Origin: Candidatus Omnitrophota bacterium
GTDB taxonomy: Bacteria > Ratteibacteria > UBA8468 > MWAK01
Direction of reading: 5' to 3'
Length of the DNA: 58,388 nucleotides
Assembly (NCBI GenBank): GCA_043797665.1
Contig: JAZDPL010000027.1
Coordinates: 1 to 58,388, forward strand
The notes under the pieces are model-generated. The model saw only the letters and a program-made list of their open reading frames with translations, was not told where the DNA came from and made no database searches. Below are positions 1-58,388 of this stretch, piece after piece (within the stretch, counting starts at the first letter, position 1; every line of letters starts with the position of its first letter). Made by a program: the position numbers and the translations under genes.

Positions 1-489
1 CGGGAAAATCGCGCCTTTCTGAAAGAACATAATACCGATTACTTAGACGAGGAAAGTTTGAGGATGCATCCGGTTTTGGGTATTTCGGCGGCTAACGTGG
101 CACCGGAATTCGGCGTTGCGGAAACGAAATCCCTAATCAGGATTTCTTACTTAACGCCTTCCGGCGATAAGTTCCGACATGAACTGGAAGAAAAAGTTTT
201 TTCCGAAACCCGCTGGCAGAAGTGGCTGCCGGAAAACCTGAAGGCGGTCGAACCCCGAGCAATCAGGACGAACCCGGCTTTAGCCTACAAAGTAGTAACC
301 AGTTGCGGACATTATTATCTGGATGAACCCGACGTGCTGACGGCGAAAAAGAGCTTCTTCCGGGTACTTAAGAAAAAGAAGATTAACCCGGAAAGAGAAG
401 TTATTGAAAGCATCAAGAAGGCGATGGTCAAATACGTTGACGCGTTTAATTTGAAAGACCTGAATAAAGTAATCCTGTGTGGAGTATGA
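1..489 (+). CDS. GatZ/KbaZ-like (tagatose-bisphosphate aldolase non-catalytic subunit / sugar-phosphate epimerase family) protein, 5'-truncated by window
   Basis: Frame 1 is open from base 1 (RENRAFLKEHNTDYLDEESLRMHP...). The KEHNTDY and ANVAPEFG motifs resemble the GatZ/KbaZ TIM-barrel family. Confidence 0.6.
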   Translation, partial: RENRAFLKEHNTDYLDEESLRMHPVLGISAANVAPEFGVAETKSLIRISYLTPSGDKFRHELEEKVFSETRWQKWLPENLKAVEPRAIRTNPALAYKVVTSCGHYYLDEPDVLTAKKSFFRVLKKKKINPEREVIESIKKAMVKYVDAFNLKDLNKVILCGV

Positions 490-491
490 GT

Positions 492-1934
492 ATGAAGAGT
501 ATTATTGGGTGTGGGGCAGAACTCAGAAAGACCGGGCGACATCCTTATATCGGACGTAAACCGGTAAACAGTCCGAAAGAAGAACCCGAAATCATTAAAG
601 AATTAAATGCCGGGCGGGATAACAGCCGGGGACCAAACGTGGAAGTGGATTACTATTTTGAAATAGTAAACTCTGCCGGGCCGATGGACGGACTAAAGAA
701 CGCAGCCAGGATGGTCATGGAACACGGAACGCTGAAACCCTGGCACAGCGAAGGAGACGCCAATGTTTCCAAACCCGGCGGTTACGACGAAAATATGAGC
801 TGGGCATCCGGAATAAAACTGTTGGGTTACAACAAAAAGGAACAAGTGGAATCCGGTATCGTCACCATCGCCTACCCTCTGGCTTTCTTTGATAAAACTT
901 CTGACGGGACTTTTCCCCTGGCTCAGTTGATGATGGCGATTGCCAGTGAACCGGTCTCCGCATTTTCTTTTTACCGGGGTGCCAGAATTACAGACGTAAG
1001 ACTGCCCAAAGAATTAAAAAAACGCCTGCCGGGTGCCAGGTGGCCCCACCGCAGAGTCCGGGAATACCTGCATATCCGCCCCGACGAACCAATCATCGGT
1101 ACCATCGTCAAACCGAAGACCGGCTTAACGCCCGAACTATTCTCCCGGGCCGTGGTGGAAGCAGCCCTGGCCGGCGCTAAATTTACCAAAGCGGACGAGA
1201 ATATGCACCTGACCCGGAAAGAAATCCCGAAGTTTGTCGGCCGGACCGTAAAAGACCTCCAGAAAGCCGGTCTTGACTTAGGAAAGCACACCGACAAGCC
1301 CAAGGGAAGGCGCTTCCTGTTTGCGCCCCACATTACTGCCGACCCTGAAAATATTACGGACTACGCCAGGGCAGCGGTGGATGCCGGAGCAAACGCTTTG
1401 ATGTTTTCACCCTATTACGGCGGCGGTTTTTTGAAATTGGCCGAAATTGCAGATGCCTTTGACGTTCCCGTTTACAGCCATACCGCCGGGATGAACATCT
1501 TTACCGGTACTTCCTCCTGGGGAATTGACCCGGCGGTGATGTACCTCTTCACCGCTTGTTTCGGCGGTGCGTTTATGCAGATTACCGCGATGAAGGGCTA
1601 TCTTAAACCGGAAGATGTAGAAAAGCCGGTCATTCTGCAGCGTCTTCGCAAAGAAGGCATGGAAGGAAGTAACGGAATGACCCTGGTCATAGCCGGAGGA
1701 ATCGGACCTTCCAACATCGGTTTCAACATGAAGACGTTAGGAACCGACGGAAGGATGTTCCTTGCCGGGACATCGGTCTACAGCCATCCGGACGGAGTAG
1801 ACGCGGGCGTCAAAGCCATAATCCTGGCTTACCGCGCCTACCGGGAAAAAGGGTTGACCGACATAAAGGGTCTCATTAAATTCGGCAAATCCCTGGGTGA
1901 AGAAGGCAAACCACTGGTAAATGCATTAAAGTAG
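492..1934 (+). CDS. RuBisCO-like protein (form IV RLP)
   Basis: Motifs GTIVKPKTGL, TKADEN (KxDE), YSHTAG, IAGG, SHPDG. GGAG at 481-484 favours ATG 492 (alternatives 486 or 477). Confidence 0.9.
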   Translation: MKSIIGCGAELRKTGRHPYIGRKPVNSPKEEPEIIKELNAGRDNSRGPNVEVDYYFEIVNSAGPMDGLKNAARMVMEHGTLKPWHSEGDANVSKPGGYDENMSWASGIKLLGYNKKEQVESGIVTIAYPLAFFDKTSDGTFPLAQLMMAIASEPVSAFSFYRGARITDVRLPKELKKRLPGARWPHRRVREYLHIRPDEPIIGTIVKPKTGLTPELFSRAVVEAALAGAKFTKADENMHLTRKEIPKFVGRTVKDLQKAGLDLGKHTDKPKGRRFLFAPHITADPENITDYARAAVDAGANALMFSPYYGGGFLKLAEIADAFDVPVYSHTAGMNIFTGTSSWGIDPAVMYLFTACFGGAFMQITAMKGYLKPEDVEKPVILQRLRKEGMEGSNGMTLVIAGGIGPSNIGFNMKTLGTDGRMFLAGTSVYSHPDGVDAGVKAIILAYRAYREKGLTDIKGLIKFGKSLGEEGKPLVNALK

Positions 1935-1980
1935 GGGCGCCATTCATGGCGCCCGCGGGCTCGATGAATCGAGCCCCTAC
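1931..1980. repeat. GTAG-type REP doublet (two hairpins, GTAG...CTAC); supplies the RLP stop codon
   Basis: GTAGGGGCGCC-ATTCAT-GGCGCCC-GC-GGGCTCG-ATGAAT-CGAGCCCCTAC. Same architecture at 32325, 32687 and 36227. Confidence 0.85.
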
Positions 1981-1982
1981 AT

Positions 1983-2013
1983 GGATTCCCGCCTAAAGCA
2001 TGCGGGAATGACA
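1983..2013. repeat. Palindromic repeat half, family 2 (GGATTCC...GGAATGAC)
   Basis: ggattcccgcctaaagcatgcgggaatgaca closely matches the reverse complement of the left half of 6245-6307. Confidence 0.7.
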
Positions 2014-2027
2014 AATGAAGGAGAACG

Positions 2028-2648
2028 ATGGATAAGGTACGCAAGGAGATTGAGGATTATACATCGGGAATAAGGGAAGTATTTGCCAGGCTGCCGGTGG
2101 AAACGATAGGAAAGATAATCAAGGTCATGCTTGATGCTTACGAAAACGGCGGCAAGGTCATCACCATGGGTAACGGCGGCCACGGTGCAACCGCTTCTCA
2201 CTGTATCAACGACATTGCGAAACATACCATCGTATCGGATAAGAAAAACCAGGTTATCGTAAAAGGCAAGCGTTTTAAAACTCTCTGCCTCAACGACAAT
2301 GTGGCAACCCTGACCAGTTGGGCAAACGACGTCGGTTATGAATCCATCTTTGCGGAACAGTTGGCTAACTGGGTGGAAAAAGGCGACGTGGTCATCGGCT
2401 ACACCGGAAGCGGAAATTCGGAAAACGTCCTCCGCGCCTTCAAGGTGGCAAAAGAAAATAAGGCGACTACCATCGCACTCACCGGGTATCAGGGCGGAAA
2501 GATTAAGGACATCGCAGACATCTGCCTGATTGTGCCCAGCGACCGGATATCCTTTATTGAGGACATCCATTTCAGCCTGATTCACATCTGGTGCGACAGT
2601 TTAAGAAGGATAATCAAAGAAAAGTACGGGATGAGAAGTAAGCAATGA
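2028..2648 (+). CDS. SIS-domain sugar-phosphate isomerase (GmhA-like)
   Basis: Motifs GNGGHGA, ANDVGYESIFAEQL, GSGNSENV, ALTGYQGG, IEDIH. RBS GGAG upstream. Confidence 0.85.
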   Translation: MDKVRKEIEDYTSGIREVFARLPVETIGKIIKVMLDAYENGGKVITMGNGGHGATASHCINDIAKHTIVSDKKNQVIVKGKRFKTLCLNDNVATLTSWANDVGYESIFAEQLANWVEKGDVVIGYTGSGNSENVLRAFKVAKENKATTIALTGYQGGKIKDIADICLIVPSDRISFIEDIHFSLIHIWCDSLRRIIKEKYGMRSKQ

Positions 2649-3490
2649 TTGTGACGATGAAGGAAATTCTGGTCTAGGCCCGAGCCGGTAAATATGCAGT
2701 TTCCGCCTTTGAATTCTGGTCGCTGGATTCGGCCCAGGCGATCGTAGAGGCGGCGGAAATGGCCGGCCTGCCGGCCATCCTTCAGGCCGGCCCCCTGGAA
2801 ATCAAGTTTGCCGGCATCGAAAACCTGGCCCGGATTGCGAAAATGACCGCGGAAAAGTCTCCCCTGAAATTCGCCTTACACCTGGACCACGGCGACAGTT
2901 TTGAAATGGCCGAGGCGGCCGTAAATTCCGGCTTTACCTCCGTCATGATTGATGCTTCCCTGCTCCCCTACCGGGAAAACCTGGAACTCACGCAACGGGT
3001 GGTTGCCCTGGCATCTCCGCACGGCATTTCCGTGGAGTCTGAACTGGGCAAGCTTTCCGGTTCCGAAACCGGTAAAACAGTTTCGGAAGAAGAAGCGGCG
3101 CAAACGGACCCTGACGAAGCGGAAAGGTTTGTGACGGACACGGGAATTGATGCCCTGGCGGTTGCCATTGGAACCGCGCACGGCTTTTACAAATGCAAAC
3201 CGAAACTCAACCTGGAACGGCTGCAAAAAATCAGCGAAAGAGTGACTATCCCGCTGGTTCTGCACGGGGGCAGCGACACCCCGAACGACCAGGTCTTAAA
3301 GGCGGTGGATTTGGGCGTGGCCAAAGTGAACATCTGCACCGAACTCATCGCCGCGTTCGGAAAAGACTACCTCGTCCAGCAAAACAAGCCGGATTTCAAA
3401 TACAACGTAACCAACCTTTTTGAATCCGGAAAAAGAGCCGGACGGGAACTGGCCCTTGCCAAAATAAGGCTCTACGGAAAAAGGAGTTGA
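2645..3490 (+). pseudogene. Class II fructose/tagatose-bisphosphate aldolase with an in-frame TAG at codon 11 (2675-2677)
   Basis: ATG 2645 overlaps the upstream stop and reads MIVTMKEILV*ARAGKYAVSAFEFWSLDSAQAIVEAAE in frame with ORF 2759-3490. HLDHG, GTAHG and LVLHGGS motifs are intact. Confidence 0.75.
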
Positions 3491-3502
3491 ACGGACAAGC
3501 AT

Positions 3503-4477
3503 ATGAAACATCAGGAAGCGTTGGCGTTGTACCGGATGATGTTCCGGATTCGCCGGTTTGAAGAAACCTGCCACCAACTTTATCTTTCCGGCAAGATACC
3601 CGGAATGTCACCCCACCTTTACATCGGCGAAGAAGCGGTGGCAGCATCCGTATGCTTCTTCCTGAAAAATGAAGACTACATCGTCAGTACCCACCGGGGC
3701 CATGGCCACTGTTTAGCCAAGGGCGCCCGGATGGACCGGATGCTGGCCGAAATTATGGGTAAAGAAACCGGATACTGCCGGGGCCGGGGCGGCTCAATGC
3801 ACATTGCGGACGTTTCCACCGGAAACTTAGGTGCCAACGGTATCGTGGGCGCCGGGATTCCGATTGCGGTCGGCGCCGCCTTCTCCATCCGGTACCGTGA
3901 AAAAGACGACGTCTCGGTCTGTTTCTTCGGTGATGCCGCCTCAAACCAGGGAACGTTCCACGAAGCGGTCAATATGGCTGCGGTGATGAAACTTCCGGTG
4001 CTCTTCGTCTGCGAAAATAATCAGTATGGTCTTTCCACCCGCATCTGCCTTACCTGCCCTACCCCGCAGGTCAGCGACAAAGCCCTGGGCTACGGAATTG
4101 AACATAATACGGTGGACGGTATGGACCCGGAAGCCTCTTTTGAAGCGGCAAAGGATGCGGTAGGCTGCGTACGAAAAGAGAGAAAACCCTATCTGGTAGA
4201 ATTTATCACTTACCGTTTTTTAGGTCACGGCGCCAGTGATAACCGGAGTTACCGGACCCGGGAAGAAGAGGCCGAATGGATGAAACGGTGTCCCATCCGG
4301 AACTTTCGGGAAAGGCTGCTGTCAACCTACGCAACAGACGCCGAAGAAATAAACTCCCTGGAGAAAGAAGTGGAAGAAGAAGTGACCAAATCCCTCGCCT
4401 TTGCCCAGGAAAGTCCGCTGCCTTCTCCCTCGGACGTCTTCCAGAACATCTTCGCACCTGCCGGAGGTGAGCAATGA
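3503..4477 (+). CDS. TPP-dependent dehydrogenase E1 component alpha subunit (AcoA/PdhA-like)
   Basis: Motifs HLYIGEEA, THRGHGH, GRGGSMH, GDAASNQG...CENN, YRFLGH. Confidence 0.9.
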   Translation: MKHQEALALYRMMFRIRRFEETCHQLYLSGKIPGMSPHLYIGEEAVAASVCFFLKNEDYIVSTHRGHGHCLAKGARMDRMLAEIMGKETGYCRGRGGSMHIADVSTGNLGANGIVGAGIPIAVGAAFSIRYREKDDVSVCFFGDAASNQGTFHEAVNMAAVMKLPVLFVCENNQYGLSTRICLTCPTPQVSDKALGYGIEHNTVDGMDPEASFEAAKDAVGCVRKERKPYLVEFITYRFLGHGASDNRSYRTREEEAEWMKRCPIRNFRERLLSTYATDAEEINSLEKEVEEEVTKSLAFAQESPLPSPSDVFQNIFAPAGGEQ

Positions 4478-5448
4478 GTCTGATGACTTACCGGGAAGCG
4501 ATAACTCTGGCGCTGGAAGAAGAGATGGCACTTGACCGGCGGGTCTTTATCATCGGCGAAGACGTGGGCGCATTCGGCGGGGCGATGGCGGTTACCAAAG
4601 GTCTTTATGAAAAGTTCGGACCGAAAAGGGTGGTTGATACGCCCATCTCGGAATCAGCCATTGTCGGAACCGCCTTAGGTACTGCGCTAACGGGTTTAAG
4701 ACCGGTGGCTGAGATTATGTTTATTGACTTCGCCGCAGTCTGTATGGACCAGATAGTCAACCAGATAGCCAAAGTCCGTTATATGTTAGCGGGCCAGGTG
4801 GAAGTCCCCCTGGTCATCAGAACCCAGGGCGGTGCCGGTAAAGGCTATGCGGCACAACATTCCCAGAGTCTGGAAGCCTGGTTCTGTCACATTCCGGGTT
4901 TAAAGGTCGTGATGCCTTCAACCCCGCGGGATGCCCGGGGTCTCCTGAAGAGCGCCATCCGGGAACCAAATCCGGTCATCTTCATTGAACACAAAGTCCT
5001 TTACAACGAAAAAGGTGAAGTTCCGGACAAGGAAGAACTGATTCCAATAGGAAAGGCGGACATAAAGAGACCCGGTAAGGACGTAACTCTCACCTGCCAT
5101 TCCAGGCAGGTCCTGCATACGCTCCAGGCTGCGGAAGACCTGGCTAAGGAGGATGGAATCGAATGTGAAGTAATAGACCTGATGACCCTCTCTCCTCTGG
5201 ACGAAACGACCATCTTTGAATCTATCAGGAAGACCAGGCGTCTGGTAACGGTGGAAGAAGGCTACGAGAACCACGGAATAGGTGCGGAAGTGGTGGCACG
5301 AGCCATCTCAAAGGTCTTTGATTACTTTGACGCGCCGCCGGTCCGGGTCGCCTTTCCCAATTGCCCGATTCCTTTCAGCAAGGTTCTGGAAGGCAGTCTT
5401 TTACCGGATGCGCAAAAGATTGTCACTGCCGTCCGTAAATTAGTTTGA
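4474..5448 (+). CDS. TPP-dependent dehydrogenase E1 component beta subunit (AcoB/PdhB-like)
   Basis: Motifs GEDVG, DTPISE, EIMFIDF, AAQHSQ. ATGA overlap with the alpha gene. Confidence 0.9.
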   Translation: MSLMTYREAITLALEEEMALDRRVFIIGEDVGAFGGAMAVTKGLYEKFGPKRVVDTPISESAIVGTALGTALTGLRPVAEIMFIDFAAVCMDQIVNQIAKVRYMLAGQVEVPLVIRTQGGAGKGYAAQHSQSLEAWFCHIPGLKVVMPSTPRDARGLLKSAIREPNPVIFIEHKVLYNEKGEVPDKEELIPIGKADIKRPGKDVTLTCHSRQVLHTLQAAEDLAKEDGIECEVIDLMTLSPLDETTIFESIRKTRRLVTVEEGYENHGIGAEVVARAISKVFDYFDAPPVRVAFPNCPIPFSKVLEGSLLPDAQKIVTAVRKLV

Positions 5449-5468
5449 ACGCTCCCGAAAGGAGAATT

Positions 5469-6227
5469 ATGGTTAAGGTAGGAATTGAGTTCATCGTCTT
5501 TCAGGGAAAAGAGAAGGACGACCTGGACGGAGTTCTAAAAGAATGTGCCGAAGCAGGTTATAGTTGCGTAGAAACCGGATTCATCTTTGACCGATACAGC
5601 GGAAGCCAGGTTAAAGCGGCCTGTGATAAATATAATTTAGAGTATGCGGCAGGCCACGGCGGTTACGACACCATCAGCGATGAGAAAAAGTTGGTGGAAA
5701 CCATCAAAAACATCATTGAGGCCGGCGGAAGTTACATCATCTGCAGCGGGTTAGCCCGCCGGGACAACAAATTCCTTTACCGGGAATCGGTTTCGGTTCT
5801 GAACCGGGCCGGCAGGATTGCCAAAGATAACGGACTTGTCTTCTGTTACCACAACCACAACTTTGAATTTGAAACTGAAGGAGGCAAAAAAGGGATAGAT
5901 ATCCTCGGTGAAGAGACCGACCCGGACCTGGTCAAGTTCAACATCGACGTCGCCTGGGTACAGATTGGCGGAGAATCACCCTCTGGATTTATCAAAAGGT
6001 ACGCCAACCGTGCCGGGTACTACCATTTTAAAGACGCCTTCGTAAAAAGCAAAGACAAGTTTGTCTGGACCGAATTAGGCAAGGGTGACATTGAATTGGA
6101 ATCCGCCTACAAAACCGCCATGGAATTGGGTGCGACCTACATCATTTACGAAGAGGACGTCAGCCAGATTGAAATCGGCCAGGCAATCAGAGACAGCCGG
6201 CAATTCTTACGGAAGTTAGGTGTATAG
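5469..6227 (+). CDS. Sugar phosphate isomerase/epimerase (xylose-isomerase-like TIM barrel)
   Basis: Motifs YHNHNFEF, NIDVAW, HFKD, ELGKGDI, IYEED. AAGGAG precedes ATG 5469. Confidence 0.85.
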   Translation: MVKVGIEFIVFQGKEKDDLDGVLKECAEAGYSCVETGFIFDRYSGSQVKAACDKYNLEYAAGHGGYDTISDEKKLVETIKNIIEAGGSYIICSGLARRDNKFLYRESVSVLNRAGRIAKDNGLVFCYHNHNFEFETEGGKKGIDILGEETDPDLVKFNIDVAWVQIGGESPSGFIKRYANRAGYYHFKDAFVKSKDKFVWTELGKGDIELESAYKTAMELGATYIIYEEDVSQIEIGQAIRDSRQFLRKLGV

Positions 6228-6244
6228 AAAAATCTTAAACAATT

Positions 6245-6307
6245 GTCATTCCGGCATGCTTTTAGCCGGAATCTATTAGATTCCTGTTTACTACACACAG
6301 GAATGAC
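6245..6307. repeat. Palindromic repeat doublet, family 2 (GTCATTCC...GGAATGAC)
   Basis: gtcattccggc-atgctttta-gccggaatct and agattcctgt-ttactacac-acaggaatgac: two hairpins with inverted termini. Confidence 0.75.
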
Positions 6308-6325
6308 TAAACGGAGGAAACTAAT

Positions 6326-7321
6326 ATGGTTAAAGTAGGTGTGATAGGTCTGGGAATGGGTAAGTGGCACCTGATGCAGTACAACCGGCTTCCTGATGTA
6401 AAAATAGCGGCAATCTGCGACGTCGACGAAAAACGGCTAAACGACGCCGCCAAAGAGTTTCAAGTGCCGAAACTATTCCGTGATTACCGGAAGATGCTAA
6501 AGATTTCCGAACTGGATGCGGTCAGTGTCGCCTTACCCAACTTTTTGCATATGCCGGTTACTTTAGAATTCCTGGAAGCGGGTAAAGACGTCCTGGTAGA
6601 AAAACCGATGGCACGGACTCCGGAGGAAGCGGAAAAAATGCTTCGGAAAGCCAAGGAAATGAAAAAAATTCTAATGATAAATATGAACCACCGCTGGCTA
6701 CCGGAATTCGCTGCCCTGAAAGAACTTATCCAGGCCAAAAAGTTCGGTGAGATTTATTATCTGAAAGCCCGATGGATTCGGACCAGGACCTTTGACGAAA
6801 AACAGAAGAAAGTAATCTGGTTTGCCAACAAGGAAAAAGCCGGCGGCGGAACTCTTCTGGACATCGGCGTCCACTGTCTGGATTTGGGTCTCCACATGTT
6901 AGATGATTTTGAACCGGTTTCTGTCTTTGGTACCACGGGTAACAAATTTCATCAGGAAGTTGATGACTTTGCCTCCGCGCTGATAAAGTTCAAGGACGGC
7001 AAAACCATACATTTCGAAACGACCTGGGAATCGCATATTAAGAAGGATGATTTTTCCATTTCCATCCTGGGAACCAAAGCCGGGGCAGAAACTTCGCCGC
7101 TAAGAACCTACCAGAAAGAAGAAGGCATCCCCACCGAAACTGTGTATAACCTTCCACCCGGCGAAGTACCTGCGGTCCGGACCAGTATCGGCCATTTTGT
7201 TGAGTGCGTTACCAAAAGAAAGGAACCGATTACCTCTCCGGAAAAAGGGCTGCGGGTGATGCGCATCCTGGACGCCATTTATCGTTCCAGCCGGACCGGC
7301 AAGGAAATCCGCCTCGAATAA
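6326..7321 (+). CDS. Gfo/Idh/MocA family NAD(P)-dependent oxidoreductase
   Basis: Rossmann motif VIGLGMG, LVEKPMA, GGGTLLDIGVHCLD. RBS GGAGG. Confidence 0.9.
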   Translation: MVKVGVIGLGMGKWHLMQYNRLPDVKIAAICDVDEKRLNDAAKEFQVPKLFRDYRKMLKISELDAVSVALPNFLHMPVTLEFLEAGKDVLVEKPMARTPEEAEKMLRKAKEMKKILMINMNHRWLPEFAALKELIQAKKFGEIYYLKARWIRTRTFDEKQKKVIWFANKEKAGGGTLLDIGVHCLDLGLHMLDDFEPVSVFGTTGNKFHQEVDDFASALIKFKDGKTIHFETTWESHIKKDDFSISILGTKAGAETSPLRTYQKEEGIPTETVYNLPPGEVPAVRTSIGHFVECVTKRKEPITSPEKGLRVMRILDAIYRSSRTGKEIRLE

Positions 7322-7334
7322 ATTTAAAAAGCCG

Positions 7335-8216
7335 ATGAAAGATATACCAACTTCAATAAGTCAGACAAGTTTCTCCCCCCCATCCCTCCCTTTCTTCATC
7401 CATAAAATGCAACAGGAAGAGATGGGTGCCCACCGGCATAACTTTTTGGAACTGGTCTATATCTGGAAAGGGGAGGCATTACATCTTATTAATAATGAAA
7501 AGGTGAATCTACACCAGGGTGATATCTTCTTTCTCAGTATGAGCGACTGCCATCAGTATCAAAAACCTCAGGGTCTGGAACTGATTAACATTCTCTTTTT
7601 GCCCTCTTTCCTGGGACCTAAAATCTTTAACCGCAAGGAATTAAAACCGCTCTTTGACTTTGCTTTTCTGTCGCCTATTTTCGGCAAAGAGAGCCGTTAT
7701 CTCTACCTGACCGGTACGGCCGATGTTAAAATCCGGGCGCTCATAGAAGAAATGCTGGTAGAATTTGAGAAAAAAGCAAGAGGCTTTGAGGAGATATTTA
7801 AAAATGACCTGATTAACCTTCTTATTATTCTCAGCCGGATATATGAAGACAAACAGTCTCAGATTGCAGGACTAAAAGAACAGATGTTGTCCCGGCGCCG
7901 GAAGTTTGAGGAAGCACTCCGATACATAGAGGGAAATTACACCCGTCCCATCTCTTTATCGGAAGCAGCCAATATATCCTGCTTCACGCCTTCCTATTTC
8001 TCCGAGGTTTTCCATAAAGTTACCGGCAAACCTTTCGTACGTTATGTAAACGACCTGAAAATACAGCACGCTGCTTTACTCCTCGAAAACACCGGTTTAA
8101 AAACTAACGAGGTCGCCCGTCAATGCGGGTTTTCCGATTACCACCACTTCAACCGGACCTTCCGCAAAACCTTCCACCTCCCCCCCACCACCGAATACCG
8201 GAAAAAAGCCCACTGA
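7335..8216 (+). CDS. AraC family transcriptional regulator (cupin plus HTH)
   Basis: Cupin motif HRHNFLELVY. C-terminal YFSEVF...VARQCGFSDYHHFNRTFRK...EYRK. Confidence 0.92.
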   Translation: MKDIPTSISQTSFSPPSLPFFIHKMQQEEMGAHRHNFLELVYIWKGEALHLINNEKVNLHQGDIFFLSMSDCHQYQKPQGLELINILFLPSFLGPKIFNRKELKPLFDFAFLSPIFGKESRYLYLTGTADVKIRALIEEMLVEFEKKARGFEEIFKNDLINLLIILSRIYEDKQSQIAGLKEQMLSRRRKFEEALRYIEGNYTRPISLSEAANISCFTPSYFSEVFHKVTGKPFVRYVNDLKIQHAALLLENTGLKTNEVARQCGFSDYHHFNRTFRKTFHLPPTTEYRKKAH

Positions 8217-8219
8217 AAC
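8177..8219 (+). repeat. AraC-3'-end direct repeat, copy 1 (within the intact gene)
   Basis: cctccccccc-accacc-gaataccggaaaaaagcccactgaaac, recurring at 25101, 25940, 27348, 28284 and 29167. Confidence 0.9.
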
Positions 8220-8228
8220 TAAGAGGAT

Positions 8229-8283
8229 TTGACTTTTTAACGCTAATGTGTGTTATAATATATGTATATAAACATCTATAACA
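8229..8283 (+). promoter_or_regulatory. Sigma70-type promoter with probable GntR operator
   Basis: TTGACT 8229-8234 and extended -10 TGtTATAAT 8251-8259 (19-nt spacer). Near-palindrome ATGTATATAAACAT and inverted TGTTATA/TATAACA overlap the start region. Confidence 0.6.
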
Positions 8284-8332
8284 AAATTCTTCAAATTAAT
8301 AAGTTATCAATTACAACTACACATTAGTTCAT

Positions 8333-9451
8333 ATGAATAACCATATCCCTTTATATGTTCAGATAGCAGAAAACCTTAAGGAACAAATTCTGGAGGGTAA
8401 AAAACCGATAGGAACGAAGTTTGCCGCTGAGCCTGAATTCGCAAAACTGTTTGCGGTAAACCGATTAACGCTTCGCCGGGCAGTTAAGGAACTTTGTACC
8501 CTGGGTTTGGTAAAAAGAGTACACGGAAAGGGAACGTTTGTAATTTCCAAAACCATAAGAAATGGGTTCGATACTGACCACAGAAAAAATGAACTCCTTT
8601 CATTAAAGGACAAAAAGAATATAACGGTTCTCTTAAATGACGTGCCCAGTCTTTTTACCTCCGAGGTACTAAAAGGTATCCAGGCAAAATTGGATAAATC
8701 GGGATATAAACTTATTCTCTGCGAAACTGAAAATAAAAACAAGAAGATTGTGGAATATATTGAAAGGGATAAAGATTCGGCATCCGGGTTTATTCTCGCC
8801 CCTCCTCCGGGTAAGCGGGACCACTCTTACCTTGATTTATTCCTGAAGGGCAAAATTCCGCTTGTTTTTGTTGATAGATATTTGCCGGAATTTAATTCTG
8901 ATGCCGTTGTTTCTGATAACGAAACCGGCGGTTATTTGGCAACCAGGCATCTTCTGAATCTTGGACACAGGACCATCGCCGCGTTAAGCGTCGGTAATGC
9001 CACTTCTATTTTAGAAAGAATAAAAGGCTATAAAAAAGCATTAACCGAACACGGAGTAAGGACAAAGGATAAAATAATTCTTACTATTGATAACGATAAG
9101 TTTGAAAGCGGGGAAGTTCTTATCGAAAAAGCCTTGAAAAAATACCCGGAAATAACCGCGGCTTTTTGTGTCAACGATAATATCGGCTGGGGTTGTTTGA
9201 GAAAACTGGCGGAATTGAACATTAAGGTCCCGGAGGACTTTTCCGTGGTCAGTTTCGACAACCTTTATTTCACTTCCAAACTGACTCCGCCTTTAACAAC
9301 CATAAACCAGCAAAGATATCAAATGGGATGGAAATCGGCAGAAATCCTGATTAACAGAGCGGAGGGAAAATTGCGTGGCAAAGGAAAGATAATACGCCTC
9401 CCGGTAAGATTAGTACAAAGAAAATCAACCGGAAAGGTCAGGAATGATTGA
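8333..9451 (+). CDS. GntR-family regulator with LacI-type sugar-binding domain (AraR-like)
   Basis: N-terminal wHTH (PLYVQIAE...VNRLTLRRA...HGKGTFV). C-terminal PBP-like domain (VFVDR, SDNETGG, VPEDFSVVSFDN, LTTINQ). Confidence 0.9.
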   Translation: MNNHIPLYVQIAENLKEQILEGKKPIGTKFAAEPEFAKLFAVNRLTLRRAVKELCTLGLVKRVHGKGTFVISKTIRNGFDTDHRKNELLSLKDKKNITVLLNDVPSLFTSEVLKGIQAKLDKSGYKLILCETENKNKKIVEYIERDKDSASGFILAPPPGKRDHSYLDLFLKGKIPLVFVDRYLPEFNSDAVVSDNETGGYLATRHLLNLGHRTIAALSVGNATSILERIKGYKKALTEHGVRTKDKIILTIDNDKFESGEVLIEKALKKYPEITAAFCVNDNIGWGCLRKLAELNIKVPEDFSVVSFDNLYFTSKLTPPLTTINQQRYQMGWKSAEILINRAEGKLRGKGKIIRLPVRLVQRKSTGKVRND

Positions 9452-9526
9452 GAAAAATGCCTTATTTTTTTATTTCCAGGGTTCTGGAAAGACACATTTT
9501 TTCTCAGTAAAAAGGAGGGAAAGAAA

Positions 9527-10180
9527 ATGGCACGGATAAAGAAAGCGGTACGGAAAGCCTTCACTCTGATTGAACTGCTGGTGGTCATCGCCATCATCGC
9601 GCTTTTAGCCTCAATGTTGCTGCCGGCACTCAGCCAGGCACGGGAGAAAGCCCGGCAGACAGTTTGTCTAAACAACCTGAAACAAATAGGGCTGGCTTTC
9701 GCGATGTACCTTCAGGATTACGACGATTGGATTTTCCCCATGGCCGACAATACATTTTGGTTCCAAAAGTTATGTCCGGCCTATGCGTCAAATGTAAAGA
9801 CGTTTGAATGTCCCTCTTCTTTTAGCGAGCGCCCTGACAGAAAACAGACGCCCCCCAACCTTAATACTTCAATAGGTTACGGATATGACGGCAATAACAT
9901 GGCATATGGGGGCGCTTGGGGATGGATGAAGATGGGACAGATTAACAGACCATCTAATACCGGGGTTATCATGGATTCCTTTGGTAATAGCGTAGATGTG
10001 ATCGGTGGATATACAGGGGCAAATTCTTATACCGTTTCCCCTGATGGTATGGTGTACCAACTTCCTTCCAGCCGGCATAATAACGGAGCCAACGTGCTCT
10101 TCTTTGACTGGCACGTGGCGTGGTACTTGACAAGTTACATTGAGTCTCAATGTCATGTCGGAGAAATGTGGGATAGATAG
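9527..10180 (+). CDS. Prepilin-type N-terminal cleavage/methylation protein, DUF1559-like, copy 1
   Basis: [48 protein letters not shown]-terminal H-X9-D motif [14 protein letters not shown]. Confidence 0.9.
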
Positions 10181-10239
10181 ATTGTAATAAATAACCGGCA
10201 GAAAAGATTGATGCTCCGGTTTTAAATAAAAGGAGGGAA

Positions 10240-13200
10240 ATGTTTATACGGAAGATTTTGCGGCCTATTTTCGTCTTACCGATTATTCCTTTTTCATTAA
10301 TTCTGGTTTCTTATCTTGTCACAAACATCACGGCGGCTTTTTGTGATGAATCCCCCTGGCATAATAAGGTTGTGTTTTACGACGCCACCTATGACACCTC
10401 CTGGGCTTTTCACCCGGAGATTCTCGCTGATTACCTGAAAAAAAACGGATTCCAAGTTCTTAACGGAGCAGAGGTCGGCCAATGGATGAGAGAAAAAATA
10501 GAAAAAGGCGCCGAGAATACCGTTGCCGTTTTTACCATGGGCATAACACCGGAAAGCGTGCTGGAAAATGAACCGCCGGAGCAGGGTAAGCGGACAATCC
10601 AGCGTTACCTGGATAACGGCGGAAGAGTATTGTGGCTGGGTGAATGGCCTTTTATGTACGCCCAAAACGACATTAAGCCGCAGCTTTTTACCCGGGGGGA
10701 AAAACCCGGCGGAATATCCTGGATTGATACCAGCAGATTAAAATACGGAGAGGAAGAAATAACGCCTGACGGCACGGCCTGGGGATTTGTTCGTAAGGAT
10801 AATAACAAGAATCCGTCCCTCCCGGTGGAAAATGTGACCACACCGCTAAACCGATTCTGGTGCGAAGAGTTAGGAAAATATCTAACTTCCGTATGGTTTA
10901 AGAATTACTGTCCCCAATATCCCTGGAGCGGACTTATATATGCTTTCAGAGCCGACGATCTGTCGGAACCTGAAATACAGAAACAGGTGTATCGTTTGGC
11001 GCTCTATGCCGGGACTCCCGTAGAAGCCCCGTCACCGCTCCCCAAATGGGTTGCCGTACCGGAATCGCCGTTGAAAGTCACCCTGGACGAACCCCGAAAT
11101 AGGCGCGCCTTTGTCCGTGGAGAGACAATCCCGGTCTTGATACAGGAGGAGAAGAAAAACGCCCCCGGGATTGATAAGGTAAGCCTTATTCTCAAACAGG
11201 GTGAAACAGTTTTACGAACGGAAGAACATCCCTGGCCGGCAGATAATGTCCTGAAGACCGCAATTCCAAGCGCTGATTTGGCTTGCGGCGACTACGCTCT
11301 TTCCGTAAAAATGCTGTCCGGCAACGAAGTAAAATCAATAAGAGAAATCAATATTTACCTATGCCCCAAACCGGAACCTCTGTCTTTTTTCTATGGTATC
11401 TGGTCCCCGGTCAAAGGGAACCCTGCCAGGATTGAAAAAATGCTGCAGATGTTTTCGGAGTCACATATTAATCCCGGCAGTTGTAACGAAGAGGATACCG
11501 CTTCGGAATTTTTTGATAATTGTTTGCGTTACGGATTGCGGCCGGCATTAAGGCTCCATGGCCGGGCAGCGTTTTCCGTGGAAAATCAACCGGAAGTATT
11601 CAGAAAAGGCCCGAACGGAAACTTTATCACTTGCCCGCTTGATGTGGGGAAACCTTCCGTAGGGCTGATCCATCCTGAGGTAAGAGAAAAGAGGTCCGCG
11701 GAACTTGAGAAAAAGATGTTATATTTTTCGGGATACCCTGCTGTTCTGCCCTACATTTTCACCAACGACGATTTCCAGGCCTATTACGGATTTGACTATT
11801 CGGATATAGCCAGGCAGGAGTTTAAGAAGGAGACAGGTTTGGAGGCGCCGGTCCCGCCTGAAATAGCAAAAGCAGACACATCCAGCGGTACTTTTAACGC
11901 CGGGGTTATCAAAGGACCGCAGGGGGTTATTCCCGATAACGACCCGTGGCTTTTATGGTGCCGGTTTACAACCGATAAGGTTTGCGGCGGTTATAATCAG
12001 GCTTTGATGGAAGCCAAAACCAGGGTGTTTCCCGATGGCCGCATGGGACCGCTGGTTGGCCAATGGCCGTGGAGTTACGAAGGACAATACCCGCCACACA
12101 TGTACGGCCATGGAAAGTTTGACCTTCTTTCCTATTACTGCTACTTTCAATACTGGCAGCCATCCATAGCCCGACTCTATTTTGATAATATTGTCAGGAT
12201 GAACAACCGGGACCTCCCGCTTTGCCCGACGCCTGACTGCGCCTGGTTGAACGTTGATGAGCCCAGCTATTACCGCAACAACTTCTACCTTGATTTAGCC
12301 GGCGGTGCCACCGGTATGGACTTCTATGCTTATTCGGAAGTCAGCGAAACTTCGTGGGCTGAATGTTCCAGGATGGGAAGGGAAATAGTTGGTCCGTTCG
12401 GTCCTGTGATTGGAAGACTGCGACCGGTTTCTGCCGAAATAAGCTGGCTCATTCCTTTCGCCCAGTATGCCCATTTTACCCTTTATCCGCTTTCGCAGAC
12501 TTATACCTTTGCCAACCTTCTGGGAGCCCATATAGATGCTGAGCCCATTTGCGATGAAGAGGTCCTCTCGGGTTACATCAAAGACAAAAGAGCCGTTCTT
12601 CTCGGAAATATACAGTGGATAAGCCAGAGTGTGGCGGACGCGCTTGAAAAATACGTGCAGAATGGTGGCATGGTTCTTCTGGACGACAGCACAACGCTCC
12701 CGATCAAAGGAGCAAAAAAGATTGGGGTGGATCTGGGGATGGGCGACACCCCAAGCTCGCCGGACCCCAAAGACCCGCGCTTTGGCTCGCCGGGGGTATA
12801 CGACTATTTGATACCAAAAACGGTAATGTTGATAAAAGAAAATTTGGGTTCCCTCGGAATAACCCCCTGGGCAGACTCTCCCGACCAGAATCTGGTTATC
12901 AGGCGGTTTGAAGGCAACGGGGTGACCTATCTCTGGCTGGTCAATATCCACACCAATGAGGAGTTCCGGTTCCTGAGGCCCCGCTCTAACAACCCACCCA
13001 TGCCCGGGGATGAAAAACTTGACCTGAAAGAAGCGCATAGACAGGCAAAGGAATATCTAACCAAAAAAGGCGCGTACGGCGGTAGATTTAGGACGACGGT
13101 GAGCATTCCGGATGGCAAATATCATCCATACGATGTTCTGGCCGGGAAAAAGCTTGATTTTTCAAGGGCAGACGGCCAAATCCAGTTCCAGGTGGATATG

Positions 13201-13542
13201 GAAAGATTTGGAGGCACGCTGATAGCCCTTTATCCGGAAGAAGTGGGACTCGTAAAAGTTCTTTTACCCAGAGAGGTAAATAGGGGGGGTGGAGGTGCTG
13301 AAGTTGTTGTGACTGTATATGGTAAAAGCGGTCGGAAACTGGCCGGTATCCAACCTTTGTCGGTTACCGTAACGACACCAAAGGGACCCTGGCCGGAAAT
13401 AAATGGTAGTTATGCAGCCGAAGGCGGCGTATGGAGGAAGCGGGTTTCACCGGCAGTGAATGACCCAATCGGAAAATGGCATGTTTCGGTTGAAGAGCTT
13501 TCCTCCGGTCAAAAAATCGAAACGTCCTTTGAAGTGAAATAA
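10240..13542 (+). CDS. Large exported hypothetical protein, probable glycoside-hydrolase-like barrel plus beta-galactosidase trimerisation-like domain
   Basis: 1100-aa ORF with hydrophobic N-terminus and RBS AGGAGG. ALEKYVQNGGMVLLD resembles the GATase-like trimerisation module. Function not assignable. Confidence 0.55.
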   Translation: MFIRKILRPIFVLPIIPFSLILVSYLVTNITAAFCDESPWHNKVVFYDATYDTSWAFHPEILADYLKKNGFQVLNGAEVGQWMREKIEKGAENTVAVFTMGITPESVLENEPPEQGKRTIQRYLDNGGRVLWLGEWPFMYAQNDIKPQLFTRGEKPGGISWIDTSRLKYGEEEITPDGTAWGFVRKDNNKNPSLPVENVTTPLNRFWCEELGKYLTSVWFKNYCPQYPWSGLIYAFRADDLSEPEIQKQVYRLALYAGTPVEAPSPLPKWVAVPESPLKVTLDEPRNRRAFVRGETIPVLIQEEKKNAPGIDKVSLILKQGETVLRTEEHPWPADNVLKTAIPSADLACGDYALSVKMLSGNEVKSIREINIYLCPKPEPLSFFYGIWSPVKGNPARIEKMLQMFSESHINPGSCNEEDTASEFFDNCLRYGLRPALRLHGRAAFSVENQPEVFRKGPNGNFITCPLDVGKPSVGLIHPEVREKRSAELEKKMLYFSGYPAVLPYIFTNDDFQAYYGFDYSDIARQEFKKETGLEAPVPPEIAKADTSSGTFNAGVIKGPQGVIPDNDPWLLWCRFTTDKVCGGYNQALMEAKTRVFPDGRMGPLVGQWPWSYEGQYPPHMYGHGKFDLLSYYCYFQYWQPSIARLYFDNIVRMNNRDLPLCPTPDCAWLNVDEPSYYRNNFYLDLAGGATGMDFYAYSEVSETSWAECSRMGREIVGPFGPVIGRLRPVSAEISWLIPFAQYAHFTLYPLSQTYTFANLLGAHIDAEPICDEEVLSGYIKDKRAVLLGNIQWISQSVADALEKYVQNGGMVLLDDSTTLPIKGAKKIGVDLGMGDTPSSPDPKDPRFGSPGVYDYLIPKTVMLIKENLGSLGITPWADSPDQNLVIRRFEGNGVTYLWLVNIHTNEEFRFLRPRSNNPPMPGDEKLDLKEAHRQAKEYLTKKGAYGGRFRTTVSIPDGKYHPYDVLAGKKLDFSRADGQIQFQVDMERFGGTLIALYPEEVGLVKVLLPREVNRGGGGAEVVVTVYGKSGRKLAGIQPLSVTVTTPKGPWPEINGSYAAEGGVWRKRVSPAVNDPIGKWHVSVEELSSGQKIETSFEVK

Positions 13543-13547
13543 TAGAT

Positions 13548-16500
13548 ATGAAGCCCCCGGTTGAATTCAAAGATAAATCGCTGTGGATAAAGGGCGAGCG
13601 GACTTTTCTCTGGAGCGGCGAGATGCATTATTTCCGCATCCCGGAGGATACCTGGCAGGACCGCCTGCAAAAGGCAAGGGCGGCGTTCATTAATTGTACG
13701 GCGACCTATTTTCCCTGGAACTGGCATGAACCCGAAAAGGGAAAATACGATTTCCACTCTTTTCAACATAACGCCGGCAAGTATTTGGATATGGCTGCAA
13801 AAGCCGGTTTATGGATTGTCGCCAGGCCAGGACCGTATATCTGTGCGGAGTGGGACCTGGGCGGACACCCGGGTTGGCTTCTGAAAAGACCGGGAGATTG
13901 GCGCACCGGCGACCCCGAATACATTAAAGAATGCCGCAAGTGGTACAAACGCATCAATCAGGAAATTGTTTCCAGGCAGACAGGAAGCGCCGGGAATGTG
14001 ATTCTCTATCAACTGGAAAATGAGCAGTGGGGGGGGGAACCGGAACTGCTCAAAACCCTCCAGAGCATCGCCTTAAAAGATGGAGTCAGGGTTCCTACAT
14101 TTACCAATTCCGGAGGGAACGTTCGAAAGAGCGGTTCCAAAGTAATCGATTTGCCGGATGTTTATACCAATCCCTGGGAGATAAAACGCTGGCAGCAGTG
14201 GTTTAATGATTTTTATCATGACCTCGGTCCGGAAGTACCGCTGCTTGTTCTGGAAACGCCAGGCGGTTGGTATGCCTCATGGGGCGAGCAGTTACCAGAC
14301 ATAGAACAGGGTGTCCCGGTTGACTGGACCGATATGCTGGTAAAGGCGGAGATCGCTTTTGGCGCCAATGGCGTAACCTTGTATAAATATTCCGGGTGCA
14401 TTATTCCGAACTGGTATGGCTGCGACCATTGCCCCACTACCTATTTTGACAATGCTTGTATTACACCCTGGGGCCAGCTTCATGAAAGATATTACCGGAT
14501 GAGGCTTCTGGGGGGTCTGTTGGATTCGCTTGGAAGCAGGCTGGCGGAAACAAAACCGGATAATCTGCGCATCGCCACCCGGGACGGTGAGGCAGAGGCA
14601 TTTGCTCGGAGGGGAAAAGGCGCTTCTTTTCTCTTCGTCTTTAATCATTCTTTGACCACAAAAAAAATTGAGGTAAACCTCTGGCCTGACAAACTCGAAA
14701 GAGAGCCGGAATTAGTCAAGGTTTCCATACCGGCCAGGCAGGCGTATATCCTTCCCTTTGACCTTGACCTGGAGCATGACATCCGTCTTCGCAAAACCAA
14801 CACTCAGATTTTCCGCATCCTTCATTATCCGGAGTTGATAAGAATTATTGTTTTTGGTCCCCAGGATGAAAAAGGCGAACTCGACTTTTCTTCGTTTAAA
14901 CCCTGGGAAGTCGTCAGAGAAAAGGCAGCGATAACTGCAGGCGATGGTTTAAGGCTAAAGGTACAGTTTGATTCAAAAGTGCAGGTTTCGATCGTAAAAA
15001 CCGGCGATATAACCCTGGAAATTTACGCTACAACACAGGATGTTGCCGGCCGCACGTGGTTTTTAAAACAGGATAAAAGGGAAATTCCTGTTTTTTCCAA
15101 CATCTATTTTATGAGGGATGGATTTATCCGTAAGAACAGCGCCAGTCTGAGTTTTGAGGCTGAACCGGATAAAAAAGCATGGTTTCTGATTCCCAAAGAA
15201 AAATTTGTGGGGACGATAGCGGCGAAAACGGGAGAGGGAAAAATAGAGCCCAGAAAGGACGGGTTGATGAAGGCCAGCATTAAATTTATCGCTCCCAAAC
15301 CAATCTCCTTTCCGCTTCGGGACTGGTTTTTTAAGACCGAACCCGATGCCAGTAGTGGAAAATTCGATGACGAAGACTGGGGTGAAATTCCGGGATGGGA
15401 AGCGCCGGAATTGCACGGTTTCCACCAGAACGGATATTTCTGGTACCGTAAAGAATTCGAAGCCTCCGGAAAAGAAAAGAATCTGTTTTTCAGCGGCTTT
15501 AACGGCGAAGCGGTATTTTACCTGAATGAAAAAGTTTTAGGTTGTTTACCGGAACAGAGGCTCTCCTCCTATCCGTTAGAGGGACAGCAGGCAGTTTTTG
15601 ATTTGACCGGTAAACTGCGTAGCGGCAGGAATATTTTGGCAGTCCGTTTAGAATTTATCGGCAGGCATAACCACGGCGTTAAACAGTTTAACGGAATTAC
15701 CGCGCCGGTGGCCATATCTTCGTTTCCCGAAGAGGAGGTTATCCTGGAAAAATGGAAGGTGAAACCAAGAGAAACGCATGTCTGGGCGGAAAAAGAACTG
15801 GACAAAGTTCCAAACGAAGCGCAATTAGAATATGATACAACATCGTGGATGGATGTTTCCATCTCGCCGAAACGGTTAAGCAACTGGGTGCCGGATATCA
15901 GGGAATCAAGGCATGTCCGTTGGTACCGAAGCGAGATTGAAATTCCTTATTCCTGGGAGGCGAAAGAAACGATTCTAACCCTTCCCCATGTTGACGAATC
16001 CTGGGTTTATATAGACGGAAAGTTGATCGGGAAAAGTCATTCGTGTAACGCCGCCTCCTTCTATCTCACGCCTCACTTGAAGAGAAAAAACCGGATAGGC
16101 ATGGCCATAGCCATTCGTTATCGATGGCACTGGCTTTGCGGATTGCAGAAACCGCCCAAGATTCATATTTTTGACAGGGCACTTGATGGCGCTTGGAAAG
16201 TACGACACGGGACTTTTGGGGAAGAAAAAAACTGGCATGGTATGGAAGTAAGCGAGCCGTCCTGGACACGTACCATACCGAAAAGAGCACATATCGTATG
16301 GTGTCGCGCAAAATTTCAACTTCCGGCCAAGAAAAAAAATGCCCCGGCGTTGGCTGTTAGAATAAAGATCTGCTCCAGCCGGGCAGTAATCTATGTCAAC
16401 GGCGAATCGATCGGGCGTTACTGTGAAATTGGTCCCCAGGAAGATTTTTTCATCCCTGGCCATCTTTTAAGGAGAGAAAACACCCTAACGCTAATGCTTG

Positions 16501-16586
16501 ATGGATACGGTAAAACTCCAAAACTCGGCAAAATTTCCATTGAAACGATATATCAGGTACATCCCCTTGAAATAAAACTATCCTAA
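13548..16586 (+). CDS. GH35 beta-galactosidase-family protein with C-terminal jelly-roll domains
   Basis: Motifs SGEMHYFR, TYFPWNWHEP, RPGPYICAEWDLGG, QLENE. WYR-type beta-sandwich repeats follow. Confidence 0.85.
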   Translation: MKPPVEFKDKSLWIKGERTFLWSGEMHYFRIPEDTWQDRLQKARAAFINCTATYFPWNWHEPEKGKYDFHSFQHNAGKYLDMAAKAGLWIVARPGPYICAEWDLGGHPGWLLKRPGDWRTGDPEYIKECRKWYKRINQEIVSRQTGSAGNVILYQLENEQWGGEPELLKTLQSIALKDGVRVPTFTNSGGNVRKSGSKVIDLPDVYTNPWEIKRWQQWFNDFYHDLGPEVPLLVLETPGGWYASWGEQLPDIEQGVPVDWTDMLVKAEIAFGANGVTLYKYSGCIIPNWYGCDHCPTTYFDNACITPWGQLHERYYRMRLLGGLLDSLGSRLAETKPDNLRIATRDGEAEAFARRGKGASFLFVFNHSLTTKKIEVNLWPDKLEREPELVKVSIPARQAYILPFDLDLEHDIRLRKTNTQIFRILHYPELIRIIVFGPQDEKGELDFSSFKPWEVVREKAAITAGDGLRLKVQFDSKVQVSIVKTGDITLEIYATTQDVAGRTWFLKQDKREIPVFSNIYFMRDGFIRKNSASLSFEAEPDKKAWFLIPKEKFVGTIAAKTGEGKIEPRKDGLMKASIKFIAPKPISFPLRDWFFKTEPDASSGKFDDEDWGEIPGWEAPELHGFHQNGYFWYRKEFEASGKEKNLFFSGFNGEAVFYLNEKVLGCLPEQRLSSYPLEGQQAVFDLTGKLRSGRNILAVRLEFIGRHNHGVKQFNGITAPVAISSFPEEEVILEKWKVKPRETHVWAEKELDKVPNEAQLEYDTTSWMDVSISPKRLSNWVPDIRESRHVRWYRSEIEIPYSWEAKETILTLPHVDESWVYIDGKLIGKSHSCNAASFYLTPHLKRKNRIGMAIAIRYRWHWLCGLQKPPKIHIFDRALDGAWKVRHGTFGEEKNWHGMEVSEPSWTRTIPKRAHIVWCRAKFQLPAKKKNAPALAVRIKICSSRAVIYVNGESIGRYCEIGPQEDFFIPGHLLRRENTLTLMLDGYGKTPKLGKISIETIYQVHPLEIKLS

Positions 16587-16622
16587 ATCAGAACTTAAAT
16601 AGAATGAACATGGGAGGTACAA

Positions 16623-18740
16623 ATGGCCGTTAAGAATCCTGTCATCGCAAAAAATCAAGACCGAATCAAGATAACCTGGTTGGGAAATGTGGAGGTTGAA
16701 TTTCTGCTTAACAAAGATTATATTTTGGGGATGGGTGCCGTGCGGGTAGCAGAAACGCCTCTCCGTTCGGAAAAATTTCCTATCCGCCCGGTAGTATCTA
16801 CGCCAAGCGGGGTGCGTTTCGGTAACTTCCGCCTGGCGAACATAAAAACGGAAAAAGATGAAGTCATCATTTCCGCCATCGTAGAAGGAGAGGACTCAGG
16901 CACGGACGGCCGGTTGGACCAATACGAACAGCCGGTTTTGGTATTTCACGACCAGCCGGTTGATGTCAAAGGGAATATTGAATGGCACTTAAGATACTGC
17001 GATGAGAAAATGGACGGAGAAAGTTTTCTCGGCTTCTCCTACGCCTACCAATTTGCTATTCCAAAAGAACATAAGTTCCATCATCTTCTGGAACTCGGTA
17101 CCTGGGAGTTAGGCGGTACTGCCGAAGGCAGCCTCATCATAAGCCGCGGTCAGTGTTGCCCACCCGAATTCCTTGGTGGCCAAAAGGACTTCTACTCAAC
17201 TGCCATTCTTCATTATCCCTCACGGAGACCTTCCATTCAAAGAGTATGCAGATATGCTGAGATGCAATGTTTTGATTTCCAGTACAGACCCTCAGGGATA
17301 TTCTGGGGTTATTTTGAAAAGCCCGAACATACCTTAAGCTTCATTCAGAAAAACGAAGGCGGAGACGTGTATCACCACTTCAATGATTTCTATTTCCCCT
17401 ACACAAATAAGATAGCGTTACCCCCCTATAAAGTGCTTTATAGTTCTGGCAGCCGCACGCTTACTCAGGCACGAAATGTGTGGACCAGGGCATTTGACAA
17501 GTGTGAAGATAAAGTCAGAAAGTTTTACGGAATTAAACGGGAACCTCCTATTCCCAGTTTCAACGCCACTCAGGATGGCCGCATTAAGGCGGGCAAGGAG
17601 GGTAATCACCAACGATTTTTCCAGGAATTGGCCGACCGCTATCTCCCGGAGTTGGCAAAAAATGGTTTTCGGAATTTCTTTATACCAACCTTCCATTCCG
17701 CAGATTATACAGAAACGCCTACCATCAGGCCGGGACAGGGTGATGTAATTCACGGAAACAACTGTTGCCCATGGGATTATGCCGTGTGCAATTGGTATGG
17801 AGGTAAGAAAGCATTCAGGTATTTCATGAAAAAAGCCAGAGATTATGGTTTAGAAATAATGATTTGGGTGGGAATGGATTTGGGAGCAAACGCACCCATA
17901 CTCAGGGAACATCCGGAATATAAAGTTTTTGGAATTAATTACTGGGATTCGCCGGTTTTTGCCTCGGGAATACGTCCACTGGCAGTATCCTGGGATTTAA
18001 ACAGCGACTGTTACGAATGGCTGTTGGCGCAATTGGGAAAAATCAGGAAAGATTACGGAGTAGATTCTGTTTTCATAGATTCCTTCGGTAATTTTGGAAT
18101 CCTGCCTTTAAACTACAAAGACCCATTATTAAAACCACAGCAGCACGCCGCGGGTAAATTTATCTCCGATTTGCAAAAACGCTGTGGTTATAAACGTATT
18201 GAGACCGAAGCGTGCGGTTCGTTGGGTACACCCCACTTTGGTGTTGGACCCATAAACCCTGTCGCATACCAGACTGCGTTAGAATGGTGGCTCGGAAACG
18301 GCCGGGAAAATTATCTGTATCGCACAGCCCCTACTGTTCGTATCTTGGAATTTGCCCAAATCATGAATGAAGAAGTATATTTCCGCCTGTTGTCAAATAT
18401 GTGCATTCCCGGGATATCCCAAGATGTCCCGGTCGGTAAGATACGCGCCCCAAAATTTCCAAAGTGGCTGAAGAAAAATAACGATTTGTATATGTCAGTG
18501 GTGAAAAATATGGGTAGACGCACCTTGCTTGAAGATGAACGGGGGGTAATCTGGAAAAGCCCCGGTTCTCAAAAACAGGTTTTGTTTTCTTACAAATCTT
18601 TCAAATGTGACCTGGAAAAATCTTGTCGTGTCATAGACATGAGAACCGCCCAAGAGGTTCCTTTGAATGGAAATAAGGCATTTTTTAGAACGAAACCGTT
18701 TGGCGTTTATGTGATTACGCCTGTCAATGCAAAAGACTAA
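16623..18740 (+). CDS. Hypothetical protein, possible glycoside-hydrolase-like TIM barrel
   Basis: 705-aa ORF with RBS GGAGG. GLEIMIW and YGVDSVFIDSFG resemble GH barrel strands. Confidence 0.45.
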   Translation: MAVKNPVIAKNQDRIKITWLGNVEVEFLLNKDYILGMGAVRVAETPLRSEKFPIRPVVSTPSGVRFGNFRLANIKTEKDEVIISAIVEGEDSGTDGRLDQYEQPVLVFHDQPVDVKGNIEWHLRYCDEKMDGESFLGFSYAYQFAIPKEHKFHHLLELGTWELGGTAEGSLIISRGQCCPPEFLGGQKDFYSTAILHYPSRRPSIQRVCRYAEMQCFDFQYRPSGIFWGYFEKPEHTLSFIQKNEGGDVYHHFNDFYFPYTNKIALPPYKVLYSSGSRTLTQARNVWTRAFDKCEDKVRKFYGIKREPPIPSFNATQDGRIKAGKEGNHQRFFQELADRYLPELAKNGFRNFFIPTFHSADYTETPTIRPGQGDVIHGNNCCPWDYAVCNWYGGKKAFRYFMKKARDYGLEIMIWVGMDLGANAPILREHPEYKVFGINYWDSPVFASGIRPLAVSWDLNSDCYEWLLAQLGKIRKDYGVDSVFIDSFGNFGILPLNYKDPLLKPQQHAAGKFISDLQKRCGYKRIETEACGSLGTPHFGVGPINPVAYQTALEWWLGNGRENYLYRTAPTVRILEFAQIMNEEVYFRLLSNMCIPGISQDVPVGKIRAPKFPKWLKKNNDLYMSVVKNMGRRTLLEDERGVIWKSPGSQKQVLFSYKSFKCDLEKSCRVIDMRTAQEVPLNGNKAFFRTKPFGVYVITPVNAKD

Positions 18741-21411
18741 ATCGAAAAAATCAGCAGGAAGTGATTTGTTTCGTAAATTCAACGAACCCGGTCCATTGTC
18801 GCGGCCGGTGCCGTTCTGGTTCCTGGATGGTCAACTGACGCCGGAGGAGAGCGAATCCCAGATTTCGGAGATGAAATCCCAGGGAATACACGCGGCAATT
18901 CCCCTGAAGGCAGGCGGCGGCTTGAAACACCCATACCTGTCCGAATCCTGGTTCCAAGCGTTTGGCGATATCTTCCAGGCTGCTGGCCGGCACCAGTTTC
19001 AGGTCTGGCTTTACGACGAGGGAAACTGCCCAAGCGGCTCGGTGGAAAAACGCCTGGCGCAAAAGCAGGAATTCCAAGCAAAAGCAATCGTATGTGAACC
19101 TCGCTCCGTTTGGGGCACTTCGTCTGTAACGGTTCCGGAAGGCGTTCTTCTTGGGGTCTCCTTCCGCCGGTCCGATGGTACCTGGCGGGAAATCTCCGCC
19201 TGGATACAGCCGGAGGGTCTTGTCATCCCCAGGGGCGAGGAACGACCCGCGGCGGTCTATTTCTTTCTGGCCCGGCCGCATATTCTGGAACCGGGAAACT
19301 TTAACAGCGGAGATGTGGACCGCACCAATCCCAAAACCGTGGAATCATTTTTGAACCTGACACACCGGGAATACGAATGGAGATTCAAGGATAAGTTTGG
19401 TGACACGATCACCGCGGTCTTTACGGATGAACCGGCGATGTTTGAACAACCGGTATATGCTCATAATTTTAGGGAAGAGTTTCGTCGCCGCAAAGGATAC
19501 GATTTTCAGCCCTATCTCCCTTCTTTATTTTTTGATATTGGTCCAATAACTGTCAAAGTCCGCTGCGACTTTTACGACGTCACCTCTTCTCTCTATGCCG
19601 AGAACTTCTTCGGAAAAGCAGCCGAATGGTGCAAAGAACATAACCTGACCTATACCGGACACCTGTGGTCTGAAGAGCATCCCGATGTCATGATGACGCA
19701 TCAGGGGGATTTCTTCCACATCTACCGCTACATGGATTATCCGGGGATAGATTGTATTTCCGGCGGCCGGGCGGAAGTGAGAAAAGAGAATCCCTTAGTG
19801 ATAAAGGCGGCCTCTTCGGCTTCCCACCTTTACGGTAAGAAACGTACTATGTGCGAAGCATTTGCCGGTGTCACGCAGGCATTTTGTTACCAGGAGATGA
19901 AGTGGATGACCGACTGGTTGATGGTCTGCGGAGTAGACCTTATGGTCCCCCACATCATCTACTATACGGTGAGCGATAACTATTGGAATCCAAACATGTT
20001 CTTCCAGAATCCCGGCTGGCCGTATTTTCACCTCTATTCCGATTATGTGGGTAGGGTAAGCGAACTTTTGCAGTCCGGTGTCCACGTATCCGAAGTTGCG
20101 GTCCTCTACCCCCGGGATTCCATCTGGGCCAATACGACCGCTCCGCAGAGCGGGCTTAAAAAACATTATGTACGGGGAGACGGATACGGATATTTTGACA
20201 GCGTGCCGGAGTGCCCGCCGGCAATCGAACCCATCATCGAAGACCTGACTGCGGTCGTGGACGAACTTATTAACGAACAGGTTGACCTTGATTTCATCAG
20301 CGCCGAACTGCTGATTCAAGCCGCGGTTGAGGACGGCCGGTTAAAAATAGGAGATGAGAGCTATTCCACCCTTATTCTTCCCCGCATAACGGTCGAATCT
20401 GTCGAGACGATGCGAAAAATAGAAGAATTTGCCCGGAAAGGCGGCCGGGTGATCGCTTATGGTACGCTTCCCGAATATGCCAGCGACGGGGAAGACAAAA
20501 CCGGCAAACTTAAGGATATCGTGAGCCACCTCTTTTCTCCGGCCGGCAAGGCCGTATTTGTCAGGGATAACTACAGGAAAGTGGTTGAAGCGGTGACATC
20601 CCGGGATTTGGTAATTGACGTGGACTTTGTAAAGACCAGAGACCGTAACATCCATTATCAGCACCGCCGGGCCGGGGAGACAGACATCTACTTTCTGGTG
20701 AACCACTCCAGCCGCCGGGAAAAAGTACAAGCGTCATTCCAGGTTTCCGGTCAGCCTGAACTCTGGAACCCGGAAGACGGTCACGGCTGTCTTCTGACTG
20801 CGGCCCGGCAAGAAAACGGACGAACTGAATTAAAGTTGAACTTTGAGCCGTACCAGGCCTGCTTTATCATATTCCGTAAACAGGCCGATAAGACTCTACC
20901 CGCCTGGACCGAAGAATTCACGCCGATACTCCAGCTGGACGGGGAATGGGATATTGAGTTTCTTCCCAATTCGAGGCACAGGTTCTTGGGCCAGTTCGAC
21001 CGGCTCTTTACATTTCAGAATTATACAGAACCTTTAATGTCGTGGTCGAATTTGGGAATGCCGTGCTTCTCCGGCCGGGTGCGTTACACTAAAAAGTTCC
21101 TCCTGGCGGAAAAGCCCAAAGGAAGCGTGTGCCTTGATTTGGGAACGGTCAAACACAACGCGGAAGTCACGCTAAACGGAAAACCTCTCGGCGCACGGGT
21201 CTGGAAACCTTACCGTTTCAATGCCGGTGACGCCCTGCAGCCCGGTAAAAATCTTCTGGAGGTGGTTGTATCAAACACGCTGGCAAACCTCTTCTCTCAC
21301 CCGGGAATCAAAAAGCCCATAGGTTACGAATCTGCTTCCGGGTTCGTCACCGCAGAACGGCTCCAGTCAGGACTGCTGGGGCCGGTCAGATTATATGCTG
21401 CGAGATTGTGA
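18727..21411 (+). CDS. GH106-like (alpha-L-rhamnosidase-like) glycoside hydrolase
   Basis: Motifs RPVPFWF, WLYDEGNCPSG, FTDEP, GHLWSEE, PGIDCI, MCEAF, C-terminal SGLLGPV. Confidence 0.75.
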   Translation: MQKTKSKKSAGSDLFRKFNEPGPLSRPVPFWFLDGQLTPEESESQISEMKSQGIHAAIPLKAGGGLKHPYLSESWFQAFGDIFQAAGRHQFQVWLYDEGNCPSGSVEKRLAQKQEFQAKAIVCEPRSVWGTSSVTVPEGVLLGVSFRRSDGTWREISAWIQPEGLVIPRGEERPAAVYFFLARPHILEPGNFNSGDVDRTNPKTVESFLNLTHREYEWRFKDKFGDTITAVFTDEPAMFEQPVYAHNFREEFRRRKGYDFQPYLPSLFFDIGPITVKVRCDFYDVTSSLYAENFFGKAAEWCKEHNLTYTGHLWSEEHPDVMMTHQGDFFHIYRYMDYPGIDCISGGRAEVRKENPLVIKAASSASHLYGKKRTMCEAFAGVTQAFCYQEMKWMTDWLMVCGVDLMVPHIIYYTVSDNYWNPNMFFQNPGWPYFHLYSDYVGRVSELLQSGVHVSEVAVLYPRDSIWANTTAPQSGLKKHYVRGDGYGYFDSVPECPPAIEPIIEDLTAVVDELINEQVDLDFISAELLIQAAVEDGRLKIGDESYSTLILPRITVESVETMRKIEEFARKGGRVIAYGTLPEYASDGEDKTGKLKDIVSHLFSPAGKAVFVRDNYRKVVEAVTSRDLVIDVDFVKTRDRNIHYQHRRAGETDIYFLVNHSSRREKVQASFQVSGQPELWNPEDGHGCLLTAARQENGRTELKLNFEPYQACFIIFRKQADKTLPAWTEEFTPILQLDGEWDIEFLPNSRHRFLGQFDRLFTFQNYTEPLMSWSNLGMPCFSGRVRYTKKFLLAEKPKGSVCLDLGTVKHNAEVTLNGKPLGARVWKPYRFNAGDALQPGKNLLEVVVSNTLANLFSHPGIKKPIGYESASGFVTAERLQSGLLGPVRLYAARL

Positions 21412-21433
21412 AAAAACATCAACCGCGTCTTGA
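21402..21433 (+). repeat. 32-bp exact direct repeat, copy A
   Basis: gagattgtgaaaaaacatcaaccgcgtcttga is identical to 22376-22407 (from codon 8 of the URO-D gene). It contains the stop of 18727-21411. Confidence 0.9.
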
Positions 21434-21540
21434 GGAAAGACACCTTTTTTCTTTCTCAGCCCTGTGATATAGAAGCGGTAAATGATAAATAGTGAATTGT
21501 GAATAGTGAATGTTTAACAATGTAAAAAGGAGGCAAAAAA

Positions 21541-22203
21541 ATGGCACGGATAAAGAAAGCGGTACGGAAAGCATTGGGATTCGCTCTGATTGAACTGCTG
21601 GTGGTCATCGTTATAATCTCACTTTTGGCGGCGATGCTATTGCCGGCACTCAGCCAGGCAAGAGGGAAAACCACACAGGAGGTCTGCGTTGACAACCTGA
21701 AACAAATAGGGCAGGCTTTCGCGATGTACCTTCAGGATTACGACGGTTGGGTTTTTCCCGTGGCCGATAACACCTTTTGGTTCCAAAAGTTATGTCCGGT
21801 CTATGCGTCAAATGTAAAGACGTTTGAATGTCCCAGTTCGCTGAGTGAGCGTCCTGACAGAAAACAGACGCCTCCCAATCTTAACACTCAAATAGGTTAC
21901 GGATATGACGGCAATGACTTGGCCCGGGGGGGCGCTTGGGGATGGATGAAGATGGGACAGATTAAAAAACCATCTAATACCGGGGTTATCATGGATTCCT
22001 TTGGTAATAGCGTAGATGTGATCGGTGGATATACAGGGGCAAATTCCTACACCGTTTCCCCTGATGGTATGGCGTACCAACTTCCTTCCGGCCGGCATAA
22101 TGACGGAGCCAACGTGCTCTTCTTTGACTGGCACGTGGCGTGGTACTTGACAAGTTACATTGAGTCTCAAAATCATGCCGGAGAAATGTGGGATAGATTG
22201 TAA
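21541..22203 (+). CDS. Prepilin-type DUF1559-like protein, copy 2 (near-identical paralogue of 9527-10180)
   Basis: Long identical nucleotide stretches with copy 1, including flanks. N-terminus ALGFALIELLVV. Confidence 0.88.
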   Translation: MARIKKAVRKALGFALIELLVVIVIISLLAAMLLPALSQARGKTTQEVCVDNLKQIGQAFAMYLQDYDGWVFPVADNTFWFQKLCPVYASNVKTFECPSSLSERPDRKQTPPNLNTQIGYGYDGNDLARGGAWGWMKMGQIKKPSNTGVIMDSFGNSVDVIGGYTGANSYTVSPDGMAYQLPSGRHNDGANVLFFDWHVAWYLTSYIESQNHAGEMWDRL

Positions 22204-22354
22204 TAAATAACCCGCAGAAAAGATTGAGGCGCCGGCTTTAGCGATAAGATACCCCCGGCGGCACCCATCGGTTTCTTGGCCGTTAATGATGCTGAGGGTA
22301 TCTTTAATTCTATAAGCCAATGATTTTCTGAACGCTTCCATATCTTATAAGATT

Positions 22355-23467
22355 ATGTCTGCTATTAATGTACCTGAGATTGTGAAAAAACATCAACCGC
22401 GTCTTGAAGAACGCAGAAAACGGCTTGAAAAATTCTGGTCAGGCGGAGATATCGGACGACCCCCCATTTCTTTTATCCCGGGGAATTTATCACCCAGGCA
22501 GATTTATGACGACGAAACAAAACAACTAGATTGTATGGCAAAATATTTTCAAGCAGTTTTGGCGTTTCCCGGAGATACCATACCCATTTTCTGGCCGGAC
22601 ATGGGAACTGTTTCTCTTGCTTCCACATTTGGCGGGACAATTATCAGAGAAGGGACCGGAGAAAAACAATGGATAAAACCGGTTTTATCCTCCCTGGAAG
22701 AAGTTGTATATCTTGAACCATCTAAACCAATAAGCAATCTGGTAAAAAAGGAATTTGACCGATGCTGCCGGTGGCGTGACATAACGAAAGGGCTTTCATG
22801 CGTTGCGCCACCGGATATGCAAGGGCCGGTAAATATTGCATGTATGCTGATAGACACATCGGAATTACTTGTCGGCATGTATACCTGTCCGGAACTGGTC
22901 CACCGTCTACTTCGTACCTGCACAGACCTGATTCTTAAGGTGTTGGAATCCTACAAAATTGAGTTTGGCAAAGCCTTTGCTCCCATAACATGGCCCTTGG
23001 TTTGGTTTCCTTGTGGATACGGTTTGACGCTTACGCAGGATTCAATACCTTTTCTTTCGCCTAACCTATACCGGGAATTCGAACTTCCTTATGTGCAGGA
23101 AATATCAAGAGCGATGGGCGGGGTTTATATGCATTGCTGCGGTAGATTGGAACACGTTCTCGGCGAAGTAAAGAAAGTAGATAACCTTAGGGGTATTGAC
23201 CACGCCTACCCGGAGTCTCATCTTGAGAAAATCTTGCAGAACCTGGGTAACCATATCACCGTTACCTCCAATATAGCGAGCCGAGGTGAAAAAGATTTTT
23301 CCACCTACGACCTTTATGTCCAATATCTGTTGCCCCGCCTACCAAAAGGAACCAGAATGTGGCATATTCTACCGGCTGACCAACCGGAAATTACGATAAA
23401 AACCTTGAATATACTTGGACTTTCTGAAGTTTGCGAAGAATACCAAGCCGCATTGAAGGTAAGATGA
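22355..23467 (+). CDS. Uroporphyrinogen decarboxylase / MtaA-CmuA-like family protein
   Basis: Motifs PDMQGP, LSPNLYREFELPY, MHCCG. Confidence 0.7.
   Translation: MSAINVPEIVKKHQPRLEERRKRLEKFWSGGDIGRPPISFIPGNLSPRQIYDDETKQLDCMAKYFQAVLAFPGDTIPIFWPDMGTVSLASTFGGTIIREGTGEKQWIKPVLSSLEEVVYLEPSKPISNLVKKEFDRCCRWRDITKGLSCVAPPDMQGPVNIACMLIDTSELLVGMYTCPELVHRLLRTCTDLILKVLESYKIEFGKAFAPITWPLVWFPCGYGLTLTQDSIPFLSPNLYREFELPYVQEISRAMGGVYMHCCGRLEHVLGEVKKVDNLRGIDHAYPESHLEKILQNLGNHITVTSNIASRGEKDFSTYDLYVQYLLPRLPKGTRMWHILPADQPEITIKTLNILGLSEVCEEYQAALKVR
22376..22407 (+). repeat. 32-bp exact direct repeat, copy B
   Basis: Identical to 21402-21433. Confidence 0.9.
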
Positions 23468-24546
23468 ACAACCGGGAAAGATTTATGAAAACAATGCATT
23501 ATGAAAAGGTTGATCATCCGCCTTTTTATCCAGATTCGCCATGGGAGGAGACAAAGGAAAGGTGGTATAGGGAAGGTTACCCTCAAAATGTGAGCTTAGA
23601 CGATTTTTTGGAGACAGAACGTTTGAATCCTAAATTGCTCCCCATTGATACCTGGTTAATTCCATCTTTTAAAACTAAGGTCGTATCCGAAGATGAAAAA
23701 GAGGTTATCAGGATTAACCAGTATGGTGCAACCATTAAAACCTTTAAGAATTCCCCCCATCAGTCACAGTGGCTTGATTATGTCGTCAAAACCGAATCAG
23801 ACTTACTGGGTCTCGTTGACCGGTTAAAGCCTGACATGGAAAAGAGAATTCCGAAGAATTGGGAGAAAACCAAGAAGACCTGGGCGGAGGATCCAAATTC
23901 GGTTACCATGGCGTGGGGCGGCAGTTATTTTGATAGTCTGAGAAATCTTATGGGACTGGAGAGATTGTGCCTAATGTTTTATGACTCGCCGGGTGCGATT
24001 AAAAAATTCTTGGATGCATATCATAATATTGTTATGGCCGTTTTGGAAACGACTCTTGGTGAAGTCCGGATTGACTGCATTCAGTTCGCTGAAGACTTTG
24101 CCTATAAGACCTCATTATTACTTTCTCCGGATATGTATCAGGAATTTATTCTGCCCAAACATAAGACCTTAACCGACTTTGCGCGAAAACGGGGTGTTGA
24201 CATTTTCTATTTCGACAGCGACGGAAATCTTGACAGAATACTTCCTTATTTACTTAAAGGCGGCATTAATCTCATTTTCCCAGTCGAGTGTGCGGCCGGC
24301 ATGGATCCTTTGGTGCTGCGAAAAAAGTACGGGAGAACTCTCCGGATGATCGGAGGCATCGATAAAATGAAAATCGCTAAAGGGAAGGAATCTATTGAGC
24401 AGGAACTCAACAAAAAAATTCCGCCGCTTATTAGAGAGGGCGGATATATACCCTGCATCGACCATTCGGTATCTTCGGATATTTCACTGGAAAACTTCGT
24501 TTACTACGTAGATTTGTTAAAGAAAATTTACGGCGTGCATAAATAG
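23464..24546 (+). CDS. Uroporphyrinogen decarboxylase family protein
   Basis: MNNRERF start with ATGA overlap. Motifs RNLMGLE, EDFAYK, LSPDMYQEF, DSDGN, GGIDK, GGYIPCIDH. Confidence 0.8.
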   Translation: MNNRERFMKTMHYEKVDHPPFYPDSPWEETKERWYREGYPQNVSLDDFLETERLNPKLLPIDTWLIPSFKTKVVSEDEKEVIRINQYGATIKTFKNSPHQSQWLDYVVKTESDLLGLVDRLKPDMEKRIPKNWEKTKKTWAEDPNSVTMAWGGSYFDSLRNLMGLERLCLMFYDSPGAIKKFLDAYHNIVMAVLETTLGEVRIDCIQFAEDFAYKTSLLLSPDMYQEFILPKHKTLTDFARKRGVDIFYFDSDGNLDRILPYLLKGGINLIFPVECAAGMDPLVLRKKYGRTLRMIGGIDKMKIAKGKESIEQELNKKIPPLIREGGYIPCIDHSVSSDISLENFVYYVDLLKKIYGVHK

Positions 24547-24728
24547 ATGGTTGTAGGAAAGATTGAAAACTCCGGTGATATTATCGGGGAAGAGGGGTAA
24601 AGGGGAGGCTTTATGAGAGGTGAAAAAATGAGTACTCGGTTGAAGAATCCTTTAGAATTTGAGATTTCCGAATGTAAGTTCGTGCATTAAAATGGTCACT
24701 GTGTTTGTCAAGTAGACATCTTTTCGAA

Positions 24729-25081
24729 TTGCCTCCGCGCTGATAAAGTTCAAGGACGGCAAAACCATACATTTCGAAACGACCTGGGAATCGCATATTA
24801 AAAAGGAGGATTTTTCCATTTCCATCCTGGGAACCAAAGCCGGTGCAGAAACTTCGCCGCTAAGAACCTACCAGAAAGAAGGCGGCATCCCCACCGAAAC
24901 CGTGTATAACCTTCCACCCGGCGAAGCACCTGCGGTCCGGACCAGTATCGGCCATTTTGTTGAGTGCGTTACCAAAAGAAAGGAGCCGATTACCTCTCCG
25001 GAAGAAGGACTGCGGGTGATGCGCATCCTGGACGCCATTTATCGTTCCAGCCGGACCGGCAAGGAAGTGCGCCTTAAATAA
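24729..25081 (+). pseudogene. 5'-truncated duplicate of the Gfo/Idh/MocA gene 3' end
   Basis: Gap-free match to 6969-7321 (offset 17760) with 14 mismatches in 353 bp by manual count. No start codon; ends at the homologous TAA. Confidence 0.9.
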
Positions 25082-25133
25082 ATCTACACCAGGGTGATAT
25101 CCACCGGATACCGAAAAAAAGCCTACTGAAACC
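25081..25133 (+). pseudogene. Collapsed AraC remnant: 21-bp internal fragment fused to the 3'-end repeat (copy 2)
   Basis: aatctacaccagggtgatatc equals 7506-7526 and runs straight into caccggataccgaaaaaaagcctactgaaacc. Confidence 0.8.
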
Positions 25134-25232
25134 CATCTTCTACAGTTGAATTTTAAAAAACCTATTTCTCAATCTACCTCCGCCTTCTGGAAGGCACCAG
25201 GGCATGGGCCCGGTCTGGTAAGCTAAAAACAC

Positions 25233-25262
25233 TTGACGGAATTTTAAAGATAGTGGTATGCT
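25233..25262 (+). promoter_or_regulatory. Sigma70-type promoter of the DUF2281/PIN module
   Basis: TTGACG, 18-nt spacer, TATGCT with TG extension. Confidence 0.65.
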
Positions 25263-25283
25263 ATTCTTGCGGAGGAAAAAGAT

Positions 25284-25487
25284 ATGCAAACAATAGAAGA
25301 AATGGTGAAACGGTTACCCCCAGAATTTCAGGTGGAAGTGGCTAATTTTGTAGAATTTTTGCTGAAAAAGAGGCAACCAACGCAAAAAAACCTGCGTTTA
25401 ACCTGGGCCGGTGGTCTCCAGGAATTTCGGGGGAAGTTTACCTCTTTACAATTGCAGAAAAAGGCGGTGGAGTGGTGGGGCGATTGA
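25284..25487 (+). CDS. DUF2281-like putative antitoxin
   Basis: LPPEFQVEVANFVEFLLKK...WAGGL. RBS GGAGG. Abuts the PIN gene. Confidence 0.75.
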   Translation: MQTIEEMVKRLPPEFQVEVANFVEFLLKKRQPTQKNLRLTWAGGLQEFRGKFTSLQLQKKAVEWWGD

Positions 25488-25907
25488 ATGTATCTTGTTG
25501 ATACTAATGTCTGGCTGGAATTACTACTGAACCAGGAGAGAGCAGAAGAGGTGCGGTCTTTTTTCAAAATGGGTGATGCCTCTCTTTTAGCCATCACAGA
25601 ATTTTCTCTCTATTCCATTGCAGTCATTCTAACCCAACTTAAAAAGGATGCCCTCTTCCAAAATTTTCTCACAGACACCCTTTTGGACTCTGGAGTTATG
25701 CGTATCTGTCTGCAGATTGAAGACTTTAGTGATATCATTGAGTTTCGTCAGCACTTTTTCCTTGATTTTGATGATGCCTACCAATACGTTGCTTCCCAGA
25801 AACACAATTTTTCCTTGGTAAGTTTTGACAGTGATTTTGACCGCACCCCCCGTGGTCGGAAAACCCCAGCCGAAATTCTTGCAGATAAAAACCCGCTGGC
25901 TTTCTAA
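25488..25907 (+). CDS. PIN-domain (VapC-like) ribonuclease toxin
   Basis: Acidic PIN motifs YLVDTNVWLE, LDFDDAYQY, LVSFDSDFD. Confidence 0.88.
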   Translation: MYLVDTNVWLELLLNQERAEEVRSFFKMGDASLLAITEFSLYSIAVILTQLKKDALFQNFLTDTLLDSGVMRICLQIEDFSDIIEFRQHFFLDFDDAYQYVASQKHNFSLVSFDSDFDRTPRGRKTPAEILADKNPLAF

Positions 25908-25939
25908 AGATAGAAATTTTACTCTTCCTCGTCTCTTTT

Positions 25940-25974
25940 CCCCCACCGAATACCGAAAAAAACCCATTGAAACC
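25940..25974 (+). repeat. AraC-3'-end direct repeat, copy 3
   Basis: cccccaccgaataccgaaaaaaacccattgaaacc. Confidence 0.9.
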
Positions 25975-25979
25975 AAGGC

Positions 25980-26008
25980 TTGACTTTAACAAACAATAAC
26001 ATTATAAT
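25980..26008 (+). promoter_or_regulatory. Sigma70-type promoter of the ATPase gene (probably leaderless)
   Basis: TTGACT, 17-nt spacer, TATAAT. ATG 26017 lies 8 nt after the -10 with no SD. Confidence 0.8.
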
Positions 26009-26016
26009 GTAATTGT

Positions 26017-27318
26017 ATGTTAAATTTAATGACATTCAACCGCTGGTGGGATACCGGACGGGTTGAGCCAATCTATCTCAAACCTTACAAAAGGCCCTTA
26101 TTTTTTGAACTAATAAAATTCTTAGACACCAGACAGATTCTTTTAATCTATGGCCTGAGACGAGTAGGAAAAACAACCTTAATGTACCAGTTGATAGATT
26201 TTCTTTTGGAAAAAGGGACGGAAAAGAAAATAATTCTTTACTTCTCTTTTGATGAAAGAATCTCTTCTTTAGAGGAACTCTTTAGGACCTATGTAGAACT
26301 TGTGCTGGGAAAGGACATCTTAAAAGAAAACCGAGTCTATGTCTTCTTGGACGAAATCCAAAAATTACCCGATTGGCAAAATCAGTTAAAACTCTTTTAT
26401 GACCTATATCCCAACGTAAAATTTGTCGTCTCTGGTTCAGCCAGTCTCATAATAGCCAAAGGAACTAACGAAACACTGGCGGGAAGGGTGTACGAATTTA
26501 TCTTGTCCCTTCTGAACTTTCCTGAGTATCTAAGTCTGGTTGGTCCAAATGTCCCGCCGTTTCACGACATCTTTGATTTTTCAACTCTTAAGGAAATTTA
26601 CCTGAAGAGAGACAGTCTCTCCCCTTTTTTCTTTTCTTATCTTAAAAAGGGAGGGTTTATTGAAATCGCTACCGAGGAAGATGATTTAAAGATTAAAGAA
26701 TACGCAAAGTCTATTCTGGATAAGATGGTCTTTGGAGATATTCCCTTAAGTTTCAGTTTGAGAGAACCACAGGTTTTGAAAACAATCGTAGAACTTGTCG
26801 CTTCAAACCCTGGCTTTCTCCTTGATTATTCAAAACTGGCGGAAACTTTAAATAAGGACCAGCGAGTAGTTGCCAACTATATCTTTTATCTCAAATATTC
26901 GCTACTGGTAAAACTTCTTTATAACTTTTCTCCGTCCAAATTTGTCAGCGAAAGAAAACTTAAAAAAATCTACCTTATTTCCACAAACTTTATCTACCAA
27001 CTTTTCTCTGAAAGGTTTAGTAATCCGGACTTTGTCGGCAAAATCGTTGAGAACTTGGTGGTTACTTCTTCTCAGAGTACATTCTTCTGGCGGGAACGCC
27101 AGGCAGAGGTAGACCTGGTCATGTCCGAGACAATCCCTTTAGAAATTAAGTATAAAAATACCTTAGATAAAGACGATGTAAATGGGATTTTAAGGTTTGC
27201 TGACCGGTTTAAATCACGAAAAGCTATCATCCTAACCAAAGAAATACTGAAGGAAGATAAAATTGAAGGTCTGCCCGTCTATTTTATACCGGTGTGGCTT
27301 TACCTTCTGAAAACTTAA
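26017..27318 (+). CDS. AAA+ superfamily ATP-binding protein (AAA_14 / DUF4143 type)
   Basis: Walker A GLRRVGKT, Walker B FLDEIQ, VSGSAS, LAGR. C-terminal EVDLV...PLEIK (PD-(D/E)xK-like). Confidence 0.85.
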   Translation: MLNLMTFNRWWDTGRVEPIYLKPYKRPLFFELIKFLDTRQILLIYGLRRVGKTTLMYQLIDFLLEKGTEKKIILYFSFDERISSLEELFRTYVELVLGKDILKENRVYVFLDEIQKLPDWQNQLKLFYDLYPNVKFVVSGSASLIIAKGTNETLAGRVYEFILSLLNFPEYLSLVGPNVPPFHDIFDFSTLKEIYLKRDSLSPFFFSYLKKGGFIEIATEEDDLKIKEYAKSILDKMVFGDIPLSFSLREPQVLKTIVELVASNPGFLLDYSKLAETLNKDQRVVANYIFYLKYSLLVKLLYNFSPSKFVSERKLKKIYLISTNFIYQLFSERFSNPDFVGKIVENLVVTSSQSTFFWRERQAEVDLVMSETIPLEIKYKNTLDKDDVNGILRFADRFKSRKAIILTKEILKEDKIEGLPVYFIPVWLYLLKT

Positions 27319-27347
27319 TCAGTCTTAAAAAAAGCGGGTCCCGCCGG

Positions 27348-27383
27348 CCCCCACCGGATACCGAAAAAAAGCACACGGAAACC
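27348..27383 (+). repeat. AraC-3'-end direct repeat, copy 4
   Basis: cccccaccggataccgaaaaaaagcacacggaaacc. Confidence 0.88.
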
Positions 27384-27393
27384 AAAATTTAGT

Positions 27394-27423
27394 TTGCTTA
27401 AAAAAGGCAAGAAGTGGTATACT
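27394..27423 (+). promoter_or_regulatory. Sigma70-type promoter of the MNT/HEPN module
   Basis: TTGCTT, 18-nt spacer, TATACT with TG extension. Confidence 0.6.
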
Positions 27424-27462
27424 TGACGAAGATTGGGTTGGAAGTGAACGTTGAGGTATGAT

Positions 27463-27858
27463 ATGCAGTTTGAAGGGATAACAAAGATTGCACAAGACTT
27501 CAGTCTTTCTGCAGTAATTTTATTCGGTTCGCGTCTCCCCGAGAAAACGAGGTTTAAAAATGATTATGACTTCGCGGTTCTTATTCCGACTCAAAAATTG
27601 GAAGTGGATAAGGAATTATCTCTTATTTGCAAATTCTCGCAACTTTTAAAAACAGATAATTTTGATTTAGTAGTATTAAACTTTGCTTCCCCTCTTCTTC
27701 AATATGAAGTTGCCCGGGGAGGCAAGGTGATTTACGAAAGAAAACCAGGGCTGTTTAATAGATTCAGATGGCATGCTATCCAAAGGTGGAACGATAACAA
27801 AAAATTTCACGCATTAAAAACAAAATACATTAACGAGTATTTAAAAGGAAATGGTTGA
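27463..27858 (+). CDS. Minimal nucleotidyltransferase antitoxin (MntA-like)
   Basis: GS-X10-DXD motif (GSRLPEKTRFKNDYD) and DLVVLN..SPLL. GAGGT precedes ATG 27463. Confidence 0.8.
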   Translation: MQFEGITKIAQDFSLSAVILFGSRLPEKTRFKNDYDFAVLIPTQKLEVDKELSLICKFSQLLKTDNFDLVVLNFASPLLQYEVARGGKVIYERKPGLFNRFRWHAIQRWNDNKKFHALKTKYINEYLKGNG

Positions 27859-28282
27859 AATAAAAATAATAAAAGATAAATTGGCTAAGATTGTTCAGTT
27901 TTTGAAGGAGTTAGAAAAAGTAAAGCCAAAAGGAACGTTGCACGAATATGTTTCCAATCCGGCGATAAGACGTTCCTGCGAAAGATTAATTCAACTTATC
28001 GTCGAAAGCGCTGCTGATATTAATACCCAGGCAATTATTGGTTCAGACGAGACACCTCCTGAGGATTACTACGATACCTTTATTAAAGCAGAGGGCGTTG
28101 GATTCATCTCCCCCACACTTGCCAAAAGGTTAGCGCCCTGGGCAGGGTTACGGAATAGGATCGTTCACGAATACCAGGACATCAAGGATAAATTAGTTTT
28201 TGAGAAAATAGAACCCACCCTCCAGAACTTTTCAGAATACGTCCGCGAAGCACAACATTTCATTGAGAAATCGGAGTCTTGA
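27851..28282 (+). CDS. HEPN-domain toxin (HepT/DUF86-like)
   Basis: R-X4-H-X-Y motif (RNRIVHEY). Overlaps the MNT gene. Confidence 0.88.
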   Translation: MVEIKIIKDKLAKIVQFLKELEKVKPKGTLHEYVSNPAIRRSCERLIQLIVESAADINTQAIIGSDETPPEDYYDTFIKAEGVGFISPTLAKRLAPWAGLRNRIVHEYQDIKDKLVFEKIEPTLQNFSEYVREAQHFIEKSES

Positions 28283-28283
28283 A

Positions 28284-28304
28284 GAAAAAAAGCCCACTGA
28301 AACC
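28284..28304 (+). repeat. AraC-3'-end direct repeat, copy 5 (3' half only)
   Basis: gaaaaaaagcccactgaaacc. Confidence 0.8.
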
Positions 28305-28326
28305 GTTGGAGGGATGCAGAGGAAAG

Positions 28327-28554
28327 TCAATTTAAACGGTATTGCCTTGGACCAAGAATTTCAATCTTCCCTTCCCGTTGCCATCTTTCCCAGCGTACTT
28401 TAGTCATAAGGAAAAGAACCTCCTGGTCTTTTCTTTTCCGTGGTCTTCCGCCAATTTTTCTCTGCTTTTTTTCGGAAGAAGTTAATCGGAGCCGAATTTC
28501 AGCAAATTTGGCTAAGTTTTTCCGGTAATAGTTATCAAAATCAATCCTGCGCAT
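28327..28554 (-). CDS. Small basic hypothetical protein, partner of the nucleotidyltransferase
   Basis: 75-aa ORF starting 2 nt after the upstream stop. AAGGAG SD lies in the upstream gene end. Confidence 0.6.
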   Translation of the reverse strand: MRRIDFDNYYRKNLAKFAEIRLRLTSSEKKQRKIGGRPRKRKDQEVLFLMTKVRWERWQREGKIEILGPRQYRLN

Positions 28555-28556
28555 CT

Positions 28557-29129
28557 TTACTCCTTCCGGACACGGTCCTTAAATCTTTTCAGCGCTTTCA
28601 AAGTCTTTTCTTGTAAAGACCGGTTTTCTAAATACGACCAGTCAATTTCTGAAGCATGAATCTTCATCAACTGTTCAACCAACTCCCCATCTTTAGTTGA
28701 TTTCCAATAAACATAAGCATTAAGCCGGTCTATTATCAAATCCTCAATGCCAATCAAATAGACGATCAAGTCTTCTATTTTTACTTCCACAATTTTAGAC
28801 TCATTATCGCCGGCCAACGAAGCCGCCGGTATTTCGATTTCCAGGTCAATCTCGGGTAAGAACCAATGTCTTCCTACTTTCCGGAATCCCCAAGATTTCA
28901 ACAACTTATCGATGATTTCGTAACCGGGCGAAGCTAAATCAACATCACTGGTGGCATAAGTGCCTAACGTATAAAATTCTACCGCATTTCCTCCTACTAT
29001 AATGGGCCTGATTCCTCTATTTTTTAAGTATTTAGTCAGGATGCCGACAAAATATAAGCGCTGCTTAAAAGGAGGCGTGATGTTAAAGAGCCGTTTGAAT
29101 TCCAAAGGCTTAACCGAATTTTTACTCAT
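28557..29129 (-). CDS. Nucleotidyltransferase-fold protein
   Basis: IIVGGNAVEFY...ATSDVDL (GG...DxD) and EDLIIDRL. Start placed at MSKN because a promoter lies directly upstream. Confidence 0.72.
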   Translation of the reverse strand: MSKNSVKPLEFKRLFNITPPFKQRLYFVGILTKYLKNRGIRPIIVGGNAVEFYTLGTYATSDVDLASPGYEIIDKLLKSWGFRKVGRHWFLPEIDLEIEIPAASLAGDNESKIVEVKIEDLIVYLIGIEDLIIDRLNAYVYWKSTKDGELVEQLMKIHASEIDWSYLENRSLQEKTLKALKRFKDRVRKE

Positions 29130-29136
29130 CAAAAAA

Positions 29137-29166
29137 ATTATAGCATGATACAGCCAAGGAAGACAA
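29137..29166 (-). promoter_or_regulatory. Sigma70-type promoter of the inverted nucleotidyltransferase module
   Basis: Minus strand TTGTCT, 18-nt spacer, TATAAT with TG extension. ATG is 7 nt downstream and the -35 abuts repeat copy 6. Confidence 0.7.
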
Positions 29167-29207
29167 CCTCCCCCCCACCGAATACCGGAAAAAAGCACAC
29201 TGAAACC
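29167..29207 (+). repeat. AraC-3'-end direct repeat, copy 6
   Basis: cctcccccccaccgaataccggaaaaaagcacactgaaacc, which translates LPPTEYRKKAH*. Confidence 0.92.
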
Positions 29208-29286
29208 GAAATTCAGCCCTTGTATTTCACCGGCCGGTATGCAATAATAATGAGATTAAAATTATGATTCTTATCAGGGAGGAAAT

Positions 29287-32200
29287 GTGGAACGGGAAGA
29301 ATTGATTGGAGGATTTAAGGAACCGGGGCCGGAGTACCGGAGCGCACCTTTCTGGTCCTGGAACGAAAAGATGAAACCGGCAGAAGTATGCCGGCAATTG
29401 GATTTGATGAAACAGGGCGGATACGGCGGCGGATTTATGCACAGCCGGGTCGGCTTGATTACACCTTATTTAGGCAAGGAGTGGATGAAGGCGATAAAGG
29501 CTGGCATTGATTATGCAAAAAAGAATAACCTCCTGGCATACCTCTACGATGAAGACCGCTGGCCCTCGGGTTTTGCCGGAGGGCTGACGACCAAAAAGAA
29601 AGAGTGTCAGTCACAGATTCTGGCAGCAAGAAAAGTTAAGAAGAGGAATACTCCGTCTGCTAACGCAGACACCCCTTTACAAAAGGGGAAGTGGTCATTT
29701 AAGGTGGAGACTGCACCGGCAACCGAGTGGTTTAATAACACCCCTTATCTCAATACTTTAAAAAAAGAGGCGGTGGCTGAATTTCTCAGAAATACCTATG
29801 ACGTTTACGCTAAAGAAGCAGGCAAGGAATTCGGTAAGAGCGTACCGGCCATCTTTACCGATGAACCAAACTATATTTGCTGCTGGGGCGGGGGTACAAA
29901 AAGGGTTGAAACATTTTTCCTCCCTTACACCGACGAACTCCCGTCTCTCTTCCGGAAAGAGTACGGCTACGAAATAGAACCAAACTATGTTTCTCTCTTT
30001 GAAAAATCCGGCAACTGGAAAAAGGTGCGTCATCATTACTGGCGCTTGGTGGCGAAACTCTTTCAGGAAAACTTCGGCAGGCAGATATACGACTGGTGTG
30101 AAGAACACCATATCGCCTTAGCCGGTCACTATCTGGCGGAAGACAACCTGGAATCACAGACTTCGGTTATCGGCGCGGCAATGCCCCTTTACGAATATAT
30201 GCAGATTCCGGGCGTTGACCATCTCTGTAATAATATTCGCGACCTTCTCACCCTAAAACAGTGTTCCTCTGCGGCGCACCAGTTAGGCAAAAACAGGGTT
30301 CTCTCGGAACTGTACGGCTGCAGCGGTCAGAATATGACCTTTCTGGACCGGAAATGGATTGGCGACTGGCACTTTGCCTTAGGAATTAACCTTTTCTGTC
30401 CCCACCTGTGGCTTTACTCTATGGCGGGCTGCCGAAAACGTGACTACCCGCCTACCCTCTCCTACCAGCAGCCCTACTGGCTTGACAATAAACCCCTGGA
30501 AGACTACTTCAGCCGGACCGCTTACCTCCTTTCCCGGGGTAAATTTGTGGCGGATATTCTGGTGTTACATCCGATAGAAAGCGGTTTCATGCTCTTTGAA
30601 CCAGGAAAACCCTGCCGCCAGAACAAAGAAATCTGGCAGATGAACGACTCTTTCGTCTCTTTGTTGGAAGAACTACTGGCTAACCACTTTGAGTTTGACT
30701 TAGGAGACGAGACGCTCCTTGCCAGACATGGCAAATCTTCTGAAGAACGCTTAACCGTAGGCCAGATGACTTATCGGGTAGTGGTACTCCCGGAGATGTT
30801 AACCATCCGCCGGACGACCTTTGACCTTCTTCTGAAATTCATCAATGCCGGCGGAAAAGTGTACGCCTTAAAAACTCTTCCGGAATTAATAGAAGGCGAA
30901 AAAGACGAAACGGCGCTGAAAACCTTGAGAGAAAAAATCAGGGTTGTACCGGACATCACCAACCTCCTTTCGGAATTAGAGAAGGCTTTGCCGGAGAGAA
31001 TCAGCGTAAAGGATGGCGAAGTAGAAGCCAAAAACATATACCTTTATCGCAAACGGATTTCTGACAAGGAAGAGGTTATCTTTTTAGCGAACACCAGTAA
31101 GAAGGATGGTTGCCAGGTGACTTTATCTTTGCCCCAGGCCGGTCTTCTGGAAAAATGTGATGGTTTTACGGGAAAGATTTCACCCGTGGAAGTTGAAAAA
31201 GACGGGAAAGGAATTAAAAAATCCCTGGATTTACCACCCGGCGGTAGTTCCTTATTGATGTTCCATCCGGATAAAGAACCGGTTTGGGCAGGGATAAAAA
31301 AGACGGAAGAAATACTAATCGCGGAAAGTTCTACCCGGGATTGGCAGGCGATGCCTCTTAATCCAAACAGTCTGACTCTGGATAATTGTGCCTATCGCCT
31401 GGGCAGACAAAAGTGGCAAAAGGCAATACCGGTTATAAAACTCCAGGGAATGCTGGAAAAAAATACCCCGTCTGCTAACGCAGACACCCCTTTACAAAAG
31501 GGGAATAAGAATAAGGCGATGCCGGTCAGTCTGCGGTTTACCTTTAAAACAGAACTCAAAGAAAAACCGAAAGACTGTTACCTTATTCTGGAGCGTCCGG
31601 AACAGTTCCGGATAACGATAAACGGGAAAAATGTTAAAAATAAAGACCTTGGCTTCTGGGTTGATACGGCGTTCCGGAAAATTGATATCAAGAACCTGCT
31701 CCGATTAGAAGGCGAAAATGTAATTGAACTGAAGACAAAGTTCAAACCTCCTAAAAAACCCAAAACACTTATCTTCCGGGAAGGCGGTACCGAGTTAGAG
31801 TCTATCTACCTGATGGGTGATTTTGGAGTTAAAGGACAGTTCTGCTCGGTAAGCGACGGGTTCTGGGCAAAAGGGTTCGTTATCACTTCCAAAACCGGGG
31901 CTGCACCGGTCAGCCTTATTGATAACGGTTATCCGTTTTACGCGGGCAGACTCCGTTATTCGGGGGCGATAAGGTGTAGTGCGACCATTTCAGGGTCGCC
32001 AGCAAATGGCTCCAGGTTCTTTTTAGAATTGGTTAAACCTTCAGCGATTACCCACCGGATAAAAATCAACGGAAAGGAGGCCGGCTTAATTTTATTACCG
32101 CCTTACCGGATAGAGGTAACCGGCTTATTAAAGGAAGGCGGAAACAGAATTGAAATTGAAGCCGCTACTTCCCTGCGCAATCTTTTGGGCCCGCATCACC

Positions 32201-32328
32201 ACAAGTTAGGAGAGGCACCGGATGGGGTAGGTCCAGGAAGTTTCTTAGTCCCTGAGCATTGGTCTGACGACTACCACTTAGTTCCCCTGGGGCTGAAGGG
32301 AATCAGGATCTATCTGGGTAAGATGTAG
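29287..32328 (+). CDS. GH106-like glycoside hydrolase
   Basis: Motifs RSAPFWSWN, FMHSRVGL, YLYDEDRWPSGFAGG, IFTDEP, PGVDHL, SELYG, RKRDYPP, RNLLGPHH. GGAGG precedes GTG. Confidence 0.8.
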   Translation: MEREELIGGFKEPGPEYRSAPFWSWNEKMKPAEVCRQLDLMKQGGYGGGFMHSRVGLITPYLGKEWMKAIKAGIDYAKKNNLLAYLYDEDRWPSGFAGGLTTKKKECQSQILAARKVKKRNTPSANADTPLQKGKWSFKVETAPATEWFNNTPYLNTLKKEAVAEFLRNTYDVYAKEAGKEFGKSVPAIFTDEPNYICCWGGGTKRVETFFLPYTDELPSLFRKEYGYEIEPNYVSLFEKSGNWKKVRHHYWRLVAKLFQENFGRQIYDWCEEHHIALAGHYLAEDNLESQTSVIGAAMPLYEYMQIPGVDHLCNNIRDLLTLKQCSSAAHQLGKNRVLSELYGCSGQNMTFLDRKWIGDWHFALGINLFCPHLWLYSMAGCRKRDYPPTLSYQQPYWLDNKPLEDYFSRTAYLLSRGKFVADILVLHPIESGFMLFEPGKPCRQNKEIWQMNDSFVSLLEELLANHFEFDLGDETLLARHGKSSEERLTVGQMTYRVVVLPEMLTIRRTTFDLLLKFINAGGKVYALKTLPELIEGEKDETALKTLREKIRVVPDITNLLSELEKALPERISVKDGEVEAKNIYLYRKRISDKEEVIFLANTSKKDGCQVTLSLPQAGLLEKCDGFTGKISPVEVEKDGKGIKKSLDLPPGGSSLLMFHPDKEPVWAGIKKTEEILIAESSTRDWQAMPLNPNSLTLDNCAYRLGRQKWQKAIPVIKLQGMLEKNTPSANADTPLQKGNKNKAMPVSLRFTFKTELKEKPKDCYLILERPEQFRITINGKNVKNKDLGFWVDTAFRKIDIKNLLRLEGENVIELKTKFKPPKKPKTLIFREGGTELESIYLMGDFGVKGQFCSVSDGFWAKGFVITSKTGAAPVSLIDNGYPFYAGRLRYSGAIRCSATISGSPANGSRFFLELVKPSAITHRIKINGKEAGLILLPPYRIEVTGLLKEGGNRIEIEAATSLRNLLGPHHHKLGEAPDGVGPGSFLVPEHWSDDYHLVPLGLKGIRIYLGKM
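29647..29690 (+). repeat. 44-bp intragenic double-hairpin repeat, copy 1 (encodes NTPSANADTPLQKG)
   Basis: 43/44 identical to 31462-31505. Hairpins GTCTGC-TAAC-GCAGAC and CCCCTTT-ACA-AAAGGGG. Confidence 0.9.
31462..31505 (+). repeat. 44-bp intragenic double-hairpin repeat, copy 2
   Basis: aataccccgtctgctaacgcagacacccctttacaaaaggggaa, giving the same peptide in frame. Confidence 0.9.
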
Positions 32329-32381
32329 GGGCTCAATTTATTGAGCCCGAAATCTGCGGGTCGGATGAATCCGACCCCTAC
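32325..32381. repeat. GTAG-type REP doublet between convergent genes; supplies the stop of 29287-32328
   Basis: GTAGGGGCTCA-ATTTAT-TGAGCCC...GGGTCGG-ATGAAT-CCGACCCCTAC. Confidence 0.85.
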
Positions 32382-32410
32382 ACTAACGGCATTTACTGAA
32401 TATTTACACG

Positions 32411-34270
32411 TCAGTGAAGGCGCAAAAAGAGTAAGGTAAGGTCACTGGCGCGGAGACCATCAATTCGCCTGGCTTCTTCCAAGGAGGTCGGCCGGAACTT
32501 CTTCAGTTTTTCTCTTCCTTCCGCGGATAAACCGGGGATTTTATCGTAGTCAAATCTTTCCGGAATCCTGGTCTTAAAATCGCGATTCATCTTTTCCGCT
32601 AATGAGCGGTCCTGGGCAAGGTATCCTTCGTACTTTATTTCGATTTCAACTGATTCCTTGACCCTGCGGAAATACATATCTTTATTGTAGGGGCTTGATT
32701 TATCAAGCCCGCGGGTCGGATAAATCCGACCCCTACATTTAGTGGGCGTAAGTTTCTCCAAATCCTGGTAGGAAACTTCCGGCCGGCGGAGATATTTTGC
32801 TAAACTTACGTTTTCGTTGGGCAAGGAAACGAAAGTTTTATTGAGCCTTTCTATCTCTTTTGCTATCGCCTGGCGCTGTTGGCACATCTTTTCGTAAATA
32901 TCTTTTGAAATCAGACCGAATTGATAGCCGTAGTCCATCAGCCGGAAATCCGCGTTGTCGCTCCGAAGAAGAAGCCGGTATTCTGCCCGGGAGGTAAAAA
33001 GCCGGTAAGGTTCGGAAATCTCCGTCATCGTGGTTAAGTCGCTGGCCATAACTCCTAAATAGGCTTCATCCCGTCCGGGCACAAAAGGTTCTTTCCCCTG
33101 GAGGCTCAACCCCGCATTAATTCCAGCCAGAAGACCCTGTCCGGCTGCTTCTTCGTAACCGCTGGTACCGTTAATCTGTCCGGCGAAGTAGAGTCCTTTA
33201 ACCTTTTTCGTCTCCATCGTAGGCTTTATCTGGTGGGGCGGGAAAAAATCATACTCCACCGCATAACCGAAACGGATAATCTGAACGTCTTCCAAGCCGG
33301 GAACGGTACGTAACGCTGCCTCCTGGACGTCCGCGGGAAGACTGGTGGAAAAACCGTTCACGTAGACCTCATCGGTAACGTATCCTTCCGGTTCCAGAAA
33401 AATCTGGTGTCTGGTCTTGTCCGGAAATTTCTTCACTTTTACTTCCAGGGACGGACAGTATCGGGGACCGGTCCCTTTGATTTGTCCGGTGTAAAGAGGA
33501 GCCCGGTCAAGATTCTCGTTAACGATACGAATTGTTTCCGGTGTGGTACGGGTAAGATAACAGGAAATCTGTTTCGGTGCGAAATCACGGGTGCGAAAAG
33601 AGAACGGGACCGGCTTTTCGTCCCCGGGCTGAACAATGAGATTGTTTAGATTCAGGGAACGAAAAGAAACCCGGGGGGGCGTTCCGGTCTTAAAACGCCG
33701 GACCTCAAACCCTGATTTTACTAAGGACTGACTCAGGTTTTGGGCCGGTTCCTCACCCATCCGGCCGCCCGGGATGATTGTTGGACCAAGGTGGAGAACC
33801 GCAGAAAGGAAAGTACCCGGTGCAATTATGACCGCCTTTGACTGACAGGTAATCCCTTCTCTGGTCCGGACGCCGGCCACTTTTCCGTCTTTGGACAGAA
33901 CCTCCTCCGCCATTCCCTGGCGCAGAATGAGGTTCTGTTCATTCTCTAATGTCCTGCGCACCAGGGTCTGGTATGCTTTCTTATCGCTCTGGGCTCGCGG
34001 ACTGAAGGCGGCCGGACCCTTTCCCTGGTTAAGAATATGGAACTGAATGCCAGTCTGGTCCGCCCATAATCCCATCATTCCGCCAAGCGCATCAATCTCG
34101 CGGACCAATTGACCTTTTGCCACGCCGCCGACAGCCGGGTTACAGGACATCTGGCCCACGGTATCTAAATTCATGGTCAGAATAAGAACCGAAAAACCCA
34201 TCCTGCCGGCAGAAAGAGCCGCTTCGCAACCCGCGTGACCGGCACCAACTACAATAATGTCAAACTCCAT
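32411..34270 (-). CDS. mnmG: tRNA uridine-5-carboxymethylaminomethyl(34) synthesis enzyme MnmG (GidA)
   Basis: Motifs GAGHAGCEAA, MSCNPAVGG, KTGTPPR, GPRYCPS, AGQINGTSGYEEAA, YRLFTSRAEYRL. Confidence 0.97.
   Translation of the reverse strand: MEFDIIVVGAGHAGCEAALSAGRMGFSVLILTMNLDTVGQMSCNPAVGGVAKGQLVREIDALGGMMGLWADQTGIQFHILNQGKGPAAFSPRAQSDKKAYQTLVRRTLENEQNLILRQGMAEEVLSKDGKVAGVRTREGITCQSKAVIIAPGTFLSAVLHLGPTIIPGGRMGEEPAQNLSQSLVKSGFEVRRFKTGTPPRVSFRSLNLNNLIVQPGDEKPVPFSFRTRDFAPKQISCYLTRTTPETIRIVNENLDRAPLYTGQIKGTGPRYCPSLEVKVKKFPDKTRHQIFLEPEGYVTDEVYVNGFSTSLPADVQEAALRTVPGLEDVQIIRFGYAVEYDFFPPHQIKPTMETKKVKGLYFAGQINGTSGYEEAAGQGLLAGINAGLSLQGKEPFVPGRDEAYLGVMASDLTTMTEISEPYRLFTSRAEYRLLLRSDNADFRLMDYGYQFGLISKDIYEKMCQQRQAIAKEIERLNKTFVSLPNENVSLAKYLRRPEVSYQDLEKLTPTKCRGRIYPTRGLDKSSPYNKDMYFRRVKESVEIEIKYEGYLAQDRSLAEKMNRDFKTRIPERFDYDKIPGLSAEGREKLKKFRPTSLEEARRIDGLRASDLTLLFLRLH
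32687..32736. repeat. GTAG-type REP doublet inserted in frame in mnmG
   Basis: GTAGGGGCTTG-ATTTAT-CAAGCCC-GC-GGGTCGG-ATAAAT-CCGACCCCTAC, read as CRGRIYPTRGLDKSSPY. Confidence 0.88.
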
Positions 34271-34277
34271 AACAATT

Positions 34278-34362
34278 TGTCACCCTGAGCCCTTCGCTTC
34301 GCTCGAGGGTAAACTCTGCGAAGGGTCTGAAAGAGAGATTCTTCGTTACACTCAGAATGACA
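34278..34362. repeat. Palindromic element with TGTCA...TGACA termini directly upstream of mnmG
   Basis: Imperfect terminal inverted repeat tgtcaccctgag/ctcagaatgaca. Internal cccttcgc...gcgaaggg stem. Confidence 0.65.
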
Positions 34363-34421
34363 TCCGAATTATTTTACCATAGTAGACATAAATACAGGAA
34401 AGGATTAAAATATTAGGTGTA

Positions 34422-36230
34422 ATGGTTCTGGAGAAAATAAGCCAGCCGGAGGATGTAAAAAAATTAACCCCTGAGGAGTTATCTACCCTTGCCTCCGAAA
34501 TCAGGCAGATGATTATTAAGGTCGTAGCCAGAAATGGGGGGCACCTCTCGTCAAACTTAGGAGTGGTGGAACTGACCATTGTCTTACACCGGCTCCTCAA
34601 TTTCGAAAAAGATACCCTCATCTGGGACGTAGGACATCAAACCTATACCCACAAAATTCTGACCGGAAGGAAAGACGCCTTTACCCGTCTGCGTACTTAC
34701 CGCGGCCTCTCCGGTTTTCCGGAACCGGACGAAAGCGCAACCGACCCTCTGCGCACCGGTCACTCCAGCACCTCAATCGCCACCGGTTTAGGTATCGCCT
34801 GCGCCAAAAAAGAAGGTAAAGTCGTTGCGGTCATCGGCGATGCTTCCCTGGGAGGCGGAGTTGCCTTTGAGGGACTTAACCAGGCCGCGGCAGAGAAAGC
34901 CAACCTTTGCGTTATCTTGAACGCCAACGAAATGGCTATTTCGCCTACTACCGGAGGGGTCGCCCTTTGCCTGACCCGGCTCATTACCAACCCGCACCTG
35001 GAATCTTTCCGGCAGCATACCCGCTCGCTTCTGCAAAAGATGCCTTTCTTAGGACCAGAGACGGTCAGTGTCTTTGAAAAAATGGAAGAAGGGGTTAAAA
35101 ACCTCCTGGGACCAGCGGCGCTCTTTGAAAGTATCGGTCTCCGGTACTTCGGACCATTTGACGGCCATAACCTGACGCAGTTAACCGAGGTGCTGGCAAA
35201 GGTCATGGAATTAACCGGTCCCAGATTGGTCCATATCGTTACCAAAAAAGGCAAGGGCTACCAACCGGCTGAAAAGGACCCGGAACGATTCCATTCCGCA
35301 GTACCGTTTGACATAACCACCGGGCAGCAAATTTCTCCACCTGTCAGAACCTACCGGGAAGTATTTTCAGAAACTTTGCTTACCCAGGCAGAAAAGAACC
35401 CCGAGATTTTCGCGGTCACCGCCGCGATGCCCAGAGGTGCCGGACTACAAACCTTCAAAGAAAGATTCCCGGCAAGGTTCTTTGACGTCGGCATCGCGGA
35501 ACAGGGAGCGGTCGCCTTTGCTTCCGGTCTGGCTAAGGCGGGAAAACATCCGGTTGTCGCGGTTTACGCTACCTTTTTTCAACGCGCCTTTGACCAGGTC
35601 TTCCAGGAGGTTTGCCTCCAAAGTCTACCCGTAACCTTTCTCTTACCCAATAGCGGCTTAGTGGGTGAAGATGGGTCCACCCACCACAGCCTCTTTTCCT
35701 TCTCGTATCTGCGTTCTCTGCCGAACCTGTCCGTACTGGCTCCGTTCTCTTATCAAGAGATGCGGCGTTTGCTGACAGAAGCACTCCAAACCCCTTCACC
35801 TGCCTTCATCCTCTTTCCCAAAGACGACGGACCGGAAGCCATCACTCTTTTAACGGAACCGGAACCTCTTATTTCGGTGGTGGCGGTGGGCAGTATCGCA
35901 GAAAATGCTTACCGGGCAACAAAACGATTGCAAGATGAAGGAATACCGATATCCTTTTTGCCCACTTCTGAAGTTAAACCGCTGAATGCAGAAATTATTG
36001 ACCGGGCGGCAAAAGCAAAGATACTGGTAACCGTAGAAGAAAATACTCTCTGCGGTGGTTTTGGCAGTGCGGTTTTGGAGCACCTTTCAAAAAATGGCCT
36101 AACGATTCCGGTAAAATTAATCGGAGCGCCGGACCGGTTCGTTACTTTTGGCACACGTACCGAACTTCTGGCGGAAATCGGCCTGGACGAAGAAGGAATC
36201 TATAAACAGATAAAATCTTTTAAACTGTAG
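34422..36230 (+). CDS. dxs: 1-deoxy-D-xylulose-5-phosphate synthase
   Basis: Motifs GGHLSSNLGVVELT, WDVGHQTYTHKILTGR, GHSSTSI, YFGPFDGH, DVGIAEQ, VGEDGSTHH. Confidence 0.95.
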   Translation: MVLEKISQPEDVKKLTPEELSTLASEIRQMIIKVVARNGGHLSSNLGVVELTIVLHRLLNFEKDTLIWDVGHQTYTHKILTGRKDAFTRLRTYRGLSGFPEPDESATDPLRTGHSSTSIATGLGIACAKKEGKVVAVIGDASLGGGVAFEGLNQAAAEKANLCVILNANEMAISPTTGGVALCLTRLITNPHLESFRQHTRSLLQKMPFLGPETVSVFEKMEEGVKNLLGPAALFESIGLRYFGPFDGHNLTQLTEVLAKVMELTGPRLVHIVTKKGKGYQPAEKDPERFHSAVPFDITTGQQISPPVRTYREVFSETLLTQAEKNPEIFAVTAAMPRGAGLQTFKERFPARFFDVGIAEQGAVAFASGLAKAGKHPVVAVYATFFQRAFDQVFQEVCLQSLPVTFLLPNSGLVGEDGSTHHSLFSFSYLRSLPNLSVLAPFSYQEMRRLLTEALQTPSPAFILFPKDDGPEAITLLTEPEPLISVVAVGSIAENAYRATKRLQDEGIPISFLPTSEVKPLNAEIIDRAAKAKILVTVEENTLCGGFGSAVLEHLSKNGLTIPVKLIGAPDRFVTFGTRTELLAEIGLDEEGIYKQIKSFKL

Positions 36231-36276
36231 GGGTTCGATTTATCGAACCCGCGGGTCGGATGAATCCGACCCCTAC
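36227..36276. repeat. GTAG-type REP doublet; supplies the dxs stop codon
   Basis: GTAGGGGTTCG-ATTTAT-CGAACCC-GC-GGGTCGG-ATGAAT-CCGACCCCTAC. Confidence 0.85.
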
Positions 36277-36287
36277 GTTTGGATTAT

Positions 36288-36518
36288 ATGACGAGACACA
36301 AAAGGGGTGTAAAGTTCCGGGTGAAGGTTGATAGGGAGCGTTGTAAGGGCTGCAGCCTCTGCGTTACCTTCTGTCCCAAAAAAGAGCTACGCATCCTTTC
36401 GCAAAACAAGAATAGCAAAGGCTATCGTTACGTGACTTTTTCCGGGAGTAATTGCATCGGTTGTCTGCGCTGCGGTCTCATCTGTCCGGATGTCGCCCTT
36501 ACGATTATTCAAACGTAA
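36288..36518 (+). CDS. 2[4Fe-4S] ferredoxin (2-oxoacid oxidoreductase delta-subunit-like)
   Basis: Motifs CKGCSLCVTFCP and CIGCLRCGLICPD. Start uncertain. Confidence 0.85.
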   Translation: MTRHKRGVKFRVKVDRERCKGCSLCVTFCPKKELRILSQNKNSKGYRYVTFSGSNCIGCLRCGLICPDVALTIIQT

Positions 36519-36532
36519 TTAATACCAAATTG

Positions 36533-36590
36533 CCCTTTCCAATCCTATGGAAAGGGGACTCGTATTCCTGCGGATTGTAAGCAGGAATCT
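36533..36590. repeat. Two adjacent hairpins, the second a degenerate family-2 palindrome
   Basis: ccctttcca-atccta-tggaaaggg and attcctgc-ggattgtaa-gcaggaat. Confidence 0.5.
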
Positions 36591-36604
36591 AAGGGAGGTT
36601 GGGT

Positions 36605-36787
36605 ATGAGTAAATTCTCTTTACTGCAGGCGCTTATCGGACTGATCTTTCTGATTCTGGGACTGGTGATAACCTTCAATCAGAGGTTGAATTACCAAAAG
36701 GAAGAATTAAAAGATTTCATCGCGGTCATCGGCCTTCTTCTGATGGTTACCGGCGTCATCATCCTTGCCTCTCCCCTGCTCCGGTAG
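36605..36787 (+). CDS. Small membrane protein with two TM helices
   Basis: Two hydrophobic stretches. GGAGG precedes ATG 36605. Confidence 0.6.
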   Translation: MSKFSLLQALIGLIFLILGLVITFNQRLNYQKEELKDFIAVIGLLLMVTGVIILASPLLR

Positions 36788-36803
36788 CCTCCCCGCCTTG
36801 TTT

Positions 36804-39216
<2,413 letters not shown>

Positions 39217-39419
39217 ATCCCTCACAGGAAGAAATTCAGGGTGGCTTAGGGGAGGGACGTTCGTATCATCTGTCTGGTGGACAATTTTACCTTAATACTG
39301 CCTGTTTTTCCAATGCCCGCCTGATATTTTGGTGTGTTTTCTTACTATACCCTACCCTGCCACTCACTATATCTCTATTTTGATGGCTCACCTTCCCCAC
39401 CATCCAGTCGCAATTGGTT

Positions 39420-39448
39420 TTGACTTGCCCCCAGCAAGGTGATAAGAT
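39420..39448 (+). promoter_or_regulatory. Putative promoter of the TPR protein gene
   Basis: TTGACT, 17-nt spacer, TAAGAT with TG extension. Confidence 0.55.
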
Positions 39449-39487
39449 GTAGAAAAGTAGACCTATTAAAACAAGCTTATATTTTGG

Positions 39488-41578
39488 ATGATGTCAAACC
39501 GCAATATAAAATTAAATGAAGTTGGTTCAAAAGGTTTTAAAAACCACTCACCTTCAACCCTTATTACCGTAATCGCCATCTGCCTTTTAGGTGTTCTCGT
39601 CTATTCCAATACCTTCCACAGCTCGTTTCATTTTGATGATACGCAAAACATCGTTACCAATTATGCTATCAGAAACATTTCGAACCTTCGAACCATATGG
39701 GACTTCTGTCCTACCCGTTTTTTTACTTTTCTCTCCCTCGCCTCTAACTATCATTTTCACAAATTGTCCCTGCCCGGATACCATCTCTTTAACTTAGCCG
39801 TACACATCGGCGGAGCGCTATTAGTCAGATGGCTCATAATCCTGACTCTCTCTACTCCGGTGATGAAAAATTCTCCGCTAATAAAATACGCACCGCTCAT
39901 CTCTTTCTTTGCCGGACTAATATTTGTATCCCATCCGGTCCAGACCCAGGCGGTGACCTACATTATCCAACGTGCCGCTTCTCTGGCGGCGTTCTTCTAC
40001 CTGTTCTCTCTCTGCCTGTACGCCAAAGCAAGGTTAGCGCAGAATGAAAAACTGAAATTATCCCGCTGGCGTATTTACTATGCGGGTTCGGTGCTAACAG
40101 CGGTATTAGCCCTTTTTACCAAAGAGAACACAGTAACTCTGCCGTTTCTCTTCTTGTTTTACGAATTATCTTTCTTCCGGTTCGATAAAAAGACCACGGT
40201 TAAACACCTCCTGCCGTTTTTCCTCATTTTACTGGCGGTTATCGTAACGATGCGGTCAACCGGTTCGGTAAAATTTTCCGAAATGAAGAACCTGAATGAA
40301 GAAAACACCCCTTCCAGTATTATTTCTCCCAGGCAGTATCTTTTGACCCAGTTCCGGGTAATAGTCACCTATCTAAGGCTTCTTTTGATACCCGTAAACC
40401 AAAACCTCGATTATGATTATCCGCTTAGCCAAACCTTATTTAATCTGCCAACGTTAGCCAGTCTCTGTCTGCTGACTTTGTTTCTGATAACTGCGGTTTT
40501 ACTCTTTCGGAAAGAACGATTGATTTCGTTTTCGATCTTCTGGTTCTTCCTCACCCTGATGCCGGAATCGAGCATCATACCCATCAGTGATGTCATCTTC
40601 GAACACCGCCTCTATCTGCCGATGGTTGGTTACTGCATCTTTTTACCGGCTACCGGCTATTACCTCTTTGGAGGTAAAAGACTTAAACCCGTAATCTATA
40701 ATACCTTATTGGCAATAGTTATCTGCTATTCCGCACTCACTTATGTAAGAAACCAGGTCTGGAAGGATGATTCAACCCTGTGGAATGACACGGTAAATAA
40801 GTCTCCGAATAAGGCGAGACCTCATTATAACCGGGGGGTGGTGTACCGGGATAAGGGTGATTCCGATAAAGCAATTGCCGACTGTAATCAGGCGTTAAGG
40901 ATTAACCCGAACTACGCATATGCTTATAATAACCGAGGGGCGGCGTACTGGGATAAGGGTGATTCCGATAAAGCAATTGCCGACTATAATCAGGCATTAA
41001 GAATTAACCCGAACTACGCAGATGTTTATAATAATCGAGGAGTGGCGTATAAGAGCAAAGGTGACTATGATAAAGCGATTGCCGACTATAATCAGGCGTT
41101 AAGGATTAATTCAAACTACGCAGATGTTTATAATAACCGAGGAGTGGCGTATCAGAGTAAAGGTGACTATGATAAAGCGATTGCCGACTATAATCAGGCG
41201 TTAAAGATTAATCCAAACTACGCATATGCTTATTTCAACCGGGGGATGGCGTATCGGGATAAGGGTGATTCCGATAAAGCAATTGCCGACTGTAATCAGG
41301 CGTTAAGGATTAACCCGAACTACGCAGATGCTTATTATAACCGAGGAGTGGCATACTGGGATAAGGGTGATTCCGATAAAGCAATTGCCGACTATAATCA
41401 GGCATTAAGGATTAACCCGAACTACGCAGATGTTTATTATAACCGGGGGGTGGCGTATTTCATTAAAAAAAACTATGCTAAAGCATGGGAGGATGTTCAT
41501 AAGGTACAAAGTTTAGGCTCCCACATCAATCCGGCATTTCTTGAAGAACTCCGTAAAGCATCGGGAAGGGATAAATGA
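39488..41578 (+). CDS. TMTC-like multi-pass membrane protein (GT-C-like) with C-terminal TPR repeats
   Basis: Motifs FHFDD, HPVQTQAVTYIIQR, FTKE, NLDYDY, FEHRLYLP, RNQVWKD. Six or more 34-aa TPRs. Confidence 0.8.
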   Translation: MMSNRNIKLNEVGSKGFKNHSPSTLITVIAICLLGVLVYSNTFHSSFHFDDTQNIVTNYAIRNISNLRTIWDFCPTRFFTFLSLASNYHFHKLSLPGYHLFNLAVHIGGALLVRWLIILTLSTPVMKNSPLIKYAPLISFFAGLIFVSHPVQTQAVTYIIQRAASLAAFFYLFSLCLYAKARLAQNEKLKLSRWRIYYAGSVLTAVLALFTKENTVTLPFLFLFYELSFFRFDKKTTVKHLLPFFLILLAVIVTMRSTGSVKFSEMKNLNEENTPSSIISPRQYLLTQFRVIVTYLRLLLIPVNQNLDYDYPLSQTLFNLPTLASLCLLTLFLITAVLLFRKERLISFSIFWFFLTLMPESSIIPISDVIFEHRLYLPMVGYCIFLPATGYYLFGGKRLKPVIYNTLLAIVICYSALTYVRNQVWKDDSTLWNDTVNKSPNKARPHYNRGVVYRDKGDSDKAIADCNQALRINPNYAYAYNNRGAAYWDKGDSDKAIADYNQALRINPNYADVYNNRGVAYKSKGDYDKAIADYNQALRINSNYADVYNNRGVAYQSKGDYDKAIADYNQALKINPNYAYAYFNRGMAYRDKGDSDKAIADCNQALRINPNYADAYYNRGVAYWDKGDSDKAIADYNQALRINPNYADVYYNRGVAYFIKKNYAKAWEDVHKVQSLGSHINPAFLEELRKASGRDK
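40823..41458 (+). repeat. Tandem 102-bp TPR-coding repeats (6 full units plus a partial one)
   Basis: Near-identical units containing gataaagcaattgccgactataatcaggc... Confidence 0.92.
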
Positions 41579-41741
41579 GTGTGCATCGTTGAGAACCCAA
41601 CATCTTCCTTTCCCTACCGATTGGTATCCCCCCTGTCTGTTGGAGAATTCTGACCTTCGATATACCCCTTACTTCCTAACGCCAACCTTTTGAATCCGGG
41701 GCTTTTCTCATCCACCATTCTTAATTAAACTTACTCCGCTC

Positions 41742-42083
41742 TTATGTCAATAATGTTAATAACTTATTGAGAACCTCTTTAACGGTTGCCTCTGGCAAAG
41801 CACACACGAATTCTGCATTCCGTGTACGCCAGTCAAGATTCTTGACCTGATCCGATAAAATGACACCCGTCACAGGGAGTCCCTTCGGAACACATACTTC
41901 AAACGGGTATCCCTTGATTTGACCGGTAATCGGACACAGAACCGCTAAGCCGACCTTTCGATTGTATGCTTCAGGAGACAGTACAACGGCAGGACGACGG
42001 CCTGATTGCTCATGTCCAGTCTGCGGACTCAACGAAATCCATACAACGTCTCCGCGGGCCGGAAAATACTCCTTTTTCACCAT
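41742..42083 (-). CDS. mazF: MazF/PemK endoribonuclease toxin
   Basis: Motifs RGDVVW, GHEQSGRRPAVVLSP, CPIT, KGYPFEV, LSDQVKNLDW. Confidence 0.93.
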   Translation of the reverse strand: MVKKEYFPARGDVVWISLSPQTGHEQSGRRPAVVLSPEAYNRKVGLAVLCPITGQIKGYPFEVCVPKGLPVTGVILSDQVKNLDWRTRNAEFVCALPEATVKEVLNKLLTLLT

Positions 42084-42319
42084 ACTTCCTTTCCGGTCCG
42101 TTTCCCCGTATCAACCCCATCGTGAATATTATCCCTATTTACTTCATCAAGCAGTTTTTCTAGCGTCCACTTTCCTTGTTTCACGGGATTCACAAGCATC
42201 TTTCCTTTCCAAAATGTTATCTCAACGGTGGAATTGTTTTGTATGTGCATGTTCGCGGCAAAAGCCATAGGAATTCGCATTGCCAAACTATTGCCCCATT
42301 TTTGTACTCGTGTTCTCAT
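42077..42319 (-). CDS. mazE: MazE/AbrB-type antitoxin
   Basis: VQKWGNSLAMRIP. GGAGGA SD favours ATG 42319. Overlaps mazF. Confidence 0.9.
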   Translation of the reverse strand: MRTRVQKWGNSLAMRIPMAFAANMHIQNNSTVEITFWKGKMLVNPVKQGKWTLEKLLDEVNRDNIHDGVDTGKRTGKEVW

Positions 42320-42333
42320 TGTCATCCTCCTCG

Positions 42334-42373
42334 TTTCTACATTGAATATACAATAAGTCTCTACAAATGTCAA
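42334..42373 (-). promoter_or_regulatory. mazEF promoter with repeated TGTAGA(G/A)AC boxes (possible autoregulatory operator)
   Basis: Minus strand TTGACA, 17-nt spacer, TATATT. tgtagagac lies in the spacer and tgtagaaac downstream. Confidence 0.72.
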
Positions 42374-42528
42374 GTCGGCCGCCTTCGGCTTTCACTACGC
42401 CCTCTTTCCAATTCAATGGATAGAACCCGCAGGTCTGCCATTCGCTAATTCGTCTCAAATCAGAAACTTAGACACAAAGGCACCTTATGATTCTACCCCG
42501 CCCAAGCCTTTTTCATCTATACCCACAT

Positions 42529-43818
42529 TTAACTTACCAGTCGCAGGTAGTGTTCGCTAGGTTCCAGAATCCCGGCGCTGCAGGCGTAGAAATCGTCATC
42601 CAGGCGGAAGAGGCCGTTGGCGGTTTTTGTCCAGGGAGCATTGTAGCGGGGATGGTAGGACCGCATCGTTTCCCAGTTCCGGTAGTTCTGATGGCCGTTG
42701 GTTTCCAGGAGACCAATCTTCAGCCCCGGCAGGGGAGCCAACCGGGCGGCTACGTTCTTGTTCCAGTCCACCAGGATGGGGTTTACGGTCAGGTCAGCGC
42801 AGAAACACGGCACGCCTCTTTCACTGGCCAGTTTGGCTATCTTCAAACTCATACTCATCGTCTTGGCGATGGGCTTGAGGGCGATGGCTCGGTAACCTAA
42901 TTCAATCCTTTCCAGGGCGTCCTTGTCCGAATGGGCGCTTTCGTCCGCAGCCAACCGCACCGGCACGTCCCTGACGTCAACCTTGTATTCTTCCGGGAAG
43001 GGCTCTTCCATAATCATAATTCTTTCCAGGGCGCCGATTTTCCCGGCGTGTTCCAGCAGTTGCATCAGGCGTTCCTTGCTGTCGTAGCGGCCGTTGGCGT
43101 CCAGATAATAAGGTATGCGGCCGTCTTTGGTATAAGGGATTTCCCGGTCCTTGACCGCTTCGTGGATGGCTGACAGCCGTTCCTTGTCCCAGCGGAGCAT
43201 CTTCTCCGGGTCGCCGTCCTTGTCCGGGTCGGAGCCGATTTTTATCTTGAGAAAGAAACAGCCGTCTTTAACCGCGGCGACGATGTCTTTCAGCGATACG
43301 CCGTAACTCATCAAGGGGATGCTGGCCAGTTCCCGGTGCCGGTAAGTGAGGGCGGACATCAGTTCCGCAGGCACCATCTGGTCAAAACCGATTATGCCCT
43401 TTTCCGCGCAGTACAATTGCCAAGCCGCATTATCCACGGCTACCAGGGCGTTAAGGACAAAAGTCAGCCGCAGGTTCTGCTTGCCGGTTACCTTCTTTCC
43501 ATATTCGTAGGAAAGGGGGACCAGTTTTTCCAGCAGGTCAACCGGTGTTTCAAACGGAATCTCTTTTGCCAGCCGCAGGGCCTCTTCAGTTATCCGGTAC
43601 ATCATTTCGTTTCCGGCATTCTCGGGGTTCTTCAGGAAGACCTCGGCGTCAGACCACAGGGTACTCTGCGTGCCGAGTCCGAGTCCCTGCCTGCCGTTTT
43701 CGCTCTCCATCAAAGCGACGGTCTGCCACGCCCCGCTCAGGTAACCGCCCTTGAAGCCGAACGGCGCCAGGAACGGCTCATCCTCAAAAGCAATCTTTGT
43801 TTTTCTTATCCTAATCAT
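42529..43818 (-). CDS. Enolase superfamily (mandelate racemase/epimerase-like) enzyme
   Basis: Motifs KIKIG (KxK), YLDANG, MEEPF, AADES, ALKPIAK. Confidence 0.8.
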   Translation of the reverse strand: MIRIRKTKIAFEDEPFLAPFGFKGGYLSGAWQTVALMESENGRQGLGLGTQSTLWSDAEVFLKNPENAGNEMMYRITEEALRLAKEIPFETPVDLLEKLVPLSYEYGKKVTGKQNLRLTFVLNALVAVDNAAWQLYCAEKGIIGFDQMVPAELMSALTYRHRELASIPLMSYGVSLKDIVAAVKDGCFFLKIKIGSDPDKDGDPEKMLRWDKERLSAIHEAVKDREIPYTKDGRIPYYLDANGRYDSKERLMQLLEHAGKIGALERIMIMEEPFPEEYKVDVRDVPVRLAADESAHSDKDALERIELGYRAIALKPIAKTMSMSLKIAKLASERGVPCFCADLTVNPILVDWNKNVAARLAPLPGLKIGLLETNGHQNYRNWETMRSYHPRYNAPWTKTANGLFRLDDDFYACSAGILEPSEHYLRLVS

Positions 43819-43841
43819 TTATACAATGTGTAGGAATTTAG

Positions 43842-46427
43842 TTAACGGAACAAAAGAATGCCAAATTTATCCGGACTCCAGTTGTTACCGGCAGTAAATG
43901 TCCAGCCGCTTATTTCTTCATCTTTTTGCTTTTTTTCCCGGCGCGCACGATTAAAATTCACTTTCCATTGAGACCCCTGGATAGGTTTTTGCTCGGTATC
44001 GGTAAAAGAGGCCAAAGGAAGAGCCATCTCTACCGTCCAGAACAAATCTCCCGTATAAACCTTTGCTGAGTATTCCGGGTTCCATCCTGTTGGATTATTA
44101 CTAGCATAGTGGGCATCATATTTTATGCCGGCGGCCGAGACTATCATGTGATAGAAATTATCTCCCTCGGCTGCTGGAATTACAAAAAATTCCACACAAT
44201 CATCTTCCCATACAGCAGGACTATCGTGCTCCTGAAATTCAGTTACTAATTTATCAGTGTCGGTTTCTAAGCATAGATAGGCCAAATAGAGATTATTTGC
44301 ATCATATGTACCCGCTACCAACGTAGGTTGTGATACTATAGTGTCACTTCGATACTCTCTGAAATTGTCAACCTTCTCCGCTTCCTTCCAGCATTTATCA
44401 TTTAGAATACCGTCTATCCGGGGCGGGACAGAGGTTGGTATTATTGAAAGAGTCTTCTTTCCTATGTCAGATGGCTGGAGACCACAAACAAAAGGTTTTA
44501 ACCATATTACCGTAGACTTACCCCAGGGACTATTGTCAAATGATTGTGCCCAGGCTCCTTTCTTGCCGGCTTTCTCCATCAGTAACCCTGTTTGCAGGTA
44601 GAGGGAATCGGTTAAAGAGCCCCCCGGAGATTTATCCAGAAAATTCTTATAGGTGGTAACTCCAAAGAGTAAACTACTGCCTTCCAGAGACGTCAAGTTT
44701 CCCAATCTTTTAACCTGTTCAAAATCATTTAAATTTCGGGTGACCGTTTTTCCCCACGTCTTAAAGGATGATAAAAAGAAGTCAGCACGGAGCTTTTCTT
44801 TCTCCCCTTTTGCTTTTGCTACTACCAACCTTAATAGTTCTTCACATTCGTTAATATCCTTTCCGGTAAGCATATTGAGATAAGAATTTGATCCAAAATT
44901 CAGAAATTGAATTTTCCTGGCGTCTTTAAACCAGATTGACTGGAGAATGCGTTCGGTCCAGAATTTCTCCCAGAACGCAAAATAGTTTGATAGATATGGA
45001 GCGGCATCCTTGCCAACGGCACATTTATACCACTCCATCAGAGTCTCATCAACATCCAGGTAAGGATTCCACTGTAGTTTCAGGGATAAATATAGTTTGG
45101 GACCTTCCCTCCAGTCCTCAGCAGGATAGGCTTCCGCATAAAGGTAACGTACCTGATGCTCATAGCCAAACCGGTAGTAATCTGCCATTTTATGAAACCA
45201 TACCCGGGGGACAAGATAATTCTTGCACGGCCTTCCGTAGATGTAGTCATACCAGCCCAGCGTAGAAACAGCTTTTGTCCACTCTTTCGTTAATTTATGA
45301 CCCTCTTCCTCTATTTCTTTATCCGCCCATTTCAAACGTTCGTAGGTCATATAAGGGATAATATGGGAATTCAATTTTACATTAGCGGGAGGCTCAAAAG
45401 CTTCACTATAAGCCAGCAAACCAAAATACTTATCGGGATACTGTTTTAATACCCCCTCAACTACTGCATTGCACCATTCATAATATATATCTGAATAGTT
45501 TTTCATTCCTAAAATGTTCTTCTTGCCGGGAACTCTTGCAAGGCATTTCTCACACTCGCAGTGTCCGCCTAAATCATTGACTCCCAGAGAGTAAGATGTG
45601 GCTTCCGGATGGTTAGCAAAATACTCACAGATATTATTTATTGCTTCCTCAACAATACCTTCGGCGAAAAAACAGGGTTGCCACCCGTGGACATTATTCC
45701 TCGCAGGCAGATAACGCTCCCCGCTAATAATCGGGAAGAATTCCGGGTGCGTCTTGGTATATTTCTCCGGTGGAAAGAGCCAGAGAAGATTTTCTGAAAA
45801 TTTCACCCGATTATGCATCCGGTTGCGCCGTGCCCATGTTTCTCCCTGGGCTCCTAGTCCACTGAATGAACGAGAAAAAAATGCCGGCTCTTGCCGTACT
45901 TCATCTGCGGGAATTCTCAGCGTTTTGTGCTCCGGGATATACTCTCCCAGGTCCCCGGGAAAGAGCCAGCGGATACCAAGATACCTTTCCAAAAACTCAT
46001 AAACAGCGAACTCGGTACCCCACTCAGAAGCGCCACAAATAACTACGTTTCTGGCATCAGGGAAAGCGATAATAAAGCCGTCGGCATCAATCTTTTCTAT
46101 CCCTAAATGAAGCGCATTAACATAGGCAGTATATCCAAGATGGAGCTTAATAATATCTGGAGCGAGAGTGACATTTTCTCTTTCAACAGGAATTTTGGCC
46201 CGGGTACTTAAAAGGATATACCGGGAGAGTAAGTGAGCCGAGTTTTGCACTGAACTATTGGCATCAACAGGAATAATGATGGCAGCCAAAGATTTTTCGT
46301 TCTCTACCAAACAAAGTGTCATAGGTGCTCCTTTTGCTAAAAGAAATCCGGCAGAGAGAAAAAAAAGCATTAAAACAAACAATAACTGCTTTCGCCCCAT
46401 ATTAAAAATATCTTCCATAGTCCGCAC
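43842..46427 (-). CDS. Exported DUF4838-like protein with C-terminal CBM9-like domain
   Basis: Signal-like N-terminus. AVYEFLERYLGIRWLFPG, HPEFF, ND..GHCECEKC. C-terminal PRIDGILND..W, WEDDCVEFF, WTVEMALP. Confidence 0.7.
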   Translation of the reverse strand: MRTMEDIFNMGRKQLLFVLMLFFLSAGFLLAKGAPMTLCLVENEKSLAAIIIPVDANSSVQNSAHLLSRYILLSTRAKIPVERENVTLAPDIIKLHLGYTAYVNALHLGIEKIDADGFIIAFPDARNVVICGASEWGTEFAVYEFLERYLGIRWLFPGDLGEYIPEHKTLRIPADEVRQEPAFFSRSFSGLGAQGETWARRNRMHNRVKFSENLLWLFPPEKYTKTHPEFFPIISGERYLPARNNVHGWQPCFFAEGIVEEAINNICEYFANHPEATSYSLGVNDLGGHCECEKCLARVPGKKNILGMKNYSDIYYEWCNAVVEGVLKQYPDKYFGLLAYSEAFEPPANVKLNSHIIPYMTYERLKWADKEIEEEGHKLTKEWTKAVSTLGWYDYIYGRPCKNYLVPRVWFHKMADYYRFGYEHQVRYLYAEAYPAEDWREGPKLYLSLKLQWNPYLDVDETLMEWYKCAVGKDAAPYLSNYFAFWEKFWTERILQSIWFKDARKIQFLNFGSNSYLNMLTGKDINECEELLRLVVAKAKGEKEKLRADFFLSSFKTWGKTVTRNLNDFEQVKRLGNLTSLEGSSLLFGVTTYKNFLDKSPGGSLTDSLYLQTGLLMEKAGKKGAWAQSFDNSPWGKSTVIWLKPFVCGLQPSDIGKKTLSIIPTSVPPRIDGILNDKCWKEAEKVDNFREYRSDTIVSQPTLVAGTYDANNLYLAYLCLETDTDKLVTEFQEHDSPAVWEDDCVEFFVIPAAEGDNFYHMIVSAAGIKYDAHYASNNPTGWNPEYSAKVYTGDLFWTVEMALPLASFTDTEQKPIQGSQWKVNFNRARREKKQKDEEISGWTFTAGNNWSPDKFGILLFR

Positions 46428-46457
46428 CTTCTCACCTCAGACTCTGTACAATTTCTA

Positions 46458-48506
46458 CTATTTTTCTGTATTCTTCGGAGATAACATCAAGACGCGTACC
46501 TGTCTGCCTGCAAGAGGAACAACGGCAATTTTGTTAGCCGTTCTGATTTTCCGTTCTTCAAAAGGGTCCCGGATTATTATTTCCGAAGGAAGTCTTAATT
46601 TTGCGGTGCATCGTTTTTCAGACGGGTTCTGGAGAAAGACAACCCGCTGTTTCTGATAGTGCGCCGTATTGACCCAAACCGGACCTTTTATGTCCATGGG
46701 CGGTTGGATGCCGCAGGTCCGTAAATGCTTATCAAGCCAGGCAGTAAGCAATCTTGAGCCGACTGCATAGTCCGCCCCGACAAAAGAGGTCAGATACGTC
46801 AAGGTCCCCTTTCCGAAAGAACGTTTCAACGCCGCCGGTTTTCCTTTCCATTCAAGCAATACCTCGGTCGCCTTCTGTGTATGCACGTATTCAAAAAGAA
46901 ATTTGCCTGATAGGCGTTTTGTTTTTCCGCCGGGTTTATTGAAATCGAACCGCTCTCCGCTTACGCGTTCGGTTACGTGCAGACCGAACAATTCAGCCAA
47001 TCCATCTCCGGGGAATTTCTCAAACGTCTCGCCCCGCGGGTTAAAGACGCCGGTAAAAGGTCCAGCAATGAGATGGCCTCCGCTTTGAATCCATGGCGCT
47101 AATTTTTCAACCAGGCCGTCTCTCAAAACAACCAGGCTGGGGGCGATAATTACCTTAAGGGACTGCCCGGGTGCCGTTGAGCAGATACTTTCAGTGCGCA
47201 GGAAATCCGGGCTGTAACCGAGGTCAAGGATTGCGCGGAGCCATTGTTCAAATTCGTTGCATTCCTGCCAGGGTTGTTTCCACCAGCATTCACTGGCGGA
47301 GCGGAATACCATATCCAGCGGTTCGAAAAGTAATCCAATCTCGGCGGGGTCATATGTCAGAGTTTCCGCATTCCAGGTGCTTAAGATTCTGGAAAGGCGG
47401 GAAACGGCTTCCACGCGTTCCGAAAGAGTTCCGTCCTGGTTCAGTAATCCAAAGTTCGGGGCTTCCTGTCCGACAATCTCATTCCGGTATTGCCAGAAAC
47501 TCACGTTCGCGGCGCCGTGTCCCGCTGCTCTCAGAACGTCACTGACCATGTTCTGGGCGGTGTAAGTGTAATGGCCGTAGTAATAAGCCATGCGGCCGCC
47601 GGAGTGTTCCGTTAACCACCATTTTCCGGGACCTTTGATAGAGCGCTGTTTGATACAGGACATGGTGTCGGCAAACGCATCCTGATTGTAAGTACTGTTG
47701 CCGTAAATATCTGCGTGGAGGGCGGCAAACCAGTCATCCCGGTCACCCGGATAAGGACTGTTTGTATTGGTGTGCATTGAAACGGGTCGAGACGGGTCTA
47801 TTTCACGGACCAGACCGGCGCGGCGTTTTGCTTCCTCTATGGTTGCATTCCATTTGAATTCGGCGAAATCTGCGGCATCGGACAGAAGGATTAAGTCGGC
47901 CTGAATCGCCGGGTTGGGCATAATTACTTCGGTGAAGTCAAGGAATTGGGCGCCCTTCTTCCGGTTATAGGCATCTATGGTGCCGTATTTCTCTTTTATC
48001 CACGCCTGGTATGCGGTTTCCGTGTACCGGTCATACGAATCCCACGGGTGCTGGATTTCGTTCCATACGTTCCAGGTCAGAATGGAGAGATGGTCTTTTA
48101 GTCGGCCCACAACCTGCCGGTAATAGTCGTCGATGAGGGCACGGGCGGTCGGATGATGGGAATTCAAGCCAGGCCAACCGCCCAGCTGGAGCATGGAATG
48201 GGCGTGGAGATATACGGCTTGGCCGGCGCTGCTGACTATGAGCGTCTCCGGAAAATCCCGGACTACCCAGTCGGGAGCCGACTCCGGAACGAGTTGGACT
48301 CTTACGCCCAATTCATATTCACGGGCGATGTCAAACAGGCGCCGATATTTATCCGGATTCCACCGGCCGCGTTCAGGATTGACATAACGCCACGGTATCC
48401 AGCAGCCGATGAACGAGAATCCTTTTTCTGCAATGTTCGCAAGGTCATTCCGCCAGAATTTCTCCGGCGGATTGGGATCGCGGTAATATTGCGTTCCAAT
48501 CTTCAT
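46458..48506 (-). CDS. GH42-like beta-galactosidase
   Basis: Motifs GTQYYR, WNVWNE, WLTEH, FWQYR..GQE, plus trimerisation domain. Confidence 0.75.
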   Translation of the reverse strand: MKIGTQYYRDPNPPEKFWRNDLANIAEKGFSFIGCWIPWRYVNPERGRWNPDKYRRLFDIAREYELGVRVQLVPESAPDWVVRDFPETLIVSSAGQAVYLHAHSMLQLGGWPGLNSHHPTARALIDDYYRQVVGRLKDHLSILTWNVWNEIQHPWDSYDRYTETAYQAWIKEKYGTIDAYNRKKGAQFLDFTEVIMPNPAIQADLILLSDAADFAEFKWNATIEEAKRRAGLVREIDPSRPVSMHTNTNSPYPGDRDDWFAALHADIYGNSTYNQDAFADTMSCIKQRSIKGPGKWWLTEHSGGRMAYYYGHYTYTAQNMVSDVLRAAGHGAANVSFWQYRNEIVGQEAPNFGLLNQDGTLSERVEAVSRLSRILSTWNAETLTYDPAEIGLLFEPLDMVFRSASECWWKQPWQECNEFEQWLRAILDLGYSPDFLRTESICSTAPGQSLKVIIAPSLVVLRDGLVEKLAPWIQSGGHLIAGPFTGVFNPRGETFEKFPGDGLAELFGLHVTERVSGERFDFNKPGGKTKRLSGKFLFEYVHTQKATEVLLEWKGKPAALKRSFGKGTLTYLTSFVGADYAVGSRLLTAWLDKHLRTCGIQPPMDIKGPVWVNTAHYQKQRVVFLQNPSEKRCTAKLRLPSEIIIRDPFEERKIRTANKIAVVPLAGRQVRVLMLSPKNTEK

Positions 48507-48507
48507 T

Positions 48508-50514
48508 TTATTCCTGAACCATCCTTACCATTGTCAGATACTGCAATTGCGGGACGATAAAATGGACATAACCTCCCTCGGAAATGAATCTGATTCTTTT
48601 ATGTTCCGGTTCCAGGGTTATCTCTTTCACTTTCGCAGTTTTAACGCTGCATTTTATTCTTTTTACCGGCATCACTTTTTCAATGACCGCCGGTGCGCCG
48701 GGGTCGCCGATTGTCCCTAATTGATATTGCATCAAATTGAGAAGTAAATACTTCCCTTTCTTCATCAAATTCGCCTCAATTAACGGCGTGGCTTCAATGC
48801 GAAAAGGCGGTTCCGGGCACAGGTAATCCAGGAGCGATTCTATCAACCGGCGCAACCAGTGATGGTTAGTGTTCCAGTAAAGCCGAAAGATATTTCCTGC
48901 GATGTAGACCGCCGTTCCCTTTCCATAGACGTTGACCGTAATAAAAGGGTAACCGGCCGGTTCTTCAACCGGCGGAGCGTATTCGGAACGAAACGCCCTT
49001 TCCGGGTCATATTCCGCCACCGGGAAATGAAGGTCAGCCAGGACTCCGGCTTGTTTGGCCTTTATTTCAAAAGTTTTTGCCCTGACGTTAAGCGGCATCG
49101 ACTGAGAATCGTTTCTTATTTGAGGACGCAGTTTGTAATAACCGTGGGAATAGACGGAGGGTTTCCGGTATTCTATGCCAAAGACGTCCGCCATGGCAAA
49201 CTTGCCGTCGGCGAGGAGGGCGTCTCCTTCCGCAACCAGAATTCCTCCTCCCCGAACGAAATCCCGCAATCTCTTCAGCGCTTTTTCCGAATAACCACCC
49301 GGCTCCGGCATTACCGCTATTTTGTACGAGTCTAATTTTTCGATATCAAGCGCATTCAGAATATCGTACTGGATGTGATTTTCCTGGAGTATTTTAGCGG
49401 CGCCGCTGATTACCGGCATCACTCCGGGCAGCGCCTCGTCGCGGCGCCGGCACGGGATTAAAAGAGCGCAGTGTTTCACGCTCCTGGCACCCAGGAGCAG
49501 GGGTTCCCGTTCCAATACGAACGAAAAACATTTCCCAAAAAGGTCATAGACCGGTTTCTCCAGGGTACCGTCAATCTTCAGTTGGTCTCCGATGGATGCC
49601 GGAGCTCCATTTCCTATCAGCAGGGAGACCTCCGACAATAATTGCGCTTCAGGTTTGATGGTTGTTTCACCCCAGCCTCCGGTAAACCGCGAGGTCATAA
49701 CCTGGACCGGTTTTGGAAGAGTCCTTGCCCAGCGCGCCGACCGGCTGTGTGAAAGAAAAGAACAGTAATGAGGGTGAGATTCTACCACGCCGCAGTCGCT
49801 CACTTCGGAGAACTCCCGGGCATATTCCGGTTTCCAGGCCTGGTTACAGGCGATGAGCATTTCCGGGTTCCGCCTGACTATTATCTTCTTTAGCCGTTTC
49901 ATGAATCTGGCTGCGGTAAGTTGTTGAAAGCGGAGTCGTTCGGATTCAGGAAGGTCCGGAGTTAATTCCCGGCCGGTATCCCGGTTATATCGTTCCCGAC
50001 AGTATCGGCAGTAGCAAACCAGAGGTGTAACGAACGGAATGTCAATGAAGAATCCGTCTACCGGATATCCGGCCGCTACCTCCTCTAGTTGAGGAAGCGC
50101 CAGTTCATCTGAGTATGGCGAATTTGGGCAGACCAGGCGGAACTGCTGTCCCAGCGGCGGGGATTTCCCTTCTGCGTCCAAAAATCGCCAGTCTTCATGC
50201 TCATCCCAGGCGCGGTTGTCCCCGCATAGTGAATAATAAGCGGATGTTTTGATTTTGTGCTTGCGGCAGGCAAGGCCGGCTTCCTTCAGGATGTCCTTTT
50301 TCAGGCCCGAATGCCGGTAACCGACCCTGGTGTAATAGTAGGAATTTCCAAAATGGCACTTGGCGTAGAGGGAGACGTAATTTACGTGCGCCCTGGTAAG
50401 TTCCCTGACGAACTTCTCAGGGTCAAATTGTGACAGCACGCCTTTCGGGAACTCCGGCAATATCCAATCAAGATGCACCTGCCGGATATGGTCGTAAAAC
50501 CAGTTAGGCTTCAT
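48508..50514 (-). CDS. GH151/GHL6-like glycoside hydrolase (possible alpha-L-fucosidase) with trimerisation domain
   Basis: Motifs RQVHLD, AKCHFGNSYY, VDGFFID, CYCRYC, MTSRF..WG, IGDQ. Confidence 0.7.
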   Translation of the reverse strand: MKPNWFYDHIRQVHLDWILPEFPKGVLSQFDPEKFVRELTRAHVNYVSLYAKCHFGNSYYYTRVGYRHSGLKKDILKEAGLACRKHKIKTSAYYSLCGDNRAWDEHEDWRFLDAEGKSPPLGQQFRLVCPNSPYSDELALPQLEEVAAGYPVDGFFIDIPFVTPLVCYCRYCRERYNRDTGRELTPDLPESERLRFQQLTAARFMKRLKKIIVRRNPEMLIACNQAWKPEYAREFSEVSDCGVVESHPHYCSFLSHSRSARWARTLPKPVQVMTSRFTGGWGETTIKPEAQLLSEVSLLIGNGAPASIGDQLKIDGTLEKPVYDLFGKCFSFVLEREPLLLGARSVKHCALLIPCRRRDEALPGVMPVISGAAKILQENHIQYDILNALDIEKLDSYKIAVMPEPGGYSEKALKRLRDFVRGGGILVAEGDALLADGKFAMADVFGIEYRKPSVYSHGYYKLRPQIRNDSQSMPLNVRAKTFEIKAKQAGVLADLHFPVAEYDPERAFRSEYAPPVEEPAGYPFITVNVYGKGTAVYIAGNIFRLYWNTNHHWLRRLIESLLDYLCPEPPFRIEATPLIEANLMKKGKYLLLNLMQYQLGTIGDPGAPAVIEKVMPVKRIKCSVKTAKVKEITLEPEHKRIRFISEGGYVHFIVPQLQYLTMVRMVQE

Positions 50515-52544
50515 ATCAGGACCAGCCGTATCTGCCAGGACGGAATCGGCGGCATTGGGAAGACGCGGTATGGCTCGTCACTTCCGGAAAATCCGGATTT
50601 GGATTCCCGGCAAGCCATATCAAATACCTGCGCTTCTTTTTTGCCGGTCAGGACGGACAGTTTCACGCCTTCGGCTTCGTCCAGGGACGTATTGAGTAAG
50701 ATTACCGCCAGCCGGTTCGCCTCCAGTTTTCTAATCCAGACGCCGATTCGGTGATAGGAGGAAACATAGGCGGGCAAATTATCTCTGGAAATCCAGCGCA
50801 TGACCGCTTTAATCTGTGATGATTTTGAAAGGTTCTGGAGGAATTTCCAGGGGTAATATCCGGCGGTGCATACGCGGCCGCCCAGTCGGTTTTCAAACAC
50901 GCCTATACAGCAGGGGAAAATCTCCCTGCCGGCGTAGTCTATCCCTTTAGCCAGAATACGGCATTGTTTGGAAACCGGTTTCAACGCAACGGCGCTCTGC
51001 CGCCACCAGAATGACTGTCTGGCGTCTCTCTTGTGCCCGGCAAAACGGCCGTTCAGGGGGTCGCCGGTGAATTCCTCCAGGCAGTCCTTGTCAATCCGGT
51101 CTTCAACCGTGAATCCGGTCAGATCCCCGTACCCCATTTCATTTAACCTTTCCAGCGCCTCGCCGTCCATATAAAGGCCGGAAGAGAGTATTTTCAGTAT
51201 TTCTTCTTTCTTAAGTCCCGGGACAATCTGCCCGGTCAGCACGGCTGCCTGGCTTCCGTCCAGGGAATATGCCGGGGAAATTCCAATCTGCAGCATTTCA
51301 TTGCAGATGCCCAGCCCTTTCCAGAATCCTGAATCTTCGCCGAACCATTCACCTTCGGATAAGTTGCTTGTTGCGTAACTATCCTTATTCCAAACGGTCC
51401 GGATTCCCTGGGTTTCCGTTCCGGCGGTGGTTCCGGCCAACAGGTCAAAAAATGGTCGGTAGTGTTGCAGCGTTTTGATTAGAGACCGATATTCGGTAAG
51501 CGGTTCATCGTAGAGGGAAAGAACGTTAAAAGCCGTGCCGGTACAGCCGGCCGCGATATAGACCGCTGATTCCAGGGCGGTGATTCGCTCGGATTTTTGC
51601 AGACGCTGATACGTAAAATTCTCAACTTCCGATTGGATTAAGACGATGTCTTTTGGAAGTACCGATACCTGGCGTCCTATGGTGTCCGCTTTTTCCATGA
51701 CTTCGACCGGGCATCTGTCCGTGTAAAAACCGCCGCCCGGTCTCCACCTGACTTCAGACCCGTCCGGGCCGGAAAGCACCCTTGCCCAGTTGTCTAAATC
51801 ATAGCCCTCTTCGAACCGGTCGCCGGTCATAAGCCCGAGAGAAATTCCCGGTTTTATGCCGTGCACCGCCTTTTCTATGATTTCCAGTAATCCGGTAATC
51901 GTGCTGCGGTTGTGTTTCAACCACGCCTGCCTGATTTCCATCTTTTCCCCGGCGGTTCCGTTGTTGAAGGATTCTTTCAGGGTTTTCCGAGTGTAGCTTT
52001 TGCCGGTCTCCTTTGCGAAAATGGCAAGGCAGGCGTCACAGAAACAGGCGTATTTTATCGGCCGGTGATTGGCAAGACGGACGTCGTCGTCAATCCAGAT
52101 GAAATCCGGATTTGCCGCGGCAGCGCTTTCATAAATCTGTTTTACGTAATTTTGCACCCCTTTATCGGTTGGACAGAACGACCCCAGGCAAATTTTACCA
52201 TCTATATCGGTCATGGGGGTATATTCGCCTGACAGGGAATTGGGAAGGTTCTCTTCGTGGTGGCTCAGGGTGGCTAAGACGTTGATGCCGGCATTAAGGC
52301 CTGCCGTTTTGACAGACCTTATCCGGTCGGCTGCCACTCTTGCCCGTTCCTGAAATACTTCAAGGGGAAGCGGTGAATGCGTCTCTGCGGTAAAGAGCGC
52401 AATCTCGTCCGTGACTCCGCCGTAATCCTTGAAGATGGAGAGCAATTCCCGGAAACGCGTTTCCGGGAGCCACGAATTGATTCCTACCCGGAAGGAAATA
52501 GATGCTTTTTTGACCATTTTTTCATACCAATTCACTTCAATCAT
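50511..52544 (-). CDS. Hypothetical glycoside-hydrolase-like protein
   Basis: 677-aa ORF in the operon. PDFIWIDDDVR and CFCDAC motifs resemble the neighbouring GH barrels. Confidence 0.5.
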   Translation of the reverse strand: MIEVNWYEKMVKKASISFRVGINSWLPETRFRELLSIFKDYGGVTDEIALFTAETHSPLPLEVFQERARVAADRIRSVKTAGLNAGINVLATLSHHEENLPNSLSGEYTPMTDIDGKICLGSFCPTDKGVQNYVKQIYESAAAANPDFIWIDDDVRLANHRPIKYACFCDACLAIFAKETGKSYTRKTLKESFNNGTAGEKMEIRQAWLKHNRSTITGLLEIIEKAVHGIKPGISLGLMTGDRFEEGYDLDNWARVLSGPDGSEVRWRPGGGFYTDRCPVEVMEKADTIGRQVSVLPKDIVLIQSEVENFTYQRLQKSERITALESAVYIAAGCTGTAFNVLSLYDEPLTEYRSLIKTLQHYRPFFDLLAGTTAGTETQGIRTVWNKDSYATSNLSEGEWFGEDSGFWKGLGICNEMLQIGISPAYSLDGSQAAVLTGQIVPGLKKEEILKILSSGLYMDGEALERLNEMGYGDLTGFTVEDRIDKDCLEEFTGDPLNGRFAGHKRDARQSFWWRQSAVALKPVSKQCRILAKGIDYAGREIFPCCIGVFENRLGGRVCTAGYYPWKFLQNLSKSSQIKAVMRWISRDNLPAYVSSYHRIGVWIRKLEANRLAVILLNTSLDEAEGVKLSVLTGKKEAQVFDMACRESKSGFSGSDEPYRVFPMPPIPSWQIRLVLI

Positions 52545-52565
52545 ATGACATCGTTACCTGCGTCG

Positions 52566-54773
52566 TTAAATCGTCTGCTCTGTTTCTATCACGACCGTTC
52601 CCCACAGTCCTGTTTTTGGCACCGTGATTTCACTGAAGCCTTCCTTCGTTGTAAAATTCAGTTTTTCCATTGAAGGCACCAGGTACGTCTTGGATATGTT
52701 GCCATTAACTAACACCCTGATTCCGTATACCGGGTTTGTCTCTTCAAATATTATCTTTCTCGTTGTCACGCCAGTATTAATTTGAGTTACCAAATCGTAA
52801 TGGGATTCTCCTCGTCTCTGCTCGGGACAATTGACGAAATGAAGTATTTTCCTCCCCTTGTCTTTTTGTTCGAAGAATGTAACTTCAACATTTAGCGGCG
52901 CGGCGATTCTTATCTGAGGTTTTTCAGGGGCCACATGCAGCACGGCATTGTTCAGCAATTGTCTGAACACTTTGAATCCAAAGCGAGCGTAATTATCTTC
53001 AGCATTACCCGAAATATAAACCACCTTGCCTTTTCCGTAATTGTTTGAAATTACAAATGGGTTGTTGGTTACGCGTCCCGGTGGGCTCATGAAATTTCCA
53101 TACCATTTCTCGGCACTCTTTTGTCCGATGGGATTCACCATCCAGCCGTGTACGTTGACATCCTCGGTGGGTATGACCTCCAATGTTGAGCCGCGATGCA
53201 GATGAAACCTTTTTTCAATACCCTCGGTAAGTTGTGTGCACTCGAACTTTATGTAATTATCCGTAAACTCGGAAACTCTCTTAAATCTGCATCCAAATAT
53301 TTCGCTGAGTCCGAAATTGTCTTTGAATTCATAGTTCTCGTTAGCCAGGGAAGTCAGGTGCGTGGCGACTAATCCGCCCCCGTTTTTAACAAACTCGGAT
53401 ATTTGTTCTACCTGGCGGTCGCTCAGGCACACGGCGTTGGATAACACGAGAACCTTGTACTTGTTCAGTTCTGCCTGGTTGAGATGTCTGTCTGAAACGA
53501 TGTCAACGGCCTGGTGCCCTTCAAACAAAGCACGGTATCCTCCGATAAAGGAAGGAACGTACTTCTCGAGGTTGTCTGCACCATGGTAATCTTTTGTTTT
53601 CTGCGAGTAATAAAGGGCAATAAATTTTGTTGGTTCTGCGCCGGCCAACCATTTTTCCCTTTCTTCTATCTCTTGATACGCCTCTCCCAAAATGTCATAT
53701 ACCGCCTTTTCAAGCCGGCCAGTGTGATATGGCTGGTCTATGACCGTAACTCCCGCACCGTTAGCGGCAGCGGTGAAGATTTCAAATTTCAGCTGCTCGG
53801 CGGGTTTGATGGAATAATCCCAACCTTGGACAAAACGGTGTGTCATTACATCATAGTGCTTGCCGCCGCTAACTCCTCTCATGAACCTGGCTAACTGGCT
53901 GGGACACATGGCTTCGGTTTCTCCTGTCACGTAATCGGCAGATTCCGTAAACTCCTCGGCAGTAACTCCTACCCGCCAATTAACAATCCAGTAACCATGG
54001 AAGTTATGAGAAAAGGAAACGTTCGGCTTCACGCTCCTAATCAATTTCTCCATATCAAAGATGCATTCGCGCAGGCACTTGCTTCTCCAATCTAAGTATC
54101 TCCTCCATACCAAAGATTGCCAATCAATTACAACCGGAATTTCTCCGCCAAGTTCTTCTCGGTATTTCTTCTTACAATAATCGCAATAGCATAACTGTTT
54201 CTGGGTGTGATAAACGAACATATCCAGAAATATACCATCCATATCATAATTTTTTGCTATTTCTTTTACCTGCGAGATTGCGTACTCGCGGTAAGGACTG
54301 TTTAAGCAAACGATATGCCAGGGAGCAGAAACAAGGTTGCTGTTTTTTGCGGGGGTCCCGTCCGGCTCACGACATGACCAATCAGGGTTTTTCATCGCCG
54401 CTCCCGTGTCCCAACTGATGCAGTAATATGCGATAGCTTTTATCCCCACGGCGTGAGCAGCGGACAGCCATTCGCTTAGCAGGTCTCTATCCTTCAGGGC
54501 AGAATGCTTGTGCCCCACGGCAGTATTGTAGTACGAATTGCCATAGCAGTCTTTAGCTGAAAAATACGCGGCATTTATGTGCGCCCTTTTAAACTCTTTT
54601 ATTATTTTTTGGGGATTCAACTCCGTAAACAATCCCGAAGGCCACTCAGGGGTATGAAAATCCAGCAGCAGTCTCCTTTTGTTCTCAAGGAACCATTCGC
54701 GCGCCGTCACACTTTCCTTTTTGCCGTTGGTGTCTTTTCTCATCGTATGTTCAGCATTTCTATTTCTGGTCAT
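52566..54773 (-). CDS. GH151/GHL6-like glycoside hydrolase with trimerisation domain
   Basis: Motifs LLDFHTP, AKDCYGNSYY, MDGIFLD, CYCDYC, FVKNGGGLVAT. Paralogous to 48508-50514. Confidence 0.7.
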   Translation of the reverse strand: MTRNRNAEHTMRKDTNGKKESVTAREWFLENKRRLLLDFHTPEWPSGLFTELNPQKIIKEFKRAHINAAYFSAKDCYGNSYYNTAVGHKHSALKDRDLLSEWLSAAHAVGIKAIAYYCISWDTGAAMKNPDWSCREPDGTPAKNSNLVSAPWHIVCLNSPYREYAISQVKEIAKNYDMDGIFLDMFVYHTQKQLCYCDYCKKKYREELGGEIPVVIDWQSLVWRRYLDWRSKCLRECIFDMEKLIRSVKPNVSFSHNFHGYWIVNWRVGVTAEEFTESADYVTGETEAMCPSQLARFMRGVSGGKHYDVMTHRFVQGWDYSIKPAEQLKFEIFTAAANGAGVTVIDQPYHTGRLEKAVYDILGEAYQEIEEREKWLAGAEPTKFIALYYSQKTKDYHGADNLEKYVPSFIGGYRALFEGHQAVDIVSDRHLNQAELNKYKVLVLSNAVCLSDRQVEQISEFVKNGGGLVATHLTSLANENYEFKDNFGLSEIFGCRFKRVSEFTDNYIKFECTQLTEGIEKRFHLHRGSTLEVIPTEDVNVHGWMVNPIGQKSAEKWYGNFMSPPGRVTNNPFVISNNYGKGKVVYISGNAEDNYARFGFKVFRQLLNNAVLHVAPEKPQIRIAAPLNVEVTFFEQKDKGRKILHFVNCPEQRRGESHYDLVTQINTGVTTRKIIFEETNPVYGIRVLVNGNISKTYLVPSMEKLNFTTKEGFSEITVPKTGLWGTVVIETEQTI

Positions 54774-54793
54774 GTATACATCTTCCTTCTCCT

Positions 54794-55798
54794 TCAGGCA
54801 ATTCTTTCCAGTATATCTTTTGTTACCGGATAGACCGGCTTCTTTCCGGAAAAGAAGCGCTCCAGTTCAGTCACCTCGTAATTGCCCTGACGGAAGCGAT
54901 TATTGGCAACCGCGCCGGCTATGTGCGGGATAAGGACGACGTTCTCCAGCGTCCGCAAAGGGCTGCCCTCGGCCGTCGGCTCCGGGTCGGTGACGTCCAG
55001 AAGGGCAAAGATTTTTCCGGTGCGCAAGACCTTAATCAGCGCTTCTTCATCGATGAGCGAACCCCGGGCGGTATTGACCAGAACCGTATTTTCCTTCATC
55101 AGGGAAAGGTTCCCTTCATTTATCATGTGGTAAGTGGCCGGAAGGGAAGGGGCGTGCAGGGAGACCGCTTCACAGGTCTGCATCAATTTCTTTAAGGAGG
55201 TTTTCTCCGCGCCTAATTTTGCGGCTTCTTCTTTGGTCACAAACGGGTCATACAGGAGGATTTTGACATCAAAGTTTTTCAGGAGTTTAATCAGGTGTCT
55301 CCCGACGTATCCGGCGCCCACCACGCCAATGCTGATTTTATAAAACTCTTTCACTTTTGAGGTCTGCGCATCGTCCTTCCAGATTCCCTGTTTGGTGGTC
55401 TTGGCGAACGGGTAGACCCTTTTCAGGCCGGTGATCAGGAGGCCCAGGGAAAACTCGGCGACACCGATGGCGATGGAAGAAGCGGCCGAGGTTACCGTTA
55501 TCTTCCTTTTCCACACCTCATCGCCGACAACAATGCCTTTAACCGAACCGGCGGAATGGGCAATGATTTTCAGGTTCGGCGCGGAATCCAGCATTTCCTT
55601 TGTCAGCGTCGGGGTTCCCCAGCCGGTGATGATGCCGTCTGTTCCCCGGATGAGTTTTCCGGCGGCCGCTTCGTCCAATTCCCGGAACTCTTCAAACTGA
55701 ACGGCCGCGAATTTTTTTAATCTTGCCATTTCCTCCCGGTTGAGAATCTGGCTTTTCATCTTTGCATCCAGCAAAATTCCAACTCTTGGTTTTTTCAT
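54794..55798 (-). CDS. D-isomer-specific 2-hydroxyacid dehydrogenase family protein
   Basis: Motifs GVVGAGYVG, YDP, VNTARG, LDVTDPEP, PHIAG. Confidence 0.9.
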   Translation of the reverse strand: MKKPRVGILLDAKMKSQILNREEMARLKKFAAVQFEEFRELDEAAAGKLIRGTDGIITGWGTPTLTKEMLDSAPNLKIIAHSAGSVKGIVVGDEVWKRKITVTSAASSIAIGVAEFSLGLLITGLKRVYPFAKTTKQGIWKDDAQTSKVKEFYKISIGVVGAGYVGRHLIKLLKNFDVKILLYDPFVTKEEAAKLGAEKTSLKKLMQTCEAVSLHAPSLPATYHMINEGNLSLMKENTVLVNTARGSLIDEEALIKVLRTGKIFALLDVTDPEPTAEGSPLRTLENVVLIPHIAGAVANNRFRQGNYEVTELERFFSGKKPVYPVTKDILERIA

Positions 55799-55814
55799 GC
55801 TTTTCCGTCCCCCT

Positions 55815-56750
55815 TCAGGTTTTTATGGTGTAAGACATGCCGCCCATTTTAGCCCTGACTTTCCGCGAACGTTCAAAGTATTGGTACAGGGTTATAATCT
55901 TGAATTCCCTGATGAGTTCGGAGACCTCCAGGCCTTTTCTTAAACTGGTGATGATGCAGAACGCCTCTAGCCGCAAGTCCTCTAAGAGGACGTCCCCGGG
56001 GTACTTCTTTTGCATGGCCTCTATTCTTTCCAGGTTCTTGTCCATGTGTACCAACCGGCGGTTAAGATTCAAGGTATAAGTGGCCGTCGGCAGAAAATCA
56101 CTTGTCTGACCGACTGTCCGGCCGGCGCAGTCAATTATCCGGTTGTAATCGTACCAGGTGCTTGCGGCAACGTTGAACCCATAACGTACCGCCCAGACGT
56201 CAAGCAGACGACCTCCCGGAAAGACGGACGAGAAAAGTATCAGTTCTGTTGCCTGTTTCAGATAGATTTCCGCCAGTTCCAGGAAGTTGATGTCAAAACA
56301 GATGGCTCCTCCGATTCGGCCGAAATCGCATAAATAGGAGTTAAACTCCCTGCCCGGCTTAACGCCCGCATTCATTTCGTACAGGGTCGGCGTAATCTTA
56401 TCGAACGTCCAAACGTGTTTCCCCTGCCGGTTCAGGAGCAGCAGACTGTTGTAGAGCGTCTTGCCGCTGCGCCGGAAGAGACCAAAGGCGATATATGTCC
56501 GGTATTTTCTGGCCAGCGGCGCGAGTTCTTCAAATATGGGTCCGGGAACGGTCTGGCTGATACGGGCCAATTCGGCGGTCGTCCATTTTTCCACCAATGA
56601 ATTGCCGAAAACCTCCGGCAGCAGAATAAGGTCCGCCTTATCCCTTCCGGCACGGGCGATTCGTTCCTTCACCCGGGAAATGACCGTGGCGTCATCCTGT
56701 ACTATCACTCCTCTTCTGGTATTGATGATGGAAATGCGTACTTCCCGCAT
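55815..56750 (-). CDS. Carbon-nitrogen hydrolase (nitrilase/amidase superfamily)
   Basis: Glu-Lys-Cys triad contexts LLPEVF, FDKI, ICFDINF. Confidence 0.85.
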   Translation of the reverse strand: MREVRISIINTRRGVIVQDDATVISRVKERIARAGRDKADLILLPEVFGNSLVEKWTTAELARISQTVPGPIFEELAPLARKYRTYIAFGLFRRSGKTLYNSLLLLNRQGKHVWTFDKITPTLYEMNAGVKPGREFNSYLCDFGRIGGAICFDINFLELAEIYLKQATELILFSSVFPGGRLLDVWAVRYGFNVAASTWYDYNRIIDCAGRTVGQTSDFLPTATYTLNLNRRLVHMDKNLERIEAMQKKYPGDVLLEDLRLEAFCIITSLRKGLEVSELIREFKIITLYQYFERSRKVRAKMGGMSYTIKT

Positions 56751-56774
56751 GGTGCCTCCTTTTAACCCGGGACT

Positions 56775-58193
56775 CTATCCGGGTTTCTTGCCAAGGGTTC
56801 TATCCGCCTCGCGATATATTTTTTCAATCGCCTCGCGTTTGTCTCCAGGCAAACTGAAATTGTGTTCGGCAATCTTTTTCCGGGCAGTTTCCCTGGCTTT
56901 TTCCTTCAACTCTTCCCCTGAGAATTTGAAGAATAATTCCGGCTCAAGGTAAATTTCTCTGTGCTGTAACGTAGTCGGATGGTCCAGAAAACTGTTTGGC
57001 ATCCCGGTATAGATGGCTTCCTCAATCACTTTTAGGGATATGCCTTTTTCCTCATCCAATTTAAGGCCGCCGGCAAACCTTTCGCAGTGCCTGACGATAT
57101 CGGCTTGAATCACTGCCATGACCGGGTTGAAGCCGTCAAGCTCGCCGCCGGTTCCGGAACTGTCCCCGCCTATCCCTATAACGGAAGTGGCGCCGTCGCA
57201 GATACCCATGCCCAGGGCAAACGCTACCCGGAAAACGTCGCTGAGGCTGTTTATGTTGCACGCAAAGTCAACGCCGAATTTCTCTCCCAGCACGTATTTT
57301 ATTACCTGGCTGACCGCCAGACAATAAAGGATTGATTCCGGAAACGGCTTGGCCGGCTGCATTTTCCTGACGTCAAAGATAAAGCCGCCAAAAGAACAAT
57401 AACCGTAAACTTCCGGGTCAATCAGTTTTGGAGTGATATAGGCAGCAAGCGCCTCCGCCATACCCTGTACCAGCATGCCGGGAAAGAAGATGGGTGCAGA
57501 GGCGCCGGGCATGGGAGCGGCGCCGCCTCCCAGGCAGATGCCGGAAAGGTTGTATTGATGGTTTCTGTTCTGGTAAATAACGTCCAGGCAGTTGTGGTTT
57601 AATCTTAACGGACTGATAGGTATTTCCAGGGCGCAGTAAGGGGGTTTTCTACCCGAAACCTGGCCAATCCTGCACATAAGATCTGCTTCCTTTATGTTTT
57701 CCGCCACGCACCAGCCGCCCATTTCCCGGCTATTTTCCACGCACACCTTTTCGGTGGCTACCTGTCGCAGGTGGACCGGAACGGTCTGCAGGTGGATTGG
57801 CGAAGGCCCGTACATTTGATAAGAGTCGCATAACTTGACCGCGGCAATGCAATCATTCAGAGTAGCCAGACGGGTTTCCCCGGTGTCAATGTCCGTATAA
57901 TACCGTCCCATGTAAGGCGGGAGCATGCGGAACTTTTCTTCGCCTTTCCGGTTGTAAGAATACTCAGCGTTCTGCTGCTTGATTTGAGGGATGAAATCTT
58001 CTACCAGTTTCCGGTCGTAATGCACCCGCTTACCTTTCACTTCTATTCCTTTCTGTCCGGCAAGGAATGCCAATATAGCCGGGTGGTCTATCTCCACTCC
58101 TATCTTTTCCAGGACCACAAGGATTTCCCGGTGGATATTCTTCAGGTCTTCCTCGGTAAGCCCGCCGGATAACCGGTATTTTCTGTAAACCAT
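56775..58193 (-). CDS. Trimethylamine methyltransferase (MttB) superfamily protein, divergent, non-pyrrolysine
   Basis: LTEEDLKNIH...VLEKIGVE, RLATLND, PISPLRL, GASAP..PGMLVQGMAEALA, FLDHPTT. No in-frame TAG. Confidence 0.7.
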   Translation of the reverse strand: MVYRKYRLSGGLTEEDLKNIHREILVVLEKIGVEIDHPAILAFLAGQKGIEVKGKRVHYDRKLVEDFIPQIKQQNAEYSYNRKGEEKFRMLPPYMGRYYTDIDTGETRLATLNDCIAAVKLCDSYQMYGPSPIHLQTVPVHLRQVATEKVCVENSREMGGWCVAENIKEADLMCRIGQVSGRKPPYCALEIPISPLRLNHNCLDVIYQNRNHQYNLSGICLGGGAAPMPGASAPIFFPGMLVQGMAEALAAYITPKLIDPEVYGYCSFGGFIFDVRKMQPAKPFPESILYCLAVSQVIKYVLGEKFGVDFACNINSLSDVFRVAFALGMGICDGATSVIGIGGDSSGTGGELDGFNPVMAVIQADIVRHCERFAGGLKLDEEKGISLKVIEEAIYTGMPNSFLDHPTTLQHREIYLEPELFFKFSGEELKEKARETARKKIAEHNFSLPGDKREAIEKIYREADRTLGKKPG

Positions 58194-58208
58194 CCTACCT
58201 CCAGTCGG

Positions 58209-58388
58209 TCATCGTTCCTTTTCAATCGTTTCCAGCAGTATGTCCGTATTTTCCGGCGGCGTTTCAGACAGGATGTAGTTTGAAACTCCGACAATTGTCC
58301 CGCCGTACTTTTTTGCCGTTTCCAGGGATGAGAGAACTTCCTGCCTGACTGCTTCTTTGTTTCCCCGTGCCAGCGTCCAGGAACTGAT
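58209..58388 (-). CDS. URO-D/MtaA-family protein, C-terminal fragment (runs off window)
   Basis: Manual translation ISSWTLARGNKEAVRQEVLSSLETAKKYGGTIVGVSNYILSETPPENTDILLETIEKER* fits a URO-D C-terminus. Confidence 0.7.
   Translation of the reverse strand: MSSWTLARGNKEAVRQEVLSSLETAKKYGGTIVGVSNYILSETPPENTDILLETIEKER

Follow-up and report, generated by a model that had tools for sequence, protein, structure and literature searches.

Six copies of the 3′ end of an AraC-family regulator gene delimit a large sugar-utilisation block and four compact toxin–antitoxin (TA) or defence modules in Candidatus Omnitrophota bacterium, and it is rather likely that this array arose by homology-anchored additive insertion that swaps in the donor's gene tail, followed by erosion of the displaced copy to stumps that seed later insertions and reshuffling. 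The window, i.e., the whole stretch of DNA analysed, comprises 58,388 nt (contig JAZDPL010000027.1 of assembly GCA_043797665.1). Our results suggest that the cassettes enter and are reshuffled by ordinary homology-driven recombination and not by a dedicated integron-like enzyme. The first-pass annotation had proposed that the end of a protein gene serves as a hotspot for the serial addition of compact modules with no integrase encoded locally, and this was borne out; of the two routes considered there, trans-acting and homology-driven insertion, the latter fits better.

The copies end at positions 8219, 25132, 25973, 27382, 28303, and 29206, with spacings of 16913, 841, 1409, 921, and 903 bp along the array, exactly as previously annotated. 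Searching the 2.69-Mb assembly (86% complete) with a 21-nt profile derived from the six copies themselves yielded 29.0–35.5 bits for these copies, compared to 19.8 bits for the best other site and 18.0 bits for the top site in the reversed genome. The repeat is thus confined to the locus within the assembly. It is the tail of the AraC gene and not an attC site. Its origin had been recognized correctly, whereas the ending read as PTEYRKKAH is PPTTEYRKKAH in AraC itself (extra ACC codon; translation compared with paralogues), and the delimiters, given as about 35 bp, are 20–41 nt long, with a sharp right and a ragged left end. All copies lie on the forward strand: the proximal one, which is the current AraC end (8180..8219; a −35-like box lies 9 nt beyond), R0 (25101..25132; 32 nt) and R1 (25940..25973; one base short), R2 (27348..27382; similarity to R4 extends to 27392), R3 (28284..28303; found by profile, truncated to about 20 nt), and R4 (29166..29206; 41 nt), which is closest to AraC and may represent the original chromosomal end, given the order of events proposed here. 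Most stumps measure 32–41 nt. The copies differ at 4/1/3 sites by codon position, so that coding constraint is not evident among them, which counts against the reading favoured here. In the four distal copies that extend far enough, the single-T spacing of the paralogues is kept, and by this comparison AraC's own tail is the derived version.

The AraC gene (7335..8216, forward strand; Pfam) follows a Gfo/Idh/MocA oxidoreductase gene (6326..7321, forward strand; Pfam), the last 358 bp of which recur at 24729 according to self-BLAST (6969–7326 corresponding to 24729–25086, 96% identity). There, the oxidoreductase 3′ part is fused to 21 nt of the AraC interior (7506–7526 corresponding to 25081–25101), forming a collapsed duplicate (24729..25101, forward strand) with two internal deletions whose junctions overlap by 3 nt and 1 nt. 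The copy ending at 25132 closes this remnant of the whole oxidoreductase–AraC region, which the first-pass annotation had missed; the duplicate behind this first stump originally spanned at least 1.25 kb. Between the two oxidoreductase–AraC copies lies a 16.5-kb sugar-utilisation block (8220..24728, forward strand) encoding, according to Pfam, a GntR/LacI regulator, two DUF1559-type pilin-like proteins, GH35, GH106, and two URO-D-like proteins. From this position we infer that the block is the most recent, proximal insert. Downstream, the array is anchored by a GH106-like gene (29287..32328, forward strand; Pfam) with orthologues in genome G001 (86%) and in runs X1 and X2 (approximately 88%). 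An AraC orthologue was not found in 60 relatives; the homologue search at E 1e-40 returned the query alone and missed a 49% paralogue of the same genome, and is therefore of limited sensitivity. Oxidoreductase homologues in relatives are 54–65% identical and occur in other contexts.

As annotated earlier, each short interval holds one module, which was supported by Pfam, NCBIfam, and PADLOC scans. Module 1 (25133..25939, forward strand) consists of a DUF2281 gene (25284–25487) and a PIN gene (25488–25907) behind a promoter-like site (25233–25262); a 92% match in genome G008 begins at the same −35 box and has no AraC repeat. Module 2 (25974..27347, forward strand) comprises an AAA_14/DUF4143 ATPase gene (26017–27318), a PADLOC PDC-S01 candidate, with a promoter-like site at 25980–26008 (11/12). 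Module 3 (27383..28283, forward strand) is predicted to encode a type VII TA pair, MntA (27451–27858) and HepT (27851–28282), since the adjacent genes reach 73.5 and 90 bits, respectively, against NCBIfam equivalog cut-offs of 60. Module 4 (28304..29165) is inverted and encodes, on the reverse strand, a DUF6036-like nucleotidyltransferase (29132–28557) and a basic 75-aa ORF (28554–28327), preceded by a promoter-like site (29166–29137). A similar small ORF follows the nucleotidyltransferase homologue in most of 19 genomes, and, outside the class, bracketing by a duplicate was found for 1 of 19 module-4 homologues. The module ends are tight, reaching from promoter to stop, and the seven module ORFs include no integration or transfer genes (Pfam and NCBIfam scans).

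The view that the locus is not an integron was upheld. TIGR02249, the integron integrase model, was above cut-off in none of 65 class genomes; its best match in the genome itself (assembly 86% complete) reached 85.5 bits within a stretch of XerD (155 bits for the whole protein) against a cut-off of 265. An attC site is an imperfect palindrome that folds into a bottom-strand hairpin and has RYYYAAC/GTTRRRY ends. Folding of 12 strands gave z values from +1.4 to −2.6, one of them below −2, and no common hairpin, and the bottom strand of the repeat begins with GTTTCAG or similar rather than GTTRRRY; attC identity was therefore rejected. A CRISPR array was likewise dismissed, because the intervals of 800–1400 nt hold genes and not 20–50-nt spacers, the CRISPR-like GAAAC end being a coincidence of the stop codon region. 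A dif/pdif site was considered and rejected, and Rfam gave no match in 5000–33000. A terminal-repeat transposon was discarded, as inverted repeats were detected at p ≤ 0.01 in 1 of 24 inserts and were missing in 23, including all four window modules.

In a contig of run X2, representing a related population, cassette 4 is followed by cassette 3, without 1 and 2, next to the GH106 orthologue and with the joints inside the repeats; the array is thus modular, the evidence for reordering being one contig of one run. In this contig, some 60 nt at most separate the end of the oxidoreductase gene from the repeat. The expectation that cassette number and order vary between fixed AraC and GH106 genes was accordingly confirmed for the variation and for GH106, but not for AraC. 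In G001, the GH106 orthologue is present, the upstream gene is different, and the AraC repeat is absent. Specificity of the cassette system for the AraC repeat, as first assumed, could not be maintained: in relatives, the modules are found at unrelated places and lack the repeat, the host duplicates bracketing one module (90–92% identical) differ from site to site, and the first copy is the stump of a much larger duplicate. Among at least 119 loci from a metagenome pattern scan, none had two copies and none resembled the window at 5–33 kb; these matches are at chance level and thus provide no evidence of absence.

Duplicates of 27–360 bp were found at many unrelated targets, including metG, glmS, ychF, xerD, comM, tRNA-Thr, and gene starts or promoters in the source genome, as well as comM, a gene that we take from its sequence to be comF-like, a Gfo/Idh/MocA-like gene, a URO-D-like gene, and tRNA-Ser-like 5′ parts in relatives. 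The suggestion that copies of a neighbour's end also border TA loci elsewhere was substantiated by 16 of 58 TA-like genes in the source genome versus 29 of 1720 controls, although the control set consists of all ORFs ≥150 aa and not of recently acquired non-TA genes, so that the enrichment may reflect recent acquisition, not addiction. The remaining 42 lack such a duplicate, and several of the 16 brackets consist of 26-bp pairs, paralogous cassette ends, or recombinase-end remnants instead of host-gene ends. In relatives, the ratio was 12/35 versus 0/30. Empty single-tail sites were identified for metG in four listed relatives and in G001, for glmS in G001, and on contig C86 of G000 as compared with the filled site on C14 of G001. 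At 10 of the 13 informative sites, drawn from three 3′-tail loci, the outgroup matched the distal, displaced tail (p 0.046 against 0.5), as expected of additive insertion with the incoming tail proximal and the resident tail displaced; this is a small, weak sample, which includes neither AraC itself nor the URO-D 3′ tail of G008, for want of usable outgroups. Two gene-start cases and xerD 3′ were unbiased (3:2, 3:2, and 1:1). Pooled differences between host gene and copy by codon position (10/7/24) gave a better fit than neutral decay alone (p 0.001) but did not outperform a model in which the host copy is under selection (p 0.09), and are therefore not used as support.

These observations are consistent with a route in several steps. 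DNA of a related lineage, in which the stop codon of the host gene is directly followed by a module with its own promoter, would pair with the resident gene and be joined by one crossover, the postulated donor being a circle or a linear piece whose far end is rejoined into the gene tail; the linear variant would resemble homology-facilitated illegitimate recombination. Neither circles nor donor molecules were seen as intermediates. The donor tail would then complete the gene, leaving the resident tail displaced behind the module. Subsequently, the redundant copy, up to gene size, would be deleted down to a stump abutting the next promoter, as is seen in three gene-sized duplicates collapsed by deletion (the window locus, xerD on C79, and the URO-D-like gene in G008). 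Stumps of 20–40 nt may offer short homology for further additions and for loss or reordering of modules, and hence for array growth, an outcome represented by the X2 contig. TA modules would be over-represented because addiction or defence value prevents them from popping out. A dedicated recombinase would be unnecessary; judging from gene content (a RecA motif, ComEC, and DprA), RecA and DNA-uptake genes are the likely machinery.

An unlikely alternative is that integrase-bearing elements specific for the AraC tail were stacked by tandem accretion, as in cis-mobilizable elements (CIMEs), and decayed to an att core plus TA module, with an integrase in trans reordering them. The geometry would be the same, with the incoming tail proximal and the old tail distal, and the clustering of stumps at 32–41 nt, within the 8–60 bp described for IME direct repeats (PMC5704250), is also expected from a fixed att core and counts against the homology reading. 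The genome holds six tyrosine-recombinase matches and one large serine recombinase; the latter adjoins the comM array on C37, and comM 3′ fragments in G000 and G013 begin at nearly one position (residues 342–347), so that at least the comM arrays, and probably the tRNA arrays, look like classical site-specific elements. Intact comM was not found in the source assembly, and the comM tail duplicate occurs in 3 of 30 loci within the ≤1.5 kb examined per locus. At the AraC locus, on the other hand, a Pfam scan of 39 window ORFs detected no recombinase gene or remnant, the first stump ends a duplicate of gene size, left ends are ragged, and well over ten different targets would each require their own integrase. 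Moreover, the viral collection did not contain the exact repeat pattern, nor the plasmid collection the array. Searches for an integrase-bearing element specific for the AraC tail found none, but they did not reveal a close AraC orthologue either. Fixed attL/attR boundaries were not observed, and post-insertion erosion could blur a once-fixed boundary.

It is still less probable that a novel host insertion activity places promoter-plus-TA units beside genes with long, variable target duplications and no donor homology. IS1634/IS1549-type transposases make duplications of this kind, and such an activity would fit the varying duplicates around one module at its several sites, the 100% identity of a 65-bp duplicate in G028, and the tight module ends. 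A copied target, however, predicts that the functional copy is closer to the outgroup, the reverse of what was found at 10 of 13 sites; the comM copies differ mainly at third positions (6/3/16, p 0.002), as expected of separate functional alleles; no IS1634 profile was above cut-off, and terminal inverted repeats are missing.

That the stumps are kept as promoter-upstream or other regulatory elements with no role in recombination is very improbable: a −35-like box starts 6–13 nt past four of six copies and the A-tract could be an UP-like element, but the modules occur in relatives without the repeat, the repeat codes for the C-terminal motif of AraC, one copy lies before the 3′ end of the inverted module, and the X2 joints fall inside repeats. 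An assembly artefact, conceivable for a single metagenome-type assembly for whose strain no reads were found, is least credible of all, since exact identity between short copies extends over 22 nt at most, too short for scrambling by an assembly with k-mers ≥31, an independent contig has modules 3 and 4 with repeats beside the GH106 orthologue, and the same layout is seen again in other genomes.

The proposed homology-driven addition shares features with several known systems. Like integrons and CALINs, the locus contains compact, TA-rich one-module cassettes with their own promoters in an order differing between populations; unlike them, it has no IntI above cut-off and no attC hairpin, and the spacer is a host gene tail. 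Unconventional circularizable structures are mobile units without their own recombinase that are bounded by direct repeats; they are single islands, whereas the AraC locus is an array. The H47 island of E. coli, described as excising between short direct repeats without a recombinase and independently of RecA, shares the former traits, and is likewise a single island (PMC5426353). As in CIMEs and tandem accretion, the units carry no integration or transfer genes, but CIMEs are described as deriving from site-specific elements with fixed att sites (PMC5704250), while the AraC units are 0.8–1.4 kb long with ragged repeats, a helper integrase acting on the AraC site was looked for and not found, and a single lineage has many unrelated genes as targets. 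The sequential displacement arrays of Vibrio T6SS clusters and rhs loci are reported to grow without an integrase, older modules shifting downstream, and homology-facilitated illegitimate recombination anchored in the upstream gene was proposed; their cargo is effector–immunity modules replacing an effector (PMC5361080), whereas here ordinary genes gain self-contained TA/defence operons or sugar blocks at their ends and are left with their tail duplicated. In additive flexible genomic islands of Alteromonas, cassettes also pile up at one site and a direct repeat of the target 3′ end closes the insert, the targets described being tRNA genes and the cassettes tens of kb long (PMC4119200). Solo TA modules of Photorhabdus are described as occupying small high-turnover spots, often without mobility genes, and for one of them a duplicated site on both flanks and the empty counterpart in a relative are described; the duplicated sequence is not a gene tail but a 24-bp palindrome resembling a Tn3 res site (PMC13617665).

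The arrival of chromosomal TA and small defence modules without mobility genes was called poorly characterised in 2026 (PMC13617665). Here, the footprints are readable to the base: filled and empty sites, a swapped tail, collapsing duplicates, and two orders of the same cassettes. Looking for duplicated gene ends is also an easy way to find compact defence or TA candidates of recent acquisition, such as the unnamed candidate pair of module 4, a nucleotidyltransferase with a conserved 75-aa partner. Plain RecA recombination, if that is the route, is not a new mechanism, but neither its scale within one lineage nor the feedback that builds arrays turned up in our literature search. Tentatively, and with somewhat less than even confidence, we propose a class-wide, integrase-free mode of gene gain in which any gene end may become a self-reinforcing cassette array: a first tail-swapping insertion would leave a stump that funnels in further insertions and lets minimal promoter-plus-TA units drop out or reorder, resulting in integron-like behaviour from host recombination alone. 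If true, this route would explain the spread of solo TA modules without mobility genes.

All six copies of the direct repeat formed by the end of the AraC gene (7335–8216) were recovered with their periods (ends at 8219, 25132, 25973, 27382, 28303 and 29206). The repeat is confined to this locus, as a profile built from these copies and run on the 93 contigs of the genome holding the window (G000) gave them 29.0–35.5 bits versus 19.8 bits for the next best site, the best site in the reversed-genome control reaching 18.0 bits. Its right end is sharp, lying 3 nt beyond the AraC stop, and its left end is ragged (lengths of 20–41 nt). As described in the first-pass annotation, each short interval holds one module. 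These are DUF2281+PIN (module 1), an AAA_14/DUF4143 ATPase that is a PADLOC PDC-S01 candidate (module 2), MntA+HepT (module 3) and, in inverted orientation, a DUF6036-like nucleotidyltransferase gene paired with an ORF for a basic 75-aa protein (module 4). The modules are AT-richer than their flanks (GC 0.37–0.42 versus 0.48), and promoter-like sites were detected in three of the four by a consensus scan. The promoter and start codon of module 2 are spanned by a 40-nt imperfect palindrome (25985–26024), probably representing an operator or chance; its right arm resembles the XerD arm of dif, with the spacing off by one, and a similar stretch precedes the module 2 homologue of the related genome G008. 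The genome as a whole encodes 17 DUF4143 ATPases, 15 MNT proteins and many DUF1559-type pilin-like genes, and GTAG-type REP-like hairpin repeats (1930–1984, 32324–32382, 32686–32740 and 36226–36280) occur on about 63 of its contigs.

Two sequencing runs, X1 and X2, contained a small share of the region, which was aligned at 80% likeness. In one X2 contig (3610 nt; depth 13.7; record 6) the order is module 4 (28284–29171), module 3 (27348–28273), AAACCTT, the repeat (29172–29225) and the GH106 gene (29287–32328 in the window), the seven letters between module 3 and the repeat differing from the window. Modules 1 and 2 are missing from this arrangement, and an equal-depth joint (25075 to 28284), which we infer from depth and record coordinates to belong to record 6, puts the end of the oxidoreductase about 60 nt ahead of module 4. 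Since each module retains the half-repeats flanking it in the window, the crossovers lie inside the repeats. Likeness to the window is about 94% for the modules and falls to about 88% in GH106, indicating a related population and not the window strain. This 4-then-3 order, from one contig of one run, bears out the earlier expectation that cassette number and order vary while the GH106 gene stays in place. The GH106 orthologues in X1 and in the relative G001 have different DNA upstream. At 28273–28283, the X2 HepT gene is deduced to lack its last codons and to run in frame into the repeat, stopping at the AraC stop. The window GH106 gene also contains a 44-nt element twice (29647–29690, in frame, and 31462–31505), the first copy being missing in the X2 contig and the second in both runs; further copies were found in G001 and other relatives.

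Duplicated gene ends are not restricted to AraC but recur throughout the genome and across the class. In G000, 16 of the 58 matches to six TA-type Pfam families are bracketed by locus-specific direct repeats, some of which are not host-gene ends. Other ORFs are bracketed in 29 cases out of 1720, which gives an odds ratio of 22; the proportion for the TA-type matches was 13/55 without this window, and 11/43 with neighbours merged. Clear duplicated tails are those of metG (107 bp), glmS (59 bp, with a 13-kb sugar block between the copies), ychF (63 bp), xerD (59 bp), comM (arrays on contigs C37 and C83) and tRNA-Thr (three copies), some clear cases coming from a wider scan beyond the six-family count. 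Gene starts or promoters are duplicated on contigs C60, C78, C83 and C50. Among relatives, HepT or DUF4160 loci were bracketed in 12 of 35 cases, whereas all 30 guanylate-kinase loci lacked such brackets. Hairpin-repeat composites account for two of the 12; the difference stays significant without them (10/35). These 35 loci, many near contig ends, comprise the best HepT match per genome (29 of 84 matches outside G000) and all six DUF4160 matches. An intact comM followed by a TA pair and a further tail was found in G028 (65 bp, identical) and G030 (45 bp).

Several other arrangements were observed. Loci L170 (C61, 62000–81999) and L173 (C44) of G000 carry up to 13 stacked repeats near tRNA-Asn. 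The repeats belong to two families, lie between small genes (TA-like and others) and look like recombinase-end or att remnants. At L298 (contig C79 of G023), a TA pair within a CRISPR-Cas operon is flanked on each side by a copy of the start of a putative Cas8-like gene. Within the window's sugar block, a 36-bp piece from the start of a URO-D-like gene has a second copy where the upstream GH106-type gene ends (21402–21437 and 22376–22411); this pair brackets a second DUF1559-type gene (21541–22203; 89% like 9507–10224) and is probably a further insertion scar. Three large ORFs in sugar-utilisation blocks had no Pfam match (10240–13542, 1100 aa; 16623–18740, 705 aa; 50511–52544, 677 aa).

The AraC repeat does not belong to the modules. 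Module 1 occurs in G008 (92%), beginning at the same -35 box as in the window, the module 2 homologue of G008 (66%) lies between two cell-wall genes, and a module 4 homologue (73%) occupies another site in G011. The repeat profile had no match in 11 regions of this kind, and only one of 19 module 4 homologues across phyla was bracketed by any repeat. Contig C86 of G000 is the empty form of a site filled in G001, whose module is 90% identical to a G000 module at a different gene with a different duplicate; likewise, a HepT module is 92% identical between the tRNA-Thr array and a URO-D-like gene site in G008. As the same module carries different duplicates at different sites, the repeat is supplied by the landing site, and the cassette-acquisition system raised as a possibility in the first pass was not borne out as a dedicated one with a site of its own.

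Empty sites were found for metG (one tail running straight into the next gene in G001 and the four other relatives listed) and, in G001, for glmS, which is followed by the sequence found after the distal copy in G000. For metG, glmS and the G001 gene, the outgroup agrees with the distal tail, behind the insert, at 10 of 13 informative sites (p 0.046 versus even odds), the other three testable cases showing no bias. Copying of the target should have produced a bias in the other direction, so the donor DNA most likely carried its own tail. The AraC end has an extra codon (PPTTEY), which the distal copies and the C6 paralogue lack, retaining single-residue spacing; this suggests that the present tail may have arrived with an insert and that the older one sits downstream. 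The 25132 copy closes a collapsed duplicate overlooked at first, consisting of 358 bp (96%) of the oxidoreductase gene upstream of AraC (6326–7321), 21 nt of AraC interior and the tail, with two deletions whose junctions overlap by 3 nt and 1 nt. These pieces indicate that this copy originated as a duplicate no shorter than 1.25 kb, with the 16.5-kb sugar block lying between the two. A displaced URO-D-like copy in G008, its gene start fused to its gene end, is a whole-gene duplicate collapsed by deletion, and a similar one involves xerD on C79.

A donor-brought tail is compatible with a single, homology-driven crossover as well as with attP integration of the classical kind. For AraC, metG, xerD and the like, we favour the homology route with moderate confidence because of the many unrelated targets, ragged lengths and gene-sized duplicates; G000 has ComEC, DprA and a protein with a RecA motif, and only 3' fragments of comM, no intact gene, were found in its 86% complete assembly. 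The main rival for the AraC array, decay of site-specific elements, appears unlikely. The comM arrays do point to such elements, since their fragments begin at residues 342–347 in two genomes and a serine recombinase adjoins one array; the two routes probably lead to one and the same outcome. Terminal inverted repeats were absent from 23 of 24 inserts, and a profile search for IS1634 gave no match over the cut-off. An integron was rightly dismissed in the first pass, the repeat having no attC-like fold (12 strands folded) and none of 65 genomes an integron integrase over the cut-off.

The layout agrees with CIME tandem accretion in two features and differs, or may differ, in two others (PMC5704250), and the proposed route corresponds to the homology-facilitated recombination modelled for T6SS immunity arrays (PMC5361080). 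Further analogues are the islands that grow additively at tRNAs (PMC4119200) and the H47 island, which is recombinase-free (PMC5426353). Our literature search, covering open-access and few subscription papers, found no report of a lineage in which TA modules lie between duplicated tails of protein genes. Stumps would attract later insertions, and addiction may retain the TA modules, a step tempered by Photorhabdus TA modules, which are reported not to conserve their neighbourhood over the long run (PMC13617665). The array is real, modular and reshuffled, and clearly illustrates a habit, shared across the lineage and mostly integrase-free, of adding compact modules behind gene ends.
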